Source of the DNA: Styela clava
Taxonomy: Eukaryota
Reading direction: 5' to 3'
Assembly: GCF_964204865.1 (NCBI RefSeq)
Contig: NC_135260.1
Coordinates: 14,756,001-14,820,000 of the forward strand
DNA length: 64,000 bases
Position 1 is the first letter of the stretch; each line of letters begins with the position of its first letter. The translations under genes were made by a program, and so were the position numbers. This document shows positions 1 through 64,000 of the stretch, in pieces. The notes below the pieces were generated by a model. That model saw nothing but the letters and a program-made list of their open reading frames with translations. It was not told the DNA's origin and made no database searches.

Positions 1-506
1 AGATTCGAGGTAAAGTGGGATTGCGTATACGAGCATCACACGTGGACAGTTTTGAGCGTGTTTGCCGGCACCAATATTTCTTGGTAATTTCTCAGTAGCT
101 CCCGGTTTTCGATGTGTTTACTATCATACCGGACGAGACGCGTTGCTTGGAGCTTTTTTCATGATAAATTGTTTTTAATTTGATATCAACCAGGCATCGT
201 ATTCTCGATTAGGACTAATTATACATGAGACAATCAAAGTAAGCATGCAGATTGACAAAAATATCACTGACAAAAAACTGTTTCACGTTAGAGTTTTTAC
301 TTTCATTTCGAACCGTTTTTCTTGCCTTTATTATTACATTTAAATATAATTAGTAAATTTTTTGCTCAATATTGAGCAATCATTACAAAAATAGCATTTC
401 AAACGTCTTCAATTGGAAATTAAGATCGCACAATTTAACACAATTATACTCAATATCACCACAATTGCGTGATAACTTGTCTGTAACTTGCAATACAGTG
501 AATGAA

Positions 507-2396
507 TTATTGGAATTCATTGATGGAAATATTACACAAATTGTTTCTGATTTCATATTGGGCGCATAATGGATGTTTTCCCGATAATGACAATAGAACT
601 TTCTTCATATGCTCATCTCAAATTTTTTTCTAGAAAATGACGCTTATATATACAATGCAATTATTTATTACAAAATGACAAGTATATTCAAGAGTGCAAC
701 TTATGGAATTCATATTTTAACATTACGCAATTATATCACATAAGTTTGTTCCCGTAAAAATAACTGATAAACCAAAAATAAATCACAGGCAATACTAATG
801 AACAATATTTTGATCTTGCGGAGCTCAGTACAACCTCAAAATGGCCTCATTTCTGACCAAAAATTATATACAAAAATAATAACTACATCAACAACAATGC
901 TAAATAATATTTATGTTTGATGACATCTAATTGAGAAGGTAGTCATCAGGACAATCATCATACGTTCTGGTTATGATAAGAACAAGACGGACTCTCCCAA
1001 ACCATTGATTGGCTCCATAGCTCCTGTCCATCTGTTGTGTATAATAATATACTGATTGCGTATAAAAAACAAGGTTCATGGAAGTTTGTGTCAGATGTAG
1101 AGCTGGGCATTTCAAATGATATATTCGAATACAATATTAAACCATTCAATGATTCAGATTAAAATATCGATTCGCCGCCATCTTTTTTTGCCACCAAAAG
1201 TCGAGGTAAATTCCTCAATTTTCCTAAATTTTCAAAATTTTCTGACATATGAATCTTTTTCTTCTTGGTGAGTTATTGGTGACAAAATGTTTCTTATTGT
1301 GTGCAAACGCTCAGCACACTGTCTGAGTGATGGATTTTATGTTTTCAGTAATTTATGTGTCTGAAGGGTCCATCACAATAATAAGTCACATAGAATTGCA
1401 TATCTTCCAAGTATTCGAAAATCGTTTTAAAAAAATTATACTATTCGATTCTGAAATCATCAGTTATTCGAAAATTCCCAGCTCTAGCAATTTGAAATGA
1501 AGTTTCAAGTATGTAACCCATTGAAAACTAAAATATTATATCGATTTACTTACTTGCATCGATCGTTTTCAAGTGGTGAAAGTATTGTAGCGAAAACTTA
1601 TGAATATGTATATGCAAATTTTGGCTTATAATTTTGAAGATACAGGTATGAGAATGGAGGAGTGCAAACCTGGTGAAGTTTTTCGTGGTCAGCATCATCA
1701 ACACTTGCCGATAGATCAACACTTTTTTCGCGGTCAACCTGGAATAGGCAAAATAAAAATTGAACAATTTTTGAGGCAATGATAACTTGTGAAAATTCAC
1801 ACATGAAATTTCATGTAATAAAATTTAATTTCTAATATACTCGTATATATTAAAACATACCATTTTCTGGGGTTTCAATTCGATTTCATCTTCTCTATTT
1901 CTCATATTTTCCAATTTTTTGTTTAGGTTGATGATGTAAATACCAAGGATGAAAACAGTAATTATAAGGGCAATATTCAAAATTAGACTTGCTGAGCTTC
2001 CCCAATCCTTCTTAAACTGTTTCACGCGAGAATGTTTTCCAATCTGTGTAATCTGAAAGACCAAACTTTTAAGAGTAGACTAATAAAAAACCCTTCGTCA
2101 TTTTGGGTCGTAGTTCGTTAGTTTTATGTATTCAATATTTGAAGATGTTGACAATCAAATGTGCACTATTTGTAATTTTTTCTAAAGCAGGTTTTCGAAC
2201 ATTCATTTGGAAACCAAAATTCATTATGCAGGAGAATTTACGTGTTACCTATGTGTAAGGCTCAACTTTTTCGGTAAGTATAATTTTTTACCTCGTATCC
2301 ATTGGCAACGGCTGACTCTTGGCCGGGAAGTTGCACTTTCACATCATAACTTTTTTCGGTCTTGTCCGAATTTTTGATTGTAGTCTGCACCACCAT
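507..2396 (-). pseudogene. Degenerate multi-exon gene for a type II single-pass membrane protein (family unresolved)
   Basis: Phase-consistent GT-AG exons 2396-2292 (MVVQTT...ANGYE), 2052-1861 (hydrophobic helix LILNIALIITVFILGIYII then coiled-coil-like NLNKKLENMRNRE), 1738-1554 (in-frame TAA at 1600-1598), and less certain 1360-964 and 629-507 with further in-frame stops. It could instead be a short gene ending at the 1598 stop. Confidence 0.45.
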
Positions 2397-2660
2397 TATT
2401 ACTTATCGATCTTAAGATCGGTAAGTATATTGATAGGTATTTGTATGTCTGTGTGTGTGTGTGTGTGTGTCTGTTAGATGAACGCGATATCTCACGAACG
2501 CGTGGTTGAATCTGCTCCAAATTTTGCATGTGCATGCACCTTACCTCGGACCAGACGCCTATCGATTTTGGGTTAATTATGTCGTATAATTAGCGAGTTA
2601 TTAACTAATTACCGATCTGAGATCGATAAGTCTTCGGTCTCCGACCGATATTCTCGTTAT
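2397..2660 (+). mobile_element. DINE-1/HINE-like (Helentron-associated) non-autonomous element
   Basis: Subterminal inverted repeats ACTTATCGATCT (2401-2412) / AGATCGATAAGT (2620-2631), 5' hairpin, internal GTCT/(GT)n microsatellite (~2447-2474), 3' stem-loop TCGGTC-TCC-GACCGA (2634-2648), T-rich ends, no TSD. Confidence 0.7.
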
Positions 2661-3947
2661 GTTATTATTCTGTTCTGATATTTAACTCAGTTCTTTATTT
2701 ATACACGTTACAGGTTCATTTTTTTTAATCAACCTGACAATTAAATATGAATATTTGAGCCAACATACATAATATTTCACATGGGCCTGTTTCCACTACG
2801 TATAGTCGTATACAAGAAGAGCAATTTTATACCGTTGCTAGTTTTTGTATTTAATTCTTAAATCATATCAAATCTTATTATATCTGTTGCAAGAAGCTTT
2901 ATTTCCAGATTATAGCAAATACGACCAGACTTTGTTGTATCGTCTTAAAATTTTAGAATGTATGTGGCATGTGCACCTATCTGATTATTCTTTCAGTTTT
3001 GAGGTCTTTTATGTTACAAACTCTCCCAATAATAATTACCCCCTGAGGTGATGATTAGGGATGTGTTATACCCGATAATGGGCTTCGAAATGTTCAGAAC
3101 AGATTCTCATTTGTAACTCACTAACAACAGTTTACCTCATTGCAGAAAACCATGCTAAACTCAGTGCTCTATAAAAATACAAGAGCGTGGCATGATAAGC
3201 ACAACGTCATATTTGCTAATGCATGTCACTACGTTAGCTAACATCAGCATGACACTTTTCACATAAATACGTAACTTTCAAAACACGAAATATAACAATA
3301 TAACAATACTTCTTCACAAGTACCTGGCAACACGAAAAGTTGACTGGATGTTGGTAACCAACATTTCATCAAGCACAAGTCAAATTGCCTAAACCTAATC
3401 CACTATACAAAGAATTGTTCGACATGATCTATTATTCCCGAAAGTAAAACGAGTGTGGAGAGCCCTCAAACAAAACTTTTCACTTTCAAGGGGGATTGAC
3501 GCAAGATCGCGATGTGAACATTTGCCGACAATATTGCAAAAACATTACATATTGTTATCGTGTAGATATTTTATGTTCTTTATGCTCAAAACTTTTATGC
3601 TACTCAGGCACAGACTTGAGCACACTCACTCAAAATCAAATCTTCGTGAAAACACTGAAAAGCTTTGAAAAACATACATGGTATAGGGACAATTGCCATA
3701 TTACCAGGCTTGTCCAGGGATAGCACACATTTGTATAAAAATATGTCCCATGGACAAGCCTGCATGCTACAGTACATCTTCAATGGTTTCAAATTTAAAT
3801 TGTGTCAATAGACAAAATAAATTTTCATATTTGTAAATTGGAAATATCGATTTTCTCCACAAATAGTAAACCTATGCGCGCCTTCGTGCCCCTATATTAG
3901 AGCATTGCTCTCTTATTTATTGTATTATTGTCTCTTATAATTTGATA

Positions 3948-3984
3948 CAATGGTTCCCAACCGTTTTACCTTGGCGGACCGGCA
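3948..3984 (+). mobile_element. Solo left end of a hAT-type MITE
   Basis: CAATGGTTCCCAACC...GGCGGACCGGC resembles the CAGTGGTTCCCAAC termini of other MITEs here; no partner end found. Confidence 0.4.
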
Positions 3985-5271
3985 ACAAATATTGAAATCA
4001 ATAAAATAGAAAATAATAACCCGTGTTTGAGTAACATACTCAATGTTTTGGCACAAAATAGAACAAAAAAAATCATAAACAGTTCAAACAACAAACGGTC
4101 AATTAGACCCAAATGTGTACCTCCACATTCATGTGGACGCAGAACATTGGCCAAAAGATGAGAATATTTGAACGCGTGCGACGATAACGCTCCACAAGAA
4201 TAATCCTATTCAGTGCATGGTTTTGAATAACCTTTCATATAATTTCTTTTGTTTTGCTGTGCCATTTGGTAGTAGATGGTGGTTAGCGGAAAGCAGCTGC
4301 ATCTTTGGTCAAGTGTCGGAAAAAAAGCGGATCCGTCGGAAGATTCGATAATGTGTGGGTTATTGGGTATATATGAACACCACGTCAAAAGCGTCTGAGA
4401 TTCAAAATAACTTCGAGCTCTTTGGCAAACATGGGAAGACTTGATACAACGTTGTTTATTGTTCAATTTTAATTTTGAATATTAATAAGAACATTGCAAT
4501 TTATTTTTGACTTAATAATAACATTTGCATTGATACACAGATATTCCAGATAATTTCTTCATATTTTATTGTAGCTCTTCGTCTCTATCTTAGCACCTTA
4601 ATCAATTATAAATCATTCAGGCCGTCATACCGTACAGTACAGTTGTAGTCACCCATTGATGAAAATGCCCTGAAGCGCTAAAATGTTTTTATATACCAGA
4701 ATAAGCTGATTGAGAGGGGAAGGCCATGTTGAATAGGATATTGCAGTACTGTAGATGGTGACAGTTCGTATGACAGTAATATACAGATGAAAATTTATTC
4801 CAAGTACTTCAATGTGTATTATTTATTCAATATCCGCAAATAGCCATATATATAGAATCTCCGCCTCTTTTCTATTATACGTACTTCGCAAAATTCGAAT
4901 CGGCACCCTGAATCTGCAATTTAATGTCTGAAAATGTATTACCGTTTATTAATAATATTGTTATAATTGCAAAATTTCGCAGCCCTTGCCATATTGAAAT
5001 CAAAGGTGTATTTTAGGTTACCGTATGTTCCATGGACTTGTCCAAGATATAAAAAAAAATATATTTGAGGGACGTAGTCATCCGACACAACGCTAAAAGT
5101 GCATGAAAGTATTATAGGTATAGATACGGAGTTTCATGGTTTAAAATTTAAACTCTATCTATGGATCATCTCGGTTTCTTGAGATTCATCAGCATACACA
5201 TTAGATTAAAAGACAGCAGATTAGATTTATGAGCGAGTGTCACGACTACTGTTTCCTGTATTAATCCAGCA

Positions 5272-5286
5272 TATATATATATAAAT
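5272..5286 (+). promoter_or_regulatory. Candidate TATA box of GATM
   Basis: (TA)n-TATAAATA about 45 bp upstream of the GATM ATG at 5330; a pyrimidine tract plus AG (5307-5308) also follows. Confidence 0.3.
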
Positions 5287-5329
5287 ACGTTTTGACTTTT
5301 GCCTACAGTAGCGTACTATCCAAGACAAT

Positions 5330-8300
5330 ATGCTTCGTAGCAGGATTTCGAGTTTTCTGGTAAGAAGATTTATATAGATTTCTTAGTAATTGCTTTAATC
5401 AGGATAATAATTTCACATAAAGATAGGGTAGTATCTGTACCTACCAGCTTTGCAGTGTGTCATAAATATGGCAAAGTATCATATATTATATATATATATA
5501 TATAAAGTAATCAACGAATTTCATTCTGATAATGGGTGTGAAATGACATTTTATTTTTTCCAGATTAACCATGGAAGAAATCCAATTAGAAATTTTTCAG
5601 CAAATCCAGCGGTGGTATGTATATTCATTGCTACTATAGGATAAGATAGGATTCACATAGGTACCCTGGGGCGGAGGAAAGTCGATAAGAAGGCTTATTC
5701 GTATGGCGTACCACGGACTCTCGTTTGGTTACCAGCCCATTTCGGGTATGGGATAAGTTAGCCAGTTATTTGTTTCAGATCATGGATTTGATGGTGAAGG
5801 AAGCCGTATCCGACCAGCGGGTACGTGAACCACCCTACGGAGGCGAGGAGTCTGGCAATCCTATTGCACATAATTATTAGGGATTTAAACCTGCGAATCC
5901 ACGCTTTTAATCATCATTGTAGAATATATGGGCATAATAGACTTTACTAAAGCGACACAAGTTTAGTACAAGACCATCCTCTAAAACGAGATGGGCTCAT
6001 CCCACAGATTTATATTTAATAAACACGGCAAATTCTGACCTCTAAGTGAATAGTATCATTTATAATACTGTGGAACAAACGGCTTATAAAGTATGAGCGC
6101 ACAAACGAAATCAACATTTTTCTTCTTATACACAGCGCGGAAGGAATCCAGTTCGGAGCATTTCGGCGAATCCTACGCTTGTAAGTTTATTGCTATTCTA
6201 CATTTTCGGGGTCAAGCATATACGTTTCTAATCGTCCTAATATTTCATTTTATACACTCGTTTGTAAGGATGTGCAATCATACAAGTGGAAAGATTTTCA
6301 ATGAATAAGGTTATATATACGATATTCCCGTAATTTATTCTTGATACTGGATGATAAAAATTAATATCAATCAGTTTATGCCAAAAAACCATCCACGTAA
6401 CTAAAGCATGGCTCTAGGTCGGATCAGTGGTTCATCTTCAATTTTTAATTTTATTCGTGGTATTGATTTGCAATTCGTGCCGGAGAACTATCCGCGTATA
6501 AATAAAGAAAGTAACCCGAAAGGAAGCTCTCGTGACTTTTAAAATCATCCGTGATTAATTGATTTTCATTTCCTTGGAGCCATGCAAGACATTGCTACTA
6601 CTATACGATGAGGTCATTTGGGACAAATATTTTATTTTGGTGGAATTTGAGGTATTTACAGCGACGATTTTCAGATTTCGATTCAAGCCCCAACCCGACA
6701 AACAATCATCGACTCTAACTTTAAAACTTGAAAATATCTGGCTATCCCCGGAGAGTAATAAAATGGATGACATATCTTACTATGCTTACTAGTTCCGGAA
6801 ATTCGACTTTGTGCGGGGCGTAATTGCCTTAATTAATGCCTATCTCAAATAATCGCTTTAATGCCTTTTTTATGTGGCGTTTTTACACCTTTACTCCTTA
6901 TAAAGCTACAATGAAGCATCCACTATTCCCTTCTAGAAAGGTCGGAATCTCCTCGATTCGGCACCTAGTCACGTTCAACGAGTTTATCACAAGGCATTTT
7001 AAATCTGAACTAATAGACTAAGAAAATTTTTGGGTACTTCAAACATGCAACACTCTTACACCATGCGGGTATATTAAGTAATAACATTTAAGTAATAACG
7101 GAGAACTTCATCATACCGCGCCGAACATTTGGTCACGTCCAACGCGTATATCACAAGGCATTTTAAATACTTTAAATCTGAACTAATAAATTGAGGAAAT
7201 TTTTGGGTGCTTCAGACATGAAACACTCTACAGCTCCATATACGGATATATTAAAAAATAAAGAAGACTTTTGTGGACGCAATAGGTACAAAAATGTACA
7301 CAAATTTATTTTTTCAGATACAGCCAAGGAGACAACCAATTAAAAAGTTTGAGGAAATTCCTACCGTGGTAATTTTATTTATATTTTAAATTTTAATCTG
7401 AGTGCGCTATAGGAGTATACCGAACTTTAGTGGAGTACAAGAAGATAGTTTTATTCAACACTTTCACTGACTCGAGATGAGCTCACCCTATACATTCCTA
7501 AGAAAACCAGCAATATTCATTTGAGTTAAGGTAGCCGGACAACTATTAGTAATATTTTTATATATGATTAGCGATATATATACATAAAAAGACCCCTTCA
7601 ACAAATCCGTCAATGGTAATCTCATTTTCATAGTTTCTTCTGTTTTATAATTGTATATATATACAAATGCCAGCAAAATGGTGTGTATGCTGACCAGACT
7701 AAAATTAAAACAAATTACATGACGGCGCAAACCTATAAACTTTAGTGAGATTATTCTTTATATATATCTAGATTTATTGAATAATATTATAGATGAGATT
7801 GGTTTTAGTCTGATAATCATAACTAATCAAGAGATTATAAACTTATTCAGTAAATGCCAATTCTTAATGTATGGAATAAAATTGGCGAATATAATAATTT
7901 CTGGCGCCCAAATATCTTTTGAGAGCGCCAAGATGAAGTATATATATATAAATTTCGATTTTGCAATATGGGAATCTAAGGAATTGTTGAATCTCCCAGG
8001 GACTACTAAGAAGCAATCAAGTCAGAGCCATTTCAACAAACCCAGCGTTGGTAATTTCATTATCATTTATAAGCTTTGATTTTTGAGAAATCTAGTATAT
8101 ATATGTTTTACATTTTTATATCGTGGATCGATTGTTCATTTCCTACTTTCATTCACTGAACGAACGCGAGTTCGTGCGATTGCATTAATCAATTTTGGGG
8201 TAACTGTCAAAACTGATTATAGCGAAGACGAACACAATTAATAGAAACATGTCAGTGATCGTTTATGACTTGACTTTTTGATTTCTTTAACTTCTTCACC

Positions 8301-11300
8301 TAATCCTAACACCGTCTTGAAGATCTATCTGTACAAATGACACATATGGAATAAACACATATCAAAACATATTTGCATATGGAACTCTAACTAATGAGCT
8401 TGACAACCGACTTCTTTGTTTCAGAATTTAAAAGAAGATAGCGAGGAATGTCCAGTATCTTCCTACAACGAATGGGATCCATTAGAAGAAATTATTGTAG
8501 GAAGAGCCGAGGGACTTACTGTTCCAAACTTAACTGTAGACATTAAGGTAAATAATATGCGACCGTTTACACTGAGCAGGAGGATATATTTCAATTGAAT
8601 GTAATTTACTGGCAGCGATGTAGATCGTCGGACTTTAGACTGCGTGGGCATTCGTCCTTCTAAGAATTTTGAGAGAGGTCTCCATTCTTGTTATAATTGG
8701 TTACCATAACATCATCAGATGTGTTTGCATACGAAGGTGTAAATTTATGTTTGACTGCATAATTTTGAAGAAAAAATGTGCCATAGTAATACGTTGTACT
8801 TGTATCATAATATTTGTTTGAAAGCCCGAATGAATTGAACCCTTTTTAACGCAAAATTGCAATTGAATTATTTTTTCAGTCGATTGTATCCGAGGAGCAT
8901 TGGGATTTCTTTCAAAGAGATGCAGGCAAACCTTTCCCCGAAAAATATGTACAAAGAGCAATCAGAGAAGTTGAAGAGTTTTGCAATATCTTGCGCCGAG
9001 AAGGAATTGTCGTTCGCCGTCCAGATATTGTAGATTGGGCAAAAGTATGCGAGACGCCTGACTTTAAAACTGCAGGTAAAACCATTAAAAAGCATTAAAA
9101 AAAATTTTTTTAATGCACTCTAGTGCGCAATAATCTATACATAAGTGATTTTTATTCTTTTTGTAAACATATATATTTATTTTAACTATCAGTTGAGGTT
9201 ACGCAAGACTAACTACCTTTCCTATGCCTTTGTGGAAGTGGAAGTTCTTGCACTGCCCCCAATTTTATTTCTCTATATTTGAAAACAAATTCAACAATTG
9301 CTAACCATTATTTATGTGCATGTCATCGCGTTACCATAGTCATCATAGTTTAAAAAGGCTTGTCTGAAGAAGTCTGAACCTGGTCAGACGAAACGTTACA
9401 GAAATGCATTTGTGTTAGTGCAAAGAAAGACTCTTGAAACAGTATAATCATTTTAGATGTCAGATTAAATCTTTAAAATCTTCGTCATCACAGCATCTAT
9501 ACTTTCCTTAAACAAATTCAATTGTACTTGTTCCATGAGAAGTCCTGAATAAAAATACTACAAAATTTTGTAAACTTGACGATGAGGAAATTTAATATAG
9601 GGTAGAACCAAATTAAAATGACCTCACTTGAAATTAAATTCAATATCTGCTACAATTAGACGACAAAACTTAGAGCCTAGTTAAAAATGAATTGACGTTG
9701 ATAATTCTTTTCAATATTTTATATTCAATCTCCAGCGTCGTCTATCTGCATTTCCCCTATTCTAACTTCGAATATTTATTTTCAGGTCAAGGTTCAGCTA
9801 TGCCTAGGGATTTGCTCATCGTTTTTGGGGACGAAATTATCGAAGCACCAATGGCGTGGCGTTCAAGATTCTTTGAATATCGAGCTTACCGTAGCATTGT
9901 GAAAGATTATTTCAGACGCGGAGCTAAATGGACAACAGCACCAAAGCCACTAATGAGCGACGAGCTTTATGATTCTGTGAGTATCGTTTGCAAATTTTAT
10001 CATGATCCAACTTTCATAATAGAATATATATATTATAGAGCTGTGGTTCCCAACCTTTTTTTCAATAGACCCCAAATTAGAATTTTTTTTTTGTAAAATC
10101 TAGCGACCCAAGAACATGCTCAAATAAATACTAAACGACATGTCGTACTTTCATGGCCATTAATTCCCCCATAAATTACCCCAATGTGAGAAGGCAGCGC
10201 TTGTTTGCCATCGGCGAGTTTTTGAAATGGTGGCGTGGATTCACTTAGCAAAATGAATGATGCTAAGTTTTTTACACATTGATACTTCCCTCATATACAA
10301 TCACTACACTTCAATAGCAAATATAAAATAAACAATAAAATTTATTAGAAAATAATATTAGTAACCTTTAGATTTTTGTTGAAAAAAACAAGCGACTCAA
10401 GAAAATTTTCAGTCCAAGTTTTGGGTCGCGGCCAATTGGTTGGGAAACACTGTGAAAGAGCACATCATGAAAATCAATACCATTTCTTAAAGGAACGTTG
10501 AGTTATGCAAAGCAGCTTTTAGCTGAAATCACTAGCTCAATTATTTTACACCGCCCTCCTAGGGAGTACAATTTCCAGCACACCAAAATTTTTGTTTTGA
10601 AAATGGCTTGAAAACATCTAGAATACAAAACATACAAATGCATGCTCAAATGTGATATGGTGGCTCAAAGTCCGGTACATGCAAATCCAATGGATCACAT
10701 TCGAAATTTATGAGGCGGGTGTTTGGGTAGGTCAAAACGCATTTTGTCTCAATTTATTCGATTTTTTATATATTGATGTTTATGTTCTATATTTTGATAG
10801 AATTATCCAGTGGGAGATACAGAAGAATCCGAACGTATGACAAGACAAGGAAAATTTGTCGTCACTGAATTTGAGCCATGTTTCGATGCTGCTGACTTCA
10901 TGAGAGCTGGAAAAGATATATTTGCACAACCAAGTCAAGTAAGTAGATGAATGTTTTGTAGGCTGTAATATTAGACATTGAAAAAATTTACAACTTACAT
11001 ATTATTCCGATTCTCTCAACAAGGGTTTGCCTGCTTGTATAAAGCTAGACTGTTCTATATATGTGTATTCTAAGTCTAGTCCAAAATGTGTTTTTGTTTG
11101 AATTCCAGGTGACTAATTTTATGGGCATTGAATGGATGAAACGACATTTGGAGCCGAAAGGATACAAAATACATATCGTAACTTTCAAGAATGCAAACCC
11201 AATGCACATTGATGCTACTTTTAGCATTGTTGGGCCAGGACTTGTAATTGTTAACCCAGCAAGACCATGTTATCAGGTATTTGCCCATATTCAAAAGATT

Positions 11301-12334
11301 TTAGTGTTGTGAATTTTGATATTGTACTTTCGTATGTATGTATGTGAGCATTTTCCATTCATTGGTACTGCAAACAGTAGTACATAAATGGGTTATTCTT
11401 CAGGCTAGGTAATAAGGTGCACTGAAACTTGCTGGATATAGTTTTTTTTATTACAATGTGAAATTACACTGTATGACATTTTTAGACCCAAAGCGGAAGA
11501 TATCGAATATTTAGAATATTCTATTTTTTGTACTATCAAAATTAATCCCGGGAAATGACTACACACAGTTGCTGAAAATTCTAAAGTTTAATAATTTCTA
11601 CCTCTGATTGTACTGAAATTCAACGACAAAACATATTTCTTATACTCAGATCGATCAATTTGAAAAGGCTGGATGGAAACTTGTTGAAGCGCCAAAACCT
11701 TGTATACCAGACTGTGAGTAATAAGTACATAAATACATCTATCGTTTACGTCTGATTGACTTGTGCTTTTGTGTCTTCTAAGTGCATTATATTGCATTTA
11801 CAGGAACATTATCCAAATATAATATTAGACATCATTTTATGTATAATCAAGTCAATTTTGTTTTAAAGCTCACCCAGTTTGGCTTTCATCTAAATGGATT
11901 TCCATGAATACTCTTATGCTGGATGAAAATAGAGTCGTCTGTGAAGCGCAGGAGATCGACACTATTAAAATGTTTGAGAAACTGGGTAATAGTTTGTTTA
12001 TATGTTTTCTGAATGTAATTATATATATAGGCGTCGTGATTGTGCGTGGGATAGGTTATGTCATTGGTTTAATTAAAAGCCCTATGATGAAAGGCAAATC
12101 ATGCTCCATTCTAATACTGTCTCTTTAGAGGGTTTTACATAAAAAAAAAAAATGGACATCATGACCATTATAATATTCTGTTTACCGACATAGAAATAAA
12201 CCCATATATATATTTATTTTCCAGGTATGGAAGTTATCAAAGTAAATTTCCGCCATGCAAATTCCTTTGGAGGTAGTTTTCACTGCTGGACTACGGACAT
12301 TAGACGAAGGGGAACCTTACAATCCTATTTCTAA
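5330..12334 (+). CDS. GATM: Glycine amidinotransferase (AGAT), mitochondrial
   Basis: Exons 5330-5359 ([10 protein letters not shown]); microexons 5564-5614, 6136-6180, 7318-7368, 8000-8050; then 8425-8547 ([14 protein letters not shown]), 8880-9075, 9786-9976 (AMPRD), 10801-10938 (EPCFDAADF, catalytic Asp), 11109-11276 (PMHIDATF, catalytic His; NPARPC), 11650-11713, 11869-11985 (LSSKW), 12225-12334 (GGSFHCWT, catalytic Cys; TAA). All GT-AG and in phase; 395 aa with one 51-nt microexon, 444 aa with all four. Confidence 0.96.
5636..5910 (-). mobile_element. tRNA-derived SINE (5'-truncated or diverged)
   Basis: Minus strand has a B-box-like GCAGGTTTAAATCCC (~5894-5880), a GC-richer body and a (CTATC)-type simple-repeat tail at ~5636-5655. 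Confidence 0.7.
6968..7260. repeat. Two-copy diverged direct repeat (~164 bp period)
   Basis: GTCACGTYCAACG...ATCACAAGGCATTTTAAAT...CTGAACTAATA...TTTTGGGTRCTTCARACATG at ~6968 and ~7132. Confidence 0.85.
9360..9401 (+). ncRNA. Minimal type I hammerhead-ribozyme-like motif (Penelope-like element relic)
   Basis: TTGT-CTGAAGA-A-GTCTGA(ACCTGG)TCAGAC-GAAA-CG-TT-ACAG: CUGANGA and GAAA cores, 6-bp stem II, short palindromic stem III, 3-4 bp stem I. Confidence 0.5.
10041..10452. mobile_element. hAT-type MITE
   Basis: TIRs CTGTGGTTCCCAACC / GGTTGGGAAACACTG; degraded 8-bp TSD TTATAGAG / TGAAAGAG. Confidence 0.75.
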
Positions 12335-12745
12335 AAACTGTGAAATATAAAAAAGATCACTACCTCAACTACGTGAAAAAAAGATATACAGATGCCAATT
12401 TCGATTCAATGCAATTAATATTGTTTACTAGAAGTATGCATATTTGTTATTGTTGTGCCTTGCTTTATAACCATACATGCATTTGATCAATCTTTCATTT
12501 TTGAATGCCCATATCCTATTCTATATGCTGTTACTATATTATATAAAATGAAGTAAAATATCCAAAGTAGTAACATTCTGAAAATACTAGGTTTTTGTAT
12601 GATATTGAATGCAGGTCCCTTCTCATTGTCTACTTCTTACTTCGTAGCCACAAGGATACTTGAACGAGATAGTATCAGAATGATAAAAAAATGATATAAT
12701 CTCTTTCCGCGAAATAGCATGTGTATTTGTGAGCTTTCGTTGAAT

Positions 12746-12829
12746 TAGTGGTTCCCAAACTGTGAGTCGCGACCCCGAGCAACAGACAACTCAGTATCTG
12801 GGTCTCGAAAAAAAGTTTGAAAACCACTG
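12746..12829. mobile_element. Short hAT-type MITE
   Basis: TIRs TAGTGGTTCCCAAACT / AGTTTGAAAACCACTG. Confidence 0.7.
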
Positions 12830-15800
12830 CGTTAGAGATCACATAGTCTAACTTTTTCAGACGAAACGAGATATACCTGCAAATATAAATATCGCAAGAA
12901 TTGTCTGGTCAGGTTACTATAAAAAGTAAGAACAGAAGACAAGTATTGGATTGACGTACGTTAGCGTGTGTGTTAACCGCTACTTCCCCACTATAGCGCT
13001 GTATCACTATTTTCAAGTTTGGAAATTCGCAACGTTTCATTGGCGTGCAGTGTTTTGCTGAAGGAGAAAGAACCCTCATCAATAATATCGTGACTGCAGG
13101 ATTGTTTGTATACAAACAAATATTAGTGTTTTGAATTGATGATTTTGTAATAATATGACGATGCCATACATATATCAAGACTCTGAGTGAAGCCACAGTC
13201 ATAACTGAATGGCATGCGAGACAAGTGCGCTAGAGAGTCATGACTTTTACTACAGGAGATCGGCTTTTGTCTTTATGTTTAACATGTTATACACGTGCAT
13301 ATGATTGTGCTGCTATGTCCCAATTTTTGAAAGCATACTGCTGTGTTCGTAAAAAGTTGTTAATCACACGCTGATTAAATTATTTAATTGAAAGTATAAA
13401 ACGGTATATTGAAGGGGAGGTTCGGTGTACCGGTTATGACATAAGTTTGTATGAAAGTCGTTTATGATTACGAAAATTCCAATGCGATTCAATCAAAACT
13501 AAAATCCGCTTATTGTTGACTTAGCCTTTGAGTAAATAAGCCAATTTCACAATCGTTAATAATAAAGTCTTTGACTTTGTTCAGATGAAATGTTACAGAG
13601 TGTGCTGCTGTGATCACTTGAAATACTCAATCTTCAGCATTCTTGCACTATATGCAAATGCATCCACCGGGGAAAGAGCATAAAAGAAACAGTAGAATTG
13701 CAACCAATAGCACTAGTTTTTGTTGAAACATGAAAAACAGATTCCATGAATAAAAATTACATTCAAACTTAATGTTTTGTTTCATTGTAAACGTCCGGGC
13801 TCTTATCCTTTTTCACAGTCATAGATAACATTTGTCTACTTCATCTTAACATTGTCACCCACTTAGAGATAAAATAATTAAATAATCTATTGAAAAACGC
13901 TCAGTAGTCGTTAAATATTTACCCTGAATTTAATTTTGCTTAACACGTATAGTGGACCAAACATGTTTTGTACATCACATACTCGGTTTATTTGCGCTGC
14001 ATGTATGAGTCACCAAAAACGGTTTAATTCTATAGAAGTGTACGTTTAAAAAAAGGAAGATACATCACTTGCAAATTAGGAAAGTTAGGTGATTGATTGT
14101 GAAAATTAAGCTCCATAATCTTCTCCTACAAGGGTCGGCACTGAGTACTTAATCCGAACGACCTTTCTGGCGTTAGGTTTCCGCGTTGACATAAATAAGC
14201 TTAGCTTTTGTTTTGTCTGTGATTGTACCCAAGTTCCCAAAAAGTTGAAACTCCAGATATAATGAAATTGTTTGGTTAGTTTGAAATTGTTCATTTTCAT
14301 ATTCCGATATATACTATATTTCGAAAGTGGATATTTCTGATGAGTTTATTCAACATCAATCTGACTTAAGACATTAATATGAATTTCCAATAATTCCATG
14401 TTGTCATCAAAAATTACTTCATTCCATTGTGCCTGTTACTGATTCTAGCATGTTACTGTATTTCTTCAATTGCAGATTATTACTTATTATGATGTTTTGG
14501 GGCTTAAAACGATGTGTATTTCTAGTTCTAGTTCAATCGCCTTTATCTCTGTATAAACAATAACGTTTATCGATATAATACCCATAAATTACGTATACAA
14601 AAACCCAAAAGTAGAGATTATAAATGTAACTTGATAGGAAAAGTGTAAATTCGTGATACCACGAGAAAGGGCAATTCAAATTAAGATAGGACAAAAATTT
14701 TATCGCAGAAAAAGAAAATCCACCATTTTAAATAAAGTGTTCTAAGATAATTTTTGGGCTACAAAAATATCTAACAAAAACGGAATAAGTAAAATTACAA
14801 AGTAGTTTCATTGACTTTCATGGGATATATATAAGAAATTTGGTTGCAATTCTGGAATGTAACAATTATATTTGTTTGACGAAAAGGACTAACAGTATTT
14901 TGAACGATTTCCAAGTATTAATTGCCTTGAAATGGCTTCATTAGCAATTTTATGTACAGACAACAAACATCACAAAATACCAAAAACAAAACAGTTATAC
15001 TCAATTTATAACATATTAAAGTTAGGCCATAGGACCTCCATTAATCACTTGCTTCCAACCAAGTATGATATTGTTCTAAATATATTTTCTGCTTTGAAAC
15101 AACACAAACGTCATGGAAATAAAGTATAGCCTCCGGTGCAATTTTTAGCCTCGATAATTTGTCACGCCGGAGATCTATCAGGTGTCAGATCGGTACTTCA
15201 CTACACTATCGTTATATTGACGGCGAGAAAATTTGGCTTATCAAAAGAAAAATCTATAATGTAATATATCGTACACAATTGAGGAGAAGAATAATGAAAC
15301 TGGCGATAGAAATACATTTTAAATGTAATTGAATTTTCTGAAAAAAAAAAAACTAAAAATATCCTTTCGTTCGAATATGGGAATATACTTCATAAGTATC
15401 CAATCTTGATTCTGAAATGGATCTGGATGCAATTTCAAAGCGAATATAAAACATATTTATCACGCGGTCTGTCAAAGTTTATATGTTACTTTCAACTCAA
15501 TTTTTGAAAAAATAATTTCAAGATTTTCATAAGATTTGAACTAGTTTGATGTATATTTCAAATACATTTTCGATTTTGGGTTTTTACTTGTTTGGAAAAA
15601 AATGCTTTTCATTAGTGAATATGAAAATGTACAAACGACAGAATTGAAATAAAATAATTATTCAAAAAAAAATCGATATTCAATTACCATGCAAAATGGA
15701 TGTGATAAAGCTATTCTGCGTCTAAGAAACTTAAAAAGAACTTTACAAATTTCCAGAAAGAAGAACTATTAGTTTGTGTTTCGATGAAAACCGTACAGCA

Positions 15801-15878
15801 TAAGCGCTTGGAAAAGTTGCCATCTCGCAGCTTCTGTAGTCATTGCTATATTACACCTGTATTATAATACCTCGCCAG

Positions 15879-16058
15879 AAGTGGTGGGATTCAAATTTTT
15901 TGACAGCCGGTTCCTTCACAAAAGTCATATTTTTCAGCCGGTTCTGTTACAAACAGAACATTGACAGTAACCAGTAATGCTAACCGGTTCGCTGATCTCA
16001 TAAAATTTCCTGAGACGGTTCTATAGAACCGGTGCGAACCGGCTGAATCCCACCACTG
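15879..16058. mobile_element. hAT-type MITE downstream of the TWSG1 stop codon
   Basis: TIRs AGTGGTGGGATTCA / TGAATCCCACCACT with internal repeated (A/G)CCGGTTC motifs. Confidence 0.8.
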
Positions 16059-16335
16059 CCTGTCAGTTTCCAAAAGCTGAAAACAATGGGGTTATGCGTA
16101 GGTATAAATTGTATCAAATTTTATGACGGTCCGCTATACAATAATAGCAAGTAGATGTACATTTAAGGGGAGTGTAGTAGCAATGGAAGCACATGCTGGC
16201 AATTTTTTGCGACTTTTCTCCAATTGTATAACCGTTGAAAGGTTTGTAAGCGTATCCCAAATCGTTATATGATGCAAGTATATTTCATCAATTCTTGGCA
16301 CGGAAGCAGCAGTCGATACACCATTATACGAGTGA

Positions 16336-19300
16336 TCACGTCGTACAAGCTTTGCATTTCGGATAAGCGTTGCCAGAGTTGAGACATGACGGTCCAACGC
16401 ACTCGCAGCATCCATTGTGAAACCATCGAAAGGATGCTGCCCCCATTGAGTCACATGACATGTGACATTCTTCAAGAGAGATGCATTTGTCGAAATAACT
16501 GACAGTACATAACATTGGTTCGGTAAAATTTCCTCTCCCATGCAGTTCTTCTTGTACGTGTTCCCAATACTCTGTAGCTGACATCCCGCCTAATTGGAAG
16601 AGAAATCCTAGTCAGTTGTTGTACAGGTAAAATGTTCATCAAGTTTTCGACACACACGTTTTATGTCAATGACGTGTCATGTTTAGACCATTACTTAATT
16701 AACACAAAAATAGGCGAATGAATCCGATATGACAGTCAATTACTTTTTCATATTTTGTTATAGTCTATACACACAGTGCACTGAAAAAACTAGTCAAATT
16801 TGTCGGTATTTTGTAGTGAGTGTAGTGATTTTCCCATCAAGAACAAACAATATTTGTATTTTCAAACAGTTTACTCGGTCTCGACCAACGCTTAGCAAAT
16901 ATTGTCACACTGGTGTAAACACAAAACTCCAGTTAATAATTACTCTTTAACGATGAGTCCTTCGGAAATGAATTTAATTCTTACTAAAGATTATGTCCTT
17001 TATTGAACGTTTCACAGCTCATAGTGTCAAATTAACAAAATCAAATTGAGTTACCGAATATTACCTTGTTTATACAAACTTGAGCAATTTTCGGAAGACT
17101 ACTTTGTAACGCTCATTTCATTGACAAGTCGTTAGTATCTCTATTATACTTAATAAGCTGCGACATTTATTGTGCTATATATGGATGGAAAACTACAAAG
17201 TTATAGAACACGATTTGGTAGCTCCGGGAATCTAACTTAATCTGTCTGCCAGTCCACCAAGTATTTGAAATGGAAGACAACCCCATTACAATTGTGGTCT
17301 GGTATACTTGCTTTTGAATTTGAACGCAAACACATCGATGATTTATATTCTTAACCTATTTTGCCAATTATATAATAATATAGGTTCTTGAGGTTCCTCG
17401 TCGAATCATGGTATGAAAAAACTACAAAACCCCTAAAATTTCTTTTCATGTTGGTATGGAGCATAGTCAATTAGTCGGTATAAAAAATGTTTGCAATAAA
17501 GCCTGTCCTCTAATAGTTAAACCAGACATTTTTAGGTAGTGATACTTTTGAGCTGAATGTTAGAAATAAAATAGAACGCTGAATGTCGGAATGCTTACAT
17601 TAATTTCTCGTTTACTCAACTAGAAGCATGAAATGCGATTAAACGCTATATTCATAGTAAATATGGATAAGTATGAATTAAGTTATTTTCCTTAAAAGTG
17701 ATTTGTTTACGGTACTCTGGTAAACGACCTGTCTGAGGTTACAGATTGTTTGTGTATACACAAAACCAGATCCTATATCCGAGAGAAAAAGTCTTTAAGC
17801 CAGCTAAGTATACATATTATATACAAAAGGCAAAAGAATCAACAAAATTGTAACATTGCACAAATGCTAAAAAGGGCACTAATTTGTAAAGCCCACTTAG
17901 AATTTATTCGGCGCTCGTTTTGATGTTTATAATGCTACCAATGAAATATAAAATCATATTCCTTAAATGAACCAATTTAAAATAGGGTATCTCTAAATAA
18001 TATTATGCAGGGGTCCATTAATTCAGTAAATTAATTGCATACTTTATTTGTATATTGATGCCAACAGTTTCCAATGCAAAAAATAATAAAGTTGTAGTTA
18101 CAGTTTACTCCAGATACGCGAAATGTTGTGAATAAGTAGACAAAGCGGCAAGTATTTAATTATACATTTTCTGATTATACTTACTATATGTCCATCCTTT
18201 TCCTGAAACATGTTCAATGACAATCGGTGTATCATCGCTGTTTTTGTGGTGATGAAACGCCAGTTCTCCCATAACTGGAAATTTGACAATCTGGTATTTG
18301 AGTTGAGGGATCGGTTCATCCGTAAGAGCCCGGAATAATTCCGGATTTGGATCTGGTAATGTATTCAGTGTGCTCATCATGGTTGGCAGTAAAGCTGAAA
18401 CGTTCTTTTCACACATGCCTGAAAATAGAAAAATAATTCTCTAAAAAGGAATTCAAACGTTGAATTTTGTGCCAAAGTTTTAGTGCTTTTTATTTTATTA
18501 CAACTAGTATTAAACATTCCAGCCATAACCAGAAAAGCAGGTTCGGTTGATGCGCAAGAATTCGAGAATGGAAGTCATAACCCTACATTGTTCGGTTAAT
18601 TATTTTGGAACCCCCATAGAGAGTTAAAAACATAGTAAATTGAATAGTCGTAATTGTCTTGAAACGTTAAAATTTGCTACTTTGTCGAATGAAAACATAC
18701 TTAAACCCTTATGCCCGTTTCTGAGCTCGAATTATTCTCAAAAGTGTATTCAAGTTGACTAAATACGCGTAACACAATTCAATGACATGGGTATGGATTC
18801 AGACAAACAGACTTCATAATTTCGCCACCTTTGGCACCAGATTTATCGCGGTATTGGGCAATTTTCTACCGCAGGTTGATATTTCATAATCATCGAGACA
18901 ATATAATGGGCTGATTTGACGGAATGGTATTTTGTAAAACGCGAAAACGTTATTGAAATTCCTCACATCGAAAGTTCGAACAATAAAAAAAAATACGGTT
19001 GGTTAGCTTATTATGCCATCAAGAATCGGGCAAAAAAACGTATTTTGCAATCAACATGAGAAATGGCAATATTCAATGTTCATTCTAATTTTCTTCGGTA
19101 TTTCTTTTTAATTGACATACGGGATTATGAAAACGGAAAGGGTGTCAGAGTGATATATTGAACGTTTAAAATTTAAACATGATTTATGTATTTATGTACA
19201 ATTAATAGCGTTCTGGTATGTTTCGACTTGGTTTAATTAAACTTGGCCTTCTTAACTCAACCCAGTGTGTCCCCATATGAGAAGAGAGGTAGAATTTCAA

Positions 19301-22300
19301 CTTGCATCCGTGAGGAGTTAACTTCGCCTAAAATAACCATGTTTGTTGCTTCTTTTGTTCTATTAAATATCTTTGAAAAGTTATTGTAAGTTATTGTATA
19401 TTAATTCTTAACTTAACAATTTTACCGATCGCGACCATATAAAATGCGTTCATGTTATTATTGAAAGTTCTTAGATTACAGTAACAGCTACTTTCTAGAG
19501 CAATTACTATAAAAACAATAAACTTTCACAATGTTTTATAGCAGTAGTGAGTGATGCAAGAGTAATGAGAAGAGAAATCTGTATAAATATCAACCGACTT
19601 ACGACAAACAGTGGAAATGTTGATTTCCGAATCATTCCATTTATTTTCAAAACAATTTACGGTACACTAAGTAAGAAAATGGTGGAATGCTACATTTGTG
19701 TTATACTCGATCAAGCAAGCGCGAATAAAGGACCAATTTGAAAATTCAAATTTGTTGACTTCATGCATGGCTCAGTTAGTCAAAGAGTATTTTGGTCTGT
19801 ACTGCTCAAGACAACATTTTATATCTTGGATAGACGACAACAAAAGTTAAAGGTTGTTGCTGGGTGGATATTGTTTATCTGCCCACGATTGGCCTACTAT
19901 TCATCCTTCTGAGCAACTGTTCCTATATTTCTCCGAGCAACTTTAGTAGTTAATCCCGTGAAATTGAAGCAAACTGAGTTTGCTGAAAGTATTTGAATTT
20001 CCTCCCGATTCGGACCAATTACCAGATCGGGTTACAACTTTCCACAGTCAAAAAGTGGCAAACGGTGGCAAATTTTTTTACGTGCTTATTTGTTTAGGCA
20101 CAAATTACATTTTTGTCGATAAGGTGTGATGATAAAACGCATAACAAGGTATCTGAGAATAGGCGCATTAGTCAGCAATGGGACCGCTTGTCAAAATGAA
20201 GTTCATCCAAAAATAACGCGGGAAGAAGCAATTGGGAAGGGGTCACAAATCTACCTGTAATATAGGCTGCAAGGTATCATTGTATATATATTTCTGCTAG
20301 CAACGAATGAAATGCCAAAACAATCAACAGTAATCGTTGTTATAGTATACTTCGACCTCGCAATCTAATATGACCAACCTAGTTTACTTGTTCAGCCGGC
20401 TCATCTGTTTCTGATCTGGTTTGATACCGGTTTACCAAACCACATATTTTCTAAAACTTCAAAGGCTAATTTATATTTTCTGTCCCACCAGAATTTGACG
20501 AAATATGTATCAGCCACAGAAAATCATGCCAAATATACATCAATCATTCTTTCATTCTCATAATTATTGTTTAATTATTATTAGTTTTAAAATAATGCTC
20601 TTCAAAATTTTGATGCACTAAATAGGGTTATTGCTTATACACGCTTTGAAGTCAAAGTACACATAACATTTTCGAAGAGTACCGGTAATGAATTTTGTTT
20701 TATTTCGAGGATAAGATTTTGAATATTCGTTCAAGGCTGATTCAAAGGCGTTGTTTTGTCATACCCATGTTAAACAATTGCCTCTCTCTATTATGGGTAT
20801 ATGAGCGTGTCAAAATAAACAAGTTTGTTTACATTGTGCCTAGTCTAAAGTGGAAGTGTAATACAACAAGAATCCTTAATTTAACGTGCATTCGCTATGC
20901 AAGTTATGGTATAATGGCTGTGGATATCGTTCTATAACCATAAAATGAGGGACTATTCACAACAACGTGTTAATTTGAAAATTGCATTATTTTCAGCAAA
21001 GTCATCATTATGACAAAATCATGCCTTGGTACATATACGCAAAAAGCTAACAGATTATGATATCTTTTTGATTTTTTATTTGATTTTTTTTTTTCAATTT
21101 TTCAATCATTATCAAAAAATCAAATATGAGTTCTAATCAGGGAAGGGCGGAAGGGTTGGTGTGGTGTCATCCTGGTATATTGAAGCTATATTATTCGAAT
21201 TCATAACTCAATTGTTTTTGTCTCGCACGAAAGCAGTGCTTTCTAATTAGTTTTTTTTTTCACATGAATATATATAATTTTTTTCAACAAGTTAGGCAGG
21301 CTACAGGAGAAATTTCACGCTACTTCAAGACTACGTCAAATTATATTTTGATTTACGCGTTCCTTTGTTTCATCCAGTTGCTGTCAAAACATAAGTTTGA
21401 CAAAGTGTTATCGATGTTCTTATTATTTTCTTCCGGGGTTTTATCTTCCTAACAATTTAGCCCACTCGAAATCCTGCCGAAAGCTTGAGAAAATAACCCC
21501 CACGTCACCCGTTATTGAAGTGCCATCCCATACAAGTACCCTGTACAAAATCGATGTGAAAACATCATAGTTTAGTAAATATAGGATTTATCATGTTGAA
21601 TAACAACCATTGTTTCAAATGGTTCATCAGTGCGATGTGCCAACGATCCATATTAGACTGCGAAAACTACAAACATTACTCCATCAGCATTGTCGTACGT
21701 GAATCGCAGATCGGTCAAATGTATAATCCAAAATGATATTTCTAGAATTTTAATATTTTTGCTCAATTTAAAAGTGAAATTATTTATGCGTGACAACGTC
21801 CTAGCGATATTGAGAATCCTAAGCTTAAAAGTTGTAATATATCGTATTCCAGAACCGGTAGTTCATTCAACTCTCCAACAACTTAGGTTAATTTGAAAAA
21901 AAATGAGTGATGGGAAAAACAACGAACTTAAGAGCTGATGGGTGAACAAATTCTGTGCGAGGATTTTGTTGCTTTTGTGGGGATTAACGGGCGCACACTT
22001 TTGTGTACATCGATGGCTATCACCCCAATGGTGAATGATATACGAGGCATGCGAACATCTTGAAAACATGAATCAGGTATCATAAGACAAACAGATTTTA
22101 ATTTGAGCGCTTCATAAGCAGAACGAGTCCATACGAACAGACGGATAACAACGCCATTATGTCGGGTCAATTCCTTGCATTCCAAAAAAAAGAACATTTA
22201 TAATCAAATGTGAATAGTCAATATTGCGAACGACTTCAGCGTGAACTGAAAGTACTTTCTCATTACCAAGTCGCAAATAATGTCATCATGTTGGTGCTTT

Positions 22301-24564
22301 TCCCGTTTGTCGTGTGATGAATAAATTAAATAATACAAAACCAGTACAGGGTTGATAAATTGTTAAATATAGTGGCGGATAATTACATCTAGAAAACGAA
22401 ATTAAACGGCAAAGTCCTAACATTTAAAAATACAGCTAATGAGGTGGAAATCACCACAGAGATACGGTCGGATCCGAGCAAAATCATCGAAATATCGACT
22501 GAATTTCGATTCTCGAACCAATATTATAAATACAACGATTCGATGGCGAGCAATAGTTAGTACGATCTGGATTGTCTGAACATAAAATTGTAAATCGCCT
22601 AACCGCGCCGCCGGGCTGTCATCGTTAAGTTGAGATATAGCAGAAAGGCAAACAAACTGCGTAGGCGATCCTTAAAGTTTGTATTGTGTAAATATGACAA
22701 ATGATTTGACAAAGAGTGTAAATGAGAATGCATTAACTTAGGTTCATAAGTCCGACCCGCTAACTGATATATCCTAAAACAAGAAAGGGCATAAACCAGC
22801 ATAAACTTGAAAGGTTTTTTATGTCAAATCATTTTCCAGATGTTTTCTCACCAAAATTAAGCGTACTATGCTTTTAGAACACATTCTAAAAGATTGTATT
22901 TTTAAAAACAAATTGAAGTTGAAGCATAAGCTTACTTTATGTCAACAACCCAAAATATTTTTTTCTTTAATTGAGAGAAAAAAAACTAATTATTTCTTTT
23001 AAAAATTCATCAACTGGTTGCTTTAATGACCTGTCCACTTTACATTCTTGCTAATGGCCGTCTGATTATTTAGTGTGCTAAGTATGAAAAAGCTGCAAGT
23101 TCTGATAAATGACCATTCACTTAAAAAAGACAACTTGCGGCTTGACCACCCGGTTTATGAAACTCAACTCCGCAACGGTCGATCGGATTTCCTGTAGGGG
23201 TACTAAATAGAAAGGGGTCGCATGCTCAAGGCTCAACAAGAATAATTTGCGGCTTTAGGTAGAGTAACCGATGCCAACCGAGATAATGCACCTGCGCAAG
23301 TGAGCAGTCGTTACAAAGCCGGGATAGTATTGATAATACCAAACATTCCCCGCACCAAAATATTAAATCCAATAATGACTACTTAGTAGAGTTAATTGAT
23401 GGCTAAATGCACACTGTATGTAGTATGTAACAACTGACGGGATAAAAGCTATGATTAACCTTGATCCCACCATTGAAACGAGTAAAGTGACAAATTCTTC
23501 TACATTTACTCATAAATAACAAAGCCAAACGTCTACTTCTATGGATGATGGATATTTTCGATGTTTCATTTCGCCAAATAAGCATTTTTTTCAGATATGG
23601 AATATAATGAAAAAGCATTTAACATTCAAATTGTTATTTATTAAAATGATCAATGTAATGATAGGATTCTGATTATGACGAAATGTTGTAACAAAATTTT
23701 ACACATCCCATACCCTAACTACCCTCCTGCACCGGTTTCAAAATTAATTTAAAAGTAGGGTTCTAAAAGTCGAATAAATCAGCATGAAAAGGTACAAATC
23801 TGTGAACATGCACACCACTCCCTTCACGCATTTCGCGGCTTAAAAAGGCTTCCGCCGAGATTAGCCTTGAAGTAAATATCACGATCTTGCGGTATCGACT
23901 AGTGACCCGTACACAACAATTTGAGATATTAAACATCATTTCTTAAATTTTGGTATCCCAACAAACAATGAATTTTTAAGATCATAATTAACCCGTGAAA
24001 ATATGTAAATGACTATTATAATTCACATTTGACATGCTGAGAAATATTCGGTTCGAAATTGAACTTCCCAATGTGGGACAACATGCTGGTATTGGCATGA
24101 TTGGATAAAAATTCATGTTGATATAGATAGGATGCTGATAAGCCCAAATGTACATCTATAAATTTTCAAAATACGCATTGAGTACATATTTTGTTTTTCG
24201 TCATCCGTTTCGCTTCAATTTTTAGTCCTTTGGCGTATCCCTGTTAAACTAAGACAATTTACTTATCGACTGTATAAAATTATTGCTTACCTACGCAATC
24301 ACAACAATGTTCGTAGAACTTTCCCATACATATCGCACATTCCCGGCAACAAGAACAATTTACTTTTGGATTGCAATAACATTTATCTTGCAGAGTACAA
24401 TAGCTTACTACAGAGACACAAAATTTTTTGTTGCAAGTTCGATGAGCGTGTTCAAAGTGTCTTGTTCTCGATCGATCAATTTCTTCTGAAGATGCTTGTA
24501 TTCCAACGAAATATGTCATCAAAATAACAACAGTACAAATATATCCCACGGAGATTGGTCGCAT
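16336..24564 (-). CDS. TWSG1: Twisted gastrulation BMP modulator, 253 aa
   Basis: Exons 24564-24291 (signal peptide; CNKKFCVSVVSYCTLQDKCYC...CSCCRECAICMG..CCDCVG), 18418-18185 (LPDPNPELFRALT), 16589-16336 (CTVSYFDKCISLEECHMSCDSMGAASFRWFHNGCCECVG); two phase-1 introns; Tsg cysteine pattern. Confidence 0.95.
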
Positions 24565-27500
24565 GATGTTTGATGATCAAGTTACTCCGATAAAATGTTG
24601 ATTCTCTTAATATTAGAATAGCTATATTCCAGGTTCAGAGAGTTAGCCAAAAAGCTACTCTACGCACGGCATACACACGCGAATCAGTCGGCTGAAAGCG
24701 GGCATCGAGCGTAAATATTGCAAGTGAGAGTTACGTCACTCGACGAAAGCGCGGTTAATCTAAGTCGAAGTACGACGTGAATTATATTATTCCCTCAATT
24801 CAAAAAGATCGTTGGCTGAGACCTAATCATCACTTTAGTATAGGAAAACAAAATACCCAGTTTCCAACTGCGCGGAAACTACATTGTCACACCTCCGAAT
24901 CATGACTTTATGGGGCTATCCATTTTTGGCTTATGCTTAATACATCGTTTAATAATTTGAGATACTAGTACATGAATGTCATGTGTCAATCGACATAACA
25001 CCATGGGCGTCTTTGACATAAAACAGCACCGCAACGCGTCTGGCGACTTTTGTCAATATTACAACCAGCACATATTAATCTGGCGGAAAGACGCCGCGAA
25101 AGGCGCGTTTCAGCCGTTTTACAAGTTAATAGTTCAAAGTTTCTAGTTAGTTTTTTAAGCTAAAGACCAACAAAGTGGAGTAAAACAACATAATACAAAA
25201 AGGAAAATTTTCTCCCGTCAAAAAACCTCAAACAATGTACGTGACAAATTCCTAATCTTCGTGCTCACTTCATTATCTTCATAATATCAACACTATGCGT
25301 GTCGGTTGTGATAATGGCGATTAAATCATCGGTATTGAGAAAGATTACAAGATGGAAGACATAGGCCACAAAACTCGGCATTAACGATTCACTTCACCAA
25401 TGTCTCTGTAGGGATTAAAAACTCCAGTCCAGAATGAACAATGAGAAAAGTTGATAAAAAGTTCAGAATATAACGGAATATAAATTAGGATTTCAAAACA
25501 AGCGAAATCCCTAAACGGCTGGTCCGTGAGTAGCCATAGTGTGCATAAAATGGTAGTCAGTATAAAAAGTATCGGGGTTGATATGAAAAATTATCCCAAC
25601 CGATAAAAGCAAACAACTAAATATTTGTTTTGCTTGAACATTCGTAAGAGATGATTCACAAATCGTGTGTGAGTAAATTAAAGTACCTATTCAAAATATG
25701 TATCTGAGGAAATCACCGCTGATTAATAAAGTGTGGAGATTTCGGCAAAAAAGCGATAATATACAAAAAAAAAATTAAAAAAAATTGTGTCGTATACTGC
25801 CCCTATCGACGACTCATTTCTACTCGACTACCCCCTTTGTTGAAACAGTGACGGGCTCTTGATGTAGTAAGAGATACTCAAGACAGACACGAACACTTAT
25901 CTCGGATACAGAAAACTTCACACGCCATAATTCACACACTTCCCATACGATAAAACTATAATAAGAATTCATCTCATTCACAAAATCACCGATTTGATTT
26001 GAAAGTTCATAGTCAAATATCGTAATTTTCGTGTGCTACAGACTTTCATCAGCACAAAATGACAATGCCACCCTGACAAGTAGGTCTGAACGTGCTACAA
26101 AATTTTCGACTAGTGACTCCCATCCTTTTTATTCCATGACGTAGCTACACCAACAAACCTAGTGGGTGTAAGTAGTTCTTGAAATCTGAAAAGAACCAAA
26201 TAGAATAACCACTATAGCACTATGTATCATGTCTTAGAATTACTGTCCAAAGTGGACGAAATATTAGTAAACAATTGAAAATGAAAAAGTGCTTGGTTTA
26301 ATAACTATGTTCGAGCAATTAATAAGTCATTTTATAATATTTTTAGCTCGATAATATACGCTAAAGTAGTTGATGGTTTCGAGTTACCATGAAGATAGAA
26401 TCAAATGTTGCATGTTTAGAATCATTGACTGAAATGTGAGATGATTCACAAATGGTTACATTTTGTACACATATCAATACAAAAAAGTATATATATCACG
26501 TATTTTTGTGTGATAAATAATTCAATTCTGGGGAAAATCGTGTCATTCTATCGTTTAATCGACACATTTTAAAATAATCTTCGTAGAATTTTAAATGTAA
26601 AGCCGCGATTACACTAAAATATCTTCACTCGTTTCCCACCTAGCGGTAGCTGATTTGTATACAAAAGTGGTCAATATTAAAATCTGACTCGTTTTCGTCA
26701 GAATGCTTCGTTGAAGCTCAGATCGACCAAATGACAACATACGCATTTTGACGGTATCAACAAAACGCAGTTTACAAATTTTATAGCAGGACGAACTTTC
26801 GTCGCCGAATGGATAACATCGATAAAGACGGCACAAGACGAACGTTCAGATTCAGATTCAGATTTTATTTTCGTCATGCAAAACCAATATACGATATGAA
26901 AAAATAAAAAAAGACATATAACAAATTACGAAGACAGATATCGGCTTGTTGCAATAGACGAGGGATCGCGAAAGACTCAAAGAGTCATCCAGTCAGCGAC
27001 ACCTTGTAGCTGCATTGAAGCAGCAAATATAGCAACCGAACAACTCAATATTAAATAGTCACTAAATTCGACACAATCATATATATAAAAGGGACAACAA
27101 AAAGAATGCCACAATGACCACGAAAAGTTACCTAAACATTCACTTAATTAGCCTCAATCACAAAAAGGAACAACAAAGTTTGAAAAATAAAATACAGGAT
27201 GTCATAATAACTATGGAGTATTAGATATTTACCTAATTAAACTCGATCATACAGAGTAAGAACAAAATAAAATCGAAATAAACACCGAGATACTACAATG
27301 ATCACATCGTATTATATGACTTAACAGCGACATCTGTGAGAAGGATATGCCTCAATGACAACAAAGAATTGCGAAATAATGCTGACTAAGCATACATAGT
27401 AAACCAATATGGCGTGCCCAGCAACGGGCTTCTGGCTGCGAGAATCAATACCGTATTTAACGGATTTTTATGTTGAAAGCGATTGTTAGTGGCTATTAGA

Positions 27501-27673
27501 GTAGTGCAGAATAATTATGGGTTCTACAGTATTCGTGGCATATAGGTTGGGCGGAAAATATTAAAACAAGAACAGTACACAGCGAGCACACAACTTGACG
27601 AACATGGATGGGAAAAGCAGCACCACAGGGATAGGTACGGTACATACCGGTATACAAATATAATATTTCTAGA

Positions 27674-30643
27674 CTAATTGCAACTGGGCTTATAAGCATC
27701 TAGGTATAGGCTCTTCAGTGCATGTTTATACAAGTTATAGGTACTGGTCCTAATGCTATTGGGGAGATTATTCCACAATTTAACACCAACAAACTTGATT
27801 GAGTTTTGGGTGAGTTTGGTGCTAAAACGATTTACATAATAAGAACTGCTAATAGAGGACCGTGTTCCATATGAGTGAACATTGCTTTGTTTTGAAAAAT
27901 AGTTTGTGAACGCAGGAGGGAGTTTTTTGCAGTGGTGTTGGTGCATCAATTTCAAAACTTCTATTTTGTAAATGTCTGCCAATTTAATAATTTGAAGGTT
28001 ATAATAAATAGGACTGAGTCGTGAAAAATAACTAGCGGCAGATATTGCACGGATTGCTCGGTTCTGCATAATTTCAATGCGATGTAATAATGTTTTAACA
28101 GCTGAACCCCAAGCAATTATGCCGTATTGGATATGGCTCTGGAATAAGGAGTAGTACACCATCCTTAGTGTTGTTGGTGATGTAAATCGTCTAAGCTTGT
28201 AAAGTATTCCAACCGATTTAGATAATTTAACGGATAATTTGGATAAGTGAACATCCCAATTCATTTTACTATCTAAATATATGCCAAGATATTTATAAGA
28301 ATGGACATTTTCAAGTTCTTTGTCATCAATTTGTATTACTGTTTCATTTTTAGATTTGCACTGGTGTGGAGATATTAACATAGTTTTTGATTTGCCAATG
28401 TTCAGTGTTAGTTTATTAGACCGCATCCAATTTGATACTTTCGCAATTTCAGAATTTACTCTCAACTGAAGAACTGCACAAGATTTGTCGCTGTCGAGAA
28501 GATTGGTATCATCAGCAAACAATTTGGTAAAGAAGGAGGAACAACAAGTTATGTCATTTACATAGACTAGAAATAGAAGAGGACCCAAGCAACTACCTTG
28601 AGGAACTCCGTGAGTCACTGGTGAGGGAGAGGAACGACACGACCCAACTTGAACATATTGTGATCTATTACTTAAATAACTAGAAATGAGTTTGTTTGCT
28701 GTACCCCTGATACCGAAATGTCTCAACTTGTAAATCAGGATGTTATGATTTACGGTATCGAAGGCCTTCCTTAAATCTAGGAATGTTGCACTGACAAACT
28801 CCTTCCTCTCTAGTTTATCGTAGATATATGATATTGTGTCTAAGATAGCATGTGATGTAGATAGATTATTTTGGAAGCCAAACTGTGATTTATTTATTAC
28901 ATCATGTTTCGTAAAAAAAGCATTGAGTCGCTTATGAATCAAACGCTCAAATATTTTACTTATTGATGAAAGAATTGAAATTGGTCTGTAATTTGACATA
29001 CATTTTTTATCGCCAGATTTGAAAAGAGGGATCACTCGGGCAATTTTGAGACATGCAGGGAAGATTCCAAACAAAAGTGAACAATTGAAGAATTCAGCCA
29101 AACATGGTGCAATGAGATCAGCAACTAATTTAAGGAAACGTGCTGGTATGTTGTCTGGACCAACTGCCTTCCTGTCTTTCAAATTATGTATTTCTATTAT
29201 CAATTCATTTGTAGTCGCTGGGCTCATGAAGATGGACTGGTTTATACAATTGTGAAGAAATTGTTTAAAGCTATCCTGTTCAGTGGAAAACTTGCCTGAA
29301 AGGCTAGACCCAATTGTAGAAAAATACTTATTAAATTCTGTAGCAATCAAAAGTTCATCTCTAATTATAGAGCCATTTTCAATATCGATCTCGTTAACTT
29401 TTTGATTAGATTTATTTTTTACATGAGTGATTTCGTTAACTGTTTGCCATGTTGACCTAGGATTACCTTTGTTTTTAGCAATAAGGTTTTGATAATAGGT
29501 TTGTTTTGAATCATCTATGGCTCTAATCAAAACATTTCTATACTTTTTGAAATAGGAGCGTTCGGAAGTGTTCCCTTTCAAAAAGTGGGATTCAAACATC
29601 TTATTTTTGTGGCGAATAGAAGCAATCAGCCCTTTGGTTAGCCATGGTTTTGATCGTAGCCTTTTTTGACGACGTGAGAGTGGTCGAAGCGGGGCGTGGC
29701 GATCAATCAGGTGAACAAAAGATTTTACAAATTCGCTGAAAACACCATCAAAGTTTTGGAAACTCAAATTGTTTCTAGCAATATAATTATGAAAAATTAC
29801 TTGTGTATCTGTGCGAAAGCAATCGATCGAGAATTTTGACATGTCCCTTGCTATTTTGACATAATTTGTATGGGCTGGTTTTATGCCACTGAGGCAACAC
29901 ATAACAGGAAAATGGTCTGTTATGTCTGAGAGAACTACATGAGATTTGATTCTAAAATTTGAAATATTAGTATAAATGTGATCTATAAGTGTTGATGATG
30001 TACTGCTCACTCTAGTAGGCTTAGTGATTAATGACTTGGCATTGTGAGAAATTAACATATCGGCATAATTTGCAATTTGGGCATTAGTTGACAATGTAAG
30101 TAAGTTAATGTTAAAATCTCCTAGTATCAAAAACTGTTTCTTTGCCAATTTAGCAAGAGATGCTTCAAATGCATTAGTAAAGCTTGGAATATTATTACGA
30201 GGATGCCTATATATAACACCAACAATTATCTTATTGACTGCGTTGGCCAAACTTATTTCAAACCATATATTTTCATAGTTGGAGTGATTGAGATTGTAAT
30301 CTGAAATTTCATTATAGATGAGATCGTTTCGAATATAAGCACCAACACCACCTGCTTTTGTGATGGATGGCATGTGTATAAAGCTATACCCATCAATATT
30401 AGTGTTGGAAACAGGGTTACACGATAACTTTGATTCGCTTATCGCAATTATTTGTGGAGGGGATGAGAAATTAGATAATAGGGTTGTTAATTTATCAATA
30501 TTTTTTTGCAGGGATCGAATGTTCACATGGAAAATACAAAAGTCAGACACTGATTGAGAAGAATTTAAATCAACAACTCCTACATTATTGCACGTTTCAA
30601 TGTCACAGGAATAAGCTAATTGAGGGTCGTTTGCTAAAGCCAT
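27674..30643 (-). CDS. LINE ORF2: APE endonuclease + reverse transcriptase, 989 aa
   Basis: Endonuclease motifs HVNIRSL, ISES, GDFN, IDHI, TDHFPV; RT motifs YRPISIL, FLDLRKAFDTV, GVPQGSCLGPLLF, FADD, YKYLG; uninterrupted. Confidence 0.96.
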   Translation of the reverse strand: MALANDPQLAYSCDIETCNNVGVVDLNSSQSVSDFCIFHVNIRSLQKNIDKLTTLLSNFSSPPQIIAISESKLSCNPVSNTNIDGYSFIHMPSITKAGGVGAYIRNDLIYNEISDYNLNHSNYENIWFEISLANAVNKIIVGVIYRHPRNNIPSFTNAFEASLAKLAKKQFLILGDFNINLLTLSTNAQIANYADMLISHNAKSLITKPTRVSSTSSTLIDHIYTNISNFRIKSHVVLSDITDHFPVMCCLSGIKPAHTNYVKIARDMSKFSIDCFRTDTQVIFHNYIARNNLSFQNFDGVFSEFVKSFVHLIDRHAPLRPLSRRQKRLRSKPWLTKGLIASIRHKNKMFESHFLKGNTSERSYFKKYRNVLIRAIDDSKQTYYQNLIAKNKGNPRSTWQTVNEITHVKNKSNQKVNEIDIENGSIIRDELLIATEFNKYFSTIGSSLSGKFSTEQDSFKQFLHNCINQSIFMSPATTNELIIEIHNLKDRKAVGPDNIPARFLKLVADLIAPCLAEFFNCSLLFGIFPACLKIARVIPLFKSGDKKCMSNYRPISILSSISKIFERLIHKRLNAFFTKHDVINKSQFGFQNNLSTSHAILDTISYIYDKLERKEFVSATFLDLRKAFDTVNHNILIYKLRHFGIRGTANKLISSYLSNRSQYVQVGSCRSSPSPVTHGVPQGSCLGPLLFLVYVNDITCCSSFFTKLFADDTNLLDSDKSCAVLQLRVNSEIAKVSNWMRSNKLTLNIGKSKTMLISPHQCKSKNETVIQIDDKELENVHSYKYLGIYLDSKMNWDVHLSKLSVKLSKSVGILYKLRRFTSPTTLRMVYYSLFQSHIQYGIIAWGSAVKTLLHRIEIMQNRAIRAISAASYFSRLSPIYYNLQIIKLADIYKIEVLKLMHQHHCKKLPPAFTNYFSKQSNVHSYGTRSSISSSYYVNRFSTKLTQNSIKFVGVKLWNNLPNSIRTSTYNLYKHALKSLYLDAYKPSCN

Positions 30644-30767
30644 GTATGAAATGTAAGAGATATTTTCTCCAGGCTGGAAATAAATGGCCGGTATTTTTGA
30701 TATATGTTTGGGTAATACATAAAATTATTTTGACTATACAATGTATGAATATTTATAATCAATAGAC

Positions 30768-31766
30768 CTACTTGATGAGAGAAAGGTCATCTTCGTTATT
30801 GATAGGGATGGTAGTTGTCATTTCGTTCTTTTTTATTAAAACTTTTCCATTATGTGTCCATAGATATTTATATCCACATTCTTTTTTAAGATCTCTTGCT
30901 TTAAAAAATAAGTCCTTGTTATTGTCATTAAGGTTTTCTATGATGAATATTCTAGTAGATCTTGTAAAATGCTGAAAATCTTCATGAAAATTGGCCGATC
31001 TCAGTTGGCGACGATTTTTTAGAATTTGATGCCTTGTTTTTCTGCGTACAAATTTAACAATAATTGGTGAAGGCTTTTTGTTGTTTTCTTTTGACATCCG
31101 GTGACAGTTTGATATGTCAGATGATTGCAGCGGTACATTTATTCGTGCTGCTACCTTCATAATTAATTTTTCACAATCTTCATCACGCGAGTAGGGTATA
31201 TTGTGAAATTCTAAATTATCCAGCCTTGACCTACGCTCCTGGTCGTATTGGCGTTCAGTAAGGATATCTATTTCTTCTTCTAGTTCTTCCACAATACTTT
31301 CAAGTTGACGAATTCTTCGGGTGTTTTTAACTGTGATGGTGCTCAGTTTGTCATAATTGGCATTAAGTTCGTCAAACTTTCTGGCAATGAATTCTTGGCT
31401 TGTCTTTATTTCTCCAACCTCATCTTTAATGACATTGATCGAGGATAACTGAGTTTTCATTTGTTTTATAGATTCATCCAGAGATGATAGAGATTCCTGG
31501 ATTCCAATGCTGGTCGGGGTGGTTGAAGAGAGATCCAGAGCTAATTTTTCAATGTGCTGTTCAATTATAGCCGGTATTTCCAGGCGCAGTGTCTTTAGAA
31601 TTGTGCTCTCAAGTATGGAGACTAAATTGGATATATTGTGTTCTGTTAAGTTGGATGCTGAAGAAGTACATGCTGCTTGACGTTCAGTTGGACTTTTACG
31701 TTTCGGGGGTTCAGGAGGGGCATCGCTTGATCTTGAATATGGCATATTGTCCTTCCTTGAATCCAC
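30768..31766 (-). CDS. LINE ORF1: coiled coil + RRM/CTD (L1 ORF1p / FP25K-like), 332 aa
   Basis: Heptad-rich region followed by RSRLDNLEFHNIP, CHRM, PIIVKF, IFIIENL, YKYLWTHNGKVLIKK; directly upstream of ORF2 on the same strand. Confidence 0.9.
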   Translation of the reverse strand: MDSRKDNMPYSRSSDAPPEPPKRKSPTERQAACTSSASNLTEHNISNLVSILESTILKTLRLEIPAIIEQHIEKLALDLSSTTPTSIGIQESLSSLDESIKQMKTQLSSINVIKDEVGEIKTSQEFIARKFDELNANYDKLSTITVKNTRRIRQLESIVEELEEEIDILTERQYDQERRSRLDNLEFHNIPYSRDEDCEKLIMKVAARINVPLQSSDISNCHRMSKENNKKPSPIIVKFVRRKTRHQILKNRRQLRSANFHEDFQHFTRSTRIFIIENLNDNNKDLFFKARDLKKECGYKYLWTHNGKVLIKKNEMTTTIPINNEDDLSLIK

Positions 31767-32103
31767 AGACAGTCAGATTGATGTTGTGAACAGATGTTAT
31801 AGTTCATTTGACGAATTCAACACCAGATGATTCAACATTCCATTTTTAGAGTGTCCATTATAGGCTATGATATTATTTAACACTAGTCAACTATATCTGC
31901 AAACTTAATCAAATAGCGAATAATGACACAGCTGTTCTAATGTCGTTCAGTGACTCTCAACTAGAACTAGGGATTTCAGATCGAATAGTAAATAGTTTTA
32001 TTTTAATTCTGAGCTGACTGTATTATCTGAAGCAACTGTTTCTGTATATAAGCTGAACCTTCAACTTCATAAACCTTGCCTTCGATTCACCAGTGCAATA
32101 GCA

Positions 32104-33087
32104 GTGCAGATACCGAGGTTGCAACGCGATGAAGTGAATAAATTATTCAATTTCAAAGTACCGGTACTTTCTGAATGTATAAGATTAAGCACCCTTACTT
32201 GTTGGAAAGAGCAAAGACTGATTATGCCAGGGTCGTCCAACCTTTTTGGCCGAAGGGCCACATGTAGTTTACTAATAACTGCGCGGGCCACTCAATATGG
32301 CATTTTGTTCTAGTTAATGGAAAAATAAACATTACCCGCACACCAAACTTTCATAATTATTATACCAATGAAATAAAAACTGTTGTTTCCCAACCATTGA
32401 TGGGCCGTCATCAGTAGTTATTTCCGAAAGTTTCGCCAAAGCCAAGCCAATGTCAGTGCTTTTGTCAGGCATCAAGAAATACGATGAAAATTTGTTCGCC
32501 TTTGCAATTAAAGTTTCCGCTGTAGAGTTCTCAAGCTCTTCGACAAGAAGAGTTATGACCTGTCTTGTGGTCTTGACAGGCTATTTTTGCAAACAGCTCT
32601 TCTATTTCCGGACGTATATAAAACAGATTTTAACGAATTCTCAATCTGAGAATGGCTTCGATTGTTTTGCGATAACGTAATATAGAGTAGTAAAATACCA
32701 AGTGTGTAAGCGGCTATGGCACTTTTATTTATACATATCTCCTCCCAATTGGTTTCGATTCAAAATGGCACTAATGGTTCGTTCGAAATGGCTGGCAGAG
32801 CGCATTTCAGGAAAATAAACAAATCTTTTGTATCATATTATATTTGTATACTACATCACACGAAAAATAGTTTTACTCCAATTTATTTATCCAATTCTGA
32901 AAAATACAGCGCGGGCCACGGGTTGGACGACCCTGGATTATGCGAACTTGTTGGTCATGAATCATGATATATGTGTTTGACAGCAACATCAACCTTGAGT
33001 GAGCGATTATTTTCTGCGGCTGGAAACACTGCCATCGAGCTTAGATCAAGCCTCACTGGATCATTTGCGGAGGATCTTGTATTTTAA
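32104..33087 (+). pseudogene. Fossil hAT transposase C-terminal dimerisation domain, interrupted by a MITE
   Basis: DEVNKLF...LTCWKEQ [MITE] ...YMCLTATSTLSERLFSAAGNTAIELRSSL...EDLVF* matches the hAT WW...PATSxxSERxFSxAG...RxxL pattern; contains stops. Confidence 0.75.
32228..32935. mobile_element. hAT (Buster/Charlie-like) MITE
   Basis: Perfect TIRs CAGGGTCGTCCAACC / GGTTGGACGACCCTG; perfect 8-bp TSD GATTATGC (32220-32227, 32936-32943). Confidence 0.93.
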
Positions 33088-33850
33088 AATGCAATTTTCC
33101 CATATTACCTCCTTCTTTCTAGTGTGGGAGTGATGAAACATGTTTTTATCGTGTGTGACAACACATCGAACTAACTGAGTGATGGATTCTATGCTTTCAG
33201 TAATTTATGTCAGTCTTCAGTAAATTATGTCTGAATGGCCCATTTACAAATAAATCGCATACAATCATGCCGTTGTATCAATTTAGTTATCTTCCGTATA
33301 TCCGAGAAAAATATTCGACCAAGAATGTTCAGGTATTCGAAAATCCCCAGCCTTGTATATACGAGATATTGATAAATAACAAAGCAATAATGTCCCATGA
33401 ATTGATGCACACTGCTTGGTTCGATACGAGATAGGTACGAAACTTTAGAGTCTAAAGACGAACGATCATCAGAGTAAGCTTTGATCATAGGATTGATTCA
33501 TGTGGAACGATGCATTCCCAGTAAGATAATAATTACAATACTAGTCTTACTCTCCATTTAGATCTGGGAATATAAATACATTTCAGAGCTGTTTACAGAC
33601 TTTGGATAAATAGAACCCAAGACCAACATGAGAGCAACAACGGCGAAGTCAAATGTCCTAATAAGTCATTCAATATGTCATATAATAAATGTGTTCCCAT
33701 GGGTGAAAATAAAACAGCATAATTTTAAGATAAATTTAAGCCGCATAGGACCCGAATACGGAGACATTAATTATATTACCACTGGCGACTTCTACTATTT
33801 ATAAGTATTGAAAATTTGAAATTAATTGGGCTGTAAGTTGCAAAGAAGTG

Positions 33851-33960
33851 GGACCTCCAGAAGTACACGCACCTAGATGGCGCACAACCTGAACATAGTA
33901 TGTGTACCAGGTTAGGGTTCAGGTTGTTCGCCATCTTGGTGCACATTCTTCGGGAGCGCC
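33851..33960. mobile_element. Internally deleted copy of the palindromic MITE family also seen at 62347
   Basis: Inverted arms CTCCAGAAG...AGATGGCG.ACAACCTGAAC / GTTCAGGTTGTTCGCCATCT...CTTCGGGAG; shares TACCAGGTTAGGGTT with 62347-62568. Confidence 0.7.
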
Positions 33961-35177
33961 GAAAAGTGTTATTCTCTGAAAGAAAAACCTAGCTCCTGAA
34001 ACCTTAAAATTGATTGGTTTATTAGCTGCGGAGAAGGAATATTTTCCATAAAACCAATTGAGCAAAACGATCCAAATGTACACTTTCTATCCAACATCGG
34101 ATTATAGCGAGCACAAGCAAATGTGGCGTAAAATAAGGCAGCAGAGGAATTTACTCTTTATTTATTGACAAGGACAAGTTCAAAAAGCAAATAAACATTT
34201 CAACGTAAATGAAAATGAAGCAAAATCAAAATTTGGAGATATGGAGAAGTATCATCACAGCAGTTTTACACATTTGGCGGGACCATCTAAAGTCTAAACC
34301 ACTCAACTCGGCACACCAATGTGATTCCGTTCTCTACATTCCTGCAAAGGGATGGCAAAGAAGATCAAATACAAATGTGTTGAATGCCAGGACCAAATAC
34401 CCATACTTTTTCCATATTGTGTAATCTATATTTGTATACTCCACTTGATATTTCAACTGTCCAGCATATAGGTTTATGAGAAATGATGTAGGAAGACAAA
34501 TACCAATTTAGGTAACCGAAATGAGTGAGGAGAACAAATATCAAGTTATGTAACCTCCATGATGTACCTAACCATACTTATGTGTACGTATAATGCACGA
34601 GATGATATAAAAAAAAAATTTGAAATATAGTCAACACTAATATATACGGTACTCATAATATAGGAAATCAAAAATTTATTAGCATGAGAACACAGGCAGA
34701 AGTAACAATATTTCCACAACTCAGAACGCTTGAAGGTATTCATAACGCAAATTTCATATGAACAAACAGTATCTGATTTCACACATGGTAATTTAATTGT
34801 ACTACATAATGCCTGACATGGTGAGCTCATCTTATTCATGAAGCTTTTACTACAAAAAAAAGTCTTCCTATTCAAGCATCCTCGTCAATACCAAATACAT
34901 GTATAGATCATTAAAAACCAAGTAACTAATAGCAGAAGTCATTTACAACAAATCAAGTCTGCCACAAAACTGATATTAGCAATCTAAAAAGAAGACAATA
35001 TGATATTGATAAGTGCAGAAAATATTTGAAAATAATGATTGAGTAAAGCGCATTAGTCCAAACAGAGTGAACAACTTTATAGCACTTTGTCAAGCATAAG
35101 ATATCGACCCGTTTTTTCGACCCAAGATAGTTTAATTTCACTAGAGATAACAGTTTTAAATCTCATGTTGCGAGCGA

Positions 35178-38100
35178 TCATGTTTCTGTCTTGTTCAAAA
35201 TAGTTGTAACTTGCGTTGATGAAAATTCTTCTTCATCTTCTAGTGTTTCTGGTGACTGGTGATAAAATCAGAAACATTTACTTGCACATAACATAAGAGG
35301 TAAAGGTGAGAGTCGAAAGTTTTCTATTACTAAACCAGCATTACAAAATGCTGTACATATATCACATTTGCATTTGAGTAAATGTAATAATCAGTCAAAA
35401 TTTACAAGTATGACTGTAGATAGATTACAACTAACCAAAGTAATGTACAACTAGTTAAATGATCTTATGGTTAACTTTCCTACATTTTATATATCAACCT
35501 TCATGATTTCATTGTACAGTGAGTTGGGTTTGAAAATACACAATGAAAATGGATAATCATGAGAGAATATACAGTATAGCTAGAGGGAGCTCATTTCAGT
35601 CTAAACCTCGGAATTACCTCGGAATTATTATTCTTTGCCATGCTTTTAGCAAATGTTTCAAGATCTTCATATTTCTTTTGTAATGATCTTAATTCCATAT
35701 TCATCTTTTGATTTTCCTCAGCTATCATTTCAACCTGTTTGTATGAAATGCTCCATTTGAATTATGCGACAAATATCATCTATTATAATACAGTTTGGTA
35801 GTTGCTGATTGCATATTACACAAGAGTGTCTGAAAAACTCAATTTAAACCAAATCCGATATAATGGTACTTGCAAATAGAGATGTACCGATGTATCGGTA
35901 TCGGGTATCGGTACCGGCAATATCGGCCATTTTTTCGGTATCGGCCAAGTATCGGTATCGGTTAGATTAAGGCCGATATTTCCGATATATTTACCTTTTT
36001 GATATGGTCCAGAATGTTTTAAAAGATAAGTTGGAATACTACTTTTTAATTTATTTTTTGTCTGGAGAGATCGTGAGCTATGAGCCCTACATGTCCCCAC
36101 CCTTGCGAGAGAATAGGATGCACATGTTTTTAGCTATTTATCAGCCAAACTAGCTCATCTAATTTGGCTATTTTCGCTGTCAAATTTTTATATTGACATT
36201 TATAATATTACATAGTAATTATGAAGAAATATAGACTGTTTGTCGTCAAGTACGAGTGCCATTTAGTCCGTCGACATCGATAAACTAAATTCCGACACAA
36301 TTATCCCTCTACGCAGCTATTAATTTTAGTTTTTTTAACTACACAATACCTTTATAGATATATTGATATGACCGCCTAGCCCTGGACTGTCTCAAAATAT
36401 ATGATAGCAATTGTATAATAATATACAATAGTGAAGTAAAAATACATCCTCGACGGTTATAGGTAGGCCTTCTTTTGGTCGGTGCTGATTGATATTCTTT
36501 CATGTTGGCTTTGACTTATTGCGAAATAAAATATTTGTAAAATGCTTTTATTTGAACGTAGGACGGCGGCGCTAGAATGTGTGGGTGATATTCGATATTC
36601 TTTCAAACACGAATAACGATATTCGAAGGTCGCGATATTAACATTAAATTCAAATTGGACATCCCGGCTTCTGAGTTTTCTAATTGAACACCGAGATTAC
36701 TAGCGTTACTGTGCAATGTATCTTAATCAGTTAAAGCATATGGATACTAAACATTAATTTCATATTATGTGATATATCTTTTTTTTTCGATCTGAAATAA
36801 TGTGTACTATGAATAACGCTCAAAAACCATTGTTTTAACCCGTCTGCCCTACACAGCACACCTAATTAAGTAATAATTATATAGTATCGGTATCGGAATA
36901 TCGGTAATATCGGCCTTTTTGTAGAATCGGCGTATCGGTATCGGCGTTTTTAGCTGGTATCGGATCGGTATCGGTGACAAAAGTGGTATCGGTACATCTC
37001 TACTTGCAAATCGAGTCAAATTGACGTTTTTTCTGCAAAATTTACTATTGATACAGTAAAGTAGTACCGGTGGTTGAATATTCAATATATTTTGACATTT
37101 AAGTTATATATATATATATTAATCTGGATAATCATTATTCGCGCCAACCTCTTTTTGCAGCTTCTGTCTTTGTAAATCCAGTTCATCTTTCTGTGTTAAT
37201 CGTTTGATACGGCATGATGCTGCATAACCACGATTCTTCAATGTTCGCCTTCTCTGTTTTAATCTCCTACTTTCCTATGAAAAAATATTTTGATATATAT
37301 TTTCAATTTGCATCATAAGAAATCCATTTAGCATATCACTGACACTGCCCTACTTCAGGTAACACATTCCTAAACATTAAGGTGGACCAAGTTTCCACAT
37401 CAGAAGCAAACCTTCAAAATTTCCAATATGAAATGTAGATGACTGATAAATAAACAGTTGGGTCCACAAATTTTTTAAAATCTATGTTCTAAAAAAAATG
37501 ATCATTGAAGTCTATCAAGATCAGCAATATTCGGAGTGATAGGCTATGTTCCAATACGCAGCATATACGGTTACAAGAGTAAGCCTTGTGGTAAGCTGTT
37601 TATTATATACAGTGCTTTATAATGAATATTGAACGTATAGAACAGTGGTTCTCAAACTTTTTTTGCTCACGGCACACCCAGCAAATAAGAAAAATCTCGC
37701 GGCACACTTGTGAAAAATTTGAGCTAGACTTGGACAAATTATTCTACAAATGTTAATGCGATGTGTGTGCCTGTTTTGAGAAACGACTCAAACGAGGGTC
37801 CGTCGCTCCCTTTTTTGCTTTTGATTACAGCCAGAGCAGAAAATACAGATTAATAGAGCCATGTAGATGCAAATGGATAGATTATTTTGATGGATTTTGC
37901 ACCGATGATTGAATAGAATTTGTTAGCAGATAGCCAAAACTCAACCAAACTGGCTTTCCTGTTAGCCTAACTCAGGGGTCTGCAAACTTCGTACTCGCTT
38001 GACAGATCGTCATTTGAACGGGAAATGTGTATATTCGGCCCGCAGGTACACAAATTTTGCCGACCACTGGCCTAACTCAACGCTCAATTGAACATAGTGG

Positions 38101-39372
38101 AAGGTGGATATCATTTTTACAAAAAACATTATCACATCACAACGCAAGTATACTGGAACAATACCCCTTACTACAAGACAAGGCAAATGCAATAATATTA
38201 TCAGTCTAATTAATTATGGATTATCAAATCTCATAAGTTGCGTGCATGTCTATGTGTAATACAAACAGCTTATTTTCTAGAATTCCAAAAAGCTCCGCGG
38301 CACACTTGAGAATCTCTCATGGCACACTAGTGTGCCGCACACAGTTTGAGAAACACTGGTATAGAAACTACTAAATTTCTATTCTTTATATATTTTCCTA
38401 ACATAACAGGTCTACTTGCTGTATTTTTGTCCATACGTTTCTCTTTTTAAAATCTGTTTTGCTATAATGAAGTATGATTTTATACTACCTCTGGTGTCAG
38501 GTTTCGTAAACTTCTGTTAAGATCTCTCACACTCATGTTAAGCAATTCATCATCTGTAAATTGATGTCCTTGTCCAATATTCTCCATCTTGACCTTAAGT
38601 TATAGTCAAGTGAGATATACATCAGTACAAACAAAATTAACAGTGACAGTTGAATTAAAGGGTTTCTTTGTCACATATAAATACAAATGTGCCATTCTGA
38701 ACTGGGAACATAATAGGTTATTAAATGTGCAACTCGTTATTTAAGTTATTTATAGTTTTATTTCAATCTTTCGTCTACAACACAGAATACAAATAAAAAA
38801 ATAAATAAAGAACACAGACAATGAAGACGGAAAGATCGTGAAAATGGGCAAAACCTAGAGTAATATTTGTAGCCTATTGTTTGTTTGTTTGTGCTTATTC
38901 ACCCAGACTCAAACAATTGGAAAAAACACATCACAACAATCGTACTTCGTACTTAAAAAGAATGAATTCATAAATAGCATACCATGTTTTTTTAGGACAA
39001 GGTCTTATACCAATTTTTTTTCAAATAATAACACTAGGGATTATTTTGGGGGATGGATTTTATTTTCATTTATCAAAAAAACAAAATTACAAAGTACAGA
39101 AGTAGACAATTACAAGATTTTTGAATAAATAAAATATGAAAACCGATATCTATTGAACTAAGCTCAGTTTTGTAGTTCGACTGCTGACTAACCGTATTGC
39201 AGTACTGAATAAGGTACCGTACAAGAATAGAACACTTTGAGACTAAAAGAGTCTGAAATCTTAGTACTGTAGTACCAGTAGTCTAAAAACACAGAAATAT
39301 AGCCTAGGTTACTTAGATAGACAGCAAACTTACCTCTGAATTTTTCACAGGCACGTTCTCAGAATCTTCCAT
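35178..39372 (-). CDS. Small Maf bZIP transcription factor (MafF/G/K-like), 154 aa
   Basis: Phase-0 exons 39372-39334, 38593-38489 (VKME SUMO motif; [16 protein letters not shown]), 37274-37149 ([21 protein letters not shown]), 35734-35618 (zipper), 35255-35178 ([10 protein letters not shown], like the small-Maf C-terminal motif); no transactivation domain. Confidence 0.94.
35877..37002. mobile_element. hAT (Ac-family-like) non-autonomous element with (ATCGGT)n subterminal repeats
   Basis: TIRs TAGAGATGTACCGAT / ATCGGTACATCTCTA; perfect TSD CTTGCAAA (35869-35876, 37003-37010). Confidence 0.92.
37643..38358. mobile_element. hAT MITE containing a nested MITE
   Basis: TIRs CAGTGGTTCTCAAACT / AGTTTGAGAAACACTG; TSD GTATAGAA (37635-37642, 38359-38366); subterminal CGGCACAC repeats. 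Confidence 0.9.
37973..38069. mobile_element. 97-bp nested hAT mini-MITE
   Basis: CAGGGGTCTGCAAA / TTTGCCGACCACTG; TSD GCCTAACT (37965-37972, 38070-38077). Confidence 0.85.
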
Positions 39373-40191
39373 CACCTCACACAATGTTTTTTCTCTGACA
39401 AAGCTCAAGAATACTGAAACAAGCAGTGTACCCAGATAACAGTTTTAGCACACAGCGAAGGAACTAGAACAGCACAACGTCAAGCGAAAACGAAACTGTG
39501 AGTAAATTGCTCTGCAGTGCCACCACGAGTGAGAACATGAACATCAGAATATGGCTTGAAATAAAATGGTAAATTTGCAGAGATTTTATTTCCCCAAATA
39601 TGGTATGGTATGCACACGGTATGTTAGTCGTTGTTTGCATGACAAAATAATCAGCACATGGGCAATACGTGAATAATAATAACAAAGACTTCAGAAAGAA
39701 AACCAAATCAGGAATGAATATAGAATAGATGTAGCATATAATGAAATAGGGACGTCAATTTCGAACGTGACCGAACAAGTCATGAAAACTCCTACATAAA
39801 TTTGAAATTTTGCTTATACAAAAGTTACTAATGACTACCGACGATATAACAATCATTGTTATATTAAATGTGAAAAAATGGGATGGATTTCAATAAAAAA
39901 AATTAATGGTCATTGCATTTAGTTTTGGTAAAATTAGTTTCGATGAAAACCCCCTAACAAGGAATTTCTGCTTATGGCCATGTGATGTACTTATACATAA
40001 AGATACTTATATTGAATAACCGAAAAAGTATTTTTTCATAGTTTTGAAATAAATATTTCAACCCTAGTGCCCCAAGATATCGCACACTAACGCTTGGCTT
40101 GTACTGTTTTTGTTGGTTGATCATATTTACGGTTGATCTACATCTCAAGTTTTTTCTCAATATCTCACGAGTGCCACCTAGTGATTACATG

Positions 40192-40205
40192 GTTTCCTTG
40201 GATAC
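40192..40205 (+). promoter_or_regulatory. RFX X-box, candidate calaxin promoter
   Basis: GTTTCC-TT-GGATAC fits the X-box palindrome; followed by donor GTAAGT (40245) and acceptor TTTTACAG (41236), defining a candidate 5'-UTR intron upstream of a ciliary gene. Confidence 0.6.
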
Positions 40206-41295
40206 GAGCATCGCCGCGTTCTTGCTTTCCAGCATTGCTGTGTAGTAAGTAGTCTAAGTTTATCGACTACGTTATACGTCTGTACATATTTTGTTCCGAA
40301 AATGCCAATGGAATGGCTGTTACTATTTGTTGGTTTAACATTTCGTGATCACCTACTATATTAAAGAATGATAAAACTGTGTTAGAGGCTGTCAGCAATA
40401 GAGATGTTCTTGACATTATCTTCATAACAGTTAACGTTAACCTATAATCTGCTCGCACGCGGAACTGCCCAATGCTTTGTATGTTGTTGAACATATAGCA
40501 ATTCAGAATCTGCTTTATAATTACCATCTGAATAGTACAGTCAATAACTGGCACTGCCTTCACAGTTGTCCACCCCTGTTTTGTAGTTAACTATGAAACG
40601 TGCATTTTGGCAGCTGTTCTCCTGACAAGAAAGCTCCATTAAAAACTGGATTGTGAAAGTCGCCTTTTTGGTCTTTATGTTTTTCCAGTCAACGTATATC
40701 ATGACTGGGCAAATTATTTATTACAAAATCTATTGGTACCACATAAGGAGTTGTGATTTTGACTTTCAGTGCATTGGGAGTTTTTTAAAAATAATAATAT
40801 AGTCTAGGCCTACAAGTATATGTTGACTTATTTATTGATATTTGTTTACCATAGTATCAGCCTCAACTATCCTACAATTCCACATGTACTGTTAAAAACA
40901 ACTCACAAGGTGACTAAAAATCACAACTCAAACCAACCATTGTGGCCGGAAAAATCAGCGGTGCGAAATATCTGTATACCTCCATACCATCTCCCAACAA
41001 CATATGTTCAAGTGTTCTGTGACTCTAGACCTAAGTAGGTATGAATGATCAAAATTATTGTTCATAATCATCATAGATCTACCAAAAATCAACCACCGCT
41101 TCAATATTACAGCAATTTCGTTGACTTCCATTCTAAAGCTTTCATGCTCCTGATAGTTTTTGTAAAAAAAAAATGGAAGATAGGAAAAGGTCAAAAATCT
41201 TACTTTGAAACGAAACTATGTCCTGTTCTTTTACAGAGTCATTAGTATGAAAATGAAGTAGAAATTTAAAGTTAAGATATTGTGTATTTGACATA

Positions 41296-41949
41296 ATGTA
41301 TATCATGAATGGACTTAATAGGAAAAATCTACAAAAAGATGCAGATGATATCTGCAAAGGTGCACCAACACTTCACTTCAATAGAAGAGAAGTCCAAGCC
41401 TTGCTTGTGTTGTTCAAAGGTTTCAACAACAAAGGCGAAAAACTTGATCGAAACCAATTTCGAGATTTTTTGCAAGTTTGGTTCAGTATGACAGAAGATC
41501 TACTTATGGATCGTGTTTTTCGAGCATTTGACACAGACAGTGACTCTTACATCAACACAAAAGAATGGGTTGAAGGTTTATCTGTTTTCATGAGAGGAAC
41601 ACTTGATGAAAAAATTGATTATACTTTCAAAGTGTATGATCTTAATGGCGATAGTTACATATCGCGTGAGGAAATGTTCCAAATGCTGAAAAATTCTTTA
41701 GTAAAGCAACCGACCGAAGAAGATCCAGATGAAGGCGTAAAAGACTTGGTTGAAACAGCATTGAAGAAAATGGATTTTGATCATGACAGTCGTCTTTCAT
41801 TCGCAGATTTCAAACAAGCAGTTGTAGCAGAAGAACTCCTATTGGAAGCTTTCGGACCCTGTCTACCAGACGAGAAAAGCTTAGAAGTATATGAAGCTAA
41901 ACTAGCAGATGTTGCAATGGATTTTACAGATTTCTCCTCCAAAAACTAA
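41296..41949 (+). CDS. EFCAB1: Calaxin (EF-hand Ca2+ sensor of outer-arm dynein), intronless CDS; true start may be Met at 41305
   Basis: [38 protein letters not shown]; EF loops [36 protein letters not shown]; [17 protein letters not shown] signature. Confidence 0.95.
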
Positions 41950-42437
41950 GTACATTTTAAGCAGATTTAAATTTTTACCAAAGTATGACTAACCATTGAA
42001 AAAATTTTCTGAACTTAAATAACTGCACAAGATTCCGCATAAAAGTATTTGGCAATATATGACGAGGTACTAGTACAATTCAGGCCTGATGAGCACATTA
42101 CTAGCTTAATATGTTATAGCAGTCACTAATAAAACCTTTCCATTCTATACATTATTAGCAAGGCCAAGTTGGTTTTTCCTAACCAATTGCCTGCATATAC
42201 CATTTACTCCGAATAAAAGAAGTCTATTGTTTTAAATATATGTGTTTATTTATTGCGATAGTATATGTAAATAAAATTATAGGTGATATTTAACTTGAAC
42301 ATTTATATAACTGTAAAATTGGCAGCTGTAGAAGCAGCCAGTATTTTCATTTGTTCTCTCCATCACATTTTCTTTGGCAACGCGGTAAATGAACTATCAA
42401 CTCATATCGAAAAGCAAGACAAACCTTGGAACTAATA

Positions 42438-45400
42438 TCATGTGGGAGTGGAAGTTATCTGAAAAAAAAATATTGATCTTAACATTTTGTAAATGTGTAG
42501 CGCAAAGTATTTCAATGAATTTTCTTAATAAACTTGTTGCACAAATTATAAAAAATCAATGATCTGTGAATTTTCAATTCTGAAAGAGCAGTGTAAATAT
42601 TTCTAACAATCTGTTGCTTTCAGTATAGTGATGCTTGACACGTCGATATTACAGAGGGTCGGAAGTCACTATGCCAAACTAGTCAAAATCATTGTTTGGG
42701 GGGCAGTTAACTCAAAAAGAATTATCTGCTGAACATTCTATGCTCCATGTTATCAGATTTTCTGACATTTTGCAATGAAACAAGTACCAAAAAAAGTTTT
42801 GAAAGTTGACTAATATACCATTAACTGTGATAACAAGAAAAAACATCTCAAAACAACTTTTTTTCAAATTATCATAAGAAAATATTTAAAAAAAAAATAC
42901 CATGTTGTTTGAACGTCAAAGCTGCAAAACTAGAAAAAGGCTAACGTGGATCGATAAACTGCTATATTGCCAATGTACATTTGCCATTAAACATTTAATT
43001 ACTCAACTTTAGAATTTATACCATATTTTCTCAATTAGCAATTTTTAGCAGGTAATAAATACCTCGATGATATCTGATACATCTGGCACATGAAATTGCA
43101 GAAGCCCAAGGATGACATCTTTTAAAACATTAGTTGCAGCTCGCGTAGATATGCACGTCCCAGAAAATGTCAGAACAACGCAATGATCAGACCTGTATTC
43201 CTGTGGGAATGGAGCGATAAAATGGATCTTGGACAAATTTTCAGTGACTAACTCATATCCCAATGAGAGAGGCATTGCGACCACCCGTAAAATGCAATAA
43301 AAAAATTTGTAATGTGTTCTTTGTTACATTGTTTAGTGCGATAATGCAATAAAACCCAGCAATGTAATAATCACCGTTACGGAAATCAATTAGGTATGGG
43401 TCATAACCTTTGAACGAGAAAAGTGAGAAGCGACAGAGCAAACTGTTAAATTTAATATCGTATTGAATATTGCTATAATGCACATCATGTGCCAGGAATT
43501 CAATATTCCATATCAACACAAAAAGTAGGGAATTCTAATTAAAATGATCAGCACAAAAAACTTTAAATCATATTTTAAATAGCTACTATGACAAATAATA
43601 GAGATTTGAGTTTGCATAATAATCGATCCCCTAAGCAACACAAATATTAGAGCAGGGATGGACAACAGGCCAAAAATTTTGTCCTCCTAGACAGGCTATG
43701 TAAATATGACATAAAAAGTTACATTTTATGAACAATATTTACAGTGTTTTAAAGCGAAAGTGAAAAATGATAAATGTCTTACCAAAACTAAATTTAATCG
43801 CAATCAAATTCCTTACGCTATTTTTTGCAGGCCACAGTTCGCCCAGGTCAGTATTAGAGTGTGTGATAGAACAGATGACTTGATGATTAGGCCTACTCAA
43901 AAAATCATTATAGAGTGAATTTTAGAAAAAATATCAATACTCACGACAAATGCAACATCACCGCCTTCTTGCTTCACCATGGGCCTGATTCTACTTTCAA
44001 TTAAATCTTGAATAATAAGGCCTGAATCTTCTTCACATAAAGAAATTAATGAATCTGAAAACAAAAGTGAAACGAGGTAAGCTGATGAAACTATGCTTCT
44101 AATATCCAAATTACCATTGCGCAGTGGCCTAGTGGTTAAAGCGTTAGACTATGATTGTGTCGCTAGCAGGCTGAAACCTCAGGTTGAAATCCCATGCCCA
44201 CCACCTCACCCAGAGTGTAATAAAGTTGAAAAGCATGTCAAACAGGAAAGATTCCACTCCTTTCAATATAAAGTTAACTCCTTAGATATCCGTCGGCTCC
44301 TTTTGTAAAGACTAGTTCGAAGCAAAAGGCAAATACGTTTTATAAAAATACATTTCATGAAATCTCCTTCAAGAATGACTGACATTGTAAAGTTAGTGGA
44401 ACCCTGTAGTCATCCGATTTTAATAAATATCACATTACTAGTTGTCATACTATCAAAAGTGTCAAAGATTTCTGTTACAGATAATAGTTAATTACTTTGA
44501 CATGGAACTAATGTGCTGTAAACAAGGCATGATACGGATCCCATATAGGCAGCAACAATTTTATGACTTGCAGTAAGTAGGAATAAGAAAGTGCTATCTA
44601 CACAAAACTTACCACAACTCATATTTTCTTCTTCTAGTACAGGTATACCACTCGAAAAAAATTCTATCATAGTTGCTAAAATTTCTGGTTTTAAATTTCT
44701 CCAACTAACAGAACAAAACCTTTGACTTGTGTTGTCCTTGTGTTTATGACAGACTTTCTGGAATAAAGAATCTTGCGTAAGTGCTAATAATTAACATTTA
44801 TGGTATAAAAGATAGAACAGTATATATTTATGTGGAGTACCTTTTCTTTGGTTCATTCAATATTTCCACATTGATTAACTACCTAGTGCATGATATGAAA
44901 TTTGAGCGTACACTAGGAAATTTAACTTGCAAAAGCAATGTCCAAGTGAACACTTGGTTGTTACAAGCCAGTTTTATCCATGTGACAATTTTGCTGACAT
45001 CGATAGTTCAAATCACTTTCACAGTCTCTATTCAAACTACTATCCATCTGTAGATATATTAGAAATTTCCGAAAAAGTTTTTGGCACTATGCGAATCAGA
45101 AGCATGTTCAAGTTTAATATAAAACTAAGAGATGGGTATTCCTGACAATTTTCGAATTGAAAAACAAATAGGTAAACAATCAATAAAAAATTTGTTCAGT
45201 TAATATTATGATGGAATATCCAGATCAATTAATCTTAATCGCAAGCCCAGTAATCGTCTAACCCCACTTCCAATTTTAACATTACATTGAGAGCGGTATC
45301 AAAAATATTTAGGCATAATACTCTAGAGATTAGGCATAAGGCATAGACTCAATTGTACTTGTTGAATCCATATCTTCTAACACATATGAATATTGGTGGC

Positions 45401-48400
45401 ACTCCTTATTATATTAGTTACACAACTATGCTGGACTAGGGAAAAATATAGGATACTATAATTTCATATACACAGATGAGATAATCAATAAAGATTAAAC
45501 AATAAGAAGCTTGACCTGGAATCAAGCAAATAGGATTTTCATAGCAGTAAATTCAACATATTTTAATAAGCATATTTCAAGTAATGAATGAAGCATTATC
45601 ATTACCGGTAATGATTATCTTATTTTATTATCTTCCACTGGCTTCAATATTTAGATTATTTTGTGCATATAGCTGAAGAACTATTTTCTAAAACCATTGT
45701 TTTTTTTTCTCCAATTACCGGTACTGTATTCAACATTACATAAAAATGCATATAGACTTGTATAGTTTCTGATACTACAACAAATAATTGTTTGAAGCAT
45801 ACTTTTTTATAAATATTTCATTTTTTAAAGCCTAGGTCAATGTTATGAATCGAGAACCTAACATTATAGTAAATTTACTTTGACTGTCATGGTTACTAAA
45901 TGGCTTTTGAATTTTTTTATACGCGAATTTTCTTCAAAGCAAGGTCTAGTGCACTCACTTAGAAATATGGGGTATTGAAATCTGAGTGAAGTTTCAGGTG
46001 CTGAGAACGTAACATTATTATAAATTTACTTCGGCTGTCATACTAAATAGCTTTCGAATTTTTTTAAAAGGAATTCTCTCAAAGCAAGGTCTAGTGCACT
46101 CACTCAGACATATGGGTTATTGATATATGAGTGAAGTTTCTGGCACCGAGATCCGAGAACTTGACATTATTATAAATTTACCTTGACTGTCATGGTTACT
46201 GAAAAGCTTTTGAATTTTTTTCATAAGGAATTCGAAATAGGGGGTATTGATCTCTGAGTGAAGTTTCGGGCGCCCACTGAAGAGCTACCGATCAATGCGA
46301 TGGTTTGTGTCAATACGATCAGCAAAACAGCTATGAGATGTGAATTCCATACAGCTGAATTTCTAAGAAAAATTTTTTTTGGCTGATAGGTATACGAGAA
46401 ATCACAGAAAACCACGTTTGGCAACTGAAATTTCTTAACTATGAGCTTCATATCAATACATTTAAGTGTATCTCATTCAGTTATAGCAGTGTAACAAGAA
46501 GCTACGAAAGCAATAAAATTCTATAACATTTACGGTATTCAAACATACATTGTCGAGAATAACTCGAACAATAAAACCCTTTTTTTAAAAGTCATCAATT
46601 GCAATGTTCTATAATCAATTCGATCTCCTCTGACAATTTTGATTATTACCGGTATAAGTAAATGTTAGATCACATTTTGATCTTTAAACCGTAAAAGTTT
46701 ACAGAAAATAGTTTCAATGAGCAAAAATAATTGTATCTTCAGATAGGTGCCACTAGGGATTTAGTGAAGGCATAACTTAAGTCTGGATAAGAACGCCTCT
46801 AATGAATTATTAATGTGGAGAGCAAAGACACATCACAATAAAACCTGTCATACACCACTGCTACGACCTTCACAATAGTAGTTTTACCAGTGACACCATA
46901 CGGTTTTGACCCCAAATTCAAAGAATTGATGATATGATGATAGTTTTCTAGGTACAACTAATCCATATATCCACAAATCCATATACATGATTAATTTTTA
47001 TTCAAAAACTATAACCCAAACTTAAATTTTTATAACCGTAATCGTTTCAAATTTTTCCATTATGAAATAAATGGACGGCATATAAAAAAATTCACTAGTT
47101 AATTAAATAAAACAAACATGATTTCGAAAGCTAATTACATTAATGAAGCGTGTTTTCATTAGATTTTATGACTAGATTGACAATCTTCAATGAAGTGCTT
47201 AATTAATAAAGTCATTCCATATTTCTTCAGTAAAATCACAGAGAAATATCCTATCATTTATCATGAAAAATATTATGGAATAAAATTTGAGATTTATTCA
47301 TTAAAAAGGTGTAATTCACCATCCAGAATACACTTATCTATTGATTTTCCTGAAGGAATATGAAATGACTTTATTAATTAATTAAGCACTTCATCGATGA
47401 TTGTCAATCTAGCTAGACAATTATACAGGAAAGAGCGAAAAAAAAACTTCCAAATTTCAGTTCAATTCAAAATTTTGGAGTTTTTTTATTTGCCTGCCCT
47501 GCATAACAAAAAATGTTCAAAATGTCCCACCTTCAAAATTAACTAGCTAGCAATGAGCTACAAATAACAGATAGTTAGACGAAAGTATGTTTTATTCAAC
47601 AAACACATCGGAAATACATGGAACGTAAATAATGAAATAAATTAAAAGTTTTGAAAATAAATAAAGTGGGCAAGAACAAATCTAACAAATATTTTTATTT
47701 TTAATTAGCTTCACACCTCCACCCCCCCCCCAAAAAAAAATTGTCTACGCACCCCACCGTTCGATAACCACTATCATAGACGAAATTTTCCTTAAATATT
47801 TGGTACATATGGAACACAATTGGAATTGAATGTGTATCAGTGGTTGTAGATTTAACCATTTTATCCAATAATGCTTTTGAATTGAAAATGAGATAGCATT
47901 GTCTTTGGGCGTTAATCGAATTATTTTGCTTAAGCCGATGATGCAATCACACCCAAATATATAAATGGTTAATTCAATTTCAATTTATATATTAGAGCAG
48001 GCCAAACATATCCTCATGATAAAATGAGATAACATACCTTGCTCTATAAATAGTTCACGCTCGATTTTAACAAAAAGTGATAAATATCTAGTACTGTAAG
48101 TGACGCGTTATTCATCAAACTTTCCAAAGATAAATAATTGATGCCAGAAGGTAAAGAAATTAGGAACATTCCATCTCAGACATGGAGGCAGGATATTTAA
48201 TGGCTAATGGGTCAAATAAAGACTTTTATGCTTTAATATGGATTGCTTAATGGATATGGCTGAGTAGTATCATTTGCATAAATTCATTAAGAAAATTTTT
48301 AATTAATTTTAGATACAGAGAAATGCTATGTATCAGAATCCTCAACACTAAGTGTTGAAGGATACGAATTATTATGGGTGAAACATACAACAGAACCATA

Positions 48401-51400
48401 CTTTTAAATTTTTTCATATTCAGTACTACATTGTTTCCCTAAAAATGTTTAACAGCTTTGCATAGGAACTCTGATCTAGGTTAAATTTTCATATATATTC
48501 AGATATGGAAAGGATATCTAAACAACAAAACATGTATTTTAAAAAAATGTTCCCAATTTAAAGAATATCGAGAGCTTTAACCCAAAATGACTAAACTCGA
48601 AAAAAGTTTGTGAAAACATGAGAAAAAGATATAATTTTGATTTCCAATCTCATAATACTTTGGTGAATATTGGATCAAACTCTGATTAGAAAACAGTTTT
48701 AAAAGCATTCATTTTTAGCAATTTTTCGAATATAATTTTTTTATAATGTCAAAATTCGCCCCTTTTCTTAGAACCTTTTTTTCCACGAAGAAAAATTTTG
48801 CTCCACCAGGTGAAAGTACAAGGGCATTGTAATGCTTGTGAAATAACTAGGAACATTTTTGTCTGGATTAGTGTACTGACTTACTTACAAGTTATCCCTG
48901 AATGATTTGAATAGAATAATATGCTTGCAAATGAATCCTTCTGAGAAACATGTTGCAGATCAGTCAATGAATAGAATTTTACTTCTAATATACAGTTTAC
49001 TAACAATGGAATATAAAAATTATGAAGCTATTTTTATTTTCAAAGATCCATATTGAAGAAGTCAGACACAACCTGTCAATATATATTATTTTTATGCTCT
49101 CACAGACACCGGTAAAATTCCCATGAGACTGAGATCTGCACTAAGCATATAATTATTTGTCCTGATTGACCCATAGAATAATAAGTCTCTGTTGTCTCTT
49201 ATTATAGATGCATGCATTATAAGGCACAAATATAAATGAAAAACGAACTTTAAACCAAGAAGAATATCTAGCCCATATTAAGAAAACAAGCAGACTTGAG
49301 TGATGTAACTGTTTTTGCACATTTTCACAAGTATTTTAGGTTGAGCCATCAACAAAACATATCCAACCAATACCAAGTTACAATTGCATTAAAAAAATAC
49401 AAAAATAATATTCCACATATCAACTTTTGTCAAAAACAGAATATACAAGACTGACAATTGAAATTGAAGTTATGTGAATAAACCAAAGCATATTGTCATT
49501 GTCACATGCCCAAAATATATTCTACATCTCATAGAAAAAAGTTATGCATTCAAGTATTTGAATAATATCAAAATCATGTGACCAAAGTTTTAGGGGTCAT
49601 TTTTTGCCTTCCTTAATTAACTTACTATAAAGCAATTAGTCACCATTTTTCTTACCTTGACTTGTATATGATCTGATGCTAAGGTCACTTGTTCCACTCC
49701 ATTTAACTTCAATAATTGTCTGAAAAAAAATAAACGGAATTACAATATATAGGGATCATTGATTTTCAAAAAGTGTGGTTGTTTGGTGATAAGATTCTAA
49801 ATCATGGACTCTAAAATCCCTGAATCTCGTTTTGAGGTTTTATTTCTATTCTACCATTAAAACTTGACAGCAGTGGAAATTTGCTCTTCAAAGATCAACA
49901 CAGGAATTGAGATAATTATTAGTTACCATGATTAATATTTTCGAAAAATTTGAATTTTTATTTGGTGTTCCGCAAGCAAATTAAGATATCAAAAGTTTTT
50001 AGCAAACCAAAAAAAGTTGATGATCACTGATAGAGACGAACATATCGCACCATTTTATCAATGTCAATACATTTTATACGGCAAAGCATAAACCTGAAAA
50101 ACGATTCAAATGTGTGTAGAGCAAGAATACAATACTTTGGTTTGAAAGTGCATTTTCCCAAAAATATTTTTTACATTGCAATAAGTAATACCAGCTTGCG
50201 TCATAAAAAAGGGAGAAACTAACACAAATCAATACATCTGTAAAAATAGCCGTTTCTCCTTCAATTTACTTCAGCCACCGATGGATTGACTCATATAACA
50301 TTTAATTCAAGACTATTTCAGTCACACATATTTGACAGGAATGTATTTCCGACACTCAGTTCACAACACATGAAAAAAAGATAAAAATCTACAGTCAGCA
50401 TATGTTGAATTGCAAGATGCTTCTTCATAAAAATGATACTGCAAGAGCTGAGGTGCCGGAAGGTCCCAACCCAAGAAATTAGCCACAGTGATATGCAGAT
50501 GAATCTTTACACAAAATATTTTAAAAGGGTTGATCTAACAAGCGTACAATTCTCCCAAAATTAAATAATCAAAAGAAGATAAATTCAATTTTAAAAAGTA
50601 ATTGGGCCATGAACTTTGTGAGCCACAATGATACATGCCCATCTCCAATCTACGAGACACAAAATTTATTAATATTTTATAAACTGCACAATACCCGACC
50701 ACAATCTCCCCGACTCGCAAACTCGTATCACAAACTTTGTAACGCACTGGACGTCAGTTCACCGAATCGCAAGATTATCATTCATTATTAAAACTCAAGA
50801 TAAACCAGAAACATGTGGTGACTGAAACTAAACTTCACTATTATAGTGGTTATGTATTCAAATGAAATAGCCATCATCAAATTATGTATACATGGAATAA
50901 GATAAACAAACACAAAAGTGGAATAAAACAATGTCTCCAGAAAAAAAGATGGGAAATAGTAGTACCGTATCTTAAAATCGTTGATTGGTGTAATGATAAA
51001 ATCGATGATAATCAACGCTGATAATACGGTGAGTCAACCTGTATTTAGCATAAAACCCTTTCTCAAATACCACAAGTTTTGCAGTATAAATTCATCTTCA
51101 ATAAAGTTGTATTAAATATGACCTTAATAACAACCCTAACTATCACCAGATTCGTATAGAGAAAGTGGTCACCACCAGGCCCATCCATAGTAAACCATAC
51201 ACAACATATAAATACTAATAATTTTGTCAATGTTCAAATGTTCATACAAATACATTTTGTCACAATACTATAACCATTCTATATAGATTCAATGTCCTGA
51301 TTTTATGTGTGAATGTGTTGCTACTATAGCAGTGGCATTATCAACATCCTACATTGGGGGATTGTACTGATTGAGAGAAGATAGAGCAAATTTAGCAGCG

Positions 51401-54400
51401 GGTGCTTTGAATGGCCATTCAAACTTATTGCCATATTTGACATTATTATTAAACTGGGAGTCTATGTTATGACATCTGGGCTCAATAATATACCGTCATG
51501 TTGCGTCATGGTTATTCTACAAGATTTTTCAGACTTAATAAAATGCTCGCTTAAATTAGTAACACCTTGGTCACATAAAATTTCGAGTTTCATTTCTCAA
51601 GTGTGGAACAAGTTCTAAGGACATAATATAAAAAATTCCCTTTTTTACCTTACGAGTGGAGAGTTGCATTTGTGTAGTGAAGAGAAATTAAAGGTCACTT
51701 TATCTTTGATACAAGAAAGCACTGAGCAGCCAGGATAAAATAACATAACAGATGAATCGCTGGCAGGCACAGAATCAATTGACATGCTTTCAGCTGAAAA
51801 TTAGAAGAGAAAAAAATTAATGCAACGAAAAATGAGGTTTTAAAGGAATTTAATATGTAAATAGCAATGAAATGACATTTGCTACATTTGATAAGACTTT
51901 GATAATTTTTAATTGGCTGTCCTACTTTCTATACCTTTATTTTAATTTAGGCCTAACTCTAAGCAAAATCTAAATATAGTAGCATGAATCAGTAAGCTGA
52001 TCAATTAACTGAAGCATGGTGTATGTCTCGCAATTTAAATAATTGATTCAACACTCCGGTACTTTTGATAAATCAATAATAACTTTTATGGACTCGAGAA
52101 AATGAGTATGTCCAGATCATCTTAAGATTATATATTGGGTAGGTAGGCCTACCAGTTTAAAAGTGATAATAATCATAATTCTCCAGTGAAAAACATTCCA
52201 ATCTAGCAAATACAGCATTACTGACACAACAGAAAATTCTTAGTATACCAAGTGATATATAATTCCACAAACATGGTTTATAAAACAGCTTTTTTACAAT
52301 GCAACAACATTAAATAAACAACAAACAAAAAAACAAATGCATATATAGTAAGACATAACATGGTGATTAAAGTACCTTTATATATGTTAAGTTGAAATTC
52401 ATAGGACTGAGTGTAAATCCATAAAAGACTAATATAATTTTCATTATGATATTCTTATAAAGGTTAGTGATAAATGCATAACACAACCTATCCTTTCAAT
52501 AGCCTCAGTTAAATCACCATTTAAGTACATATGATATATCATATGCATGTACAAAAAGCTAAAATTGATTAAATTCTTAAATAAATCAGATGTAGCTAAA
52601 TCCTATATTAAAATTTATTCTATTTTCTTAATAAACGTTGAATGTTGAAAATATTGCACTTCAAACTACATAATGGCAAAAATCTAGTTCAAATTCTGGA
52701 TATACTTCTTATCTATATACTACTTACCAATTTCCCAGATGTAACAGTTGCAAAACACCAAGTTCACAATTCATGCAAGTACAATGATGGAACGTTTATA
52801 CAAAACAACAAACTGTGCTGAAATTGACAATATATAGAATATATCAAAACATCAAATCTAAACAGAAACAACAATAACAATTTAAAAATTTTCAAAATTA
52901 TGGTTGGCCATAGATCATGTCACAATAGATGGCTGGTTTATATTACATTCAGTCTTGTAATCATATTAGAACATAATCATAATCAATACAATATCAAATA
53001 ATAGGTATCAGGTTCAATTTGAAAAATTTTGATTTGTCACAACTCACAAACAAAAACATATTAAGGATTATGATACAAATGCATATGTCTACCAGTAACC
53101 AGTAATTCATTCAATAAAGGTCAAGTTTCAATAAAGAATAAAATATAGCCCGATGCCCAAATCTGGCAAGCTTACTTCGGCCACATAATAATTTTCATAA
53201 GACGATTTTATATGGCTACTCTGAACAAGGCTCTATACATACTGCTATGAAGTAGGTACCTTATTCTAAAACAGGAGTGTGCAGTATTTTTTGTCGGCGG
53301 GCCATATAGACAACTTGAGATCTAGCCGGGCCATTCAAAAAATTCAATTTCTTTCGGGTACACAATGAATTAAAAAATTCTCACCACGAAAACGCTATAG
53401 CTTAGTCTTACAGTAATAAAGGCAAAAAGAAGGAAGACTTAAAATTATGAACTTTAACATAAACTGTCAGGTTAAAATTTGATGCTTAGTGGGAAAATAT
53501 CTCGAGTGTTGACAAGGGTCGGACTTATTGTCTTGGCGGGGCAGGTTATGGCCCGCGGGCCGCCTGTTGCACACCCCTGTTCTAAAAGGACTAGAATTTT
53601 TCATATTCAGCACTGCCTATCCAATTTCCTAAACCCTGGGTAAGGTGGTGGGCATGGGATTTGAATCAGAGACTTTTACTTGAGATGTTACATGTTATCA
53701 TAAATAAAGCTTAAGTCCAATGTTTTTAGCAATAAGACTGAAGGAATATCCACATATTCATTGATTTACAAAGTGATATTGATATTACAATAGCCGGTGC
53801 GGATCAGACAATAAATTTAGCATTCGATAAATTGTATCCTTTGATCCTTAATCAATTATTGATCACGAACATTTCATGCACACTGCACAAACGATAATAA
53901 AATGAATTCTCACCGTTTCGAACAATTACTAATCCCGGTCTAGCAACAACTACCCTGTCTCCCAGGCTATCTGTCGTACATGAACTACAATGTGATATAG
54001 GTGAAGAAGTTGAGATATCAGAGTTGTGTGAAGTTGATCTGCTAACATTGTTTTTATATGATGAACATTTATGCGATCTTGATCTCGTATTTTCCATTCT
54101 GCATGTCATGCCAGGGTGATTCATTGTATCATCAAGCAGGTGGTTATGGCTAAAAAATATAACCGATAAATTAGGAATACAAAAATTTGGGCGGATTTTT
54201 TGCAATGAGGTGTAGAAATGGTGACTCCACAGGCTGCGGCCCATGGGCCGAAGAGGAGTCACAACCCCTGTGTAGGCAATGAGAGCAAAAAGAAATTACC
54301 TGTACAACTATAAAATATACACTTGGGATACAAATATACTGTTTACATGAACTTCAATGTTCATTCAAAAATATATAAAACAGTGTACAATTGTGATTTT

Positions 54401-54769
54401 TCTACTTCAAAGTTTTCTTTTGGCATAATTGGGCTGGTTTCACTGATATCCACAAACTGACAAAGCCGAAATTGATAATTCTACGCAAAACTGACAAAAA
54501 GCTGCAATCAAATAATATGTAATTACATGTGTCAGTGTGTAAGAAACATGGTATCAGAATAGCCTACGTTATTTAAGAACTTATACCACGGAAGCACTAA
54601 ATTGGCTAAACATTTGTAACAATCCTGCTAATGGGATCTTATTTTAAGAAGTATTACAGGTATGCCTATATTACAGTAATAAAATTTTCACCTCGCCTAC
54701 ACCTATTGTAAATACAAAATAAGTAGATGGTACAGTAGAAGTGTTCGATGCTTACTTTTCTTCTTCCAT
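42438..54769 (-). CDS. Divergent NFU1-like Fe-S scaffold/carrier paralogue, ~290 aa
   Basis: Exons 54769-54756, 54149-53914, 51793-51649 (MLFYPGCSVL...SPLVR), 49719-49656 (QLLKLNGVEQV), 44757-44613 (WRNLKPEILATMIEFFSSGIPVL), 44054-43945 (IESRIRPMVKQEGGDV), 43200-43063 (FSGTCIST...LQFHVPDV), 42458-42438 (TGA). Nfu_N + NifU domains are recognisable; the first two exons are less certain. Confidence 0.85.
43653..43851. mobile_element. hAT MITE (same family as 60602-60880)
   Basis: CAGGGATGGACAA ... TTCGCCCAGGTCAG; TSD TATTAGAG; shared internal GTTACATTTTATGAACAATATTTACAGTG. Confidence 0.85.
44119..44330 (+). mobile_element. tRNA-derived SINE, second family
   Basis: A-box TGGCCTAGTGG (44125-44135), B-box GGTTGAAATCC (44182-44192); the downstream CCCATGCCCACCACCT recurs inverted at ~53632-53670; 3' end approximate. 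Confidence 0.65.
45851..46275. repeat. Tandem repeat, ~152-bp unit, about 2.8 copies
   Basis: Units begin GAGAAC..AACATTAT..TAAATTTAC..GACTGTCAT at ~45851, ~46003 and ~46155 and end TGAGTGAAGTTTC. Confidence 0.9.
47172..47412. repeat. Long inverted repeat / foldback MITE
   Basis: ~70-bp arms CTAGATTGACAATC...AAGTGCTTAATTAATAAAGTCATT... and their reverse complement, ~100-bp spacer. Confidence 0.85.
53272..53579. mobile_element. hAT MITE
   Basis: CAGGAGTGTGCA / TGCACACCCCTG; GCGGGCC subterminal motifs; TSD TTCTAAAA (53264-53271, 53580-53587). Confidence 0.88.
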
Positions 54770-54799
54770 ACTAAAAAGTGGAGAGCAAAATAATGATCC

Positions 54800-55000
54800 T
54801 ACACCGCACATTCGCGGCGATACCATAATTCCAAAACCGGAATTCCGATATTCGTGCAGAATGCCGACTACAGGACAACCGCGCAGCATGAAAGCGAATG
54901 ACGAATGTTTACCTTGAGTCGATATCGCAAACGCCGCGCTCATCGCCCTTTTTCCGTTATCGCGTTGTGGATAGGATAGTGACTTTTCTTTTTTTTCGGC
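54800..55000. promoter_or_regulatory. CpG-rich candidate bidirectional promoter (NFU1-like / ACAD11)
   Basis: Local CpG/GC enrichment between the divergent 5' ends; minus-strand donor AAG|GTAAAC at 54913 suggests a first exon. Confidence 0.45.
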
Positions 55001-55358
55001 CATAGCCAAATTCATAGATAATTAATTTATAATGCATTTACTATTTAATGATTATATGTAAGGAATTATAGTTTGTTTTAGTATTGTGCTGTATGGTTTT
55101 TATTTGTTCTATGACCGCAATTGCCTAATGGAAAAGCAGTCATTTAATATATGTGTAACGTACCTTGCGTACGCAAATGGCACGACTTTATGCTGATCTG
55201 TCTGTCTGTGTGAATGAGATTCAAAAGAGTTCCTGTTCACGAGAATTTTATATTATTTGTGGATTAAAATCATGATTTATCAGTATTTATTCCAAAAACT
55301 ACTATTATTTTCTTCCACATACTTTTTTGTTAGGAGTTTAGTACAGGAACGGGGCTAA

Positions 55359-55520
55359 GGCATAGCAAAAGAAACGCTGTAAATGCCTAAATACTGAAAT
55401 AACGCCAGACAAAAATGTAATGCAAGAACAAATGCCGTAACTGCTTAGCATTGAATAATGCTGAATAAAAATTGATGTTTGGCGGTATTTAGGCAGATAC
55501 AGTGTTTTTTTTAATATACC
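55359..55520. mobile_element. Degenerate MITE-like inverted repeat
   Basis: AAACGCTGTAAATGCCTAAATAC / GTATTTAGGCAGATACAGTGTTT arms, GG..CC ends, flanked by TAA / TCA. Confidence 0.5.
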
Positions 55521-56302
55521 TCATGAGTCATGAAGGATGGATTAGAATTTCTGATTATTCAATATTAATTCTGTAAATGCAACAAAACATTCTGGAATAG
55601 GAAACGATTTGAAGGTAAAAACCTAGATTGAAGATAATCTTTAGGAGGGCATGAAAGGTACTCCTTGCAAAATTATGGTGATACAGTAATAGGCATTTTT
55701 AAAAGTGGTCGATAAGCAGATGCTGGGATTGCATTGACTGGGTAAACTGTCCTTTTCGCTCTTCCCTATTTCAGTATTTGGTAAATTGGTAAATTATGTA
55801 GCTTTTTGCTAGAAACATCCCTCTATCAGCCTATAAGAGAGATAATGATTTATTTTTCGAATATTATCAAAAAATATTTAACAATTACAATAAATGGAAA
55901 AAACATTCGTAAAACATAATCGTGAGGGGGCGGGCAAAACCGCAAGGTCAACTATGTTGGCCGACCCCTAAAAAAGAAAAATTTCCTATTAGAACAAGTC
56001 ATTCAGGAGTCATGAGAAAAAAAGGTCGCATATAGATTTTTACCTTAATTATTTACAGCAATTATTTGATGGATTACACATAACAGTTCCAAAGATATTG
56101 TAATATAAGAAGAGGGATTATTTAACAAGTTAGCTTACACAATACGATCTTTGAAATATCTATTTGACTATGAAACTGAAAGAAAAGTTAATCAGCAGAT
56201 ATTTTATTTCGGATATTTTATTTCTTGCTAAACAGAAATGTTGTAATACTGTTATAAACACAGTTTATCTTTTTAACTGTAAATTTTCCCAAGATATATG
56301 GA

Positions 56303-58561
56303 ATGGCTCATCGAATGAATTTAGAAAAACTGAGATTATATCTCAATCAAGCTTGTAAACTTGATGGTTCATTGTCTGTAAAAAAGTTTAAAGATGGCCA
56401 ATCAAATCCAACATTTCATTTAAAGATCGGGCAGAGGGATTTAGTTTTGAGAAAGAAACCTGATGGCAAACTTTTGCCTGGAGCCCACCAAGTTGGTAGA
56501 GAGTATAGAGTAATGAAAGCGCTCCATTCCACAGGCTTTCCTGTTCCTCAAGTTTTAGCTCACTGCACTGATTCTGACATTTTGGGAACTGATTTTTTGA
56601 TTATGGATTTTGTGGAGGGTAGAATTCATTTTGATGGCCTTCCTGGCAAAGATAAAAATAGCACGAGAGAATGCTTATTTTCTGCTGTAGAAACACTTGC
56701 CCAACTGCATTCAGTTGATCCCGATGAAATTGGCCTTGGAGATTATGGGAAAAAAACATCATTTTGTGAAAGGCAAGTTAAAACGTTTTCTCGACAATAT
56801 GAAGTAGCAAAACAAAGAGATATTCCAGAAATGAACCAGCTTGCTGGTTGGTTGAGAAATAACCTTCCTCCTGAACCTGATAGAGTATCAATTGTTCATG
56901 GTGATTACTCTTCACACAATATTATGTTTCATCCTTTGGAAAGTCGTGTTAGATGTATTTTGGACTGGGAGTTATCCACACTCGGACATCCTCTGACTGA
57001 TCTAGCTTATTTTTGTATGATGATCTTTCATCTACCTCCACAATTCAAACATATTTATGGTAATTTAGATACTGCCTCTGTAATTGCTGAGAGGGAGATT
57101 GTTGATCATTACTGTAAGCTTCGAAAGATCACGTCACCACCACAAAATTGGAATTTTTTTGTAGCTTTATCTTGCTTCAGAATGGCTTCAATTGTTCAAG
57201 GTGTTTATACTCGATTCTTGCAAGGCAACTCAAGCCAAAAAACTGCAGAGCTGTACGGTTACACAATTCAACCTCTTGCTGCACATGGACTGCAAATAGC
57301 AAAACAAGGTTGGAAAGATGATTCCAACAAATCTGGAACTAATTCAATAGTGCTATCTCCTTCAACGAAAGGAAAATCAGTGCTGGATAAAGTTAATGAT
57401 TTTATTCAAAATCAAATAATTCCCAATGAAAAAGTGTATTATGAATTTTTAGAAAAAGCTGACAACAAATGGTGTGTTGTTCCAATTGTGGAGGAACTAA
57501 AAGCAAAAGCGAAGGCGGACGGTTTATGGAACTTATTTTTACCAGGTATAAGTGGCTTGAGTAATGTTGACTATGCTCACATTGCTGAACAACTCGGAAA
57601 GTATGTCTTTGCATCGGAAGTTTTCAACTGCAGTGCTCCTGACACTGGAAATATGGAAGTGCTTCACCTTTATGGAGATGATTACCAGAAAAAGACTTTC
57701 CTGCAACCTTTGTTGGAAGGAGAGATCAGATCAGCATTTTGTATGACAGAGCCTGCTGTTGCTTCGAGCGACGCAACTAATATGGCCTTGTCAATCATTC
57801 CTGATGGTGATTTTTACATTGTTAACGGCAGAAAATGGTGGAGTAGCGGAGCTGGTGATCCTCGATGTAAAATTGGTATTGTGATGGGTCGTACTGAGCA
57901 ATCGGAATTTGGAAAACATGCTCAACATAGCATGATTGTTGTACCATTTGATTTACCTGGTGTTAAGGTCCTAAGACCAATGTGTGTGTTTGGATTTGAA
58001 GATTATCCCCATGGACATATGGAAGTTGATTTTGATAACGTTAGAGTTCCCAAATGTAATTTGATTTTGGGTGAAGGTCGTGGATTTGAGATTGCTCAAG
58101 GTCGTCTGGGGCCTGGCCGAATTCATCATTGTATGAGATCAATTGGTGCGGCAGAACGTTGCTTAGAAATGTATGTTGCACGTGGATTACAACGAACTAC
58201 ATTTGGAAAGAAACTTATTGAACATCAAGTTAATCAACACCATCTTGCACAATGTCGAATCGGCATTGAACAAGCAAGATTACTGGTCTTGCACACTGCC
58301 TTAACGATTGATACTAACGGAGCAAAAGCTGCTAGAAAACAAATTGCTATGATCAAGGTTGCTGCGATAAAAGTCTTCAAAGATGTAGTTGACAAAACAA
58401 TTCAAATTCATGGTGCGGCTGGCGTATCACAGGACTTCCCTTTAGCTGCGATGTATACTTGGGCTCGTTCATTGCAATTTGCAGATGGTCCTGATGAAGT
58501 TCATCTTGATACTCTTGCAAAATTAGAAATCAGAGACCAAATGAAAAAAGCTAAACTTTAA
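56303..58561 (+). CDS. ACAD11: Acyl-CoA dehydrogenase family member 11-like (APH-kinase + ACAD fusion), intronless, 752 aa
   Basis: Kinase part GQSNPTF, LRKKP, REYRVM, HGDY, LDWELSTLG; ACAD part APDTGNME, FCMTEPAVASSDATN, QGRLGPGRIHHCMR, ADGPDEVH; C-terminal AKL (PTS1); no N-terminal HAD domain as in ACAD10. Confidence 0.92.
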   Translation: MAHRMNLEKLRLYLNQACKLDGSLSVKKFKDGQSNPTFHLKIGQRDLVLRKKPDGKLLPGAHQVGREYRVMKALHSTGFPVPQVLAHCTDSDILGTDFLIMDFVEGRIHFDGLPGKDKNSTRECLFSAVETLAQLHSVDPDEIGLGDYGKKTSFCERQVKTFSRQYEVAKQRDIPEMNQLAGWLRNNLPPEPDRVSIVHGDYSSHNIMFHPLESRVRCILDWELSTLGHPLTDLAYFCMMIFHLPPQFKHIYGNLDTASVIAEREIVDHYCKLRKITSPPQNWNFFVALSCFRMASIVQGVYTRFLQGNSSQKTAELYGYTIQPLAAHGLQIAKQGWKDDSNKSGTNSIVLSPSTKGKSVLDKVNDFIQNQIIPNEKVYYEFLEKADNKWCVVPIVEELKAKAKADGLWNLFLPGISGLSNVDYAHIAEQLGKYVFASEVFNCSAPDTGNMEVLHLYGDDYQKKTFLQPLLEGEIRSAFCMTEPAVASSDATNMALSIIPDGDFYIVNGRKWWSSGAGDPRCKIGIVMGRTEQSEFGKHAQHSMIVVPFDLPGVKVLRPMCVFGFEDYPHGHMEVDFDNVRVPKCNLILGEGRGFEIAQGRLGPGRIHHCMRSIGAAERCLEMYVARGLQRTTFGKKLIEHQVNQHHLAQCRIGIEQARLLVLHTALTIDTNGAKAARKQIAMIKVAAIKVFKDVVDKTIQIHGAAGVSQDFPLAAMYTWARSLQFADGPDEVHLDTLAKLEIRDQMKKAKL

Positions 58562-59104
58562 ATTTGATCAAATCTAATATGTTTTAATGGATAACTTGTC
58601 ATTGCTTAAAAATCGAAATCAATTAAGAAATTTTATGTTATATAATATATGAAATTAAAATTTGTAACCTAAAATTTATTTTTGTTATATCGTGTTAATG
58701 TTAAATGGTTTTCCTATATGCAGTACATAGATATCAAATGCAATCCCGTCATGAATACTTACATCTGTAGATATAGAATTTTGTGCTTGTGTTTATATAT
58801 TGCTAAGTCTATCTTTTTTAATTTTCCAAATCCAGGATGTTTGGCGTTTGTCTGACTCCCACCTCACTATTAGCAAAGTACCATAATTTATTATCAGAAG
58901 ACATGGTGACTTTTGTGACACTGTAATTTTGAGCCACAACTGTAGTTATAGCAGGGGCTGCTAATGCTTTCAATCGATATTTATGTATTATCATAATTAT
59001 GTGCAATTATTTTCAAAATTTGATTGTGTTTTTCAGATGTTTGTGCGAGCTTGGCTCATTGGTTAGCATAGGTGATTCTTGTATATACCTTATAATTCGC
59101 TACC

Positions 59105-62100
59105 ATGGAAGCTGAACACAGGAAGTTACTGCAACGTCACCGTATGACCTTGGCAAAGGATTTATGTATCGATGAGATTTGTCAAATTCTTTTTGCGGAA
59201 GATATTTTGTCAGATCATATGGTTGAAGTTATTTCGTCGAAAAAGTCAACCTTTGAAAAGAATGTGAATAGAATTTTTATGATATTTTTTCATTTTAAGA
59301 TTGAACCTTATTTAAGATTGTTTATTTGTCAATATTTCACATGAAATAAAGCCTTTTTTTGGCATGATTAAGCTGGCTTGTACCATGATTTATTTCTTAT
59401 CATAGACACCTGCTAGGGAATTATAATGACACAATTATTGCAAAAATCTTCAATAACAATATATATAGGCTACCTACTTATAGTAATTAAAAAATTTTCA
59501 ATTGAATTTTCTGATATCTCACTCTAATATCAAATTTTTTTCCAAACTGCGAAATAAATTGTGAATTCATTTCTTCAGGTTCCCGAATAAATTGGTCTTG
59601 ATATAAAGAATGGATTTTTTATTCTATTTCTCTATTCATATATGCTATTGAATTATCTTACTCTCCGGTATTTCTGGTGTACCATCCAAAATTGTAATAT
59701 TCAACAATTCTTAGAAAGTAAATAATAGCTTTATTATCATTTATCTAAAAAGTTTATTAATATTAAAATTTATTTTTAAAAGGTTGCATTCCTCACCAAG
59801 TTACCAACACGAGGACCACTTGCATTCAGTTTCTTCATTCAAGCATTGCATGAAACGGGCCAAGGACATCTTGCTCAAATTCTATGTCCATCGCTTCAAT
59901 CCACCAGATTAAATAATAACATAGGAAACATGAATGAATTTCCATCTGCTACTGATATGCAACCATCATCCTTTTCATTTGCTGAATCCACCCCTACCAA
60001 GGGTTCTCCACATCAGATTTTTGACTCAAGTTTTGAGATTAGTTCAATTAGCAATACTACTCCAAAATCGTGCAAGATTGTACCATCTCCCCGTCCTGTT
60101 TTGACGGAGTGTTCACCAAATACTGTTGGACAATCAAGATCTCCAGGCATTCCTGTTACCCAGAATCAACTGACACCTGTAGAACACATGGACATCAGTG
60201 TTATTTCAAATGATACATCACCGTCGTTTAGCGCAAAACGGAAATTTGTTCCACACAATCATTCCAATTTGGATTCTCTTCGTTCAAATTCATCTATTGA
60301 GAATCTTCGTTCAACTGCTGGGCTTACACGAAACAATCATAACCTTTCTCCTGCCAATAACAATCATATTTCTTGTACAATTTCCCAACCCAATCATACC
60401 TTACAACATCAAATCATACCGCTGCAACCAGTCGTAAGTGATGCTCCAGCGTGGGATAATGTCAAAGTGCGTCCTACATCACTCGAGGTGAATTGAATTT
60501 TTTTTAAATACTTATGCACTGAGAGCACCACATTGTCTGGAGTACTTCTACAAATCTTAGGGAAATGATTGTGTTTAAAAGGAACGCTGGACTCTATAGT
60601 ACAGGGGTGGGCAAGGTTTTTGGACCACGGGCCAAAAATTTTGCCCACCTAGACTGGCGGGCCATGTAAGTGTGGCAGTAAATGTTACATTTTATGAACA
60701 ATATTTACAGTGTAACAAAAGCAAATATGGAAAACAATAAGCCTCGTGCTAAAAATAAATTTAATCCCAATCTTAATAAATTTCTCAAGCTATTTTTTTG
60801 CTAAAACATCAAAATTGATTGTGGCAGTATCAGGCGGGCCAGATTGAATTATCTAGCGGGCCGTAGTTTGCCCATGTCAGCTATAGTAGGTGCACAGCCT
60901 GTTTCTCTTTTTCTCCAAAGGCATTCATGCATGTGGGATACGCATAGCAGCTAGCTATTCCAGTACCAGGAAGTAAATATGAAATTCTTATTTCGCTAAA
61001 ATTTGAATTTGTGGGGCAAGAAAGTATCGCTATTTAATAGGTTCATATAAGACCGTTTTTAATTTTCTTCCAAGTGTTGACTTTTTGAAAAAAAACTGAT
61101 GTTGTCATATATGCAATACTTACACTTGGCTGTAATGGCTGAATTCTCCTATTTTACATACAATAGTTTGTACTCACTTACACTACTGGGATCACAGAAA
61201 TATTGTTGCTGATTTCATTATATCATGCCTTATTTTTTTGTTTGTATAGTTTCTTCGAAGTCGGATGAATGACAGCTATCCACTGTTCAAATTATGCAAA
61301 GGTATCACCTTACTCATTAGTGTTACTGAGTTTGAACCTGTAGCTTGCCTGGACGATCGACTTGTGAGTATTCAACTACATCAAAAATGGCAGTAAATTT
61401 ATTGTAGGCTTGCAGTTTTGTGTTTAACATAATTGTAAGGCAGTAGTAACTCATAATAAGGTAATATGTAGTCTGTGAATATCAGATTATAAACATTTGC
61501 TCTTTTATCTTAGCTTTTTTCTGGAATCAATAAAAATATTTTATCCTGAAAATCGTATTTCACGATTTACAAGTGAAATTGAATGTTTTTAGGGTGGCGA
61601 GAGAGACTGTGCTAGATTAGAACTTATGTTCCAGCAACTTTCATATGAAAATTACCAATTAAAAAATGGGACAGCTGCTGAAATTTGGAACACCTTGAAG
61701 GTAATGGAACCCTATTCCGATTTATAATGAACTGATTTGATATGAATTTTTTACAAATGTCAAATGAAGAAGAAAGATCTATCACTGTTTTAAAGCATGG
61801 TTTGCTGAATCTAATAAATCACTGATTACCTTGTTTAGATCGGAAGTTCAGATCATGGCATGGTTATTTGCCAAAGATTGCATTGTCCTTATTCAAGCAC
61901 AATGGTTTATGTAACTGTCATTAACCTTAGCCATTATACCAAACCTGGACTAATAACTGTTGAGTTTGCTCTCCCTCTGGATAAATATAAAAAAATTCTA
62001 TTCTAATATGAATCTATTTGTTTAATATTTTATCATCGATAGTGTCTGTTGTACCATACCAAATAAACTCAATGTGATTTAGAATTTTTCATCCTGGGCC

Positions 62101-63667
62101 AAACTAGCAGAATTCGAAAGCTGTTTTATTGTTCTAATGAGTCATGGTCAAGATGGTATTATATTTGGAAGAGATGGAAAGGCAGTCAGTCTTCCTGATG
62201 TTTATGATCTGTTTTCAAATGAGAAATGTCCTCATCTGCAAAATAAACCCAAGGTATGCTTCTAACTGATTATCAAGTTATGTCAATTCGATATTTTATA
62301 AAAGCAATAAAAAAGACTCCAGCTGTAATAATTATAATATTATACAGTACTCCCGTATGTGAACTAAGATGACGGACATTGGAACGTACTATGCATACCA
62401 GGTTAGGGTTAGGCCATAATTTCAGGTACAGAAGTTACTTTGTTGGTCCCTGAACTCTTAATAGAACTCGAATAAGGAAAATTGGAATAAAATTATAGCC
62501 TAACCCTAACCTCGTACACATACTACGTTCCGGAGTCCGCCATTTTGGTTCACATACTTCGGGAGTACCTATTACACTTCTCAGTATAACAACTTTTAAA
62601 ATCAAGTTTTTCATTTCATTCAATTGAAAAAAGTCTTTTGACTTTATAGGCCTGCAGATAAGTGAATGAGTTTTTATTTCTCACATATTTCTTAATTAAT
62701 TACTCCAGGTGTTTCTGGTACAAGCATGTCGTGGTGACCAACCTGACAAGGGAACTGATCAACTAGATGGGCCTGCGAATAAAAAAGTATGAATATGTTA
62801 TCATGTTTTCAAACAAGACTGTATGTATGTTGTGAGTTGTGACCAAGGCTTGCAAAACTGCCGCACCGAATTGGAACATACGCTGTGTTTGTGTTTAAGT
62901 ACTGTGAAACTATTGATCGGAATGGCATTTGAAAATTAGCAAATTTTTTTAAGTCAGTTGCTGCTCGGTGTGCTTTGTTATTTCCACTTTGAACAAATTG
63001 TACTACTCTTAGCAATATTTAATCTATAAAGAGGCAAAATACATGTTTGTTTTTATCAATTATGAAGAAAACACTAGGTTTTGTCTCTACATTCTAGTGC
63101 CACGTTTCTCTTCCGAGAAGAAATTTTGTCGTTTTTGTAGATGAAGTTTGCTTTGTATTTGCTGTGGTATTATTAATATTCTTAGGTATTTATTATTACT
63201 ATAATAGGCTACCTATTTATACACACGTTATTATAAACTACTTAAACTGTACAATAACGGGGATTTTGACTTGATAACACTAGCTAGGAGAATTCATTAA
63301 AGTTTGAACAAATGAATTTTTTTTTTCCGCATAGTCAGGAAGGAATAAAGAGTTCCAAAATAGTCTGATGAAAGAATTCAGCGAAAAAAGTTGGGCTAGC
63401 CATTATGAACTTTGCCTGGAGGGCCTGCGTATTTCCATAATGGTGTCTATCTTAGAATGTTTTCTACATAAACCATGATAAATTTGATTACAGGGTCAAA
63501 GTCATGGAAAATCAGCAAAGAGAAAACTCCTGGATACCAATAATAACAATATAAAGAGCAAACTGCCTACAATGTCAGATTGTCTTGTTGCTTATGCCAC
63601 TGTACCGGGATATGCTGCAATGAGAAATACAGAGCAAGGAAGCTGGTTTATACAAGCTTTCATTCAG
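59105..63667 (+). CDS. CASP2: Caspase-2-like CARD caspase (3' end outside the window)
   Basis: Phase-0 exons 59105-59263, 59783-60487 (LPTRGPLAF..ALHETGQGHL CARD), 61250-61363, 61593-61700, 62083-62253 (LMSHG), 62709-62786 (QACRG; DQLDG cleavage site), 63494-63667 (AMRNTEQGSWFI). Confidence 0.9.
60602..60880. mobile_element. hAT MITE
   Basis: CAGGGGTGGGCAA / TTGCCCATGTCAG; TSD CTATAGTA (60594-60601, 60881-60888). Confidence 0.88.
62347..62568. mobile_element. Palindromic MITE with long TIRs containing GGTTAGGGTTAGG
   Basis: ~75-bp imperfect arms GTACTCCCG..ATGTGAAC..AAGATG...GGTTAGGGTTAGGCCATAATTT / AAATTATAGCCTAACCCTAACC...GTTCACATACTTCGGGAGTAC. Confidence 0.85.
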
Positions 63668-63953
63668 GTTAGGGATCTTTTTTCTTGTAAGAGTATTTCC
63701 TCAAAGCAAGGTCAAAGGTTGCAGAAACTGATCTCTGAGCAAAGTAACGGGTCGCGCAGAAATGCTTGGAACCACTGTGCAACTAATGGGGCAGATACTG
63801 ATAGCAAGCGATGGCAGATACTGATGGACATCGATATGCATTCTGACATAATTTTGTTTGATGTAGTGTGATCCCAAAGTTAAAAATCATGTAATTACCT
63901 GAATTTAAATAGGCAATCAATCGTTCAAATCAATGCAAGATCTGTGTCAAGAA

Positions 63954-64000
63954 CAGTGGTTCTCAAACTTTTTAAGCCTCCCTTTTCAGAATTTGTGAGG
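63954..64000 (+). mobile_element. Left end of a hAT MITE cut by the window edge
   Basis: CAGTGGTTCTCAAACTTTTT, identical to the terminus at 37643. Confidence 0.6.

What the first reader, a model, noticed from the sequence alone, without database searches (positions are those of the whole stretch)
5564..8050. Tandem array of duplicated microexons encoding alternative mitochondrial presequence/cleavage modules in GATM
Seen: between exon 1 ([10 protein letters not shown]) and the first catalytic-domain exon lie four homologous phase-0 exons of 51, 45, 51 and 51 nt: [49 protein letters not shown] and [17 protein letters not shown]. All have AG/GT boundaries and no stops, and their downstream intron flanks are also similar. 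None is recognisable as such from the ORF track. Established: R-x-[F/L/Y]|S is the R-3 mitochondrial processing motif (MPP plus Icp55/XPNPEP3). Copies 1, 2 and 4 carry IRNF|S, VRSI|S and VRAI|S. Inference: any subset can be spliced in frame, giving a combinatorial or mutually exclusive cassette that tunes presequence length, import efficiency or the mature N-terminus of the first enzyme of creatine synthesis.
Basis: partly seen in the sequence, partly recalled or inferred. Interest (0 to 1): 0.88.

Follow-up and report, generated by a model that had tools for sequence, protein, structure and literature searches.

The report
Repeated microexons in GATM presequence
In the sea squirt Styela clava, one copy of the creatine-pathway enzyme GATM has an N-terminal (probably mitochondrial) address tag built from four tandem copies of one tiny exon; they are normally all spliced in together and only sometimes skipped, and the exons and isoforms are already in RefSeq, so this is a neat but modest curiosity.

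Summary
Four homologous phase-0 microexons lie between a 10-codon first exon and the first catalytic exon of a GATM gene: 5564-5614, 6136-6180, 7318-7368 and 8000-8050. All have AG/GT borders. The genome is Styela clava.

RNA contigs from four runs of one study join the exons in series, 1-2-3-4, in the dominant transcript. They are therefore not mutually exclusive. One run also shows copy 1 joined to copy 3, skipping copy 2.

RefSeq already annotates the exons and five isoforms: all four, minus c2, minus c4, minus c2 and c4, and in an older release minus c1. Copy 3 is in every isoform.

The two Styela paralogues have the same 10-codon exon 1 but only one short exon 2. This gene therefore amplified its exon 2. 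A decayed fifth copy lies at 7593-7630.

Copies 1, 2 and 4 keep an R-x-[F/I]-S-[A/T]-N-P core although their synonymous sites are saturated. The 76-residue extension is basic and is predicted disordered.

Best reading: a long, internally repeated presequence with up to three candidate processing sites, all included by default and occasionally skipped. Import and cleavage are inferred, not shown. No paper describing this was found. The scan had noted nothing like it on other DNA.

The parts
5330..5359 (+). Exon 1 coding part: ATG plus 9 codons, ending in phase 0. It carries two Arg and a phi-x-x-phi-phi (I-S-S-F-L) Tom20-type motif.
   Evidence: The junction to copy 1 is seen in RNA contigs of X3 and X4. 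Homologous 10-codon first exons exist in both paralogues.
5564..5614 (+). Microexon copy 1 (51 nt, 17 codons, phase 0), containing R-N-F-S-A-N-P.
   Evidence: It is skipped in the older RefSeq isoform X3 (P0324).
6136..6180 (+). Microexon copy 2 (45 nt, 15 codons), containing R-S-I-S-A-N-P. It is a cassette exon.
   Evidence: The c2-c3 junction is in all four runs. Skipping (c1-c3) is seen in X3 and in RefSeq X2/X4.
7318..7368 (+). Microexon copy 3 (51 nt). This is the diverged copy: K-K-F-E-E in place of the R-x-[F/I]-S-[A/T] core. It is present in every annotated isoform.
   Evidence: Junctions on both sides are seen in all four runs. It has the highest nonsynonymous divergence from the other copies.
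7593..7630 (+). Probable decayed fifth copy: the 3' half of a unit plus a donor-like GT. It is out of frame with the nearest AG and is not used in RNA.
   Evidence: It is the best non-self nhmmer hit in the 64-kb window, at E 0.055. It is 80% identical to 8032-8066 over 35 nt (family D5). No junction uses it. Marginal evidence.
8000..8050 (+). Microexon copy 4 (51 nt), containing R-A-I-S-T-N-P. It has the weakest polypyrimidine tract and is a cassette exon in RefSeq.
   Evidence: Junctions c3-c4 and c4-e6 are in all four runs. It is skipped in RefSeq X3/X4. T8048C is a synonymous variant seen in the RNA.
8425..8547 (+). First exon of the conserved amidinotransferase domain (41 codons). Its acidic start marks the end of the basic extension.
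   Evidence: It is 57-64% identical to the same exon of the two paralogues.

Best explanation
This is the most divergent of three GATM (L-arginine:glycine amidinotransferase) paralogues of Styela clava.

The ancestral gene layout, kept by the other two paralogues, is a 10-codon exon 1, one short phase-0 exon 2, then the catalytic exons. Exon 2 encodes the basic segment with an R-x-hydrophobic motif just ahead of the mature enzyme. In this gene, exon 2 was tandemly duplicated to four working copies plus one decayed relic.

The normal mRNA includes all four copies. That gives a 76-residue, net +11, disordered N-terminal extension. It consists of a targeting head from exon 1 followed by three R-x-[F/I]-S-[A/T]-N-P modules (c1, c2, c4) and one degenerate module (c3).

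Inferred mechanism: the extension is a matrix-targeting presequence. MPP, followed by an Icp55/XPNPEP3-type trimming step, can cut at one or more of the modules, and the last module sets the mature N-terminus. Because every unit is phase 0 and a multiple of 3 in length, occasional skipping of c1, c2 or c4 gives shorter presequences with fewer sites.

Shown: exon reality, homology, serial inclusion, c2 skipping, single-copy paralogues, and selection on the motif. Inferred: mitochondrial import, which sites are cut, and any regulatory use of the skipping.
For: - **Exons and homology:**
- **Gene identity:** the solved AGAT structure is matched at 2e-32. The catalytic Asp254/His303/Cys407 and the binding residues are kept.
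- **Serial splicing:** junctions e1-c1, c1-c2, c2-c3, c3-c4 and c4-e6 all have GT..AG. c2-c3, c3-c4 and c4-e6 are seen in all four runs. One X4 contig class at depth 389 carries all of them.
- **c2 skipping:** a c1-c3 junction appears in X3 at contig depth 56, against 210 for c1-c2.
- **RefSeq isoforms:** 444, 429, 427 and 412 aa, equal to all four, minus c2, minus c4 or c1, and minus c2 and c4.
- **Paralogues:** the C2 and C5 copies have a 10-codon exon 1 plus a single exon 2 of 27 or 21 codons.
- **Purifying selection after an old duplication:** c1-c2 has pS 0.77 against pN 0.18 (Fisher p 0.0008). c2-c4 has 0.75 against 0.27 (p 0.006).
- **Motif stability:** the motif residues are unchanged between two haplotypes that differ at 6 of 76 extension residues.
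- **Composition and disorder:** 13 basic and 2 acidic residues. The first acidic residue is at position 54. There are three R-x-[FYLI]-[SA] sites and one phi-x-x-phi-phi motif. Residues 1-82 have pLDDT below 50 and no secondary structure.
- **Motif definitions:** taken from PMC8847149.
Against: - No import or cleavage predictor (TargetP, MitoFates) and no experiment was available, so mitochondrial targeting and the cleavage positions are inferred from composition and motifs only.
- Two of the three motifs have Ile at the -1 position. Ile is listed in the plant ICP55 consensus but not in the yeast/mammal Y/L/F set.
- Each unit contains one or two Pro, which limits helix length. Only exon 1 looks like a Tom20-binding element.
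- The c1-c4 comparison shows no excess of synonymous change (pS 0.32, pN 0.31).
- Contig depths cannot quantify isoform ratios. Exon 1 and c1 are not covered in runs X1 and X2, so a different 5' end in those samples is not excluded.
- The RefSeq isoforms lacking c1 or c4 are model predictions that I could not verify from reads.
Confidence: 0.7

Rival explanations
1. Neutral expansion. Presequences tolerate insertions, so the duplicated units and their occasional skipping are selectively irrelevant. On this view the skipping is splicing noise from very short exons with mediocre splice sites. Only exon 1 and one cleavage site matter.
For: The extension evolves fast: 6 of 76 residues differ between two haplotypes, against 1 of 368 in the enzyme. 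Copy 3 has lost the motif and a fifth copy has decayed. c1-c4 shows pN about equal to pS. Presequence-internal tandem repeats arose independently in other GATM-like proteins: P0110 has 5 x 8 aa with R-Q-L-S-T, and P0255 has 2 x 20 aa, while their near relatives have one unit. This suggests such repeats are easily tolerated. The all-inclusive form dominates.
Against: c1-c2 and c2-c4 have saturated synonymous sites but retain 8-9 of 15 residues, including R, [F/I], S and N-P. This argues that at least these three units are individually constrained. The motif residues are invariant between haplotypes.
Confidence: 0.2
2. Regulated combinatorial cassette. Splicing chooses subsets of the modules to set presequence length, the processing site used and hence the mature N-terminus or its stability, or to shift the balance between mitochondrial and cytosolic enzyme.
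For: Five in-frame combinations are annotated in two RefSeq releases. Skipping of c2 is confirmed in one run but not seen in another that covers the same junctions (X3 against X4). Only motif-bearing units are ever skipped, while the motif-less c3 is constitutive. The motif units are under purifying selection.
Against: The major transcript contains all four. Every isoform keeps exon 1 and at least one motif unit, so no isoform obviously lacks targeting. The sample identities of the runs are coded, so no tissue pattern can be read. Gnomon isoforms can combine introns that never co-occur.
Confidence: 0.1
3. Mutually exclusive exon cluster: one and only one of the four homologous exons is used per mRNA.
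For: Tandem homologous exons of equal phase and nearly equal length are the classical substrate of mutually exclusive splicing (PMC9013439).
Against: Junctions c1-c2, c2-c3 and c3-c4 exist at high contig depth. c2-c3 and c3-c4 are in all four runs. RefSeq X1 has all four, and no annotated isoform has only one.
Confidence: 0.01

Closest known systems
Vertebrate GATM/AGAT mitochondrial precursor (solved structure 1JDW; otter protein P0196 used here)
   Same: Same enzyme family, with all catalytic and substrate-binding residues kept. It has an N-terminal basic extension with a hydrophobic-R-x-F motif shortly before the conserved [10 protein letters not shown] start of the fold.
   Different: Vertebrate and other ascidian (Ciona, Phallusia, Clavelina) N-termini have no internal repeat: self-repeat score 31 or less, against 32-60 for the isoforms of this gene. 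The vertebrate motif R-T-F-Q-S-T-Q-A-A-T fits the -10R (MPP + Oct1/MIP) pattern of PMC8847149. The Styela units have Asn where that pattern needs T/S/G.
The two Styela clava paralogues (C2: P0187; C5: P0186)
   Same: Same 10-codon exon 1, a phase-0 short exon 2 carrying R-L-I-S or R-L-V-H, then the same first catalytic exon.
   Different: They have one exon 2 only. Their enzyme part is 77-79% identical to otter GATM, against 66% for this gene. This gene has the longest branch in the tree.
Tandem exon duplication with alternative splicing (mutually exclusive or cassette exons; e.g. Ivanov & Pervouchine 2022, PMC9013439)
   Same: Homologous exons in tandem, same phase, and in-frame alternative use.
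   Different: The default here is inclusion of all copies, i.e. repeat expansion of the protein. The duplicated unit is a 15-17-residue piece of a targeting peptide, not part of a folded domain.
Presequences with -3R processing (MPP then Icp55/XPNPEP3), and presequences cut twice by MPP such as Neurospora Su9 (the latter from my own knowledge, not checked here)
   Same: R-x-[F/Y/L/I] followed by S/A and then S/T, as defined in PMC8847149. More than one candidate site in a long presequence.
   Different: The sites here are homologous copies on separate exons. Actual cleavage has not been shown.
Other GATM-like proteins with repeated presequence units (P0110, P0255; sources not named)
   Same: Tandem repeats inside the N-terminal extension. 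The P0110 unit carries R-Q-L-S-T, again a -3R-type motif.
   Different: Unrelated unit sequences and lengths (8 and 20 aa). The P0110 protein runs unbroken from the repeats through the first conserved segment and into non-conserved residues, which suggests a single genomic exon. Its DNA could not be fetched.

Membership tests
L-arginine:glycine amidinotransferase (GATM/AGAT) | Sequence similarity to AGAT of solved structure across the fold | tested here: met
   The exon 9788-9991 matches 1JDW/1JDX at 2e-32. The full RefSeq protein P0322 is 66% identical to otter GATM over 359 residues. Pfam ADI-superfamily hit PF02274.
L-arginine:glycine amidinotransferase (GATM/AGAT) | Catalytic Cys407, His303 and Asp254, and binding residues Asp170, Asp305, Arg322 and Ser355 (human numbering; residue roles from my own knowledge of Humm et al. 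1997) | tested here: met
   All are conserved in the alignment with the 423-residue otter protein.
L-arginine:glycine amidinotransferase (GATM/AGAT) | Amidino transfer from arginine to glycine | not testable with these tools
   An enzyme assay is needed. With three paralogues, the acceptor specificity of this divergent copy is open.
Cleavable mitochondrial matrix presequence | N-terminal, net positive, nearly free of acidic residues, not part of the fold | tested here: met
   13 basic and 2 acidic residues in 76, with the first acidic residue at position 54. pLDDT is below 50 with no secondary structure for residues 1-82.
Cleavable mitochondrial matrix presequence | Amphipathic helix / Tom20 phi-x-x-phi-phi element | tested here: inconclusive
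   One phi-x-x-phi-phi match (I-S-S-F-L, residues 6-10). The maximum hydrophobic moment of 1.92 is similar to the paralogues and to otter GATM. AlphaFold predicts no helix. No dedicated predictor was available.
Cleavable mitochondrial matrix presequence | MPP/Icp55 (-3R) motif R-x-(F/Y/L/I) then (S/A)(S/T) | tested here: met
   Three matches: R-N-F-S, R-S-I-S and R-A-I-S, against the definition in PMC8847149. Ile at -1 is in the plant consensus only.
Cleavable mitochondrial matrix presequence | Import into mitochondria and removal of the peptide | not testable with these tools
   Needs localisation, an import assay or N-terminomics.
-10R presequence (MPP + Oct1/MIP octapeptide) | R-X then F/L/I-X2-T/S/G-X4 before the mature N-terminus | tested here: not met
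   The fourth residue after the MPP site is Asn in c1, c2 and c4. The otter sequence does fit the pattern.
Mutually exclusive exon cluster | One and only one exon of the cluster in each mRNA | tested here: not met
   c1-c2, c2-c3 and c3-c4 junctions are in the RNA contigs. RefSeq isoforms carry two to four units.
Tandemly duplicated cassette exons | Homologous adjacent exons of the same phase, each a multiple of 3 in length | tested here: met
Tandemly duplicated cassette exons | Junction evidence for both inclusion and skipping | tested here: met
   For c2, inclusion is seen in all runs and skipping in X3. For c1 and c4, skipping rests on RefSeq models only and was not seen among the listed junctions.

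The most novel reading that the evidence does not exclude
The array is a regulated splice-coded selector of processing sites. By including or skipping motif-bearing units around a constitutive motif-less spacer (c3), the animal would make GATM proteoforms with different mature N-termini. For example, c3 with its two Glu would be kept on the enzyme when c4 is skipped. The result would be different stability, sub-mitochondrial fate or import rate in different tissues or stages.
Probability: 0.12. Interest if true: 0.7.

Novelty: new variant of a known kind. Interest (0 to 1): 0.4.

Why it matters
If the units are functional processing modules, this gene is a natural experiment. One enzyme would be delivered with one, two or three copies of the same cleavage module and a variable presequence length. 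Mitochondrial-import researchers could use it to ask how site multiplicity and presequence length affect import and N-terminal maturation. It also shows that tandem exon duplication can lengthen a targeting peptide, whereas the usual case is a mutually exclusive choice.

The practical weight is limited. The exons and isoforms are already in RefSeq and the major mRNA simply contains all four. Similar presequence repeats seem to arise and be tolerated in other lineages.

Tried and rejected
- **Mutually exclusive splicing:** rejected by the serial junctions.
- **Extended segmental homology of the introns:** blastn between the five introns found only an internal ~165-nt tandem repeat in the c2-c3 intron. 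The by-eye similarity at about 5990 and 7476 is not significant.
- **The motif in the paralogous loci:** no copy of the unit was found by pattern or tblastn. Their real exons 1 and 2 were located only after RefSeq proteins were obtained. My first guess for the C2 start (an ATG at L004 7348) was wrong.
- **Orthologues of this paralogue in other ascidians:** searches with P0057, P0033 and P0218 gave nothing closer than the animal's own paralogues and P0188, at 67-68% identity. Copy number in relatives is therefore unknown. This may reflect database coverage.
- **The N-terminal fragment search:** it returned mostly single-exon metagenome fragments and no fragment of this gene.
- **Literature:** searches for GATM or amidinotransferase with ascidian, tunicate, Ciona or Styela clava, and for presequence with tandem exon duplication, found nothing on this.
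- only one read-laying run was allowed. The missing 5' coverage in X1/X2 and the 4 unlisted junctions could not be followed up.
- **Spliced model:** I did not build or search a joined model from the window. Exons were searched singly by reference. The full-length proteins analysed are database entries returned by the tools.
- **Human entries:** human GATM entries (e.g. P0028) appeared in hit lists. They were printed with the other N-termini in the listing and scanned for self-repeats, then not pursued. The otter protein served as the vertebrate reference.

Full report
**What is in the sequence**

The + strand carries a short first coding exon at 5330-5359: ATG plus nine codons, with a GT donor at 5360. 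Four small exons follow at 5564-5614, 6136-6180, 7318-7368 and 8000-8050, of 51, 45, 51 and 51 nt. Each is preceded by AG, followed by GT, open, and in phase 0. The next exon is 8425-8547, which begins the conserved amidinotransferase fold.

Copies 1, 2 and 4 share the core R-x-[F/I]-S-[A/T]-N-P. Copy 3 has K-K-F-E-E at the same place.

**Gene identity**

The gene is a GATM. One downstream exon matches the solved human AGAT at 2e-32. The full protein keeps Asp254, His303, Cys407 and the binding residues.

**Is the similarity more than chance?**

- Of the 30 open AG...GT segments of 36-63 nt in the interval, and apart from truncated sub-segments of c1 and c3, the four exons score 31-55 against each other. 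Everything else scores 19 or less.
- A nucleotide profile of the four units finds only one further candidate in the 64-kb window. It lies at 7593-7630, inside the array, and is a half-unit with a donor-like GT (E 0.055). It is out of frame and unused, and is probably a dead fifth copy.
- Introns beyond the first ~20 AT-rich bases are not detectably similar.
- Synonymous sites between c2 and c1 or c4 are saturated (pS 0.75-0.77), so the duplications are old.
- Nonsynonymous divergence is much lower (pN 0.18 and 0.27; Fisher p 0.0008 and 0.006). This indicates purifying selection on at least these units.
- c1-c4 shows no such contrast, and c3 is the most diverged.

**Expression and splicing**

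Four small runs from one study hold the gene as contigs. They behave as RNA. Intron-free contigs at depth 200-400 carry GT..AG junctions through the whole gene, against intronic contigs at depth 2-10.

| Junction | Runs showing it |
|---|---|
| e1-c1 | X3, X4 |
| c1-c2 | X3, X4 |
| c2-c3 | all four |
| c3-c4 | all four |
| c4-e6 | all four |
| c1-c3 (skips c2) | X3 only, one contig |

- In X4, all five serial junctions (e1-c1 to c4-e6) carry the same contig depth, 389.
- The c1-c3 contig in X3 has depth 56, against 210 for c1-c2.
- Contig depth is only a rough guide.
- Exon 1 and c1 are uncovered in X1 and X2.
- Four junctions were not listed by the tool.
- The read tools were single-use, so these gaps remain.
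- Two synonymous variants sit at exon ends, C5357T and T8048C.

**Database context**

Named hits whose contig lengths equal those of this assembly identify the genome as Styela clava. The 90% cluster of P0218 holds nine RefSeq proteins from two annotation releases.

| Form | Length | Protein ids |
|---|---|---|
| All four units | 444 aa | P0322, P0326 |
| Minus c2 | 429 aa | P0320, P0218 |
| Minus c4 | 427 aa | P0319, P0323 |
| Minus c1 | 427 aa | P0324 (older release only) |
| Minus c2 and c4 | 412 aa | P0321, P0325 |

Copy 3 is in all of them. The exons and their alternative use are therefore already annotated. The array is a default-inclusive cassette set, not a mutually exclusive cluster.

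The isoforms lacking c1 or c4 are model predictions that I could not confirm.

**Origin**

The genome has three GATM loci. The C2 and C5 paralogues each have a homologous 10-codon exon 1 and a single short phase-0 exon 2 of 27 and 21 codons, carrying R-L-I-S and R-L-V-H. The same first catalytic exon follows. The window's gene therefore amplified its exon 2.

This gene is the most divergent copy: 66% identity to otter GATM, against 77-79% for the other two. It has the longest branch, inside a weakly supported tunicate clade.

No closer orthologue was found in the protein collection. Ciona, Phallusia and Clavelina GATMs have unrepeated N-termini.

Among about 290 GATM-like N-termini inspected, two others show internal tandem repeats. 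P0110 has five 8-residue units containing R-Q-L-S-T. P0255 has two 20-residue units. Their near relatives have one unit. Presequence repeats in this enzyme family therefore recur.

**Likely function**

The 76-residue extension has these properties:

- 13 basic and 2 acidic residues, the acidic ones both in c3.
- One phi-x-x-phi-phi element, in exon 1.
- Three R-x-[F/I]-S sites.
- pLDDT below 50 for residues 1-82.

By the motif definitions in PMC8847149, the sites fit the -3R pattern (MPP then Icp55). Ile at -1 is attested for plants only. The sites do not fit the -10R octapeptide pattern, which the vertebrate GATM sequence does fit.

Between two haplotypes the extension differs at 6 of 76 residues, against 1 of 368 in the enzyme, yet no motif residue changes.

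I therefore read it as a long, internally repeated matrix presequence with up to three candidate processing sites. Skipping shortens it. Import and cleavage are inferred.

**Rivals**

- Neutral repeat expansion with splicing noise (0.2).
- Regulated combinatorial use (0.1).
- Mutually exclusive use, which is refuted.

- Human GATM hits were not pursued.

**Verdict**

This is a new variant of known kinds (tandem exon duplication, -3R presequence) and is of modest interest.

Noticed in passing
window 5640-5850: A ~210-bp dispersed repeat (SINE/MITE-like) sits in the intron between copies 1 and 2. There are at least 1,971 first-look candidates in the genome, and the 40 that were scored are 82-85% identical. 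RNA contigs pile up on it at depth above 2,000 with many loose ends, so the family is widely transcribed or embedded in many transcripts.
   Followed up: partly
window 9230-9428: A second intronic stretch has very high summed contig depth (470-680) and loose ends at 9381 and 9420 in all four runs. It is probably another expressed repeat family.
   Followed up: no
window 6968-7261: A local tandem duplication of about 165-175 nt (78-92% identical blocks) lies inside the c2-c3 intron. It is unrelated to the microexons.
   Followed up: partly
L004 (G000:C2:7385000-7394999) and L005 (G000:C5:11137988-11147987): Two further GATM paralogues of Styela clava. Each has a 10-codon exon 1 and a single short exon 2. 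An older RefSeq protein (P0185) is only 77% identical to the current C5 protein, which suggests a very divergent haplotype or a fourth copy.
   Followed up: partly
P0110 and P0255 (protein hits, sources unnamed): Independent tandem repeats inside the N-terminal extension of other GATM-like proteins. P0110 has 5 x 8 aa with R-Q-L-S-T, and P0255 has 2 x 20 aa. Their closest relatives (P0127; P0224/P0257) have one unit.
   Followed up: partly
I did not examine it.
   Followed up: no

Follow-up and report, generated by a model that had tools for sequence, protein, structure and literature searches.

An ascidian NFU1 paralogue lacking the second cysteine of the cluster-binding motif

The genome of the ascidian Styela clava encodes, in addition to a canonical NFU1, a spliced NFU1 paralogue in which the second cysteine of the CxxC motif is replaced by threonine, and which belongs to an ascidian family that has kept the first cysteine and lost the second throughout. 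NFU1 is a human disease gene (MMDS1) and both of its cysteines are needed for cluster binding; if the group that is sister to vertebrates has maintained a natural one-cysteine NFU1 for ~390 million years, the NFU fold would seem to have either a cluster-independent job or an unseen set of ligands. The databases label the paralogue as an ordinary NFU1-like scaffold, which masks the motif change, and its function is testable in Ciona and in vitro. Our leading reading, held tentatively and at somewhat less than even confidence, is that the protein is a cluster-free, single-thiol adaptor with the NFU1 fold, likely acting outside the mitochondrial matrix.

A spliced two-domain gene with a degenerate motif

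The window, that is, the entire 64,000-nt stretch analyzed, contains the paralogue on its minus strand (Table 1). The gene has eight coding exons separated by GT..AG introns and a 993-nt frame in which the sole stop is terminal; the spliced product is identical to protein P0002 (RefSeq XP_039273508; source label, Styela clava NFU1-like), which bears out an earlier, sequence-only reading of eight exons that stay open and in phase. In exon 7, the G-S-C-x-x-C of NFU1 is replaced by G-T-C-I-S-T, and in register with the solved human and mouse NFU1 C-domains the threonine aligns with the second cysteine of GSCTSCPSS, so that translation and register together confirm the CxxT noticed in that reading.

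Table 1. Features of the NFU1 paralogue, in window coordinates
Feature	Coordinates	Strand	Remarks
Coding exon 1	54756..54889	-	RefSeq start 54889; joint 54149/54756 in 2/3 RNA-type runs
Met22	54826	-	within exon 1; start spacing as in orthologues
LFCSP ([LM]FC[ST]P), family-specific N-terminal motif	54779..54793	-	4/4 full-length orthologues, 0/154 CxxC proteins
Coding exon 2: linker of low confidence followed by the conserved strand motif VVVARPG (53953-53933)	53914..54149	-	
Cassette exon in two forms: 90 nt, acceptor at 52817; 130 nt, acceptor at 52857	52728..52857	-	both stop long frame
Coding exon 3, Nfu_N begins	51649..51793	-	Met127 at 51785
Coding exon 4 (Nfu_N)	49656..49719	-	
Coding exon 5 (Nfu_N end, linker)	44613..44757	-	
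Coding exon 6 (NifU domain begins; RIRP, EGGD)	43945..44054	-	
Coding exon 7: NifU domain, GTCIST, remodelled helix	43063..43200	-	Pfam NifU match; translation EYRSDHCVVLTFSGTCISTRAATNVLKDVILGLLQFHVPDVSDIIE
CxxT	43144..43155	-	codons TGC ATA TCT ACG (43155-43144); Cys294 (43155-43153) kept; Thr297 (43146-43144) replaces second Cys
Coding exon 8 and 3' untranslated part to contig reach	42333..42458	-	stop 42440-42438; joint 42458/43063 in 3/3 RNA-type runs

Pfam searches recovered Nfu_N (PF08712, 42.1 bits) followed by NifU (PF01106, 51.3 bits; cut-off 27), with a single NifU stretch and no tandem CxxC-bearing NFU domain. The AlphaFold2 model of the 277-aa isoform (mean pLDDT 79.5) shows both domains at high confidence, extra strands formed by the VVARPG motif, and a helix (residues 245-262) that starts immediately after the threonine; the region before residue 58 is of low confidence and the LFCSP motif lies outside the modelled isoform. 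The best fold matches are the domains of human NFU1 (2LTM, E 6.6e-8; 2M5O, E 2.2e-7), accompanied by the plant NFU structures 2Z51, 2JNV and 1TH5; all seven matches at E <= 0.001 have an NFU or Nfu_N-like fold, and a thioredoxin fold is absent from them. The best ESM Atlas match (0.89) is an NFU1 cluster, which we treat as a lead only, and homodimer prediction, in which the alignment was not used, scored 0.00 and speaks neither for nor against a dimer.

Exon 7 is spanned, with zero other letters, by contigs of X1, X4 and X8, from three studies, and of the DNA-type run X10, perhaps the assembly's own sample; the comparison covers 4 of the 13 listed runs, and the RNA-type assignment of the first three is a guess, no run being recorded as RNA. 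Splicing is inferred from joints that skip introns with CT..AC ends, of which five occur in all three RNA-type runs, two more in two of the three and none in X10; the depths of the contigs are unable to rank expression or tissue. Because spliced contigs of three studies carry the motif unchanged, it is no assembly error, and we reject that explanation of the threonine codon.

A ninth, stop-bearing cassette exon is spliced in the contigs of two of the three RNA-type runs, with the joint 51793/52728 present in X4 (side 90) and X8 (side 130). The 90-nt form (X4) stops the long frame at residue 139 and the 130-nt form (X8) at residue 128, and none of the contig-joint rows listed, which leave 46 more outside the listing, connects exons 2 and 3 directly. 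With the cassette included, translation from Met127 could yield a 204-aa two-domain protein; the records of P0003, P0007 and a Clavelina isoform begin at or near the exon 2/3 boundary, and for human NFU1, too, the available text of PMC4394698 gives a shorter isoform from a later start. At the 5' end, Met22 lies at the orthologues' distance from the LFCSP motif, and its start context is better than that of the RefSeq Met1, from which we infer that Met22 is the more plausible start. The X4 contig stops at 54869, where an AG follows a pyrimidine-rich run inside RefSeq exon 1 and is a possible trans-splice acceptor; trans-splicing at this point would make Met22 the first start, but we set the site aside as evidence because contigs cannot show a start.

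The neighborhood of the paralogue contains several other genes. An intronless EF-hand gene (41257-41949, plus strand), presumably calaxin/EFCAB1-like, is convergent with it, the contigs of the two reaching 42331 and 42333. Head to head with the paralogue, ~1.4 kb from its start, is an intronless 767-aa frame (56258-58561, plus strand) with APH kinase and acyl-CoA dehydrogenase domains, which we take to be ACAD10/11-like. Elsewhere in the window are exons of a Twisted gastrulation gene (16336-24576, minus strand); an apparently intact LINE-type element (27674-31772, minus strand) with two long open frames, one of 1016 aa that by eye resembles an endonuclease plus reverse transcriptase and one of 334 aa upstream of it; a plus-strand region (59780-63871) with a caspase-domain exon (63488-63871), preceded by a 238-aa frame that matches nothing in Pfam; and plus-strand exons (9674-12128) that by eye resemble glycine amidinotransferase, two scanned pieces of which gave no Pfam hit.

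An ascidian family beside the canonical gene

Word-based searches and a full profile search, for which the best 150 of 2690 hits were listed, yielded a family of six proteins covering the motif plus one N-domain fragment from Ciona savignyi; other degenerate NFU lineages may exist beyond these best 150. The motif reads CIST in Styela clava, CVSS in P0003 and P0007, CLYT in Ciona intestinalis, CLSN in Phallusia mammillata and CLSS in Clavelina lepadiformis. Thus, the first cysteine and the preceding glycine are present in all six, and the second cysteine in none. CxxT itself, whose conservation across tunicates had been suggested for checking, is not conserved in the family, because the site varies between T (2/6), S (3/6) and N (1/6, Phallusia). 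Among 152 aligned proteins, 141 have both cysteines, six are the family, four have gaps and one unrelated protein has neither; the last, P0068, is a 295-aa NFU-like protein. The named members are all ascidian, none being found outside this group among the matches listed. The additional cysteine (DHC) pointed to in the sequence-only reading does lie 9 residues upstream of the motif, but it is present in only two of the six orthologues, and we reject it as a general substitute ligand.

In a careful 24-row tree, the family forms one clade (support 100/100) on a long stem (2.83), nested in a 92/91 group with the bee, fish and Styela canonical rows; the paralogue therefore descends from animal NFU1. 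A clade of the family with the Styela canonical protein was not rejected (p-AU 0.26), and the tree leaves the sister without firm support. A quick tree was built from 45 hand-picked rows (30 nearest canonical, 8 short outgroup and 7 Styela/family), and the fragment P0014 was excluded from both trees. The inner split of the family, between the Styela group (Stolidobranchia) and Ciona, Phallusia and Clavelina (Phlebobranchia and Aplousobranchia), agrees with the species tree in the available text of PMC5899321, where this split is placed at 389 +/- 32 Mya; by this published timescale, the one-cysteine family is at least about 390 million years old. The proposal that the gene is retained thus holds, with orthologues in three ascidian orders.

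The 154 CxxC proteins have 46 columns with conservation of 85% or more. Five or all six of the family members keep 22 of these columns, and no more than one member keeps 12 others; the lost columns include C as well as the two S, the T and the G that follow the motif, and losses cluster at the second cysteine and the following helix. The family retains RIRP, GGD, GxC and the [FY][HY]VP end; the TPN motif of Nfu_N and the post-motif signature are largely lost. Thirty-four columns are invariant within the family, and eight family-invariant columns depart from the canonical consensus, for example D to E (1% in canonical proteins; DGGD becoming EGGD), S to A, and E to L (1%). Identity between the two ascidian groups is 35-48% and 41-51% per domain; the family evolves fast, so some of the invariance is perhaps structural only.

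The N-terminus is remodelled as well: besides [LM]FC[ST]P, all four full-length members share a VV[AV]RPG-type motif before Nfu_N. By crude count over the N-terminal 40 residues, the net charge is 2 (Styela; -4 from Met22), 3, 2 and 0, and the hydrophobic moment is 0.24-0.30; the medians of 78 canonical extensions are 5 and 0.46. Acidic residues are absent from the Ciona N-terminus. By these crude signs, the N-terminus looks unlike a mitochondrial presequence, which makes such a presequence doubtful.

Within the Styela clava genome, the only ascidian genome in which a canonical NFU1 was looked up, Pfam searches identified Nfu_N and NifU exons on contig C13 that form a canonical NFU1 gene with GSCSNCPSS and an arginine-rich N-terminus without acidic residues. 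A genome search with exon 7 of the paralogue matched itself and C13 alone; two NFU loci were thus found by searches that scored the best candidates only. The second canonical gene that the sequence-only reading had proposed to look for therefore exists, the window gene is an extra copy because the canonical NFU1 is on C13, and its identity as the housekeeping NFU1 is rejected, as that reading had anticipated. The genome also contains two ISCA-type genes.

The two Styela proteins are 26-36% identical per domain, and within the two domains no intron position coincides exactly between their genes. According to the available text of PMC4394698, human NFU1 exon 3 comprises c.167-302, beginning in codon 56 (136 nt, phases 1 and 2). 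Exon 3 of the window gene (145 nt) agrees with it in both phases and is three codons (9 nt) longer, and the C13 gene has no intron at the corresponding point. The numbering by which c.302 was placed on the 2LTM sequence is our assumption, and further intron matches to human c.369 and c.720 are presumed. Probably, then, it is the odd gene that sits in the ancestral exon frame and the housekeeping gene that was relocated. Between GGD and GxC, the Styela canonical protein and four of the six paralogues have a spacer of 18, against 16 in 10 of 11 animal-like rows; but a spacer of 18 also occurs in 72 of the 154 proteins overall, which leaves a weak hint of a tunicate duplication. The human NFU1-GFPT1 synteny was seen by eye at neither Styela locus. 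Frames read by eye around the canonical gene on C13 (L010, 5163-9661; L011, 498-6500) are what we take to be intronless MOCS3-like and 5'-nucleotidase-like frames, an EMRE-like end, RAD51C-like exons and SUMO.

Cluster chemistry and competing readings

In human NFU1, the loop that carries the CXXC motif is exposed, and cluster binding in the ISCA1-NFU1 complex is abolished by Cys210Ala as well as by Cys213Ala; with Cys213Ala NFU1 and ISCA1, no Fe-S bands appear despite three ISCA1 cysteines (available text of PMC10388178). In yeast, AxxA Nfu1 is null-like and loses Aco1 binding, and the dominant-negative allele is Gly to Cys (available text of PMC5014551). Because the human Cys213Ala and yeast AxxA proteins lose function, the paralogue, with its second cysteine lost, is predicted to be unable to hold the canonical cysteine-bridged [4Fe-4S] cluster and, by analogy with human Cys213Ala, neither to bind nor to transfer [4Fe-4S], the human evidence being for Cys to Ala and the family having Thr, Ser or Asn. 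Lacking CxxC, it is therefore not filed as a working NFU1 carrier, though its NFU1 descent and folds are kept.

Among the roles offered by the sequence-only reading, the retained pseudo-scaffold fits best. The adaptor reading is ranked ahead of all the others. On this reading, the gene was duplicated in the ascidian ancestor or earlier, and cluster delivery would have stayed with the canonical copy; in the paralogue, a more hydrophobic helix, likely a new binding face, would have taken the place of the CPSS..TLK.G.E carrier signature. S, T or N at the old cysteine site would have been kept as a likely helix cap, and Cys294 may form a mixed disulfide with a putative partner or touch it transiently through a metal. 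That an exposed cysteine is kept across such divergence, when the degenerate plant domains have none, suggests that the thiol is used.

The invariant first cysteine and the invariant N-terminal cysteine would fit a changed metal site as well. The strongest competitor, although an unlikely one, is a cluster or metal carrier with altered ligands, in which the kept cysteine would be joined by glutathione or by the cysteine of [LM]FC[ST]P. Monothiol glutaredoxins hold a cluster by a cysteine plus glutathione. The first cysteine is present in 6/6 members and the N-terminal motif in 4/4 full-length orthologues and 0/154 canonical proteins, and in the available text of PMC10388178 a distant Cys57 serves as a ligand in ISCA1; however, the same text has Cys213Ala NFU1 clusterless even with the three ISCA1 cysteines. 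Further points against such a carrier are the short form from exon 3, which lacks the N-terminal motif, and the position of this motif outside the model, whose region before residue 58 is of low confidence. A more elaborate version appears improbable: a second kind of ascidian NFU, arising from the ancestral NFU1 locus as a non-matrix iron-sulfur or metal carrier, would use the [LM]FC[ST]P cysteine in place of the lost CxxC ligand, the stop-bearing cassette would drop the motif and so switch the carrier off or make a cluster-free form, and the relocated copy would have taken over housekeeping.

Dominant-negative and redox roles, both raised in the sequence-only reading, are less likely than the adaptor. 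As a mitochondrial decoy, the paralogue would bind ISCA1 or NFU1 clients and throttle [4Fe-4S] delivery. Such binding is conceivable, given that RIRP, GGD, GxC and the [FY][HY]VP end are kept, that ISCA-type genes are present in the genome, and that titration of Cys-mutant human NFU1 with ISCA1 yielded an apo complex at 1:1 (available text of PMC10388178). Yet yeast AxxA is a loss-of-function protein with no detectable Aco1 binding and the dominant-negative allele differs in kind (available text of PMC5014551), the post-motif helix is remodelled and the presequence is doubtful, all of which weakens the decoy to a slim prospect. CxxS/T redox motifs are known in thioredoxin-fold proteins, and a thiol redox enzyme with such an active site would accord with CxxS or CxxT in five of the six members; but Phallusia has Asn, and the fold matches listed are NFU and include no thioredoxin fold. 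Moreover, S, T and N are the usual helix-cap residues, and in the model the site precedes a helix, a position suiting a cap, which leaves the redox enzyme a slim prospect too. Relaxed selection on a duplicate in decay, or on a pseudogene that is still transcribed, is suggested by long branches and by the stop-bearing cassette in contigs of two of three RNA-type runs but is highly improbable in view of an open frame and both domains in six proteins across a ~390 Mya split, the 34 family-invariant columns, new shared motifs, the open 993-nt frame and five joints in all three RNA-type runs.

Relation to known NFU proteins

Full-text searches of papers outside subscription on NFU1 in ascidians or in Ciona found no description of such a paralogue, and the available text of PMC10388178 describes the role of the NFU1 N-domain as still not known. 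The closest relative is type II NFU1/Nfu1 (Nfu_N plus NifU; human 2LTM, 2M5O), with which the paralogue has both Pfam domains and folds in common, and from which it differs in Cxx[STN] in place of CxxC, a doubtful presequence and new N-terminal motifs. Laboratory human Cys213Ala and yeast AxxA lack the same second cysteine, but these are loss-of-function changes on an otherwise unchanged surface, whereas the paralogue is natural, long-kept and remodelled in its surface. Monothiol glutaredoxins of the CxxS type likewise have a single cysteine in Cxx[ST] before a helix, although the fold of the paralogue differs and one family member has Asn. An NFU domain kept without a cluster site has a parallel in the plant plastid NFU1-3, which, in the available text of PMC6006212, carry a second NFU domain without cysteines beside a CxxC domain; in the plant proteins, however, this is a tandem extra domain, whereas in the ascidian paralogue it is the sole NifU domain, encoded by a separate gene and with one cysteine kept.
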